From Bugula neritina (Eukaryota > Animalia > Bryozoa): DNA of 64,000 nucleotides. Below the pieces are notes generated by a model that had not been told where the DNA came from, did no database searches, and saw nothing but the letters and a program-made list of their open reading frames with translations. Shown piece by piece: positions 1 to 64,000 of the stretch. Both the position numbers and the translations under genes were made by a program. Every line of letters starts with the position of its first letter. Positions within the stretch are counted from its first letter, which is position 1. The DNA is taken from contig OZ037765.1 of NCBI GenBank assembly GCA_964035545.1, positions 30,255,504 to 30,319,503 of the forward strand. Direction: 5' to 3'.

Positions 1-216
1 TAATGTGCTGTTCACAAAGAAAAGCTTACATGATTCCAACAAGCAATAAATGTTTAATAGTGTAAGAAAAGGCTAAACCTGTTTCGCATTGCTATTGAAC
101 TTCATCAGCAACATAAATAAAAATAAACAGAAGGTAGAGCAAATGTAAATCAAGATGTTGCCAAGGAGACAAAACAATACCTGTCATCAAAATATGCCGA
201 AAAAAGATATTGCATA

Positions 217-1710
217 ATTGATAGTTGCACAGCACCTCCACTTATTTTGTTGTTAGAACATCAATGGAATGAATAAGGGAATAAAAAGCCACAGATAATA
301 TACGTATATTTCATACGTTGCTTTTAAATAATCAAACATAAAATACAGAGGGAAAATACAAAAATAACCATATGCAGTCTAGGCTGTGTTTTAGTATTGC
401 ATTAAAAATATCAATTTTTAATAAAATTTAAAAAGATCTGGAAGTTTCTATTGCTGCCTCATGGAGGAATTACATCACACTGCTGTCCTAAAGTGGCTTG
501 TTTAATGAGCAGAGCTTCTCTTTCTTGTCTTGGCAGACTGTTCTTGTAATATAGGTTGTGACCTGGTGTGAAATATTACATAACACTGTTGTGAAGGATG
601 ACATATGCTGCTAGCTTATGTACACATGTGTTGCAACAATGAAAGTATATTTGAAATAAAAAGTGTGCACAATATAAATTACTACAAATAAGTAATATAC
701 ATGTAAGCATTTATTATATACAAGTAATAAAATTATATATCTAAGCGTTAATACCCACAACTAAAAGACGTGCAATGCTAACATCAATTTCTTACAGACA
801 GGACAGTAGTTGTTGATTACGAAGAGATTTGCAGTCGTTGCATGAGCCATAAAAGGCCTTTAGGCTAAATAATTTGTATAGAGTATTGGAGGCAGAATAA
901 GATTCATATAAAGCACTTGGCACACGTGTCAAACATCAAACAACATCTTTTGCCGATTTGTCTCACTCTGTCTTGGTACTCGGGCTAAAAGTTGCATAAA
1001 TTAAATTGCAAACTAATAACAAAGTACAACGACATTTTAAAATATTCAGGTATAAGGGAGTGGCTAAAAACAAAAATAAACTATTTGCATATTGTCACAC
1101 ACTAGCATAATGCTAAAATTAGAAATTTAGTAATAATTTACAAATAAATCGACTGGTCACTTCATACAACATATCAAATGTGAAAAACTCTCTTACTGCA
1201 TGCAAATAAAGGAATAGCACTCTTATAAAATTGATTTCATTTTGACAACTGCTCGAGACACAATTTGTTCAAGTAAACAGGCCTGATAAGTACTCCATAA
1301 ATCACAAGAGAGATGGTATCAATAATAATCAAAGTAGATGATGCATGTCATATGAAACAAAGAGTAATAACATAAGTACAGTATACCCTGTAGAATAACC
1401 CACACTATACATTAAGTTAGTCTAGATGAGTTAGAAACATTTTTGCCTTTTTGAAGACAAAGAATTCATGTTTTACATTATAAAGCATTAAATTGTATTT
1501 CAAAAGTTATTAAAGACTGAAATGTTAAACCATAAGTAAGTACTTAGGTACTAATAATTTAGAATTAACTCAACATAACATTTAGGTAATATCAACAGAT
1601 ATCTTTGAACCTGTATACATTTAGTAATTACATAACTATCATCTCAGTTTTACTGAAGTATAACTAACTAAACCCCAATCTTAGATCATCTCAACTGAAT
1701 ACTTTTTTGA
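217..1710 (-). pseudogene. Inverted partial duplicate of the DUS1L 3' end (intron 7, degraded exon 8, last exon and 3' UTR)
   Basis: The reverse complement of ~340-611 matches ~8250-8522; the last exon has one substitution (GAA>GGA). ~985-1425 matches ~6925-7365 and ~1597-1710 matches ~6815-6927. The exon 8 copy (~905-985) has an 8-nt deletion plus a larger deletion. Exon 9 is not recognisable. Confidence 0.9.
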
Positions 1711-2119
1711 AACTATTCTACTTTTTTGGAATTGTCATTTGGCATGAATATTAAAGTTTTAAAAATATAGTTGAGACTGAAGTAAAGAGGTTAATACTGC
1801 CTAAAAGATACAATTGATTACTACTTATATTCTATATTGTCTTTAATATGTGTCAGCAGCAGGTATAAGATTATGGTAAACATAATAATTTTCAGATAAT
1901 AGATATTGGGACTGCATTATAGTTTTTATAACTGCTATAGCAAACTGTTATAATTAATGGTCTCTTTTGCTCCTAGGAGTTGTGCACACTGTGAACTACA
2001 TACAGAGTGATGTTGCTTCTTTAGATGCTACTAATAACATAACTCCTTGTATTTTAGTTAAAACATTTTAATGGTCAAATGGCACTAAAGGCTATAAATT
2101 AGGTAACTCTGCTAAAATA

Positions 2120-2340
2120 AATGCAGTTCAAGGTCACCGGAGCTACGAAATGCGGATTTATTGAAGACTTTTTAACTTCTGCCATCCAGTTCACTTTTCT
2201 TTACATCATTAAAGAGCTTAAAATCTGCTGATCAACTTCTTTTAGAGATATATGCGTTAGAAAAATATTTATTGCGTTTTAGAAGGGGCAAAGTGTCATT
2301 TGAATAAAATATCTAATATTAAATCAAGTCAAATAGTACG
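2120..2340 (+). promoter_or_regulatory. Putative DUS1L promoter / 5' UTR exon region
   Basis: CpG-containing patch in AT-rich DNA with TCAAGGTCA at 2128-2136. Donor-like GTACGT at 2336 and acceptor TTTTTAG ending 3116, just before ATG 3127. Confidence 0.4.
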
Positions 2341-2344
2341 TTCT

Positions 2345-2830
2345 GCCTCTGGCAATTCTGAATTCATCATGATCATTATGATTATGTTCATCATGTTGAT
2401 GTTCAGATGCTGGTTCATAAATAATTATATTAGTTGCTGATATTAGTTTTAAATTTTATTATAATTTAGCATTAAGCATTATTAACATCAACAATGTTTT
2501 GAATTTGAGCAGAGTAAAATTTAAATTTAATAAACATAATGTTAATAATGTTTTAGTAATACTAATAGTTGATAAAATAATAATTAAATTAATTATAACA
2601 GTCATAATTATAATAATAATATTCTTATTGATATTTTTAAACTTAAAGTTAATATAAATATTAATAATTTTATGAAAAATAACTTTAAATATAAAATTTA
2701 AGTTGAATATAAACTATTTAAATTATTATTAAGAATTAAGGTAATGACTGAAAGTGAAACGTTTTAAAACGAGAATAATAAATCAAAATGCATAATAAAA
2801 TTTTAAGCTTGCAATTGCTGATAGTGATAA
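2345..2830. repeat. Degenerate period-3/6 low-complexity tract (ATCATG/ATTATG/ATAATT-like)
   Basis: Visible cryptic trinucleotide/hexanucleotide periodicity. Confidence 0.6.
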
Positions 2831-3126
2831 TTTTAAAGTAAAGACTTATAGCATTAATTTTGCTATCAAACTACTTCTGTTTGAAGTATAGTATTTTTGC
2901 ACACTAAAGAAGTGTTATTTACCAATATACAGCTGGTATAAACTTACTATAAATAATAACAGCAAAATTTCATATTTATTGGTATAATATACCAGACCTT
3001 CACATTTATTTTTTTAAAAATGATTGTGTTGTTTGTTTAAAATTTGTTGGAATAATTTTCAAAACTTGTTTTTGGAATTCCAGTCAACATTCTAATCAAA
3101 CTTACTCTGTTTTTAGACCCTGAAAA

Positions 3127-6100
3127 ATGGAAAGGCCAATCAATGACGACTCTGTACAGGCTAGTAAATTGGAAGGATTTAATTTCTGGAAAGAAACACT
3201 AAAAGAAGCCCGGTTAGTAAAACACAGAACTACACACATTTGGCGATTATTTACACATACCATGAGCACTATGTGTACAGTGATAACTAGACATGAGCTT
3301 CTGCACTCAGCATAGTGCTCTTTTCTATTACTCTATTTATACAGTATATTCATTCATATAGCTGAACAGTTTCTTATGTGTTTTCATATAATATTTTACT
3401 GATTTCATCTACTGTGAAAGGCTTTATTAAAGCAAAACTTTGTATTCATTGCATCTGTTTTTACTTCAACTTTGTCTCAGCATTAGTTATCTTGTGTTAT
3501 ATCTCTGTATTACACTGCATTTCCATGAAAGCGAATGAATGTATGGATGGGTTAATTGTGGTTTGTGGTTTGCATTAACTTATAATTAGCCGAATTAACA
3601 AATCATAATGCGATAATGGAAACGATAATGGAAACGTAGTGATGGTTATGCTGTGGTTTAATTCTCCGTATTAGTTATTTAGTGCGATGCTGTTATTGCA
3701 GCCATGTTGTGGCACCCATGGTAGACCAGAGTGAGCTGGCGTGGCGCATGCTGTCAAGGAATCACAATGCTCACCTGTGTTACACTCCAATGCTGCACTC
3801 GAGTGTCTTTGTCAGAGATGCTTCGTACAGACAGGAGAACCTGCAGACCTGTGAACAGGACCGACCTCTCATTGTTCAGGTTATTAGCTTACAGATGGCT
3901 CTACGTTACTGGTTCCACTCTCGCATATTTGTTTGACGATGTAACCAAAGCTAACTCCTTCCTATAAAACTTATTAATATATTGTTTTTGCAAAAAAAAA
4001 ACTCTATTAAACTTTTTATTAATATTTTTTCAACTCTCTTTTTCATAATTTAAATTGTTTTTAAAAGAGCAAATTCTTGTTGGAGTTGTGCATAATTTGA
4101 TTTTTTTGCGGTTATAATGCTGGAGAGTTGTGAGTTAGACTTAGATCTTAGAAAGTAGTAGGCTGGCTTGGTTCAGCTCTCATCTGATCTAGTAGCTCAG
4201 TAACTCCTGGGCTACCTGTTGGTCTCAGTGTCACGGTTGTGATCACACAATAGTATAGTTCGTAGGTCATCACGTTGCAAGTATTCCTAACTTTGAATCT
4301 ACTTGCTGCAATACTTGTGTCATTCTATGTAAACATGTTCGAGGTTATGCTGTGATACTTACAGTTCTGTGGTAACAAAGTGGACACCTTTGTAAAGGCC
4401 GGTCTCTTAGCCCAGCACATGTGCGATGCTATTGACATTAACTTGGGATGCCCCCAGTCTATAGCTAAACGAGGCCGTTACGGGGCTTTTCTACAAGACG
4501 AGTGGAAACTGTTGAAGGAGATTGGTAAGTAGGCCAAGAGCATTCGTTTACTGTTTTCTAGTTACTGAACTGCTTTCTGTTGGTCAAGTTTTGCTTGGTG
4601 AAACTACTTTTTGTAGAATATCAATTATGTGAATTAAAAGCTAAATGAATAAAAAATGTCTTACTCTTGGTATTTTAATATTATTCAACAAATTAGCGGT
4701 AACCAGCTTACTGTTTATATTAAGTAATGCAGTATATGTTGTGGGAGCAGCCGTAGTCTAGGGGGTTAGACTTGTGGATTAGTAAACATGAAGTCATGGG
4801 TTCGCGCCCCGTAAAGGCCATTGGTGATGTTAGGAAGAGCATCCAGTCATAATTGCTCCTGTGCCTCATTTGAATACTTTCTTAGCTCACTTTAAAAAAA
4901 AACTTTTCAATCTGGGGTTCTCACAGGGATGGTGACTATCAACTTGTGTGAGTTTATGTTGTGAAAACCAAGTTGTTGGTCTGTGATATGATTAGTTATT
5001 AAATGAGACTTATTGTCAGAGACATGTAACTTCCTGTTTAGTGTCAGAGTGTCACAAAACGTGGAGTGTACCCATCACTGCTAAGATACGAATCTTCCCT
5101 TCAGTGGAGAAGACGGTGGAGTATGCTAAGATGCTGGAGGAGGCTGGTGCCCAGCTACTGACTGTACACGGTAGAACCAGAGACCAGAAGGGGCCACTCA
5201 CAGGTCTAGCTTCCTGGTTACACATCAGAAAAGTGAGGTGAGTCACTACTATGGCTTTATTCTGCATATTATTCCTGCTACATGCTATACCTGCTACAGA
5301 TTATACCTGCTACAGATTATACCCGCTACATATGTTATCTTGTGCAGCTATACGGTTAGATAATTCAATACTCGATGTTACAGGGAAGCAGTGAAGATTC
5401 CGGTATTTGCTAATGGCAACATTCAGTACCTCAGTGACGTGACTCAGTGTATGGAGGAAACCGGCGTCCAGGGGGTTATGATTGCAGGTAAGTGTTGTCT
5501 ACTTTCTTTGTTCAATGAGCGGGGAAACAATTTCTTATTAAATACATTTCATGAGGAGTTGTCCTCTATTTTTGGTTTAACTATTAAAGTCACATTAAGT
5601 TGACCTTTGTTAATTAATCTGATGTTTTGGGATATAAAGAACTTTACTATGTTTATGAAATCATATTGATCTCTAAACACTGTACTATATAGACAATATA
5701 TGACTGTCCTCTTTTCCAATATAAATAACTTTAGTTTTTACCACAATTTGTATAAACAGAAGGGAGTCTTCACAATCCCGCCCTGTTTGATGGGGTGAAC
5801 CCACCTGTCTGGGAGATGGTGGAAGAGTATTTACAACTGGTGAGCCAGTATCCTTGCAGTCTCACTTATATCCGTGGGCACATCTTCAAGATGTGCATAC
5901 ATTCGTGAGTGTTGAACCCGTACTTGTGTATTACACTTTGTATAAATATAGATCCGGACAAAGTGGGTAAAAGTCATATAGAACATACATGTATAAAATT
6001 TTAGTTGCCTGAAACAAGTTTGCGGTGCAAATAAAGTTGAACGACACTTTCTTACCTAAAGTTTGTAGAGTATGTATCTTATTTAACTTGAACACTGTTA

Positions 6101-8402
6101 CCTGTTGTTGTATGTCACTGCCTGTTTGTTCATTACAACACTCGTGAGATTGGTTGAGAAAGACTTATAAAAAATCATTCTAAAATAAAAATTTGATGAA
6201 ATTTTTCGTTAAGCTCCATTTATTTATGATGTGTTTTTACAAAAAATCTGGCAAATGTTTTGCTTTCAGGTTTACTTTTAGGTTTTTTATTTTCAATATA
6301 TGTATCTGATGGTGTTTACGTACTAGTTATATATTGTTGCCTTGTGTACTATGTTTACAGGTTTGATGTTTACAACGATTGGAGAATCAGACTAGGGGAA
6401 TGCAAGTCACTAAATGCTGTCACACAGGTGATGAGTGAATTTATAGAGATGTTGAAGAAAGATGAGAGAAAGTACCAGGAAACACCTGAAGCATTCAACT
6501 TTAGTAAACTAAAGTTTCCATATTGGATTTGTCAGCCATATGTTAGACCAGAGTGAGTGTGTCAGAAAACTCAAGTTGTTGATTATTAGGATGAGAACAA
6601 TATTCTACACTATAGTATACAGGAAAACATTAATACCCTATTACACTGCCTCTATAGTATTGCCTCATTATAACTTATTGGTTAATACCCGTTTACAGTT
6701 AACATTTTAGCCTTGAATAGCTTTTGACAATATTTTGAATTAAGTTTAAGTTTGCAGCTAGATATTATTTTACATGTGTTTTATGCATTATAAGTACTAA
6801 TATTATGCATGGAAAATTAAGTATTCAGTTAAGACACGCTAAGATTGGGGTTTAGTTAGTTATACTTGAGTGAAACTGAGATGATAGTTATGTAATTACT
6901 AAATGTATACAGGTTCAAAGATATCTAGACTAACTTAATGTATAATGTGGGTTATTCTACAGGGTATACTGTACTCATGTTATTACTCTTTGTTTCATAT
7001 GACATGCATCATCTACTCTTATTATTATTGATACCATCTCTCTTGTGATTTATGGAGTACTTATCAGGCCTGTTTACTTGAATAAATTGTGTCTCAAGCA
7101 GTTGTCAAATGAAATCAATTTTATAAGAGTGCTGTTCCTTTATTTGCATGCGACAAGAGAGTTTTTCACATTTGATACGTTGTATGAAGTACCCAGTCAA
7201 TTTATTTGTAAATTATTACTAAATTTCTAATTTTAGCATTATGCTAGTGTGTGACAATATGCAAATAGTTTATTTTTGTTTTTAGCCACTCCCTTATACC
7301 TGAATATTTTAAAATGTCATTGTACTTTGTTATTAGGTTGTAATTTAGTTTATGCAACTTTTAGCCCGAGTACCAAGACAGACAAACCGAGTGAGGCAAA
7401 GCGGCAGAGGATGTTGTGTGATGAGTCACTACCCGAACACCTGCAGGGCCTCTCTAAAAAGAAGCTTAGAAAAGCTCTGCAGAAACCCAACAAATCTCTT
7501 GGCAACATCCACAATCCTGGCAGAGGCAAATTTGAAATGTGTGCCGAGTGCAAAACAAATGCCAGAGTGAGTGCTAGGAACAGACCCCATTTTATCCCCA
7601 ATACTCTATACTCTATAGTCTATATATAGTATACGGCTCATGCAATGTGTCTGAACATATCAGTTTTTTGGTAAAATTGATAAAGTAAAAAAATGTTGCT
7701 GGTGTTGGAAAAGTAATTAATAAACTCATTTTTGTTAAAATTATTTTTGTTAAACTACACCAGTTACTACCCAGCTTCGTATATATTCTAATTTTGTGAT
7801 ATTCTTGTGTTGAAGGGTCAGAAATGTGAGAAACTATTATGTAAAGTGTGCTGTCGAAAAATGGCCAGACAGAATTCTATCAACTGTTCAGGTATTTCCT
7901 CTTGACCAATCAGCTTGCAGCTTATTTCATGGAGATGTGTGACTTGAAGATATTTTGTACTTACTATATTTCATATCTAATCTGTATAGAAATTACCAAA
8001 ATATTTTCAAGCTATTAAGAAGCTCTCTAATACTAATTTTTTTTCATCAAACACTGTACACGTGTATCTGACGGCATGCAACAATAAAAATTCAAAATCT
8101 CAATATTCATTAAATACATGCGAGATTTTTAGTTATAACAATCTTAAAGATATATGCATGTGTTATTTGTTCATGGTTTTATATGCAACGCAGAATGAAT
8201 GTGCATATCTTAACATGCTGTATACACTGACGTTATAACAAATATCTATGCAGCATATGTCATCCTTCACAACAGTGTTATGTAATATTTCACACCAGGT
8301 CACAACCTATATTACAAGAACAGTCTGCCAAGACAAGAAAGAGAAGCTCTGCTCATTAAACAAGCCACTTTAGAACAGCAGTGTGATGTAATTCCTCCAT
8401 GA
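3127..8402 (+). CDS. DUS1L: tRNA-dihydrouridine(16/17) synthase 1-like, 10 exons, ~480 aa
   Basis: Exons 3127-3212, 3702-3879, 4365-4524, 5042-5237, 5384-5487, 5760-5904, 6361-6552, 7365-7566, 7816-7891, 8299-8402 splice in frame with GT-AG. Motifs: [72 protein letters not shown] and a C-terminal Cys-rich region. Confidence 0.95.
4743..4957 (+). mobile_element. tRNA-derived SINE, family A, near full length
   Basis: Head with A box TAGTCTAGGGG and B box GGTTCGCGCCC. Body TTGGTGATGTTAGGAAGAGCATCCAGTCATAATTGCTCCTGTGCCTCAT is shared with copies at 11681, 29163(-) and 59144(-). Confidence 0.85.
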
Positions 8403-9574
8403 GGCAGCAATAGAAACTTTCAGATCTTCTTAAATTTTATCAAAGATTGATATTTTTAATGCAATACTAAAACACAGCCTAAACTGCATATAGTTATTTT
8501 TGTATTTTTCCTCTGTATTTTACGATAAATTATTCATAGACAATACATAAAGTATATATAATATCTGATTCTACTTTATTACCACATCTTCTTCATTAGT
8601 ATTCTAACAACAGAATGAGTGGAGGTGCTCTACAACTATCAATAGATCCTTTTCCAATTTACATTTAAAAGTTGTTTGCTCCTACCAGCGATTTAGTTCA
8701 ACCATAAAATAAAAAGCAAACTCATTAAAAACTTTTATGTTGGATTGCTACACAAAATTCCAACTATGCCATAGAATTGTTGTAGTGGAATTATGGAGGA
8801 GTCATCCACAATCTACAAGGTAATTACCATAAATTATATGCATATAATACTGTTATAGTAAATCACTAAGGCATAGCCTGCATATCAGTAACAGCTATAC
8901 AGTAAATTGTAGCAGGATACCACAAGATCCCATTACAACAGAATTGTTCGTTTAGTAGATAAATATTTTGGTGTGCCTAATGGTTGTGGGGAAGCACTCA
9001 TGCCCCTACCCTCATTACAATATTTACTTTGCTGGTATAAAAATGCAGATAAGAAGGCCGCCTCTTATGCCTCTGTTAAACGTTTATCAGTCACACAACT
9101 AAGCCTTTTCTGCCAAGAGTTATACATTAAACACACTGCTGAGGAACGAAGTTAAGTCAACCTTTGACATAGCAACCAATTGCTCCTGAAATATTTCTTT
9201 TGACTGGTCTAGCCACTTCATAGTTGTCTTGCCAGCAGGTAAGATGGCTTGGAAAATATTTGTTAAATTTCTATTGTGCAAAGGAGTGCTCTGTTCCCAG
9301 CTTATTAGGACATTTCTAAGCTGCTGTGGTTGCTAGCAATTCTACCTTTTGAAAAAGAACACCAACAAATAGGTTGATGCACATTCATCATAATCATGTT
9401 AATATTGAAAGTGTGGGCATTGTATAATTTACATGTACTATTGTATAGTTGATCAAAACTTGCTTTAGCATGATTGTAATATTTCATTTATAATCGTAGC
9501 AAACTATGACTGTTTTTGCTAATTGTTGTTTTATAATATGTGTAATATCTTAATTTATTACACATTATAATATA

Positions 9575-9735
9575 TCTCTAGTTTTTAGCCATTTTTTGCT
9601 GTTTAGCCGCTAATGTAGACCGTATATAGTTTTTTCATCAAACTAACACAATATTAACAAATACAACTGAATAAGTAAGGTTCTTTTCTACTTTTGCTCC
9701 ATTTCCTATGTTTTATCCTAATTTTATAGCAAACT
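9575..9735 (+). mobile_element. Fragment of the MITE-like family seen at 10916 and 60815
   Basis: Shares TCTAGTTTTT(A/G)GC...GCTAATGTA...AAACTAA..AATATTAA..AATACAA with 60845-60990. Confidence 0.6.
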
Positions 9736-10774
9736 TGAGTGTGCGGCGTAATGCATTTTTCACACAAGAAACTGATTACAAAATTAAAAAACTTCAACTA
9801 TCAGAATCTCTCTACTGTTATAGGTTATAGAATATATAGCTACACTAGGCCTGCAGGTACAGAAGTACAAATGTTAATAAGACATCACAGCCTATGAGTT
9901 TCTACAGGCAAGTTGTTTGACATTAGCATTTGTTTATTGATATTGTTATAATTTCCAGAATTGTGGGTTGGTGTGCAATCCAGAGAGTCTTATTTACTAT
10001 ACTAGAGAAACTTCGCCGGTATAAGTCGAGTTAACACTAATATATTTTATACACAAGAATACATCACAAAAACTACAGTAACACAAATACATTCAGCTAA
10101 TTGATACAGTCTATACAGTTCGCCAGTTTAAACTCAACTAACTAAAGCTACTACTACTAAAAGCTGTCAGTCCTGCGGATTGGTTGTCTGCTGTTTCGGG
10201 TCATCTCAATGACCCCGTGCTGCACTCGTGGAGGAAATAACATTTCCCGTTATTATGCTGGTAGCTCCACGAGCCACCACAATATTTGCTATTCGAAAAT
10301 TAACATAATATATCGACTTACTGAGTTAAGCTCGGTGCTCTATAGCCATAGGTCTTGATAAGTTTGAGATAAAGTTTCAAATACATTTGTGCAAAAGTTG
10401 AATACTTTTTACTACATAACTTGATCTGTTACAGCAGCTTCAGAGAGAGGTCTATAGCTATTCCTGTGAGTTTATTTATTATTAACTTGTTCAATAAACA
10501 TAGGCATGCATGAAAGCCAAGTCTTTCAAAAAAAGTTTTCGGGCTTTAAAATAGTGAATCATAATCTACAACCAAATGCCAAATTAATTTTTCAAAATAA
10601 GTTGAACAAAAATCTTTGTTTCTCCTAAAAATAAAATAGACTGAGCTTTTCAAGTTGATTTCAAGATTGGTTGACTTTTGCCAGGTAGGCTACATTCAAC
10701 TACAGCAATTTATAAAAGATATTAGCTTAAGGTATGTTCTAAGCTTTTGCAAGTTTCTGAGCAACTAATCTTGT

Positions 10775-10852
10775 AAAGACTTACGCTCCACCGGGACTCG
10801 AGCCACAGACGTTCAACTTGCAAGTCAGCTTGCTTACCATTATGGGGCCACT
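10775..10852 (-). mobile_element. Degenerate tRNA-like SINE head, family B
   Basis: The minus strand reads AGTGGCCCCATAATGGTAAGCAAGCTGACTTGCAAGTTGAACGTCTGTGGCTCGAGTCCCGGTGGAGC, which resembles 18718-18792. Confidence 0.55.
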
Positions 10853-10915
10853 AGGGAATCACAATAATTAAAAATATCCTACCAAGATTTTGACTTTTCT
10901 ATTGCTCCATAGGCC

Positions 10916-11212
10916 ATTTTATGTAATTTAGTACACAGGCGGTATCTCTAGTTTTTGGCTATTTTTCTCAATACATGCAACTGTTAATGTATATGGTTTG
11001 TTTTGCCCAAAACTAATAAAATAGGCTATTAACAATATAATATATTTAACTCATATGCACGGCAATGACATTGCATTTTGATGTTGCAAGACCTTTGTGT
11101 AATACATATTCAGAATCAGCACATTCAATTAACCCTTACAGTAAATTTTCATGACTTTTGAGCAAACTTTAATTTTTGGTTCTGATTTGCTGATGTGTAC
11201 TAAATAAAGTAA
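10916..11212 (+). mobile_element. MITE-like non-autonomous DNA element with terminal inverted repeats
   Basis: ATTTAGTACACA (10926-10937) and TGTGTACTAAAT (11194-11205) form a perfect 12-bp inverted repeat. The interior is homologous to 60815-61218. Confidence 0.7.
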
Positions 11213-11680
11213 CATGACCCTCATCTCGATCATTATATCAGTGGATAAGAGACACTATATAAGCATAAAATGCCAGGTCTGAGATTGTGTTAGCTATCTC
11301 AAGTAGTGGTGAAAGCCGAAAGAAAATAGTGCAGTAATCATAACATCTAAGATGCCACAAAGTCTCGGTTGATTTTACTCACATTAAAAAGGAAAGAACA
11401 GTGAATTACCTTTTTGCATTATAGAAAAAAATATGAATTTGCCTTTTTATTTCAGTTTGTGATTTCTAAAATTTTTTTATAGGATAGAGATTATGATGCG
11501 TGTTTAATCATTCACTATTTATTCACTAATTTCGCAAACACTATTGAAGGCAATGGGTTATTACTTGAGGATACTCTAAGTTAAGGAGACCCCCAAGAAA
11601 AATAGTGGGTGGGGGTACAGCATACCCTTCGATGGTGGTAAGCTGCAGTTGTTTTTAAAATATTTTATCAGCATGGCAGT

Positions 11681-11885
11681 GAGGAGCAGCCGTGGTCTAA
11701 GGGTTAGAGCGTTTGCCCATAGTAAGTACAAAGTCATGGGTTGTAGCCCTAAAAAGGCCATTGGTGATGTTTAGAAGAGCATCCAGTCATAATGGCTCCT
11801 GTGCCTCATCTGAACAAGTCCTTAGCCCAATTTAACAAAAAACTTTTTCTATGAGGGAAAGCGACTATAAACTTGTGCGAGTTTA
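11681..11885 (+). mobile_element. tRNA-derived SINE, family A
   Basis: GGAGCAGCCGTGGTCTAAGGGTTAGAG...GGCCATTGGTGATGTTTAGAAGAGCATCCAGTCATAA...GACTATAAACTTGTGCGAGTTT. Confidence 0.85.
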
Positions 11886-14800
11886 TCAGCATAATTGTTC
11901 CAGTGTGAGAGTTCTTTGTAATCTGCTATGTGTAACCGGGCATATATAGCTAGATGCTATATGCAAGATAAGCTATTTTGCAATACAGTGTGTGCTGTTT
12001 AATATTGCAAAATGTGTGTATTAGCAAAGTAGACTGATAAGAGTTGATTTCTTTCAAACATTTAGTATAAATACGTACAGCATGAGTAAGCTGACGATTC
12101 ATACTGGTCAAAGTCTGAAAAAGTTGCTGCATGTTACTGCATGTAACAGCGCTGATGCTGCCAGGTACAGGTGCCTATGCTCAGGGCACTGATGCAGAGC
12201 AGCATTCAATTTATTGCTTATTGCCAACAGTCTATACTTTTATATAAAACTGTAGCCTATACAAGTATAAACTATCTGGTTAAATCTACAATTGTCAATT
12301 ACAGCTTAAGGAACTTACATTTAATTAAAAACAAAAAATAACATAATAGTCAAATTTATTTTGGCAATAAAGTGTATCTTCTAAGAAATAGAAAAACTAA
12401 TAGAAAAACGAGTACAGCCAATTTTGCTCCTACACTTTTTAGCTGTAATAACTTGTACCACAACAAGAATAGCCAACAGTCAAAAAGCTATAACCAAAAA
12501 AGCTTTCACAAAAAGCTTTCATCAAATATTTCTTTTACTTAAAGCTTTGACCAAAAAGCTCCTGTAGCTCCTGTTGCTACTAATCTTCTGGCTTCAAGTT
12601 TAAAAGTCTCATAAATTAGAATGTCAAAAAACTGTCTATAGTACCTACTCTCTTCCACAATCAAACTCTGTTTTGCTTTGATTTCTTATTTCATGCTGCA
12701 GTTTTAATCTTCTTGGGGCAAAATAAGCGAGAAAAATAGATAAGGGATATTAAATTGACTATCAATTTTAAAATAAGCGTAAATATTGTATTGTATCTGT
12801 ACACGCATACATTAGGCTATTGTTGGGGTTTTGACAAACAATGGTTTCTATTATGATACTCATTTGTTGAAAATAATTTCATTAAACTTAATTATAAAAC
12901 TGAAAATATTGAACAGATGAGTCACAGAAACCGCTCATTCTCAAAGCTATTCAGGTAAATACTGACAATGGCTATAATGACTTAGATGTTTTGTTAAGTT
13001 AATCACTATATATAATTTCACATAATATGCTACTTACATGAATGTAATGGGTTGTTATTGGGGGGGGGGGGGGGAGTGGAGGGGCTTGGTTTGAAGAGAC
13101 CTCAAGAAATGTATCCCTTTTGTGTATCCCTCAAATTTGACCATTGGTGATTGATAGGCATGAATTTTCATATTGTTGAAAAGCAGCTGTTCCTTATCAG
13201 GTTAAACTTTGCCGCTTGTTTGTTCATAAAGGATAAGGAGTTACCTACCAGAGATAAGGGAAGGAGCCATTAAGAGGTTTTTCATGGCATCTTTTTTTAG
13301 TTTTCTTGCTTAACTTTACCTGAAATTTAAAAGTTGACTCATCATAAGTTTTTAAAAAACTGAATTCGAGGGTTATGATGACTTTTTGACTTGGAAGTGA
13401 TTTGTTGTAAGCTGCATATAAATTCATTCTAATCACGCCTTGGTTTGAAGAATAGCACAACTCTCAAATAAGTTTCAGATTTGAAAAAAGCAAATGTATT
13501 GATTTTTTGTATAGCTTATATTAGCAAAGAGATAGTATACTAGCATCATTATACTGCAAACTACTTCTAGGCGTCGGTAAAGTCACTGTGGCTGTTTTTA
13601 TATTATTATATTATTAATATTTTCCAGTTCAGTAGTTTTTATGCCATAATGATTATTCACTGTTACTAAAAACATTGAAGTTACGCTTTTAAAATAAACC
13701 ATGATTAAAACCAGGGTGTTGAAAACATTTTAGAAATGCAACTTTTCTCTCACTGTTGTGGTATTTAAAACCAACACCCTAATCACAAATTGAGGAATGA
13801 TCATTGTTGGTGTTTAGCATGTTGCAATAGGCGGCCTGCAAAAAGTCTATAAAAATAGTCCATTATTTTGATTGGCTACCAATTGCTGCCATCAAAATTT
13901 TAACAATTCATACATTTATAAAAATGGCTATGCTTTTGTAAATTGGATTTTATGAGATATTAGGGATCTTCAAAAAGTACCTGCACATATCTTTAGCAAT
14001 CTCATTGAATGAAAAGTTTTCACTTTGATCTGAAATCAAAACTTGTTGCATGATGATAAAAATATGGTTATATATTCATTTTGTAGTATAAACAACAATT
14101 CGGTACTAGGCTATTGTTCTCTAAAACAGGGCACTGCGAGTTTATTTTTAGCAACCACTTAAAAACCAGCTGCTACCTTTAAAAATTTCCCTACGTTGAC
14201 TTCTATATGATATATATAAAATATTATATAAAATGTACACAGTTAATATAGAATGCAAAAAGTTGTTACAAATATGCTAGCACTAGTTTGAATAAACTGC
14301 TGTGAGTATAATTTAGTTCCATTCTAAAGAAAAAAGCTTTCAAATTTAGCCTTTTTCAGTTAGTATACTTTAAACCTGCAGTTTATATATATTAGTACAA
14401 CTAAGACAGTAGTGATGACCTAATTAGCCAGCAAAATAAATTGGTAAGGTTAGGACCAATATCTACTCTGTTACAGTGCCTGCTTTACAAAATCATTTAA
14501 ACTTTAAAGCCTCTTACAGCTATTAGTTAACCTGTGGGAGGTTGGTTGTCCACCCAAGCTGGTTGCATACGCTGGGTAGTAGAGTTTCCTGGTTATGCTA
14601 TAAAGAGCTATTTTAGAATTAATATTTAGCCTAGAATACACCAGGTTATCAATCTATTACAGTAAGCTAACCTAAACTGTAACAGTTTAGTTTGCAGTTT
14701 TTGTAATTTTTATTAGTTTAAATGAGAAACACGGTATCTGTACAATAAGACCTCACCATGGTATGTAAATAATATGATGATTTTTATATATTGACATTAT

Positions 14801-15490
14801 TCTAATTTATATGATTATCGGTACATTTATTGTAGTCTGTAATGTAAGCATACGTACCTTAACATTTTTCACATGGCAGTAAAATGCATTCTGTAGTTAA
14901 TAGGAATATGTAGGAGTGGCACAAAGTTGGTGTGCAGTGTGACGGCTCGTTTAGAAATACCAATTTGTTTAGAAAATATTGAGGTATTTTTCTCTGCCAG
15001 ATTTAGATTAGAGATGAGATGTCCTGTCGTAATATAATGGTCTTTGTTGAGCTGAGTGGTTCATGAGAAGTTTATTATTAAACTCCTCTTTACAAATAAA
15101 GCATCTGCTTTTATATTATCAAATTCTACTTCATAAATTGCGTGTATATATATATATAAATAATTTATCAAGTAGAATTTGTGACAAGGGGTATACATAG
15201 ATTTACTCCTGATCACCATTATATTATCAAGACTATAATATAATAACTATATTTCAGTTCCATTTATCTTCTAACAAAGGTAAAAAATCAGAATTTCCAG
15301 TTCTATGTTCACTAAAAACTTCTACAAATATATGTGTCTTATAACTATCAAGTGAAGCGTGACATGCTGACGCAGATTGTTAGGTTCCTGTTAACCCCAC
15401 GCTTATTTCAAAAGTAATTCATCATTGTATATATTGCTCTCTGTCGTTATAACTTATGTGCATTTTTGTTCTAGATACACTCTGCGTGCA

Positions 15491-17643
15491 ATGGGCAATC
15501 ATGTTTCGTCAAACTTCTGTTCCACTTGTTGCATAATTGTGATGGTGGTGTGCTGTGCAATCACTTTAACCTTGCAAAGTAGCTCTGGTAGCATTTCATT
15601 CCCTTACCTAATGGCTAATCTTCACAGGTGTAAAGCAGGTATAAATTATAAACAACTTCATTTTATATAAAGATGAAGTCTTACAGTTTATATTTTATAT
15701 ATAGATGTGAGACCTGTAAAGTTCTAGGCTCTAGAAAATAGAAAGTCTTTGCTTTTACTTACTTATAACTCTAGATCTAGAGTTATAAATAAAAGCAAAC
15801 AATTCGCCTAACACAGAGGCTCACATGCTCTGGACTAGATCTATTTTATGATGAACTTTTATATGAGACTTCAGAGTAGGTCTAAACACCTCATTTCCTA
15901 CTAAATTTGTTTGTAAATCTTTTAAACGTCTAGTATAAAATCAATTTAAAAACCAAACATAATTTACGACTTTAGAGTCTCCTGATGTCATCATTTGGGT
16001 GCAAGGTAGAGCAACTTCTACTCAACTAAGATCTATGATCAGGGATACTTACGGAAACCAAAAGAATTGGCCTCACAATGTGACTGTAACACTTATATTC
16101 TTCACTGGAAAGCTAAGTGGGAAAGATGCAAAGCATCAAGTCACTTTAGAATATGAGTTTGACCACTATGGGGACATAGTACAGAGTGATTTTCCAGGTA
16201 AAATGTGTGTAATATTATACTACATGTGAAATCATTAGATTTCAACGCAAATCGGTATGGAAAGAAAACTCCATAATTTTTAAAAGATAAAAAAACTTTA
16301 GTTTTATTACAGGAGTTGTCAAGCTGAACTATTGAGAGCAATACTGCCGCATATGTGTAACCACTGGGCTGTAAGATAATGCTGTAAATAATTGCCAGCG
16401 CTCTGTTAGTGGCAAATTTTCAATAACACAATAATTATAGAGAAGACAAGTCATAATAACCTGCAAATTGATCTTATATCCCCAGCTAATAGAATGTACA
16501 AGTCTGTACAATTCTTTAAGTATTTGATGCAAACATATTAATATTACATTAACATCCTGTTTTTAAATGACATATGACCTACTTGGTTTGAAAATAGTTC
16601 AGTTAATGGGAGGTAGCCATGATTTAGTAGTTAAAAGGCTGGCCTATAGTGTGCACTAGCTCACAGGTTTGAACCCCGGCAGGTGGTGTCAAAAACAACT
16701 TCCTATAAAATTATATTTGTTTAAGTGCTGCAGGATACGCAGTCTGCCGAATTAAAAAAGCCGTATACCATTCCACAGAGATGGCAATTTAAACAAACTT
16801 GAGTTTCTATGCTATTGGATGTATCAGGCAGATTGATAGAAATTTTTTTGCCCATTTTATTTAAAATTAAACGTTTAGGACGGTTCGCTGATCCAATTGT
16901 TTATATGCATTAACTTATACCCCAGCAGATGGTTAAGGTATTGTAAAGTTTGGTCACAACAAGATTCCCATTATGTTGTAGAAAATTACAAAAACCAAGT
17001 TAGTAAAATGGTGAGTGCAATAAATTACATCACAGATTACTGCAACCAATCAAAACTCATCCTCAGGATTGATGATGATGTCATATTCCATCCCCGGCTA
17101 ATGTTTGACACTCTCATAGATGTCTTCCTAAATAGCAGTGAGTCTAGTCGCCAGCATCTCCACCGGTCATCTGATCTCAAAATATTTCAGTTGCCTCGAA
17201 ACACCATAGCCTGTCATCTAATTAGTGACTTTGAAGTTTGGAGAAAAAAAGACCACCCCAAACATTTCAATGCGGTTGATGATACTGTACTGCCCGGTGA
17301 GGTTTGGTATCCACCATTTTGTGCGGGATTCTTTGTAGCCATGTCTGGAGATGTACCAGGAAACCTCAGATCTCATATAGCAACGAATAAGCCATTCTGG
17401 ATGGATGACAGATATATGGGGGTGCTGCAGAAAAGAGCTTCTACTAGTAACATTAATATTAGTCCTATTTTAGATTTTGGTTACAAATCAATTACATCAG
17501 AGGTATTGGACTTATTAGCAAATCGTAAAAAAATTGTCAGACATTTACCTGGAAAACATAAATTTCACATTTCACAATTATACGGATACTTAGATTTGTC
17601 AATTCAGGGACTAAAAGGACATTTTGAGACTATCAAGTATTGA
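15491..17643 (+). CDS. GT31 family beta-1,3-galactosyl/GlcNAc-transferase-like, copy A, 3 coding exons, ~343 aa
   Basis: Exons 15491-15638, 15976-16197, 16982-17643 splice in frame. N-terminal hydrophobic anchor, RSMIRDTYG, YGDIVQ.DF.ENY, DxD motif in LILRIDDDVIF, YPPFCAGF, WMDDRYMG. Confidence 0.85.
15763..15788. repeat. Perfect 26-bp palindrome TTATAACTCTAGATCTAGAGTTATAA in intron 1 of GT31 copy A
   Basis: Direct reading; imperfect arms (GCTTTTA/TAAAAGC) extend further. Confidence 0.9.
16608..16808 (+). mobile_element. Highly degenerate tRNA-SINE related to family A
   Basis: GGGAGGTAGCCATGATTTAGTAGTTA...GGTTTGAACCCC head and a tail-like CACAGAGATGG...AAACTTGAGTTT. Confidence 0.45.
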
Positions 17644-17732
17644 AAATTTAGCAAACTAATAAAATGCAATCAGATATCGTTATTTCGCCAAATCAAATCA
17701 TTCACCAGCCCAATCTGCCGTCTCATTTATTA

Positions 17733-17733
<1 letters not shown>

Positions 17734-17819
<86 letters not shown>
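17734..17819. repeat. (TA)n microsatellite
   Basis: About 43 TA units. Confidence 0.95.
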
Positions 17820-17821
<2 letters not shown>

Positions 17822-18717
17822 TTGCACACTGACATCTAGATTATTTATATGAAACTATTGTTCAATAGGGGCAAAATTGATATTATATCAAATTTTCTAT
17901 AGATTGAAAATCTATTACAAGTTATTTTTTTCAAGTTCCAAAATTTATCATAATAAGATTTATTATGTTGTTAGATTTTTGCTATAAAATTGATATTATG
18001 CTTGTAGGTTTGTAAGCTAGCACTTTCATAATTCTCATAAATCAAGTACATATATAGGTAATATAAAAATAAAACAATCTTTATATATTGAGATTCAAAC
18101 AATCACTGGTATTTCCACCTCCTGACTCATTATATTCTGGTGATTAGAATATTATACACAAAACAGTGATTGGATATTGATTTTAACAGTAAAAACACGT
18201 GTTTGGTTAAGTTGCAAATAATGCAATTTTTTTACCATTTGACGAGGAATATAAAACATGAATCAACTTGATAGTAGAAGCGTAATGATGTAGGTATATT
18301 AGAAAATCTACTATGGAAACTTCTGGCTACATAATAATATGCTTTCTTGCTTCTCTGTTTGATGTGGAAAATGAATAGCTGCTTAGCATTTAAAATATAC
18401 ACAAATTGATGGCTGTAAATCACGGTTAGATTGATATTGTAGCTGAATTCAGGGTTCCCTTCTCACTAGAAATCTATAACCGAATCCTTGGAGGATTTAA
18501 GAGCTTGTTTAGTAATTTTCTCAGGTTGGGAAAGGCTGAAGTTTAGATGAAATAAGCATGTGATTTGATGCAAAACAATATAGAATGTGGCTAAGGTATA
18601 CAAGTTAAATATGTACTAAAAGCATGCCATATTATACTACAAAAACATGTCTACTCACTGGGAATTAAACCCAGGGTGCAATGACAAGCAAAATTAATTG
18701 TGGCGGTTTGTTTACCC

Positions 18718-18792
18718 AGTGGTCTTGTGGTGCAATGGTTCGCACACTTGCTTGCAAGACAGAGGTCTCGGGTTCGATTTTCAGTGGGGCAA
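18718..18792 (+). mobile_element. tRNA-like pseudogene / SINE head, family B (TGC anticodon-like loop)
   Basis: A box TGGTGCAATGG, CTTGCAA loop and degenerate B box GGTTCGATTT. Stems pair poorly, so it is not called a functional tRNA. Confidence 0.6.
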
Positions 18793-18858
18793 ACTTATTT
18801 TTCATTAATTATTTAAAAAATAAAGAGTTGTGGTTTATTCTTCATTTATAACAATCTT

Positions 18859-18926
18859 TAGTCTCTTTATCAGCATATGCTATTACTTATAATATAAGTA
18901 ATAGCATATGCTGATAAAAGAGACTA
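18859..18926. repeat. Near-perfect 32-bp-arm inverted repeat (hairpin)
   Basis: TAGTCTCTTTATCAGCATATGCTATTACTTAT-aat-ATAAGTAATAGCATATGCTGATAAAAGAGACTA, with one 1-nt bulge. Confidence 0.9.
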
Positions 18927-20059
18927 GTATATATTATATACTAGGATACTGGCGCTTGCATTTATGTAAATTTGGTTTGTGTTCAGGTCTATAACTGCAT
19001 TTTTGACTTGCATAATTACAATGCAAATCACTTGAGTATAGATGTTATCTATCACAGCCATATTAAAGATCGCTAGGATACAAATTTATTTGTTGGGCAT
19101 TTTTTATTTATTACAATTTAGTGCCATCAACAGATAAATGATAGTTGTTTATTACAGATATAACAAATATAGTAGATTTTCATGTTTATTTTCCAAAGAT
19201 ACATACCTGCATAGTCACATATTGCATGCAATTCCTTATTATACTATTGCATTGTATTATATTATACTATATATTATATTATAGTACGGTATATTATATG
19301 GTGCAAAGATGCTTACACTGCAAAATAATATACATGAAGTAGGATACCGCTTATCTGGTTGCAATCAGAGTAATGTATATATCACATATTTTGTAACCAT
19401 TTTCAATGTTATTATAGGGCTCAATGGTTGATATAAACTGTCTATTACATTTGTTAATAAATAAAACTGCTTTCGGGGTACAATCGCACTTTAATTTGAA
19501 GTATTGGTATGCAGTAGGTGGTCTTGTAAGAAATATCGGTATGCATCATGGCTATGGAAAACTTGTGAGATTACAATAATTACAAACTTGAAAAAAAATG
19601 ATAACTATGCTACAAGAGCTATCTTTTGGATAATACACTCACTACAGTTCATTATAGAAGAAAATATTGTTTGTGTAGGAAAATTTTATTGCAAAATTAC
19701 ATAATATGGAGCAAATTCTAGTGAAAATAGATTGCGAGACTTCTATTACTATTCGAGTTGTCATAACTAAAGCGCAGGTTATGATAACTCTGCGACTTTA
19801 CATGCCGCCCTCAGTCTATACAGAATATTGCCGTATTCCTTTGTCGGCTCTGAGGCTAACTACAACTGCAAGTAAAAATTTCTTCAAGGCTTCAAGGAAC
19901 CGCCAGTTGTAGAATTATTAATTATTTAGTATTACAAATACTTACACTTATGGTTAGTAGCTGTTGGATTACCGTGACCTAGTCAGCTTTTTAATGCGCT
20001 CTTGTATATTTTTAACCGTTACAACTTGGGTATTAATACAGTTATTTATTTAGCAGTTG

Positions 20060-21400
20060 CCAGCTCAGTAATTACTAATGTAATTACTGATACTCACAGT
20101 CACGCTGATACTGATAGTCATCATGAATATGAGTTAATAATAGTTATACTTATACTCTTATAGTATTGCTATTAGTATTACTATTAGGGATACTTGTAGT
20201 TGTAGGCAGACACTGACGATAGTCGTAGAGCTAGTTAGACTTGGTACAAGTATTACTATTACATTTTCATTTTCATTTTGATTTACACTGTAATTGTTAG
20301 TGTTACAGTTTGAGCTTGAGTTACTGTTAGACTGAGAGTCAGGGTGAGTGCGAGTTACACTTCCTCTTACAGTTAAGTGAGTTTACAACTTCAAGTAAAA
20401 GTTTAAGTTAGTGTTACTCATACTCATAGTGATAATAATAGTTGATTTATACTCATAATCATACTCATATTCATAGCCAATAGTCATAGTGGTAGTGGCA
20501 GTGGTAGTGGTAGTCAGTATCATAGTGAGACTGACTTTAATACTAATACTAATAGTAATAGTAATACTAAGTCTAATACTAATAGTAATACTAATACTAA
20601 TAATAATACTAATAGTAATACTAATACTAATAATAATAGTATTAGTAATACTAATACTAAGTCTAATAGTAATACTAATAGTGTAACTTAAGCACATTTA
20701 TTGATTTATTTTGATAGAAGTTAAAGTAATACTGATTCTAAGTATAACTAATACTTAAAGTTGTACTACAGTATTTCTAATAGTAGTACCAATAGTAATA
20801 GTATAACTATAAGTATTAGCCTTAGGCATTAGATTAGTTATAGTTAGACTTGAAGTTAATCACCTAAGGCTAATCATAATCATAATGATTATCATTATGT
20901 TAAGCAAATTTAATATTTAATTCTATGTTTCAACTTTAAAACTTTATTTCAAATTTTATTTATGTTGTTATTACTTATTAGGCTACTATGTCCATTTCAC
21001 TGTTTGACTATTACTAAATTAGTATAACTATTAGTATTATTGATTAAGCTCAGCTTTAGACTTATTACTTCCTTATGACCATTAGATTTCTTAATTACTT
21101 ATATGTAGGAAAATTTTTGAAATTTTTTCTATTTTCATTGGTAGCAGCAATGTTAAAGTTATACACAGACAAGCACATCACGATCATCATTATGTGCTTG
21201 TCTGTTCGTAACTTGAACATTGCTATTAGTGCTATAGCAGTAGCCATGTGCCACATAGTTACAGCACTAGTTGTAACATAGATGTATTGAATTATTATTA
21301 GCTATTAGTTGTTATTTTTATTGACTAAAAATATGTTCAAATAAAATTGTTATAAAATTAGGATTATTAAGAGTTGCGATTGCAATAATTTGATAAAAAT
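20060..21400. repeat. Long degenerate hexamer tract, core (ATACTA/ATAGTA)n at ~20540-20680
   Basis: Visible 6-nt periodicity. It produces the spurious I/L/V-rich and I/S/T-rich ORFs. Confidence 0.85.
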
Positions 21401-22505
21401 ATAAATGTCAGTGAGTCATAATGGTGAAGTTGATTGTGGTAGCCAAAATTGATACGTCTTTCAAAATGATTATACATTATTTTTAACAATAATAATCGCC
21501 ATTAATCATCATCATCAATAATTTGTTGTGTGTTGAATATGCATCACAGTTTAATAGGAATAGTGAGATGTCGCATGTATTCGGTGAAGTTGTTTTTCTG
21601 GCAATGTTTAAGACTTTGCCTGTGGGCCCATGGCAATAGGTATTGTAGAGCATGTATTTAGATAAACTAACCCATTGTAATTTGGTACGCAGGCACATTA
21701 TGTCACTTTAAGTAAGCACGATTTATCAGGGTTGATAAATTGTGCTTACTTAAAAGTATACTGCATAAGAGTTTACTTAGTATGTTGGGAGTGCACACAC
21801 TATATCTTAAATGTCAAAGGTTACATATTTGTGTAAATCATTGTGCTCTTAATTTTCTAAGACATGACTTGGATTTTGATTAAATAGTTTGCCATTTCCG
21901 TTAAAGGTCACCCAACTTGCAGCATATCTATGTGGAGAAGCTGAAAATTTCTGAACAGTTTCATTTGTCACTTTATTTGTGGCTGAAGTATAATTTGACT
22001 AAATTTTAAGGTGTAAACGCAGGCTAAAAATTGAGATTGGAGACACACATTTTTTGTTTACAAGGCTAGAGTAAAAGTTACGAATGTGTGTAGGAGTGTT
22101 CTCCTTTAAAAAAAACTGAACACTATTTGCGGTTTTTACTCTTTAAAACCTGGTTTTACTAAAATCTAGCATTAAATATAAGTCTATGTCAAACTTTGTT
22201 ATATATTTAGTTATTAATTTGCTAGCAGGTTGAAAAAGTTGGTATGTGACACTTTGTTGATATACAAATTTTGAAGGCTTCTTTCTGATTCTTTTTATGG
22301 TGCTAAACGAGGTCTTACCAACTACATATTATTTTTTCAAGAAAATGATATTTTAAATTTTATTCAAGTGAAGAATTTTAATCAGTAAAGGTTTTACAAC
22401 TGAAAAATAGGCCAATCTATTGATATTTAAATTATGCAACTTTAGTATTTTTTATTTTCTGTTGGTATTGTATTTTCAATTTAGAACGAAGGGTAAAGAT
22501 GAGAT

Positions 22506-24339
22506 ATGAAATTAATGCAGAGATGGACGATAGCAACTGTGATAGTTATAATATTAGTTACCTTCATGATCAAGTTACTCAGACAAAATTCACAACATGG
22601 AAAGAAAACAAAGACTCAATCAACAGCTTTTGAATATCAAAAATTTTACCCTTACATTATGGCTGATTTTGAAAGATGTGAAAGAGGTGGGTCAACATCA
22701 CAGATACCTCATATCTTTTCATCCCTTGTAATATTACACTGTATTAACTGCTGCATAGAAAATATGTGCATAAATTGTGAGTTGTCTTTTCACACATGTT
22801 TTACACAGTCATTGTTTTTGTAAATTGTTATATTATTTTATATCTGTTGAATCTTTAGTTGAAAAAAGAAATTTGTTTTTGTTAAGTGTTGGTTGCCTTT
22901 TATATTTAACAGGTTTTATAATATGTATATGTTTGTGTGTGCATGCATGCTTGTGTGTTAATCGAGGCTTGAGTTTTTAGATATTTTGCTTGCAACTGTA
23001 ACCAAATCATAGCTTTACATGTCTACTTTTTTCTCTAACTGCTAAAGACAGACTGGTAAATGTTTTAGAGTCTCCTGATATCATCATTTGGGTGCAAGGT
23101 AGAGCAACTTCTAATCAACTTAGGTCTATGATCAGAGATACTTACGGAAACCAAAAGAATTGGCCTCACAATGTGACTGTAACACTTATATTCTTCATCG
23201 GAGAATTACCTAAGAACAAGATTCAATACCAGAATATGTTACAGTATGAGTTTGGACTCTATAAAGACATTGTACAGAATAATTACAGCGGTATGTGTCT
23301 CGAAGCACCTTGTACTCAGCCATTTAATTGCATTTTTCTTAACATATTTTTAAAAAAGTATGTTTAAATGAACATAAATGTAGATTTTATCTTCAAAATT
23401 ATTATCCTTTAGGATGAAATGACTACAAAAAACACACATAGCTATTAGCTGCTTCCTTGAGCATAAACCTCAGGTAATCAATTCTGTTTTCACTCACAAT
23501 CACAGGTAGAAGAAATGAGTGAGCACCTGGTGAATTGTATGAGTTGTCCTCACATTATCATTTTTATGACTAATTTCTCAAGCACCGAAATATCTTTCAT
23601 TTTGTGGGACAGGCGATGTTTTTTATATTTTATATGCTGTTGAGTGTTGAGCTAACCAGTTTACCGTTATATTGTAGAAAGTTACAAAAACCAAGTTAGT
23701 AAAATGGTGAGTGCAATAAATTACATCACAGATTACTGCAACCAATCAAAACTAATCCTCAGGATTGATGATGATGTCATATTCCATCCCCGGCTAATGT
23801 TTGACGCTCTCATAGATGTCTTCCTAAATAGCAGTGAGTCTAGTCGCCAGCATCTTCACCGGTCATCTGATCTCAAAATATTTCAGTTGCCTCGAAACAC
23901 CATAGCCTGCCATCTAATTAGTGACTTTGAAGTTTGGAGAAAAAAAGACCACCCCAAACATTTCAATGCGGTTGATGATACTGTACTGCCCGGTGAGGTT
24001 TGGTATCCACCATTTTGTGCGGGATTCTTTGTAGCTATGTCTGGAGACGTACCAGGAAACCTCAGATCTCATATAGCAACGAATAAACCATTCTGGATGG
24101 ATGACAGATATATGGGGGTGCTGCAGAAAAGAGCTTCTACTAGTAACATTAATATTAGTCCTATTTTAGATTTTGGTTACAAATCAATTACATCAGAAGT
24201 GTTGGACTTATTAGTAAGGTGTGAAAAAATTGTCAGACATTTACCTGGAAAACAGAAGTTCCACATTTCACAATTATACGGATACTTAGATTTATCAATT
24301 CGGGGACTAAAAGGACATTTTGAGACTATCAAGTATTGA
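22506..24339 (+). CDS. GT31 family glycosyltransferase, copy B, 3 coding exons, ~354 aa
   Basis: Exons 22506-22686, 23069-23290, 23678-24339 splice in frame. Type II anchor WTIATVIVIILVTFMI. The catalytic exon is ~97% identical to copy A. Confidence 0.87.
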
Positions 24340-25487
24340 AAAGCATCTCCTCATTTTCAAAAAAACAGTCAATTTTGTCCGATCACATATCTGACCATAT
24401 CTGTGTACGTCAGTAATCTTTCAGTTGCATATGCTCGCAGTTAACCACCAACTCCAGGAACTATGGCGGATTTTTGTTCCTACCAGACTCTTCTGTCTCA
24501 CTTAATCACCAACATCCTCTTCATACAGGTCAGATCATCTGTAGTCTCTCCTTCCCTCAAATATTTTCATCTCTCTTCAAAAACATGCCTGAAGTTCTTC
24601 TAACCACTCCTCATCACATCTTCGATTATCATTATTTTTGTCCCGATCTTGGTATTTATCTAGGCTTGTTTCCATGTGTCTCACAAACTCACTCTGTTCC
24701 TGACTACGTTTTATTATCATGGTCAATGCAGATCCTATTTTGGTCCTATAGATGAGAATTCTTGAAGTTTTATTGCTACTTTTTATTCAGCAATACTCCA
24801 CTTAATCCATGCTAGCCAACTGCATAGCCAGTTCAACCTCTTTCAGTTACTTATGTAAATATGAAATAGTAAGTAAAGTCTAGACAAGTTATATTTTTAC
24901 TTTTTAACAGTGCTAATTTATCTATTGCATAATAGTTACTATGACAGAGTAATTATTTGCCTTAATTTTGATTAGGTTACACCGTTATTTTTTTAGTTAG
25001 GAAACTTTTGCTTTTGTAAATACTTTTATTTTGGTTATGGGTTTTGAATGTTTCATTTTTCAACTGTGGTCTAGTCATTGTTTTAAAACTTACCTCAATG
25101 GGACAAGGTATAGAGAATCTATTTTTGTAAACAATTAGGAAAGTTCACAGGCTTAGCTTAACTCAACCCATCGAAGATATTATACACCTATCTACAGCAA
25201 TTAAACCACACTTAAAGTAAACATTACAGTATATAAATATAATATATTGTTCAAAATCATATTTTATGAAAAATATAATATTCGTCAGTATTCATTGAAT
25301 GTTTTTACAATGAAAATATAAATATGAAAAAAATAAATCTATGTTGTAATAAACTGTTTTAGGTAAAAGTATAAAAAGCCTAAATTCGTAAATATATTTT
25401 TAACAGGATTACAAAAGTTGGACTTGACTAAAATCGAGTTTTTGCAAGAGCAGGCAACTCTCAGTTTGTAAAGATGCAGCCAGTTTG

Positions 25488-28400
25488 CTAGGATAAAACA
25501 ATCAATTGACTGCAGGGCTGAGGCTGCTTGGTCTTGAGATATACATTGAGATCAACTCCTAGTTCACTCAACTGCTTCATGTAATCCTGCTCCATGGCAT
25601 CCTTTTTCGATTGTATGTCTACAATAATAGGGCTAATTGAGCACCAACAAATCTACCCCCCCCCCCTCGATGTCAAATACAGACTCGTAGATTACAACCA
25701 AGTTGATGAGAACACGACATATTTTGCACTTGGAGTTGTTTTGGAAAGTGTCCTAACAAACTTGTAAATTACTAATACCTCTATTTTTAAAAAAAATTTA
25801 ATAGGAAAAAATCTAATTTACTGGAGTGAAAACTTCTTAATAAGTCTATTACCATGATGCCAAATGGAGACACGCAACACAGCACAACCAAATTGAAGAG
25901 AACATGACATTTGTACTTCTGGTTGTTTAAGAGGTCTCTTAACAAACTCATTCTTACACCAACTTTTACTTGAGGCTTTTTTATAAGCAAAGTCTGATTT
26001 AATATGATACAGAAGTTGAAATATTACTTGTACTGCATACATACTATAGGCTATGAAAGAAGGCAATATATCTACCTGTTTGAGCCTCCTGTTTCATATT
26101 GTCTATGATTAACGACTGGGCATGTTCTGCATTTGCAATGTGAGCTTCGTGCTGACTCCTGAGTAAGGTTAACTGTTGATTGTGCTGCTCCTTCATGTCA
26201 TCAATTTCATTTTCTGTCAATATGAAGTAAATTAATATTTAATATATTATTACGTAAAATACTTAAAGTGTGTTTAAAGCCACCACCATCTTTGTGAAAA
26301 AAATCCTGATGATTGGAACTTTTTAAGATCGAGCTAAGGACTTGTTTCTAATGTTTCACAGAAGCAGTTATGACCGAATGCCTTTCTTAACATCAATGCT
26401 GGTGTTTGGACTCGAACCACTGGCCTCGTGTTTTACTATGTACATAATACTAATACAGTAAAAGATAAGTTTGCATTACCGTATAAATAATATTGGTAAA
26501 CTATAAGGAAAAGCAATTCAATTATTAAAGAAAATAAGACCTTTTATTGTATTTTTGCTGATATATCAGTATAAAAAAACATTTCCAATTTACTAAACAT
26601 TGGAACATAAAGTAAAGCATCTCTGATCCATGTTACAAAGCTATCACTTACTTTCTTCCACCCTGTTCTGTTGTTTGGAGAGTTGGAAATCTTTCTTCTT
26701 CTGCTGCATGGCTTGAACTTCATGCTGTAACCGCATGTTGGTTCTATTCTCAATGTTTTTATCATGCATGGCCTGCCATTAATAAAAAGGAATTCAACAA
26801 TATCAGAGATGTGGAGATAACTGCGACATGATGAGGAACAGTAGACAAGTGCCGAGTATCAAATGAACAGACAACTTCTGTTAAACTACTCTATCATGTG
26901 GAAATAGTACTGTAACAAACTGACAACAATTGTTTTTAGTAAGTAAAATCCAATACTGCACGCGAACTGTATATCATTTGCTCATCCAGCATATTTCTAC
27001 CTGTTACTTGGGAGTCGTCATATATTTAAAAGTAAAGTTTTCTATTTCACGACATTTTGTAATCATTTCCTGCAACATTAATACTTGTGATCGGAAACAA
27101 AGAGTCTTGATTTAACAACAAAAATCTATTATATCGCGTCAAGTTTACATACCATTTTGAGAATTTAGGTGTAGCAAATAACAGTATTACAGTTGAGCAC
27201 AAATTTGTTTTAAAAAGTCACTAGTCTCAAATATTCATGGAATAAAAGCCTATGTGCCTTGTTATAGCAATATTTAAGGGTGCAACTTAGCCATATTAAT
27301 ACAGCATATAATTTATGTGCAAAAGGTTTAACTACAATTGCAGAAACTAATGCATTCTTACACACACTAGTAATTTATCTAAGAGTATGGACAGAAAACA
27401 TTTATTGCAGGGAGTTGTGTCCTCGAAGCGGGTCATACCTGTAGTTTGATAGAAACAGTGTAGCCTCTATAAACTACTTTGTTAAGTCTGTACCCAATCT
27501 TCTCACAGATCTGTAGCAGTTGAGGAAATGTTTCAGTGTCATTCAATTTGTTAGATCCAGCAACAAACCCTTGGAACCTGCAGAAAATATTTTTTTCTAC
27601 AGATTACAGTTTACTAGTAGTAAAACTCACCCTGAACGTCTGCTTGTTATCTGCTTTAATATAAATCTATTATAAGACCTATACTTGCAAGCTTTACAAT
27701 TCAGGCCTGTAGTTTACGAGTTATAAATGCAACAGAATAATCTACCCAATTAAATGTTTACAATGTTGATAGATAATAAGTCACCAGCTAAATATGGTAT
27801 GTGATTACAACGCTAGAAAGCTCATGTAACTTACGTGAGTCTTCCAGCAAACTGAATAACGTCAGCACACATGGCACTACAATGAAATCCATCAAAACTT
27901 TAAAAACATGTTTTGCACACCTGTCCTGCAAATAGGTGTTTCAAGAGTTTAAATTATTAAAAAATTACGAATACTAAAATATTATGCTGAGAAAACATAT
28001 AAAACAATGACACTTCATACTGCAGGTATACCTTACAATTCATGCACACCTTTGACACTCTTTACAACTTTAGAAATAAAACCACCAAACATTGCATTGG
28101 AAAATTCTACCTGCAGTCACCCTTAATGCAACCAGAGAGCTACAGTGAGTTCAAGTTACACCCGACAACTAAAATTTTAATCTACTAGGTTTGCCTAATG
28201 CCATGGAGATACTCAGCTGCATAATAAAAGTAGTTTAAGTATTGGTCAGTGGAAGAAGTTTAAGTATTGGCGAGTGGAAGTAGTTTAAGTATTGGCGAGT
28301 GGAAGTAGTTTGAGTATTGGTGAGTGGAAGAAGTTTAAGTATTGGTAAGTGGAAGTAGTTTAAGTATTGGTGAGTGGAAGTAGTTTAAGTATTGGTAAGT

Positions 28401-30869
28401 GGAAGTAGTTTAAGTATTGGTAAGTGAAAGTAGTTTAAGTATTGGTAAGTGGAAGTAGTTTAAGTATTGGTAAGTGGAAGTAGTTTAAGTATTGGTAAGT
28501 GAAAGTAGTTTAAGTATTGGTGAGTGGAAGTAGTTTAAGTATTGGTGAGTGGAAGTAGTTTAAGTATTGGTGAGTGGAAGTAGTTTAAGTATTGGTGAGT
28601 GGAAGTAGTTTAAGTATTGGTGAGTGGAGGTAGTTTAAGTATTGGTGAGTGGAAGTCGAAAACTCGTTTCAAATTACACGAAGTTACTCACTTCATCATA
28701 TCTGCTATAGGGTCAGATGTTTCTTCCAGCTACAATATAAGAACAATTATATAATTATAAAATATAATAAACTGACACTGAAATAGCACCTGCTACACAC
28801 TAGTTATCTATAGTCATCAATGGATGCAGTTATTTTTAAATTCCCTACAACAATCTCCAATTGGCTCTACTAAAAAATTGTTCCCATTTTCAATCATGAA
28901 AACACAAACAAGCGAGCATGTATTGATTGTTTCACTTACTAACTTTTTACAGTTATTTATAATTTGCCGGTACTTACAAAAAAAAACACTCAGGCAAGTT
29001 TATAGTCGCTATCTTTGTGAGAAACTCCTGATGGAAAGGGTTTTTGCTAGAACAGGCTAAGGACTTGTTTAAATGAGGCACAGGAGCAATTATGACTGGA
29101 TGATTTTCCTAACATCCCCAATGGCCTTTGTCAGGGTTTGACCCCTAGACCACGGCTGCTCCCTTACAGATGCCTATAAATACACACACTTACTACATGA
29201 GCATACTTACTACTTACCATCTTCAGAACATCAACTAACTCATAGTAAACCATTAGCTTAACCACCATTTTCGTGTCATCCAAAGTCCGTACTTCGTTTA
29301 TTTTGTCTGAGAAATGGCCCGGCATCATTGGCAGCTGGGTGATAGTGCGCGCTGCCCGAATCATGTGATCTGACTCATTTTTATCCTGACCATGCCATTC
29401 AAACTTGTGTATCCTAAGCATAAGCACACAAAGATTAAACACAATTCATATAACACAACAATTACCTGCATTCACTGTAAATATGTAGAATCAATGGGAC
29501 ATTTTATACTCCAAAACTACTGTAGAAGATAAGAAAAATTATACATATCAATTTACAATAAATTTTTTTACATTTGGGTAATTTATTTATTACACACTTA
29601 TTGCATTTCGACTAATGATAACCTAAATTATTCATTAAAGAGCAGAAATAATAGTCCATATTATATAGAGAGTATATAGAGTAGAGTACAATGCATAGTC
29701 ACCATTCATTGGCTGCGGGTATGAAAACTGTGGGTCCCTCGACAATCCTTCTAATCACCTGATCTCCATTATTTCTGTATACAACTATCACACAATGACT
29801 GTCTATTTTTATGGCTTCTTTAACCTTCAGAGATGTTAGCTCCAGAGGGTTCAAAAACATCTCACAGGGTCTATCAAAAGTCATTATTTATATTCACTAT
29901 ACATAATTAAATTCTTGTGAAAACTCGTGAATATGATCTTTGTATAAAAAACAATTTTTAGTACTATGAGTATTTAATAATTAGCAAGTTTAACCCCACA
30001 CACGCGCACATGTAATTGAATTGAGAATATTGAGTGAAAAATGCCTGTTAGCAAAATAAAAATTTTAATACAACTGATAATAAATGACTTATAATTACCC
30101 AGGAACATGCGTTACATTTCCAACATTATCTTTCAGTTCCAGATATTCATACTGAGAGGCTGTTTTCCTTTCCAGCATCACTAAACGGTCCCGAAATATA
30201 AATACCTAAAACAATGAATACATAAATTGAAAAATATTCATACGATAAGAAGTATAACATGCTATTAGGAGGGTTTAAAACCCTACAACACCAACTTGGG
30301 TGAGCATTATAGGGTAATCTCTTACCCACTACACTACTGGCCTTTTTTATGTTAATTTGGTAGTGATTATGAGCACACTACTATGTGAAGTGGTGCAGTA
30401 AAGGTTTAAATCCCATTGTCAGCATGCCAGTTTTGTCAGTAACTTTACATAGGAAAATAACAAATATAAGACAAAATAAGTTCCCTCTGGAACACATTAT
30501 TAAATCGACTTTAAAAATTATTTAAGTTGACAAAAGAAAACGTGAAACAGACAGAGAACTTGATTCAAAAATATGTTGACTATAATGATCCCTGAATAAA
30601 ATACATGAGCATTTTTGCTTACAGCTGTGTTGTTAAAAGCACTCGATATGAACTACTATAACAGTAAAAATATATTGATCACTATAATCACAAACATTGA
30701 GTCACATAATTAACCAGATAAATGACTGTCAGATGCCACCATTTCAAAATAATCCATCAAAGTGAACTATAACCATACATACTCTTTTAGGGCCTTTGAT
30801 TAGAGTCCCTTCCCCAAGATAGTTGAACAGGACGGCCTGCTCACCTTCTCTTACAGTCTTGAATTTCAT
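25488..30869 (-). CDS. Major-vault-protein-like / SPFH-domain protein, 10 exons, 388 aa
   Basis: Exons 30869-30783, 30205-30099, 29870-29703, 29413-29218, 28729-28692, 27876-27835, 27577-27439, 26772-26652, 26213-26076, 25618-25488 total 1167 nt, are all GT-AG and are phase-consistent. Three GP-containing beta repeats, then an SPFH-like EVRTLDDTKMVVKLMVYYEL...SDPIADMMNAMCADV, then a Q/E/K-rich coiled coil. Confidence 0.85.
28229..28656. repeat. 25-bp minisatellite (GTAGTTTAAGTATTGGTGAGTGGAA), ~17 copies, intronic
   Basis: Direct tandem repeats. Confidence 0.95.
28990..29163 (-). mobile_element. tRNA-derived SINE, family A, with internal head deletion, in intron 4 of the MVP-like gene
   Basis: Reverse complement matches 4743-4957. 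Confidence 0.8.
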
Positions 30870-31169
30870 TTCCGGCACTTATGATAAAAAACATAAAAGT
30901 ATAAGATATATACCTAATAAATTTATCTAATCCAATTTTGATAATTACAAATTTATAATTTTGATCTAATTAAAAGTTATCTAATTTCTTTACAGCTGTG
31001 ATTGTAATATCATTTAGGTAGATTATTCAAACTACTACTAGTACTACTGTCACCTAGTATTTTTATATGATAGTATTTCGCATTGTATTATGATTGATAT
31101 TTCGTAGGTAAAAAAACTTTTGAAACAATCAAAATTTAATAGTAAATGAAAAATACTAAATTTTTAGAC

Positions 31170-31850
31170 TTATAATCATAAGCCATCACTATCAGTATCA
31201 CTCTGATAATGTGATTGACTTTGAGTATGAGTATGAGTATCACTATCAGTATCAGTATGACTATGAGATATGGGTGTCAGTATGCGCATCAGCATTACTG
31301 CATTAGCCTTTACAGTTACTAATACTATTACTATTAGTAATACAACTACATTACTATTAGTATTACTATTACTATCAGTATGAGTATTACTATTAGTATT
31401 AGTATAACTATAAGTAATACTATTATAATTACTGAATTAGTATTATTATTATTATTAGTATAACATAAAAATTACGATTATCATTATGATTACATTATCA
31501 TTATGATCATTAAAATTACATTTATAGGATTATCAGTATAACTATTATAATGATTTAACTTTAAGTTCAACTTCAACTCCAAGATTAAAAGTAAGAGTAA
31601 GTCTAACGTAACCATAAGTTGGTGAGTAAGACTTGAAACTGAAAGTAACACTTACACTAACAGTAGCACTAACTTGATTAGTAATTCACTAATTCAGTAA
31701 TTGTAAGACTAAGTGTAATCATTACTGTAATGGCATCAGCAACTACATCTACAACTAATAAGTATAACTATACTAATAACCATAATTAATAAGTATTAGT
31801 GTGTTAATTAAATGATAACAGACCAATAAACAATAATTATAATCATTATA
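31170..31850. repeat. Degenerate hexamer tract (AGTATT/ACTATT/AGTATG) in the 5' UTR intron of the MVP-like gene
   Basis: Periodicity is visible. It is bounded by a minus-strand donor CAG|GTATGT at 31911 and an acceptor just before ATG 30869. Confidence 0.75.
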
Positions 31851-31911
31851 AAAAAATTTAGGTTCAACGCAAACTTAAGTTGTTCTTGTTAGTTTTATTA
31901 TTAATACATAC

Positions 31912-32235
31912 CTGCTAAGTTAATTAGTAGCGAGTGTTACAAAGGTACATCTACAACGATCCGATACATTTCGTGTATTACTACTTTAGAGATCCTGTGA
32001 CCTTGACAAAGTCGATAAAGGTTGAAATGTTGAGAAAAATATAATATTTTTAATAATTTCAATTTGTGATGGTAATCGTTCGCTAAACTGAGACAAATTA
32101 AAATAATATATTTGGACACTATTATTGTATTAACGTATTATGACTCGATCTTGTGAATTAAATCAATTAATAGTTTATACCTGTAATTAATTTAACCTTG
32201 TACGGGAGAGATGGTGGCGGATTTGAGATTCCTGA
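31912..32235. promoter_or_regulatory. Putative bidirectional promoter between the MVP-like gene (-) and PRPF6 (+)
   Basis: CpG-containing island between two low-complexity tracts. Contains TGACCTTGA (31998-32006), a weak YY1-like GAGATGGTGGCG (32208-32219) and a minus-strand 5' UTR exon ending at 31912. Confidence 0.5.
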
Positions 32236-32239
32236 GCCT

Positions 32240-32920
32240 AGATAATCATAATGAGTACTCATACTCATAGCCATTCCCATACTCATACTGATACTGATGC
32301 TAGAGTAGTAGCAGTAGATACCGATAGATCTGAGGGTCCCGCAATTAATTTTACTATTAGTATTACTCTCCCCGAGAGGTCTTGAACTTAACCCGATCAA
32401 AATCAAGATAAACTAAAACTTGATTCATAATCAAAATGATAATGATGATCCAGATCATTAACTTTAAGTTGAATTTTTAAGTAATACATTTTAATATATT
32501 AATTTAATTTTATCATCATCATCATGCTCAATCTGAGTTTTAGGGTGATGGTCATGGCGATACTCATAGTCATATTCATAGGTCATAGCCATAGGCATAG
32601 TATTAATTATAGTATTACTATTACTGTATTAGTATTAGTTGTGCTAATAATCCTTCACACTGATAGTCACAGACTTAAACTTAAAGGCAATGAAACCAAG
32701 TGTAATTAGTTAAACTTAAAGTAATCGCATATACTTATACTTATAGTTATACCTATAAGTATAAGTTATAGTTTTACTTACACTTATAGTTATAGTTATA
32801 CTTATAGTTAATGTTGTACTTGTAGGCATGGTGACTGTGAGTGATAGTGAAACTGCTAATATTAATGATGCTAAGACTAATTATAACTGTGCTAATGCAT
32901 AATGATAGTCATTATTACCA
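32240..32920. repeat. Degenerate hexamer tract (ATACTC/ATACTG/TTATAG) upstream of the PRPF6 ATG
   Basis: Visible periodicity. Confidence 0.75.
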
Positions 32921-32970
32921 TCTTACAGCTAAAAAGGTGAATGAAAATTGGTGCAGATTAACAGATCGAT

Positions 32971-40975
<8,005 letters not shown>

Positions 40976-41322
40976 CATTTTGCATCAATTAGCTAGAAGA
41001 GCTGGTTATAGATTTATATATGACTTCTCTACGTGTATATTATCCGTGTAAATATATAGTCTGTTGATATCGTTTCCAAAGTAACTTCAATTTTTTCTCA
41101 ATTTGATAATATTTTTTAGTTATAGATTTAGTGCTTGGTTGTTTTGACTACACACATTGAAACTCCAAGTTGATCTGTCAATTAATAAAATACTATTAGA
41201 GGGAAAATTTATGATGTATTTTTAAAATATTCAAATTTTTATAATGCTTACTTTGCTTGTTATCAAAATAAAAACTGTAAATAAACAAAACAATAATTGA
41301 AGAAAGAACATGCAAATCGCAC

Positions 41323-42654
41323 TCAGCTCATGCTGATGCTGTTTAGCCAGTTTTCCACTCTGTATTTTCTGTTTGGTGTCAGGAGGAGTCCTGGCTTATT
41401 GGTCTTAGCTTTGCACTGCAACACGTCCAAAAACTGTGGCACAGCCGGCTTGTTTTTATGTCCTGTCATTATTACTGGAGTTGTCTCTCCTGAGTCTCTT
41501 GTGCTTATCGTGTTTATCTTTGGCAGCTGACCTTGCTGCTGATCTCTTTTACTGTTACTAGTAACACTGTGTCTGCTGACGATGATCTCTATGCCAGGTT
41601 TAGGCGTGCTGCTGTCGCGCTGCCCCATAGTCATGACATCATTTGTTTTGGGAAGAAGCAGCTGCCTGCGTCGCTCTTCTAATGATGCTTTGTAGTTGAT
41701 TAGAAACTTTTTTTGATCCTCAAGTATCTGTCTGGTTGTTCTTTCTTCTCCATCATTCTGCTGCTGCTGCATTGTGGCTCTGTATCTTCTATTAAAATTT
41801 ACAATGAAATTTACAAGTTTAAGCTGAAGAGTCACATTATGCAAAATACTTCACTGCTGAAAACAACTGCTTTTATATTTTAAAAAGTGGGTTTATTTTT
41901 TAAAAATGTTATAGTCTATTTTGAACTGTGCATAACCAACCCTGAACCCTTTGAAACTGCCTGATTCAGGAATAACCAGTAAAGTTATATAAAATGCATG
42001 ATGAAAGCTATGGCCCCAACTGAAAGTGACATCAAATAGCAAGTGACATCAAGTAGCAAGTGACATCAAGTAGCAAGTGACATCAAGTAGCAAGTGACAT
42101 CAAGTAGCAAGTGGCGTCAACTAGCAAGCGACATCAAATAGCAAGTGACTGTAGGTATTAGGATGTCTACTGATATATAGCAATACTAACCTTCGTACCC
42201 TACCGGTAGAAATGTTTTGCGTTGTAACCAGATAATATTTTCTTTTAGAGTTATTATTGGCGTCATCACCAATTGATTTTAATCTGGAGTGCATTGCATT
42301 TCTCCATTTTTCATGCTTCTGAATATAAATAACATATTGCGGAAAAAGTGTTTTAAAAAATATTGTATCATAGGTTGCTAATGAGCTATAGGGAAGAGTA
42401 AATATTATTATACATGTTAATTTAAGACCTCAACTATGATGTAAAGTACCTATGCAAACATTTGCCTGTACGTATTGGATTTATGTCAAGTTTTTTTGGA
42501 AGTAATAGTAAATTATACTGTTTAATTTACCTTCCAATGTAAGCTCAGTATATGATACAAATAATATAGTTACCTCAATGTTCTCTAGCAGTATATCTAA
42601 CTGTGCTTTAGTAGAGGGTTTAACTGAAGAGGCAGCTGGTATTGCAGGCAGCAT
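41323..42654 (-). CDS. Uncharacterised basic, probably disordered protein, 3 exons, ~224 aa
   Basis: Exons 42654-42574 (MLPAIPAASSVKPSTKAQLDILLENIE), 42318-42191 and 41788-41323 join in frame with GT-AG. No family recognised. Confidence 0.65.
42024..42149. repeat. 17-bp minisatellite (AAGTGACATCAAGTAGC), ~7 copies, intronic
   Basis: Direct tandem repeats. Confidence 0.9.
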
Positions 42655-43972
42655 ACTGGTTAATAGAAAAGCAAAGTGCTGGCATGCATGTCAAATACTC
42701 ATTCTTATTTCTCTCTAAGATTTGTAGTCTAGTAAACGTGTCCTGACAACGTATACCTGTTATTAGTCTAATAAATTTCTTATCATGCTGAGTGATTATA
42801 ATAAGTCTTTACTTTATCAATTAAATAACTTTGTCCACATAATACATTTGACGAAATTGCACTCATTGCGAAGATAAAAGTTGCAGCTTAGGCAAATAAA
42901 TTACTACTTTCTGTAGTGCAGCATAATGTAAGATAGCAATAACCGCGTGCATAGTGTCGCGAGGCAAGTTGCGGCATATATAATGACACTTTTCGATGAG
43001 AAATGCGTGCCAGTAACCACGCGGTCATACTGAGGCAGAAATGCAGACTAACGATTGCATTCCAGTTACAATAGTAATGGTCCCCAAAGAATTTAATTAA
43101 GAAAGATTGCGTGATTATTGAACTATAACTATAGTTTCAGTTCAGTGGTGGTGATTATGTGATTGAGTGGGCGTTGGTTATGTAACTCCTCCACTGCCAT
43201 TCCGACACACAACTCGCTTGAAGCAACTCACTGTGGGTCACTGCTTTTGTTGGTGCAAAATACTGCATGTTAAAATTACAGGCCACCCTGGAGCTTTAAC
43301 TCATTCACAAATCTTCATCGAACTCTGTCCTCAACTTATCTAAGTTCTTTGCAGCAGATAAACCTGACTGTAGTCAGTGCAATTACATCTCATTAAAGAT
43401 TGGAAACAAGTTAATCAATATTGTCTCCTCTAGTTGCAAACTGCTTATAGGAAGTTGGGGAAGCAAGGTGTTGCATGCTTATACATATAAGTAGGAATTT
43501 CAGCATAGCAATTTAAGAGCAACTTCTGGTGATTTTGGCAGCTTTTGTAAACTCTTTGGCGCCATTATCCTTGAAATGGCTTTCAGTAGAAAACAGTTGT
43601 TCACAACTTTTCCGTTATGCATGCATAATGCATATCTAAAACTGGAGTGATTGGGGCAGGGGAAATGAGTTAAAACACTCTTGCACAGGTGACAATCAAA
43701 TTTATAGCATATTACTAAATGTTAGCTAAGTTGTGTTCTCTAGATTACGCACAAGTTTACCTCGTTTCTAAGAGCTGCAGTTGAAGCAGAAGATGTAAAA
43801 CTTATGTGATAGGGCAGGCTGAGCAAGTAAACACTTCCTGACAAACATCGTGAGTCTTTTGAAAAACAGTCAGAAAGGTCAAAAACCTAGCACATGGTGA
43901 AGTTTTAATTTGTAAGCTTTTTGTAGTCTTTTTCTTGAGGACAAAAGTGTTTAGCAAATAATATAATAATAA

Positions 43973-44058
43973 TGTGGTTAGAGCAATGGCTTAGTAAGTC
44001 ATGGGTTCGAATTTTGGTGAAGGCAATTAATGATGTCAGAAAAGACATTTAGTCATTG
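43973..44058 (+). mobile_element. Degenerate SINE family A head
   Basis: GGTTAGAG..GCTTAGTAAGTCATGGGTTCGAAT...TGATGTCAGAAAAGACATTTAGTCAT. Confidence 0.55.
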
Positions 44059-44852
44059 AAAAAAATAATTTTGCCCCCACTGAGACTCCTCCTGCTTGCT
44101 AACCCTAACCGGTTAGACCACAAGGGCTACTGGGTAAACTCAACACTACAGTCATAACTCTTCCCATGCTACTATAAAGACAAGTTCATGGCTCACTTGA
44201 AAAACTCTTACTATAAGAATTCTCACAGGGATAGAGACATTTAAAACAAGCTTGAGTTTTTTAGTTTATAGGCCATTGCTCTTAGAAATAAAATGATAAA
44301 GTATTTCATAACACTCCAACAGTCTTTTTTACTTTTACCACTTCGAGGACGCTGAAAATTCTAAATTTGATCTACAATATAGGCTTTTTATTAAGACATG
44401 ATGTCCATAGAGCAAGATAAGTTGACATAAAACTCTATAATCTTTCACTTATTAAGCGCAATGCCCTTAATTCTCAACAAATGAGCATATAAAAAATTCA
44501 AAGACTTTATCTGATGAAATGCTGTTTAATTGCACAATATTTGAATCTTCCATCATAGTTTTAGTCAAAAATAAAAGAATCAATCAAGCATATATAATAC
44601 TAAAACAAATTGAAATCTGCAGAAAATGATTCTTAACTTTTGAAGATTATTGATTTAACTCTTGGTGACTATCCATTGCACGTATAAGATATTGATTTTA
44701 ATATTGCAGCATCTGCATTGTTATTAAAGGTTTTATAATCTCTACAGAATACACAGATTGGCATCATCATATAGTTTGCAACACTTGACTGGAAAGACGC
44801 TTTAATTCCGATAGGCAACCGCAATTATTTTAAAACTTGTCAAGATAGTGAA

Positions 44853-45359
44853 ATGGGAAGTTCTTCTAGCAAAGCAAACAAGAGCCAACTACAAAGTTCG
44901 AAAACAAATAAATTGACACATGAGTTATCCACATCAGAGAGCATTGACAGTGGTGTATCCAGCCTGGGGAACAGTGGTGGATCTAGTAGAAAGACAATCC
45001 TTCAAAAGCTAAACAAAGTGTCTTCTAGTCAATCTATACAGAGCAATGCAAGCACTCCCACAAACGTCTTTAGCGTTTCAGAATCTAGTAAAAGTAAAAA
45101 TTCTTTATTTTCTACACCATCTAGTTGGAGCCAATTTACAAGGTCAGGGACTGCTAGCTCTTCAGCAACTGATAGTTCAGCACAAGCATCAGTTGGCCAA
45201 ACTTTAGATCATCTTGAAGTATTTGGCATAGAGACAAGTCTATTTAAAGGGCATCCAAAATGGTTGGAAGCAGAAAAAATACTTCAGCGAAACCCTCGTC
45301 TGTTGGTAAGTCACAAAAAGCCGTATGTGTATATGTGGTAGATATTCATGAGGTAAGTC

Positions 45360-45401
<42 letters not shown>

Positions 45402-46413
45402 ATATATATATATAACAGCATGGATGCCGCTGAATGCATGATAATTTGCATAAACTATAGTATTGGTTACTGTCAACAGTGTATATTTATTTCATATTCA
45501 AGTTGTAACCTGAAAACAAATATAATCTGGTATATAATCTACACTTATTTATTAAAATTATTAATTACTTAAATAAAGAATTTTATTGCACCAATATATA
45601 GACTAAAATAATCAAATACTCACAATTATTCTGCCAATGTGTTAACAGCTATGTGCATATAATCTCTATACAGGATAAAACTATAAGTAAGGTGAATACA
45701 GCTTAGCTCACTATATTCTCCTTTACTTCTTGAACTGTAATGATTCATACAATCAGTTTGATAGCTATAACAACAAGCAAAAAAGCTTTCACCAAAAAGC
45801 TCATGCTACAGGTAGACTCTGTTCATTGTCTTAAATTATTTGTATGATTAATAGTTACTTAATTTCATATAAGAAGAGTAAGAAAGAATACGACACCTGT
45901 TATTCTAACTGCAGCCAATCATAAACATTAAAAAAAAAGAATTTTGCAATACTGACAAGGAACCAAACATATTTCATTAAGTTTGACTCAATTTTTTAGA
46001 TATCCTTCATAAGCAAGTTGAAAGATATAAACGTAAGAGAGAGTAAAAAGTCAGTAGGTATCATTAGTCATCTTGTGAAGACCAATTTTGAAACGTCAGC
46101 GTCCATTACTAAAGAAAGAACCGAGCTCCAAGAACAGAGTACACTTGACAAACTAATCTTTTCAAAAATCGAAGGAAATGAGAAAAAGAAGGCTTCCTAT
46201 AGAGTAATGGATAAGAAAGGGCAGCAGTTAATATCAGAAGAACATCTAGAAAAATTCAAAGATGTGGATAATTGCATACCAGCACAGAAACAGACCAGAG
46301 CAGAATTGAATACCAACAGAAGCTTCAGCCCTACAGGCTCTAGTTTAGAGGATTTTCTGAACACAGAGTTGTATGAAGGTCATGTGAATGCTGGTATACC
46401 CTCTTCTACATAA
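44853..46413 (+). CDS. Uncharacterised Ser-rich protein with N-myristoylation motif, 2 coding exons, ~288 aa
   Basis: Exon 44853-45305 (TTG|GTAAGT) joins 46000-46413 (TTTTAG|ATA) in frame. It starts MGSSSSK and contains IDSGVSS. Confidence 0.7.
45360..45413. repeat. (TA)n microsatellite, interrupted
   Basis: Direct reading. Confidence 0.9.
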
Positions 46414-47948
46414 GTTTGTCTTCCACAGACAGTAAAAGCTCAAATAACAAACGAAGAAAAGCTAAAAAATTTGTTCTAGTATGTGGGAAAACTCTGCTAA
46501 ATAGTTTTAATGTTTTGCATATACTTTCCAAATTAAATATTGCATTAAAGATTTAGTTTCCCGCCACCAGCACAGGACCACTGCGGTGAAAAGTGACCAT
46601 TAAAGATTCAGTTTCTGCTGCATTATTTACTACAATGATAAGTAAGTAACTAATGCAATACGCTATATGCTGCCAGTTATAATAACGTATAATATATGCA
46701 AGTCACCATCAATTCACGAGAGGCTGTTATACTTTCCATTTCCTTTTTACAGTAATAATTTATTTAAACAATCAATTAGTGGTACACAATGTTGCTATTA
46801 TAGGTGTGTGAACTTGTAGTTAGCTTACACTAGTAATAAAATTTTACAAACATGAGATGAAGAATAAATCTTTTTCACAATTTGAATGACTTAGCTAGCT
46901 AATTCCCTAACAAATGTATGCAATAAAGCAGTTCGGTCATTTCTAACTTTATTTGTTAAAACTACATTCAATAGCTTATCTTTTTATAGCTGTAGAAAAG
47001 CTAGTATTTTATTCTAACTTTATAAAGCCAAGTGAACATTGTTTATTTTGTCTATTTCTGACTATTTTTAAAACTGAGCTGTGACATGTTACAACAATTT
47101 AAAAATGATAAAAACTTTTATCATTCATCAAATTTTATTAGAATTATATTCAAAAAACAATTTTCATCAATTATAACCTATGATAAATATGTCAAACTCA
47201 TTCAAATAGCAATTTTTAGCTGTATGCACAAAGACAAAACTTGTTGGAAAAAACTGATGATGACAGAGCAATCTGCTTACTACAGTGAAAACCTGAGAAG
47301 TTTTCATGTGCAGAAGCCGAGATAAATACTGTGCTTAGTGAAGTTAACCATTTTGGTGAAATTATTACATTTAGTCTACAGCAAATATTGAGTCTCACAA
47401 ATTATAAAATTATCATGCCCTTTGTCAACTCATTTCTATCAATCTTTTTATACAATCAATTTTATCCTAATTCAAGATTTGTTGCAGGTAAGTTTTGCAA
47501 TTTATCAGCAGACTAACGAAAGAGGAGTCCCATTAATAGTTCATTGAATAAGACTGAATGTGTAACTGTAGGAATTTATTTAACAAATAAATATATTTTG
47601 CTTAATTTATGTAAACAAAAACCAACATTTAATTTTACAATAGTGTAAATATATGATACAATAACACCTTCTAAGCAATTAGTAACCCAATCCCCAACCT
47701 AATCCAAATGCATTGGATGTTAAGCTAAATTCCGAACCTATTACTTAATATTTCATAATTTATTGGAGAAATTAATGTAATCCTAAAGCTGTTTGTTAGT
47801 ACAAACAAAGCTAGGCAAATATTTGTACCAAAATATAAATATTGTTTTCCAACGCGACTAAAAACATTGACACAAGAAACATTAAAACTTGAAGAAAATA
47901 AAATATAAATATTCATGAAGGCGCTTCTTTCAACCCTAAAATCTATTT

Positions 47949-50900
47949 TTAAAATGGAATTTCATTTTGATAGTATTGGATCAAGTCATAAGCCTTGGCT
48001 CTCCAGTTTTTACAGCAGTCTATAACAATTCGGTCCATGTGTTGAGCAGCCTCTTTCTCACTCGCCTGAGGCAAGAATCTTTGTCTCAAAAGTTTGATAG
48101 TGTTACCACGGAAACAAGGAAACCCAGTGTCTAACATGAGTGACACTAGAGAGACAATAGCCTCACGATACGGCCTGCAGGTAGATTACAAGTAGTTTAA
48201 ATAAACTACGCAAATAAACAGCACAAAAAAAAAGAGAAAACAACTCTTGATTAGAACATGAAATCTTTAAAGATAATGTATTAATCGTGTTAAATGTGTA
48301 AACATTATACAAAGATTCGACTATATAAAGTGAAAATGGAAGTAGGAAATGAAACTAGTGTCAGCTAAATAACACCAAATATGAATTTTGTGAGTTTCTA
48401 AACAAAATAATAAAATCTTCTTTTTAAAATCTGAGAATCACAAGACAAATTTTTACAGAACAAGTTTATAAATAAAACTGATACTGTAACAATAATCTCT
48501 AAAACCTTTGAAAATAAAATAGAGACTCCAAGAGAGTTGCATATTGGTTCTGTTCCAACACCTCAAATACTGCGACAATCAACCAACTGCATACAAACAC
48601 AGACAGTGACAATAAGGAAAGCTTACCTGCAAGCCAGGTACGCCTGAACACAGAGCTCTCTGAACCACTGGAATGGCGGAGCATCCACACGCCCTGCAAT
48701 GATAAACACAAAGCACTTTAAGCACATGCTATATACAGCACCTGACAGATATATTTCAACTGATTATACTACTCTATAAAAAAGTGATTAATAAGAGTCG
48801 TCTGCCCTATATGAGAACTGGTAACTTATAATATTATATTGTGTAATAATACAGTAATGATGTAACAGCTGAGCCATGCTAAACCTCACCTCCCATTATA
48901 AGTACCATCTCATCAGTCAGCTTGAAATCTGGCTCAAAGCCAAGATTTCCACCGGGACTGCTCTCAAACAGGAAGCCAAAATCTGAAATTATTTGAAACA
49001 TAGTATATGCAATAATATACGCTATAGTATGTATATGCTATAATATACACTATAGTATATGCTATAATATGCGCTATAGTATATAATGCTACATGCTAAA
49101 ATATACGCTCTAGTATATGCTATAATATACGCTATAGTATATATGCTACATGCTATAACAGACGCTACATGCTATAGTCTAAAAGCCGCAGAACTTGAGT
49201 GGTAGTGGTGAAACAAAACAAACAATATGAAGTGATAAACTCATTTCAAGTCATAATAAAACAATGGATAATATATAAATGTAATAATACAACTACTTTC
49301 TTTGGGCAAGCACCTGGCTACACTTAGGGACAAAAACCAGGCTAAATATAAAATATAAAATGCGTGTGCGTGTGAAACATTACTCTACATTTGAACAACT
49401 GACAGTCACATTATACTAATTCGATTAAGACTGAATAACAGACTACGATCAGAACAACACATGCACATGTACAGCTGATAAATAACCACACCCACCTATA
49501 TGTATCAAGTGACCTTTGCTGTCCAACATGATGTTACCATTGTGTCTGTCTTTAATCTGTAAGAGGTAAGTGATGACGCTGTAAGCTGCCATACTTACTA
49601 TGAAGTTCCGTCGCACCTGAAATAGATGTACAGTTGTAATACATATAAATATAATAGATGTACAGTTGTAATACATATAAATATAATATATGTACAACTC
49701 TATCACCTCATTAAATTGTAGCTCAGTAATAGTTATTATGAGAGCAGCAACTATGTAGTATAATACCAGTAATATACTGTAATACTAACTAGTAATATAC
49801 TGTAATACCAACTAGTAATATACTGTAATACTAACCAGTAATATACTGTAATACTAACTAGTAATATACTGTAATACTAACTAGTAATATACTGTAATAC
49901 TAACTAGTAATATACTATAATACTAACTAGTAATATACTGTAATACTAACTAGTAATATACTGTAATACTAACCAGTAATATACTGTAATACTAACCAGT
50001 AATATACTGTAATACTAACTAGTAATATACTGTAATACTAACTAGTAATATACTGTAATACCAACTAGCAATATACTGTAATACTAAATAGTAATATACT
50101 GTAATACTAACTAGTAATATACCGTAATACTAAATAGTGATATACTGTAATACTAACTAGTAATATACTGTAATACTAACTAGTAATATACTGTAATACC
50201 AACTAGTCATATAGCATCAAATAGATGAGCCACTCACTGCTTGAAACTCTGTTGACATCTCGTCTCCATAATTATGCCGGAAGTATTCATACATTCCAAT
50301 GTCTGTTTGTCTGCCAATCTGGTCACGTGACTTAGTATCCGGAACACACTCGATCACTCCACTCTGCAAACCCGCAAACCATCTATTATTATTATGCTAT
50401 TACCTTATATGATGGTAATATCACCATATATTATGGTAATACAATCTTATATTATGGCAATACTAGATACCAATTGACTTCTATACACTCCAATGGACCT
50501 AGCATTTACCTCTTTTCCAAACATTTCACAAGGTAATGCATACTTAAGACTAAGACTTGAGAACTATGTTAATACAAGACGTACCCCAGGTGCTGTGGCC
50601 ACCACCCGATACGGGGCTAAGTACACCTCCAGGTCAGCCAGTTTGAACACGTGTTGGAACAGTTCCATGATTTGTAAGGCCAGCATATCCTGAAGTGGAA
50701 GTCAATGCGTATTCATCTCATGCAAGTTCATATCAACATAACAAAAACTAAACACACAGTATAAATAGAAAGGGGCGAATAACAATGGTGTACTCTAGTC
50801 TGGTAATCATCATCACTCTTCATTATTTCATGTCAATACAGTATAATGTGAGCAACAATTTTCACTTAGTATAACTTAAAGTGCTCTATTTTAAATTCAA

Positions 50901-53900
50901 GTCTGTAATACTGGAATGTACCTACGTGAAACAGCAGCTTGCTAGGCTACTACAAACATTTAAATATATCCCCAGTGTAACAACACTGAAGGAAAACTTC
51001 ATTATGTAGTTTTGCAAGTTTAGGGTTTTAATAAGTGCTTCCATAAAAACAGGGAAAGCATTCTGATTCGACGTTATTCTTGATATCTTAAAATTAGACA
51101 GCTTATTTACAGATCAAATTTTTAAATTGTAAATTTCTTTAGTTAAAAACAATATTAGGAATACAGCGTTTCATTTACATTTTATACTGTATGGAATATG
51201 TGGAATACCAAAGCCGTATTCCATATAACCAACACATTTACCAAGTCAGTTTAGGTTTTATATAATATACTGAAAGACACAACACTACATACACCCACCT
51301 GTCTCACATCATCTCCTACTTTAAAAATACAGCCTTGGTATATCTGTTTACTTTCATCAGTAAAGTCGGGCACCTCCGATACAGCCCCCAACCTTTCCAG
51401 TGCAGTTAGACCAACCTTCTCCACTTTAAACCGGGCAAAATACGGAGCCTTTGCAGCACTAGAATTGAATGTATTAAATTATTTGTAGCAGCAATTATTC
51501 AATATAGAAAAACAATGAGATTCATTGAAAAACTACCACCTTGTATCACGAACCTTGCTAAACATGCATGGCAAGTTGTTTTGTTTAAATTAACCACGCA
51601 AGTTAAAGAAATACATTCACCCCAGTCTAAAGTACACATGTACTAAAGACAGTAAGTAAAGGTGTAGTGTACGTACCTTTGCATAGGAGCTCCGGATTTG
51701 TAGTCAATCTCAAGGACAACTGATTCAGGGTTTGATGGTAGATAACAACCTAAAAAATAGTATATACATTATACACTACATGTATATACAGTACACACTA
51801 CATGCATATACAGTATACACTACATGCATATACAGTACACACCACATGTATACACAGTACACATTACCTGGTGTCACGTCTATTTTACTCAGCTCCTTGA
51901 GGCAAGCATTCTTTCTCTCCGGACCTTTAGGGAAGACCCTGATAGTCCCCGACACGTTTGTTATCTTAGCAAAGAACTCAAACTCTCTCTCGTAGAACAT
52001 ACGTGCAGAGCCACTCAGCTGTGAGATGATAGTGTCTATCAGCCCTTCCAGCTTCCTCCCAATATCCTCTGTAATATAATCCCATGATTTCTAAACCTTT
52101 GTAATACAAGCATGATGTAGTTCTTGTAATGTTAACATTCAATGTAATGTAAGTTCACTACAATATTCTTCCTAGTAATATAACCACAAATTCCCTGTAA
52201 TTGAAGCCTTTTAATTGCGTGTAATATATGCATATACTGTTCATTGCTACATAAGCATATATTATTCTTTGTAATATAAGCACGTGATGTAACAAATATG
52301 TTTAACATCATTTATGATGTAATTGAAAAACTTCATAATTATTTTTCGCATACCAAATGAAGAAGATTCCATCAATCAGTGAACTGAACTCAGTCTGGTA
52401 TGAAGTATATAGCAGGTGTACACTAACAGTATCAAACTTACCATCTAGTATTTCAGCATTTTCATCTTTATACATGTTGGTCTTCATATTCCAGATTAGC
52501 TGATGAGTGAGAAGTTGTGATCTCTTGGATGTGTTGATGATAAACTCACTAACATACCCCATCTGGTGGAAACAATGTAATACATTCAACTATAATATTT
52601 AACTACCTTACACACACATGTATAGAATATGTAGTACATGTGATATAGCAAAGTTCTTTATACACAGAAAAGAATGCATGACAACTTGTCTAATTCTTTG
52701 AGCCTTTAGTCTATATTAAAAGGCACCCTGAGTGACTAAATACTAAATATGTAAATAGTTGTAGAATAAATGCACTATAAAAATACGATATAATGCAATT
52801 ATATTTTACACACGAACAGGAAACAAGTAACCATGGTAACACACGATAGCCATGGTAACACACGGTAGTCATGGTAACACACGGTAGTCATGGTAACACA
52901 CAGTAGCCATGGTAACACATACAGTATCATATCTCAGAGCTTGCACAATCTGGGGTATGTAGAAGAGGAGGACATCAGGAGGGTAAGAGTTGAGCACACG
53001 AAGAGCATACTGCGCTGTGATTGGATGAGGGGGGTACTGTCTGGAGAAGTAGGAGAGGGCGACTACAGGTGGCACTCGGCTCCAGTTCAATATGTGGGAC
53101 AGCTAAAACCAACAATATTATATTACATAAACAAGAAGCATTCAAACCATTTGCTAAAAATGTGCCTTGTAATACTACACAATGTAAAGTAAAATGTTTG
53201 TAATGACTACAACGAATTCTATTCAAATAAATTCTTAAGAATAATCAATGCTCATGGCCAGTCTTGTGACAGTGTGCCGTGTGGTAGCGTGTCAGATGTA
53301 AGAGAGCTATGTGTAGAGCAAGAGGTGAAAATGTCACACTTTGCATATCTGCTGTTGCTAGGGATTGTATGTGCTCAGACTAAACATGTGTTTAGCCTCA
53401 CAGCTGAAGAAAAGGCCAAGTTTGCTGCAGATGTCAAGGTAAAAGTACACGATATTTGACAAACATTTATTAGTGGCTTAGTAACATTTTCAACTGGTTT
53501 CTATCATACGATTGTTTTACAGCTGGTAGAGAATGGTGATGTGTACGAGTTCTTTTCCTCGGGATACCCTGACCATGCGATAGACAACAGTGTCAACCCT
53601 TCTACAGCTTCTGTTCAAAATTTCACTTTCAACTTCACCATCTCCCCAGACAATGATGGTAACAGCATAGAATGCTCATAACACCTCAATATAAATGTTT
53701 CTTGCATATTTCAAACTTATGTGTAGCACAGCATCAGCTGTCCAGCCAAACACTTGTCAATGAACAAACTTTCTCAGTTGTTGAGAGTTCATTTTAATCA
53801 CTCTTGTATTGTGAATGTCTAGTAACAAATTCAATGCTTCCGTCTTTCTGTCTGCTTGACCAGAAGGTTTATTCTTGCAGGAGATGAAGTGTATTGTACG

Positions 53901-56900
53901 TCACTGGGTCCTGTAGGCTTTGCCACCAATGGTGTAGCCATCTACAACGCTCTGACAGGGCAATCAACGGATGCTGTCCTTTATGAAGTATTTGATGATT
54001 GCAAGGGTCACTCAAGTCCGAGTGGTGCTTACCACTACCACCAACTACCAGGTGAGAATCTTCTAAACTTTTAATATAGAAATATTAAATTGTCACTAAT
54101 TATGCAGATATGAATGTGTTTTCAAACTTATAGTCACATATTACTTCCGTTAAACTAATTCTGATGCTACAATGATTACAATACTTTATAGTCTGACAAA
54201 AAATATAAACACATTATAGGATGTGTCGGAGACATCAATGCTGAAGATGAATTCATTGGAATCGCTTTGGACGGGAACCCAATCTATGGACCCAAGGCTA
54301 GTGATGTAGCAGAACCATTGACATCAGCCGACTTGGATGCTTGCCATGGAAGATTTGTGAATGGAAGGTATCGCTATCACATCACCGCCGACTTTCCTTA
54401 CATTATCGGTTGTTATAAAGGTGATAGACTCAACGGTGTTTAACAATAATATTGAGAGGAAATAAAACCATTGATTTTCATGCATAATCCTTTCCAATAA
54501 GCAGCCATCATCTACCACATGTCGCATTCAAGTGCCACTTTTGTCACCATTCTGAATTGTATTCAATGGTAAAAAACTGTTTCCTTTTTTGTATAAAACT
54601 TTGCAGTTAGCTGTATATATTACCAACAAGTATTTGAAATAGTGAGAAAAAACTGAATAATTATTTATTGCTGGCATTGGAACTCAATACTTCAGCACTA
54701 ATGAAGCATATCTGTTGTAGCTGAACCAGCTGCTAGTAACCTAGATGGCATGGGAGAGGGACCAGGTGGAAACATGGGACCACCAGATGGAGGTGGTGAC
54801 AGACCGCCACCAGGTGGCAGAAGGAAACGACAAGCTGAGACAGCTACTTGCTCCAATGTTGACTGTAAGTTAGCTAACAAACTTATATATGATAGTAAAT
54901 TTTATACCAAGTGTTAAATTGGCTTTATAGTCTATCAGTGATGGTGAAATTTGTTCTAGATGGAGCAGAACTCTGTGACTGCACTAGCGGAACATTGTCA
55001 CATTGTGACACCCTGACAGGTGATGACAGTTGCTCTAATGACAATGAGCAGGATAATGAGGATGATGATAAAGTAGATGATGACAATGCTGGCAGCATGC
55101 TATTCTCTGTTACTGCTCTCCCTCTTATGGCAGCAGCTTGCATTGCTGTTTGCTTGTATTGATTTTCAAAATGAACATAAGTTCTATAGACATACAGTAC
55201 ATATTAATTATTCCACCTGTAAACAAAAGGTAGGGTCTCTTGTTACTAATTTACAACCCTAGACATTATAAATTATGGCAATTAGTGAGAAAACATATGG
55301 AGAAGTCTATAAGATAAGGAGTGTACAGGAATCTCAACTAATATAGAGCAGCCAAATTTCAATATGTTAAATAATTATAGTAATCAAACATTTAATTATC
55401 AAATATGAGCCAAAAATAAAGAAAATAGAAACAAATACAGTATGATATATTGTGTTTTACTGTTGAGTGAAGGTAGCAAATAAATAAATTTTAAATGTTA
55501 AAAAGTAATTATAACACACAGCATAAAGATTATAACACATAATGTAAATAAAAACAAACAAAATAGAAATTAAGTCCTGGAGATAATATCCAGACTAGAT
55601 TACAAATTTCAAAAACACTATAACTGTACTTCAAGGCCATTTTATTGCGACACACGCACAAGATGGGCTAAAATACCCAGTAAATGCTGAGTATTGATGA
55701 AACAGTTTTTTTTGGAGGGTTACCTAATATGTAGCCCTTTGAAGTATAGTACATTATGTAGTAACTACTACAGTACACTACATAATAACTACTACAGTAC
55801 ACTACGTACTAACTACTACAGTACAGTACACAGTAACTACTACAGTACACTACACAGTAACTACTACAGTACACTACACGGTAACTACTACAGTACACTA
55901 CGTACTAACTGCTACAGTACACTCCACAGTAACTACTACAGTACACTACACAGTAACTACTACAGTACAGTACACAGTAACTACTACAGTACACTACACA
56001 GTAACTACTACAGTACACTACGTACTAACTGCTACAGTACACTACACAGAAACTACTACAGTACACTACACAGTAACTACTACAGTACACTACACAGTAA
56101 CTACTACAGTACAGTACACAGTAACTACTACAGTACACTACACAGTAACTACTACAGTACACTACGTACTAACTGCTACAGTACACTACACAGTAACTAC
56201 TACAGTACACTACACAGTAACTACTACAGTACACTACACAGTAACTACTACAGTACACTACACAGTAACTACTACAGTACAGTACACAGTAACTACTACA
56301 GTACACTACACAGTAACTACTACAGTACACTACGTACTAACTGCTACAGTACACTACACAGAAACTACTACAGTACACTACACAGTAACTACTACAGTAC
56401 AGTACACAGTAACTACTACAGTACAGTACACAGTAACTACTACAGTACACTACACAGTAACTACTACAGTACACTACGTACTAACTGCTACAGTACACTA
56501 CACAGAAACTACTACAGTACACTACACAGTAACTACTACAGTACACTACACAGTAACTACTACAGTACACTACACAGTAACTACTACAGTACACTACACA
56601 GTAACTGTTACAGTACACTACACAGTAACTACTACAGTACACTACACAGTAACTACTACAGTACACTACATAGTAACTGCTACAGTACACATTAATTATA
56701 GCATGTTTAATATACATACCTCCGGGGCATCAGCTTCAAGGCTGTGAGACGTGACGAGATACTGTAGAGCCTCAGGAACATGGCGGACAGCTTCAGGGTT
56801 TAGACGCACAAGTCTCGTCACCTCCTTCACCAGAGCATCTGAGCTGTGGAACCTGCGTTATAACGATCTGTATTAAAGTAGTTTGAGCCACACCAGCTCT

Positions 56901-59900
56901 AGTTGGCCACTGCAGACGTAAGAAGTAACTGTGTCACATAAACTCAGGTGGAAGTGAGACCAGCTGACTGTAAGGACCATAGCTTACATTACTAGGATTA
57001 AATCACGTTACGTAATGACACAATGCTGACCTGAGCGGCAGCATAATGGCGAGGGCAGGAGAGATGCTCCACGCTGTCCTCACCATATCCTTGTAACCCT
57101 TCTCCGTGATGGGGGTACTCCGCCATGTGATGAGGTCTTGTTCCTCTGCTATGGCGTGATCTGGGTTACCCAGGGGGTTGTACCAGGTGCTCATTCTCTC
57201 TATCTCCGTAGACTACAACATGGTTACTATGATATAGCTGTAACTATGCTATATACTATTGTGTTACTATTATATAGCTGTAACTATGCTATATACTATT
57301 GTGTTACTATTACATAGCTGTAACTATACTATATACTATTGTGTTACTATTACATAGCTGTAACTATACTATATACTATTGTGTTACTAGTATATAGCTG
57401 TAACTATACTATATACTATTGTGTTACTATTATATAGCTGTAACTATACTATATACTATTGTGTTACTAGTATATAGCTGTAACTATAATATATACTATT
57501 GTGTTACTAGTATATAGCTGTAACTATACTATATACTATTGTGTTACTATTATATAGCTGTAACTATACTATATACTATTGTGTTACTACTATATAGCTG
57601 TAACTATACTATATACTATTGTGTTACTATTATATAGCTGTTACTATGCTATATGCTCTGGTGTTACTATTACATAGCTGTAACTATACTATATACTATT
57701 GTGTTACTATTATATAACTGTACAGTAGAACTATTTAAAGCTTTGAGTCCTATTAAGCAAATTAGTTTTACTTGTTTCAGGAGTGTAAAATTTAATAGAA
57801 AGACTTCACTGAAACTCAAATTTCAAATTTTAATTAATTAATTAATTAAACATTTGTAAGCATAAACAAAAATATTTACAGATATTATTATTCAAAACAA
57901 TAATAGTGGCATATATTATTTAATTATAATTATCTATGATATATCTATAAGTATAATACAAACTATAGTTATCTGCATATAATAAGTTAGTTTATGGTTA
58001 AAAGTAAAAGATTGAGCCACATAATAAGCTACTAACTACCCAAAAGCCCTTGGAGCAAAAAAATACAAATTTGAAAAATAGTCACCAGAAGTGAGAGAAT
58101 TAGATTCCTTCTTTTCATGTAGTCCCGGACATCCCCAGGGTTGGCCTTGGATTTGTAGGCTACAATGCGAAAACCAACTGTAAAACTTCTAAACAGTCTA
58201 GCATTTCAAATACCAAAAAAAGAAATAACATATGACTGTACTCCGAAGGGACAACAGAAGCCACCTGCCAGTGCAGAGAGTTAACCTCAAAAGTTATTCA
58301 CTATCTGAAGAGCTCTCAAAAAACAAAATTCATACTATTTATATTTTTCACTTTTTAAAAACCAGTAAATAACTTTAATATTGAAAAAATGCATAATAAT
58401 ATTAAAATTAATTATTTGAAATGTTGATTATTTAAAAATTTGTTCTCTTTGCCTTATTTTTTTATATTTAGCATATTATCGAGAGCTACTTGAGGATGCG
58501 CACATAACACTAGGATACAATAGCCTTACATGAACCAGTTGCAGAACGTTTAGATAAAGTAGCTGTAGACATATTAGAAGTGAGAGGGACGGTGTTAATC
58601 CAGCCGGAAGGAGTGCGACTATGAGTGTGATTGTACGAGTCTATTCTCTCCAGTGTTGTGTTAAGTGTAGACGACTCTACATGCACTCTATCGAAGGAAA
58701 GCACAACGTCTACAAACACAAGAGTTTACATCTACCATAGCCTGAGAAGAGCGGCCAACAGCTGCGTGCAGACAATGTCAAGTCATGCAGACATTCATAC
58801 ATGCATAACATATCTAAAAGTTACAACATAATGATAATAGTTCAAACAAACTAGAGTGTGTTAATTACATGTCATAGTATAGTATTCTCCACGTCACATC
58901 AAGACAATCTGCCCATCGGTCAATAAAAACTCATGCAAGTTTATAGTCACCATCCCTGTGAGGAAAACCCCAGATGGAAGGTTTTTTTTTGTCAAAACGA
59001 GCTAAGAACTTATTCAGATGAGGCACAGGAGCAATTATGACTGGATGCTCTTCCTAACATCACCAATGGCCTTTACTGGGGTTGCAACTTATGACTTTGT
59101 GTTTACTAAGCAAATACTCTAACCCCCTAGACCACGGCTGCTTCCTATCTGCCCATTAGTCAATAGTTAGTGTAAATTAAAAAAAAACTTAATTAGTCAA
59201 TATTGATGCCAACCTTGAAGAGAAACTAAAGAACTATTTAACAATAAAGCAAACACTGACTCTACAGCCAACAAATGACACAGGTAGCATGCACCTAGTC
59301 AACTGACCTCTATTACTTTGCTTGTAGAACTTCTTCTCCGAGTGAGTGAGTCTCCAGAACTCAATCACACCAATGATCTCTTCTTTCAGTACGTCACCTT
59401 TTAGCAGGGGGAACCGAGGCTTGATGCTGACAACACAGGAATGAGGTTTGAACAAATAATCTTAAAATCCGTCAGTTGATCACAATGTTTAATTTAAATA
59501 GAAATAATAATTCAGAAATCGAGAAAAGCCTTCACTTTAGAAGAAAAAAAGCAACAAAAGCTATGTTTTCAAGAAAACTTTAGCCTACGCCTCAAACCAA
59601 AATTTATTTGGACTACTACTGCATTTAAATATTCAAGTACCGCTTGTTAATTTTAAATAATCACAATAATATAAATGTTGAAACTCACAAAATCAAAACA
59701 TGATATAATCAATTCTGCCAAGGCCCTGGTTAAACTCCCAGCATGTGATGAGAATGCCTTTATAAGAAATTAACAAAAAATATAGCCCGAGGTACACAAA
59801 CCTGAAATAATCCAGTGTTGAGGAGTAGACCCGCTCTCTTAATACACATCTAAATGCAGCACTCGCTATTGTGTGACCTAGAAATACAAACACACTGCAT

Positions 59901-62900
59901 TTCACAGCACAGTTTAACATTTGCTAAGAAAATTTTAATCTTAAAATGCATTTTTGTAACATTGTCTAGCGGTAATAGGAGTTTTTAGGTGAACACGTTT
60001 TTGTCTATCAACTATCACAATTATTGCAAACTATGGTGCAGCAGCATTTGTATTTATAAGTTGATAAAATACAAGGCCATTGACATTTCTAGAATATTAA
60101 ACTAGAACTTTCTACGTGAACTGTAAGTAGGAAAAGAATCGGATTAACGCTGACAGAACCTGGCATTAACATAACCCTCAGAATAATATTTACTTTGCAA
60201 GAGAGATAGGCCTATACTCAGCAACATGACCCGGCAGCCAAGGGCATTCACGTGTCGGGAGAGCTGACTCGTTGACTTGCCGACGTTCACAGAGAGAGAC
60301 CGATGTACGATGGTGGAGAATATATCCACCTGAGCCTGACTACAGTACTTGGCCGCCTCCACTCTCTCCTTTAGAAACTAAAACGTAGATAAATTAGGGC
60401 TGTGAGAGTTTAGGAAACACGAGAATCTAAGTGGAAAGTTACTTGGAGTTTATTTTTAGATTCCTTAATTTAAAAAGTTTGTGTTTGAATGAGTTTAGCG
60501 AATTCTTGTCAAAAATACAGGATTTTATTTGCGCTAGTAAATATTTACCATTAATATTGAGTAACCCTAAAGGCATTGAATATGCCTCATTAACATAATG
60601 ACGAATTGATTGAGATAATTGATTAGTTTGGCTGTACAAACAAGTCCATATCAACTGAGCTAAACATGTGTTGAGTCAATATTATCATAAAGCTAAGCTA
60701 GAACAATTAGAACAATACACACAAAACACATATTTGTGATAAAAAGCAAAGTAAAGCATGAGTGAAAGGAAAAAAGAAAACATATATTACAAATAATTAA
60801 AACTAAAATGGTACATTTTACTTAATTTAGTACATACTTGATGTTTCTAGCTTTTGGTTATTTTTCACAATTTAGCTGCTAATGTATATGGTTTTTTGCC
60901 CTAAACTAATAAAATATTAAGAAATACAATTAAATAATCAAGGTTTTTTTTCTAACTCTGTTTGATTTTCTATGTTTTCCTAATTTTGTAGTAAAAAAAA
61001 AGACATTTGTGATAAATTTTTCATCACAGGGCGTATATATACATATGCTTAGCTCATTTGACAATGAGATTGCACTTTAATGTTGCAGGACCCCCTCCCA
61101 GCTTTTTCGCTATGCATATTTAGAATCAACACCTAAAATTACCTCATGTAGTAAATTTTTATGAATTTTGAGCATAATAAATGGTCCAAATTTGCTGAGG
61201 TGCACTAAATAAAGTAAACATAAGAGAAAACTAGATAGGCCAGTGCTGAGCCAACGGAAAAGAGCCATTTACCTTGAGCCATATTCTGTGAACAGCAACA
61301 TCTGGCTGTTTAATTTCTGGAACATTCTCGTCAGACGCCATCAATGGGTTCACTTCCTCTTCGTCAGGTGCAAATATGCCGAGCTGTTGGTCTATAGTGG
61401 CTTGCCATGCGGCTGCCATTTCTTGAATAAACTGCAATTATTTGACATACCAGGAGAAATGCCACAAGAATGTTAGCAAAAAGTGAAAATATTATATTCA
61501 AAAACTAGGCATAATCATATACATGCACAATACTCAAAATGAATTATTTGTTAGGACTTCTGATTTTTAAACCAGTGAAATTTAGTATATTTTTTCAGAA
61601 AGCTTTCAATTTTTATCAACTTAATTGTTTTAATGTACAGAAAGACTCCCCACTTATAAAATGTCACCACAAGAATTTCAAACTAGACATAGATATAAAA
61701 TTAAGTGCAACATAATAAAATAATATTAAAAGTTACGGCAATATTATGTTATCATAAATAGGATTACTGCAATAGAATTTTATTTTATCATAATATTATA
61801 CATTCATTTTATTTTATGATAATATTGTAATATAGGATTATTTTAACACAGATATTTTGATGCACTATTTAACATTTTATCAGCAGTTATAACATTGGAA
61901 GTCATCAGTTATAAAATAGGTGACTGAATAGCAAGTACTACGGGAGGGGAGGAGAGGGAGGGAGGAGAAGCCCACCTCTATAGTGAGGTCCTCACGAGCA
62001 GCCAGAAGCCACACCCAGCAGGCAATACACGCCTCCATAGTCTTCTCACTGAAACACCTTATAGGGGCCCAGCAGAGTGTGTGAAGGAGTTGTCTGTGCA
62101 TGTTAGTAGAGCCAGACTTCATACTCGTTAGGAAAGCACAAATCCTAAACAGGCACTGAGAAAGCTGGTCGTTATCTACAATGAGGTAAAACAGACAGTT
62201 TAAAGTAACCGGTTTAGTAACATTACATATAGCAGTCTAATTAATTTAATTAATTAACAGGAAAATATTTAATAATTTAATTTGATGAGGTTTTCAATTT
62301 GTTTTATTCTCTTTTTTGGCTGAATTCTGTAAGAAATACCAGGTAAGTAGATTTGAAGTGATCTTTAAATTATTAGAAATACATTCACGTGTATGCTGTG
62401 TTTCAAATGACAAACCGTTTGCATTTTCAGCTTCAGAAAGGTTGGTGAGAAACAACTTCACTAAATGATCCACATTTCCCTGAAACGCAGCTTTCATTCC
62501 AGTAATTTCTCCCATATACCTCGATCTTATATTGAAATGAACCATGAATTGTGAGGCGCCCACATTCCGTCCCTAAAAACACCTCATACAATAGAATATG
62601 ATTATATAGTTCATCTGTGGACAGCATAAAATATTCAGTTTAATTAGATTTTATTCGATATACGAAGACCTAAAAACAAGCAGAACAAAGCAGCATTAAC
62701 AATTTTAAGGAGAACAAATTCAATAAAATTGTATCGAGAAATCAAGGATTGAGCCAAAAGCAATCACAGCCATGTAACACGATGCTATGACCGCATTGAG
62801 CAGCAATCAGGGATGGGTTAGCCAATCAGCTGTGTGAACAGTTCATTCTTTAGTCTGATTCAACCAAAAATATAAGAACAGTAAACTGAGTCCCATTAAA

Positions 62901-63809
62901 AACATTCTAAAAAAAAACTTATAAAAGCAGGGCATTCCGAGCTTGCGACCTAAATTTAGGGGCAACAAATCTAAAAACTGGTGCTAAGAATAGTTCTTTG
63001 TATATTCCTGACTTGCATAATATTTAGACCGGCTTTATGTCAACATAAAAATAGATTGCAAGAGTACTTACAGCTGCCAAGTAGAGCTAAAGCATAACAA
63101 ATATTCATATCAGAAATGTGATACACAGGCAACTAATTGTAATAATCAACAAAACAGAAAACAAATATCAAAAACATAGTAACCATCCACAACGTTTGCA
63201 TTTGACCAAATATTCATGTTTTTTAATTATGAACTCATGTAGAAATAAAATTGCAGTGTCTTAAATTGTAATTTTGTCTAATAGAAATCTGTGATTACAG
63301 TCACAACTATAAAATATTAACATCAAAAAAGTCATTTGGAGATATTTAATTAAATCAAACTACACATTATCTTATAACCTAACGCAACGTATTGAGCTCA
63401 AAATATACTTCAGTCATCCATGAAGAGAAACAGATTTTAGCATTTAGTGAGAATATTCCATGTTTCAGAGAAAAGGGAGAGTAACTACCATAGTGAGAAA
63501 CTTTCAGTGCAAATGTGTTACACGGACTAATAATCTGGTAAGAACAAGTCAACAGAGCTAGGGCTATAAGTCTATAGTACTAGGGCTACAAGCCGCAAAT
63601 ACCTGGATGTTACTCGGGCTGTTGGAGTAGCCAGCGTGCGCGAGGACTGTGCCAGTGGCTGGCATGATGCCAGAGTGACTCGAAAGGCTGACGGTTGACT
63701 CAACCTCTATCAGGTACTCAATCAGACAAGATCTCACGGACTGCGGGGTGAAGTTCATCGCCTCCTTCAGTATGCCCGCACTCCTTTCTGCAAAGTCTTG
63801 GATGGTTTG
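47949..63809 (-). CDS. PI4KA: Phosphatidylinositol 4-kinase IIIalpha, 3' part (22 exons seen; 5' end lies beyond the window)
   Basis: [115 protein letters not shown], and C-terminal YYQNEIPF*. All introns are GT-AG. Confidence 0.97.
49000..49180. repeat. Irregular ~24-bp minisatellite (TAGTATATGCTATAATATACGCTA) next to a PI4KA acceptor
   Basis: Direct reading. Confidence 0.8.
49768..50207. repeat. 23-bp minisatellite (AGTAATATACTGTAATACTAACT), ~19 copies
   Basis: Direct tandem repeats in a PI4KA intron. Confidence 0.95.
52828..52922. repeat. 19-bp minisatellite (CATGGTAACACACGGTAGT), ~5 copies, abutting a PI4KA donor
   Basis: Direct reading. Confidence 0.85.
53331..55162 (+). CDS. Secreted YHYH-domain protein, probably GPI-anchored, nested antisense in a PI4KA intron; 6 exons, ~320 aa
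   Basis: Exons 53331-53438, 53523-53658, 53881-54051, 54220-54420 (alternative same-phase donor at 54435), 54721-54864, 54960-55162. Signal peptide [15 protein letters not shown]; SGIPDH; [14 protein letters not shown]; DDCKGH...GAYHYH; [13 protein letters not shown]; LDACHGR...[16 protein letters not shown]; hydrophobic C-terminus. Confidence 0.88.
55748..56690. repeat. 24-bp minisatellite (AGTACACTACACAGTAACTACTAC), ~39 copies with recurring variant units
   Basis: Direct tandem repeats that translate as (STLHSNYY)n. Confidence 0.95.
57221..57723. repeat. 40-bp minisatellite (GTGTTACTATTATATAGCTGTAACTATACTATATACTATT), ~12 copies, abutting a PI4KA acceptor
   Basis: Direct tandem repeats. 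Confidence 0.95.
58930..59144 (-). mobile_element. tRNA-derived SINE, family A, near full length
   Basis: Reverse complement matches 4743-4957 throughout head, body and tail. Confidence 0.87.
60815..61218 (+). mobile_element. MITE-like element, same family as 10916-11212
   Basis: Imperfect ~20-bp TIRs TTTACTTAATTTAGTACAT / GTGCACTAAATAAAGTAAA. The interior is homologous (e.g. CATATT.AGAATCA.CAC, AGTAAATTTT.ATGA.TTTTGAGCA). Confidence 0.7.
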
Positions 63810-64000
63810 CTAAAAATATTTTAGACTTTGAAATAATGTTCAAGAAGGTTAAAAGTTTTCCAACACTGTTTATAAATTAAACATTATATAAATAATGCTT
63901 ATTTATTATTATTTACCAATGACCCTAGAATATTTATGTGTTTGGTTAGTTACTCTGATAGTTCCACTAAACAGTAGCAAAGAGCAAAAGGTGGCAGTGG

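Follow-up and report, generated by a model that had tools for sequence, protein, structure and literature searches.

A miniature relative of the major vault protein in Bugula neritina and its proposed cage-like assembly

Structure of the gene

The window, a stretch of 64,000 nucleotides of the Bugula neritina genome (contig OZ037765.1), carries on its reverse strand a gene of 10 exons and 388 codons, which, judged by its sequence features, is confirmed as real. The nine introns are all GT-AG with matching phases, the joined exons (1167 nt) read as 388 codons and a stop with no internal stops, and the GC content is 0.38-0.48 in exons versus 0.25-0.35 in introns. Searches were performed with individual exons, and folding was carried out on the co-linear Lineus orthologue P0132 (390 aa) as a proxy for the Bugula protein. 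P0132 aligns position for position with exons 1-8 and weakly with exons 9-10, and the best matches of the gene are spiralian. Exons 1-7 are also present on L101, a contig from a related animal in metagenomic data, with identical junctions and phases and 72-92% identity. Over these 255 codons the two copies differ at 47, 29 and 155 first, second and third codon positions, respectively, which indicates purifying selection on the gene.

Exon 1, 30783..30869, minus strand: aa 1-29, start Met and the larger part of repeat 1; 83% identity to P0132 1-29, 79% to L101; repeat HMM 25 bits
Exon 2, 30099..30205, minus strand: aa 30-65, remainder of repeat 1 and beginning of repeat 2; matched by orthologue, L101 and repeat HMM
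Exon 3, 29703..29870, minus strand: aa 65-121, remainder of repeat 2, followed by repeat 3 (SPFH1-equivalent); matched by orthologue, L101 and repeat HMM
Exon 4, 29218..29413, minus strand: aa 121-186, hairpin of the keyhole loop and first part of the shoulder (SPFH2); its search gave 96 family matches
Keyhole loop and pocket segment, 29302..29409, minus strand: aa 123-158, within exon 4
Exon 5, 28692..28729, minus strand: 38 nt, aa 187-199, shoulder helix with DPIAD motif; 92% to L101
Exon 6, 27835..27876, minus strand: 42 nt, aa 199-213, shoulder helix; 85% to L101
Exon 7, 27439..27577, minus strand: aa 213-259, shoulder end, last strand and start of the long helix; matched by orthologue, model and L101
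Exon 8, 26652..26772, minus strand: aa 260-300, cap helix; 56% to P0132
Exon 9, 26076..26213, minus strand: aa 300-346, cap helix; weak match to P0132 (about 29%)
Exon 10, 25488..25618, minus strand: aa 346-388 and stop, end of cap helix, VDL..YL motif and one terminal strand; 43% to P0132
Possible splice acceptor, 30878..30895, minus strand: putative non-coding 5' UTR intron, 8 nt upstream of the ATG

In L101 the equivalent acceptor lies 1 nt before the ATG, that is, in a different frame. The sequence-only reading had described 10 exons, 388 aa, three GP repeats and no transmembrane segment, and all of this held: the intron borders and phases agree, the junctions of exons 1-7 recur in the second genome, the repeats are borne out by the predicted structure and by a repeat HMM, and no transmembrane stretch is present, the maximum 19-residue hydropathy within exons being 0.85. 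Pfam searches with single exons of the gene gave chance-level matches only.

Predicted fold and comparison with MVP and SPFH cages

The model of P0132, which is about 49% identical to the Bugula protein over the matched exon segments, contains three MVP-type repeats, a shoulder with a keyhole-loop insert (hairpin at 125-145) and a single cap helix of 109 residues (256-364, about 30 turns). Its pTM is only 0.61, so that the domain orientation is uncertain. In Foldseek the top 12 matches were all MVP (E 1e-15 to 5e-11), followed by erlin (2e-7), and comparison with rat MVP 321-779 gave a VIA Z of 15.9 over 368 residues; the model superposes on MVP repeats 7-9, shoulder and cap helix. Stomatin, prohibitin and erlin reached Z 11-13, with alignments starting at about model residue 84. 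The repeats alone matched mouse MVP R1-R7 with Z 10.4 (rmsd 2.4 over 122 of 123 residues), the next non-MVP structure having Z 4.2, and in Foldseek their top 16 rows were MVP, but every E was above 0.001. The N-terminal repeats of the model thus adopt the MVP repeat fold, and it is MVP, not flotillin or stomatin, that ranks as the best structural match.

In profile comparisons the exon 4 region matched the keyhole/shoulder exon of the Bugula genome's own MVP (probability 87%, E 4e-6), and no significance was obtained for the repeat exon and the helix exon of this MVP; the repeat HMM gave only 4-7 bits on MVP exons. No MVP or SPFH chain was found when the family profiles A1, A3 and A4 were compared with PDB sequences, and Pfam MVP_shoulder and Vault gave no match above cut-off for the window exons or at the locus. 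Across members of the family described below, Band_7 was the sole commonly matched Pfam family (68/117), Vault_3 was matched weakly in 10/117 (best E 2.8e-4) and MVP_shoulder was not reached. Based on the orthologue model, the architecture is very probably that of three MVP/SPFH1-type repeats, a keyhole shoulder, a cap helix of roughly 30 turns and a C-terminal strand. The MVP-type repeats, MVP-type shoulder and short cap helix read from the sequence are therefore upheld by the predicted structure and by the profile alignment to the genome's MVP, and an evolutionary intermediate between SPFH cages and vaults is plausible.

Canonical MVP forms a 78-mer barrel that holds PARP4, TEP1 and vault RNA. 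MVP (rat 4V60/6BP7, human 9BW5/9R86; PF01505, PF17795, PF11978) has the same order of parts, from tandem repeats over a shoulder with keyhole loop to a long helix and a terminal strand, it is the best structural match of the orthologue model both as a whole and for the repeats alone, and neither protein has a membrane anchor. However, MVP has nine repeats in about 850-890 aa compared to three in the 388 aa of the Bugula protein, and its cap helix of 42 turns (PMC3595041) compares with 109 residues, about 30 turns, in the model. Identity to MVP is 14-18%, the pocket residues differ, no Pfam MVP match lies above cut-off, and the family is distinguished by two animal paralogues and a bacterial operon context. 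With the SPFH/Band 7 cages (flotillin-1/2, erlin-1/2, prohibitin-1/2, stomatin, HflK/C) the family has SPFH1, SPFH2, the coiled coil and the C-terminal strand in common, paired paralogues occur in both, and its Band_7 match is weak. Unlike these cages, it has no transmembrane or hairpin anchor and, in the orthologue model, no N-terminal helix, and it carries two extra N-terminal repeats and, between SPFH1 and SPFH2, a keyhole insert some 25 residues long.

Family range, keyhole loop and bacterial operons

The family is unnamed, comprises at least 762 clusters and extends to protists and bacteria, mainly PVC; its members have 3, 5, 7 or more repeats. Two ancient paralogues, A (the window gene) and B, are mostly kept in sponges, spiralians, crinoids and hemichordates. 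Clades A and B of the tree each hold sponges and bilaterians, both paralogues occur together in more than 30 named species, and the Bugula genome carries B on C2. An HxH tail is present in all 23 of 23 B proteins, in 3 of 30 A proteins and in 48 of 69 from bacteria, and exon 10 of the window gene does not encode the second strand with HxH seen in paralogue B. The neighbouring Atlas clusters that carry MVP_shoulder are separate from the family. No named vertebrate match to the family was found, though vertebrates have vaults, and no relatives were found in viral contigs or phage records, the viral structure matches being ordinary Band 7 proteins. The gene thus encodes paralogue A in this ancient family of MVP relatives of miniature size.

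In the keyhole loop of the window copy (aa 123-158) H-F-WHG-D is kept and the family-conserved K135, R137, P140, F145, D153, Q154, Y156 and Y157 are replaced. The close relatives P0001 and P0002 have the same altered states, and paralogue B keeps the near-invariant residues that the window copy replaced. In human MVP, NAD+, ADP and ADP-ribose occupy a site between two subunits, behind the keyhole loop (PMC12280208; bioRxiv 10.64898/2026.05.01.722283). The human pocket residues R504, K506, R507, P508, R511, D521, F522, W545, P565 and K573 were compared by sequence profile, not by coordinates. By this mapping P508, D521, an aromatic residue at W545 and the basic character of the loop are retained in the family, but some of the Arg/Lys residues are not: R504 aligns with Asp and R511 with a mostly hydrophobic position. 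In the window copy the equivalents of P508 and D521 are lost.

NAD-salvage/ADP-ribose genes (nrtR, pncA, pncB, nadE, Nudix, ARH, PARG, Tpt1) were found in 53 of 80 bacterial family loci as co-directional operons, with 310 of 311 such genes co-directional and such an enzyme directly downstream of the family gene in 38 loci. The link spans at least seven named phyla, and the order of the genes varies among them; since the operon may have been passed between lineages as a whole, the loci do not count as independent. A PnuC transporter occurs in a few operons, and almost all partners are soluble enzymes. A well-supported clade of Myxococcota and Gemmataceae has N-terminal extensions and is without the operon, and MshEN was found in the extension of the single member scanned. 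A promoter scan of one bacterial operon gave chance level, and no NAD gene was found among the neighbours of the animal gene. The literature searched mentions neither the family nor its link to the operon; a mention may exist in subscription papers or in the 2016 RNA-repair review of Burroughs and Aravind, which reportedly discusses Band-7 proteins.

The same gene set (nrtR, pncA, pncB, nadE, ARH/ARG, Macro, NADAR, phosphatase) is known from NrtR regulons and ARG-centred counter-ADP-ribosylation loci (PMC2330246; PMC9503650 section 3.8), and a word search of both sources gave no Band 7, vault or MVP-like member. The sequence-only reading was made without knowledge of the wide range of the family, bacteria included, of paralogue B, of the bacterial operon context or of the altered keyhole loop. 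Short MVP-like proteins as such are already known. According to the accessible parts of the reports, these include Naegleria proteins of 530-559 aa (PMC3595041), which unlike the family carry an MVP-shoulder annotation, an Asgard MVP with five repeats modelled as a 10-mer cup (PMC12962969), archaeal one-repeat forms of 317-396 aa (PMC13607799) and bacterial MVP homologues (bioRxiv 10.1101/872010). As far as described there, they have the same compact repeat-shoulder-tail plan and smaller predicted assemblies, but are protist or prokaryotic, and those parts contain no three-repeat WHG-motif family of roughly 400 aa, no animal A/B pair beside canonical MVP and no NAD/ADP-ribose operons.

Proposed assembly, alternatives and significance

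We propose that copies of the gene product probably line up laterally to form a soluble ring or cup, with the helices and terminal strands closing it, in effect a short-walled vault. In animals, A may assemble with B as in flotillin-1/2 or HflK/C, with B supplying the second cap strand; the chances appear about even. The ancestral family would rather likely have bound ADP-ribose/NAD+-type nucleotides in an inter-subunit pocket behind the keyhole loop, and scaffolded or buffered NAD+-recycling and de-ADP-ribosylating enzymes. In the Bugula lineage, subunit A with its rebuilt loop would be mainly structural or take another ligand, and it is somewhat unlikely that the window copy binds as the rest of the family does. 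Overall, we infer with moderate confidence that the protein is subunit A in a small vault-like cage that is soluble, probably built from A and B, and belongs to a family with a nucleotide pocket. The widest reading, in which a second miniature vault, A/B in animals and with a pocket for ADP-ribose/NAD+, is common to invertebrates, protists and PVC bacteria and belongs in bacteria to an ADP-ribose-induced (NrtR) operon for NAD recycling and de-ADP-ribosylation, is offered tentatively, as a possibility we lean slightly against.

It is barely credible that the gene is canonical MVP in truncated, wrongly modelled or decaying form. A total of 48 homologues share the start Met of the gene, with MKF at residue 1, so it cannot be an MVP cut short; a search upstream gave no Vault repeat, and nothing there points to further coding exons that would extend it to full-length MVP. 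Truncated MVP, pseudogene and upstream coding exon are ruled out by these starts, by bacterial homologues of the same length, by a full canonical MVP elsewhere in the genome and by the purifying selection. A TROVE-domain gene is also present in the Bugula genome; DUF4062 (TEP1 NADase) was not found there, which does not establish its absence. With canonical MVP and the TROVE-domain gene at hand, and a model that superposes on MVP repeats 7-9, shoulder and cap helix, the product might instead serve canonical vaults as a minor subunit or adaptor, built into them or capping them, and form no particle of its own. This is very improbable, as identity to MVP is only 14-18%, the helix is shorter by about 12 turns and no named vertebrate match was found; MVP_shoulder was also not found in five family-bearing bacterial genomes, a weak point as the control gave none either.

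A flotillin-like peripheral membrane cage, in which SPFH1-SPFH2-coiled-coil and two extra SPFH1 repeats would corral membrane proteins and the NAD link would be incidental or serve a transporter, is unlikely. It would fit Band_7 as the sole commonly matched Pfam family, the alignment of erlin, flotillin, stomatin and prohibitin from residue about 84 (Z 11-12), the homology of MVP repeats to SPFH1 (PMC12915596), the paralogue pairs typical of membrane SPFH cages and the few PnuC genes, but the product has no hydrophobic anchor, the keyhole insert is present as in MVP and skipped by the stomatin alignments, the repeats are far nearer to MVP than to SPFH1 (Z 10.4 versus 4.2), and the operon partners are almost all soluble. 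The rewritten loop under purifying selection, the pTM of 0.61 with its uncertain domain orientation and the short wall given by three repeats would also be consistent with a small NAD/ADP-ribose-binding oligomer or filament, not a cage, whose animal copy drifted to an unrelated structural role. As the close structural relatives in the Foldseek list all form rings or cages, and the cap helix and terminal strand motifs are retained, this is quite improbable.

The function of vaults has been an open question for 40 years, and the NAD-consuming PARP4 and TEP1 sit inside them. To our knowledge, no independent genetic evidence had tied the vault shell itself to NAD chemistry before. In recent structures the MVP shoulder holds NAD+/ADP-ribose (PMC12280208; bioRxiv 10.64898/2026.05.01.722283), and the bacterial members of this half-size MVP-related family belong, in several phyla, to NAD-salvage operons responsive to ADP-ribose. 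The conserved A/B pair in many invertebrates, beside canonical MVP in the Bugula genome, points to an overlooked second particle, and the series of repeat numbers (3, 5, 7 or more) offers a way to study wall height, ring size and smaller protein cages. Since the family is present in cultured planctomycetes and verrucomicrobia, knockout, induction, binding and cryo-EM tests are direct. If the widest reading is true, particles of the vault type would have handled nucleotides ancestrally. The bacterial operon context offers a simple test of what vaults are for.

Window gene and its genomic surroundings

The window has the base composition of AT-rich animal DNA and belongs to a 216-Mb assembly, in which the following genes were located.

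Genes in the window and elsewhere in this genome (G000; C1 is the window's contig)
Window 30869 (ATG) to 25488 (stop), minus strand: mini-MVP gene, ten exons, 388 codons plus stop
Window about 4996-7630, plus strand: Dihydrouridine synthase (Dus) family gene
Window 15963-17640 and 23002-24339, plus strand: two tandem galactosyltransferase-family genes (PF01762)
Window about 33800-39600, plus strand: PRPF6-like splicing factor gene with PRP1_N and HAT/TPR repeats
Window about 53200-55200, plus strand: YHYH-domain gene (PF14240)
G000:C1:10229500-10234700 (locus L007): full-length canonical MVP (repeats, shoulder, long cap helix)
G000:C2:26246600-26251000 (locus L020, about 2600-7010), plus strand: paralogue B gene, intron positions differing from the window gene
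G000:C7:1052794-1055972: TROVE-domain gene, TEP1 or Ro60 type

The ten-exon, 388-aa gene proposed in the sequence-only reading was recovered. All nine introns are GT-AG with consistent phases, and GC content is higher in exons than in introns. Exons 1-7 recur in L101, a metagenomic contig of a related animal, at 72-92% identity and with identical junctions, including those of the 38- and 42-nt exons; differences at codon positions 1/2/3 number 47/29/155. Exons 1-8 are colinear, residue for residue, with the 390-aa Lineus orthologue P0132. Since junctions and phases are kept in L101, 48 fetched homologues have MKF at residue 1, and a complete canonical MVP gene lies on the same contig 20 Mb distant, the gene is judged from its sequence to be intact and short by design.

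Intron 5 contains a 25-bp tandem repeat (window 28228-28656, 17 copies, 95% identity) that begins 35 nt away from the donor site of exon 5; minisatellites of this kind are numerous in the window. The near-identical galactosyltransferase-family pair represents a recent duplication, and its second gene is convergent with the mini-MVP gene, ending ~1.1 kb from the mini-MVP 3' end. The PRPF6-like gene is positioned head to head with the mini-MVP gene, separated by ~3 kb of AT-rich microsatellite-like DNA. The YHYH-domain gene apparently lies within an intron, on the opposite strand, of what is presumably a PI4-kinase-alpha-like gene (window about 47950-64000, minus strand). DUF4062 was not detected in this genome.

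Predicted fold and comparison with MVP

Searches were performed with window exons one at a time, and P0132 was folded as a stand-in for the window protein. The AlphaFold2 model, based on 117 homologues (pLDDT 89.7, pTM 0.61), predicts three small beta repeats (residues 1-122), a hairpin insert (125-145) and an SPFH2 shoulder (150-255), then one helix of 109 residues, a second, short helix and a tail. The first twelve Foldseek matches were MVP structures (1e-15 to 5e-11), and erlin, flotillin and stomatin ranked behind them (2e-7 and weaker). By VIA, 368 residues of the model matched rat MVP 321-779 (Z 15.9). The repeats modelled separately reached pLDDT 95.6 and aligned with mouse MVP repeats over 122 residues (Z 10.4, rmsd 2.4; next fold Z 4.2). 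For the modelled orthologue, these matches support the plan of three repeats, shoulder and cap helix suggested previously. Repeat 3 is assigned in the model as the SPFH1 equivalent, because ordinary SPFH proteins align with it only from residue ~84, as expected from the published finding that MVP repeats and SPFH1 are homologous (PMC12915596). The hairpin insert matched the keyhole loop in the MVP exon of this genome (prob. 87%, E 4e-6). At the sequence level the family is linked to MVP only remotely, hence the database names 'uncharacterized' and 'Band 7 domain-containing'.

Judged from the model, the window protein would work like MVP and is not a canonical member: it differs in repeat count and helix length and scores below the Pfam cut-offs of MVP. 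Compactness in itself is not new, since short MVP-like proteins are already described from Naegleria, Asgard and other archaea, and bacteria (PMC3595041, PMC12962969, PMC13607799, bioRxiv 10.1101/872010). In the openly accessible literature searched, no description of the family, the animal A/B pair or the NAD operon was found. Several ESM Atlas clusters (520-870 aa) with MVP_shoulder and Vault_3 often have tailed phages (Uroviricota) as recorded members, and these clusters are read as phage MVP-like proteins.

Animal A/B pairing and bacterial NAD/ADP-ribose operon context

Exon 4 as sole query yielded 96 representatives, and a broad profile search at least 762 clusters. Among the matches listed, named animals were sponges, molluscs, an annelid, nemerteans, crinoids, hemichordates and rotifers, and other named eukaryotes Pigoraptor, Salpingoeca, Paramoeba and Copromyxa; none of these names was that of a vertebrate, arthropod, nematode or cnidarian. 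Most members have 3 repeats, a 490-aa planctomycete form has 5, and some others 7 or more.

Two paralogues are present in most animals; both clades contain sponges and bilaterians (SH-aLRT 100 and 97), and A and B occur together in more than 30 named species. Clade A scored higher for 9 of the 10 window exons and clade B for 7/7 segments of the C2 gene, which is likely to encode the partner subunit. Two strand-like motifs form the C terminus of B and of most bacterial proteins, and the second contains HxH (23/23 B, 48/69 bacterial); A has one, with HxH in 3/30. The C2 protein has the HxH strand and an intact consensus keyhole loop.

Bacterial members were found at 161 loci, of which 80 (38-49% identity), mainly of Planctomycetota, Verrucomicrobiota and Myxococcota, were retained. 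In 53 of these, NAD-salvage or ADP-ribose-processing genes lie within 6 kb of the family gene (nrtR 49, pncA 45, Nudix 40, ADP-ribosylglycohydrolase 33, nadE 31, Tpt1/KptA 28, pncB 26, PARG 15, NADAR 7, Macro 5), these being counts of loci that share ancestry. Almost all such genes (310/311) are co-directional with the family gene, and one of these enzymes is encoded directly downstream, at -49 to +80 bp, in 38 loci. The neighbourhood was found, with shuffled gene order, in at least seven named phyla; the animal gene's neighbours are unrelated to it. Most loci lacking these genes fall in one clade whose proteins are extended at the N terminus; in the member scanned, the extension is MshEN.

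Members of ~600 aa that carry a long extension at the N terminus (L072, L084, L085, L089, L091 and related loci; Gemmataceae and other bacteria) often follow trpB without an NAD operon; the L089 extension is an MshEN domain (c-di-GMP-binding type). This may reflect a change from one nucleotide signal to another, and the MshEN-type extension explains the misannotation of snail homologues as 'T2SS protein E'. A 1704-aa ORF of Myxococcota (L069:340-5454) carries the module at its end; its 1300 N-terminal residues matched no Pfam family.

Keyhole loop and proposed assembly

The loop region is the most conserved surface segment of the family (H123, F125, W127, H128, G129, F145, L148, P152, D153, Q154, Y156), with K138 in 100% of bacteria and R149 in 96% of operon-linked bacteria. 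The window protein retains H-F-WHG-D and has S135, H137, R140, I145, G153, H154, S156, D157 and Y177, F145 being otherwise invariant in 156 sequences. Most of these states recur in two close relatives, so the change is one fixed in this lineage rather than a sign of decay. NAD+ and ADP bind human MVP at tens of micromolar in an inter-subunit pocket behind this loop (PMC12280208), where ADP-ribose is present in brain vaults (bioRxiv 10.64898/2026.05.01.722283), and ADP-ribose releases NrtR, the repressor of NAD genes (PMC2330246). Fold and operon, as two independent lines, therefore converge on the keyhole loop. Ligand binding by the family is a prediction, since the basic residues of the human pocket have no one-for-one match.

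The architecture, range, A/B pairing and operon context established for the family are best explained, with somewhat better than even confidence, by a mini-MVP cage, formed from A and B in animals, with a putative ADP-ribose/NAD+ pocket. It is unlikely that the protein forms a peripheral membrane cage; a non-cage oligomer is improbable, and a role as accessory to canonical vaults slightly more so. A truncated MVP is scarcely credible given the MKF starts and the separate canonical gene.

In the favoured mini-MVP cage, repeats and shoulders would pack laterally into a ring, the long helices would shut its cap and the terminal strands would form a barrel, giving a soluble short-walled cup or a mini-vault of two cups. 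In animals, A and B may alternate as in flotillin-1/2 or HflK/C, and the extra strand of B may make the cap less crowded (compare PMC12915596). The pocket would span two subunits, so that the rebuilt A loop would leave intact pockets at no more than every second site. The likely job of the family would be to hold ADP-ribose or NAD+ and to bring together the enzymes responsible for releasing and recycling it.
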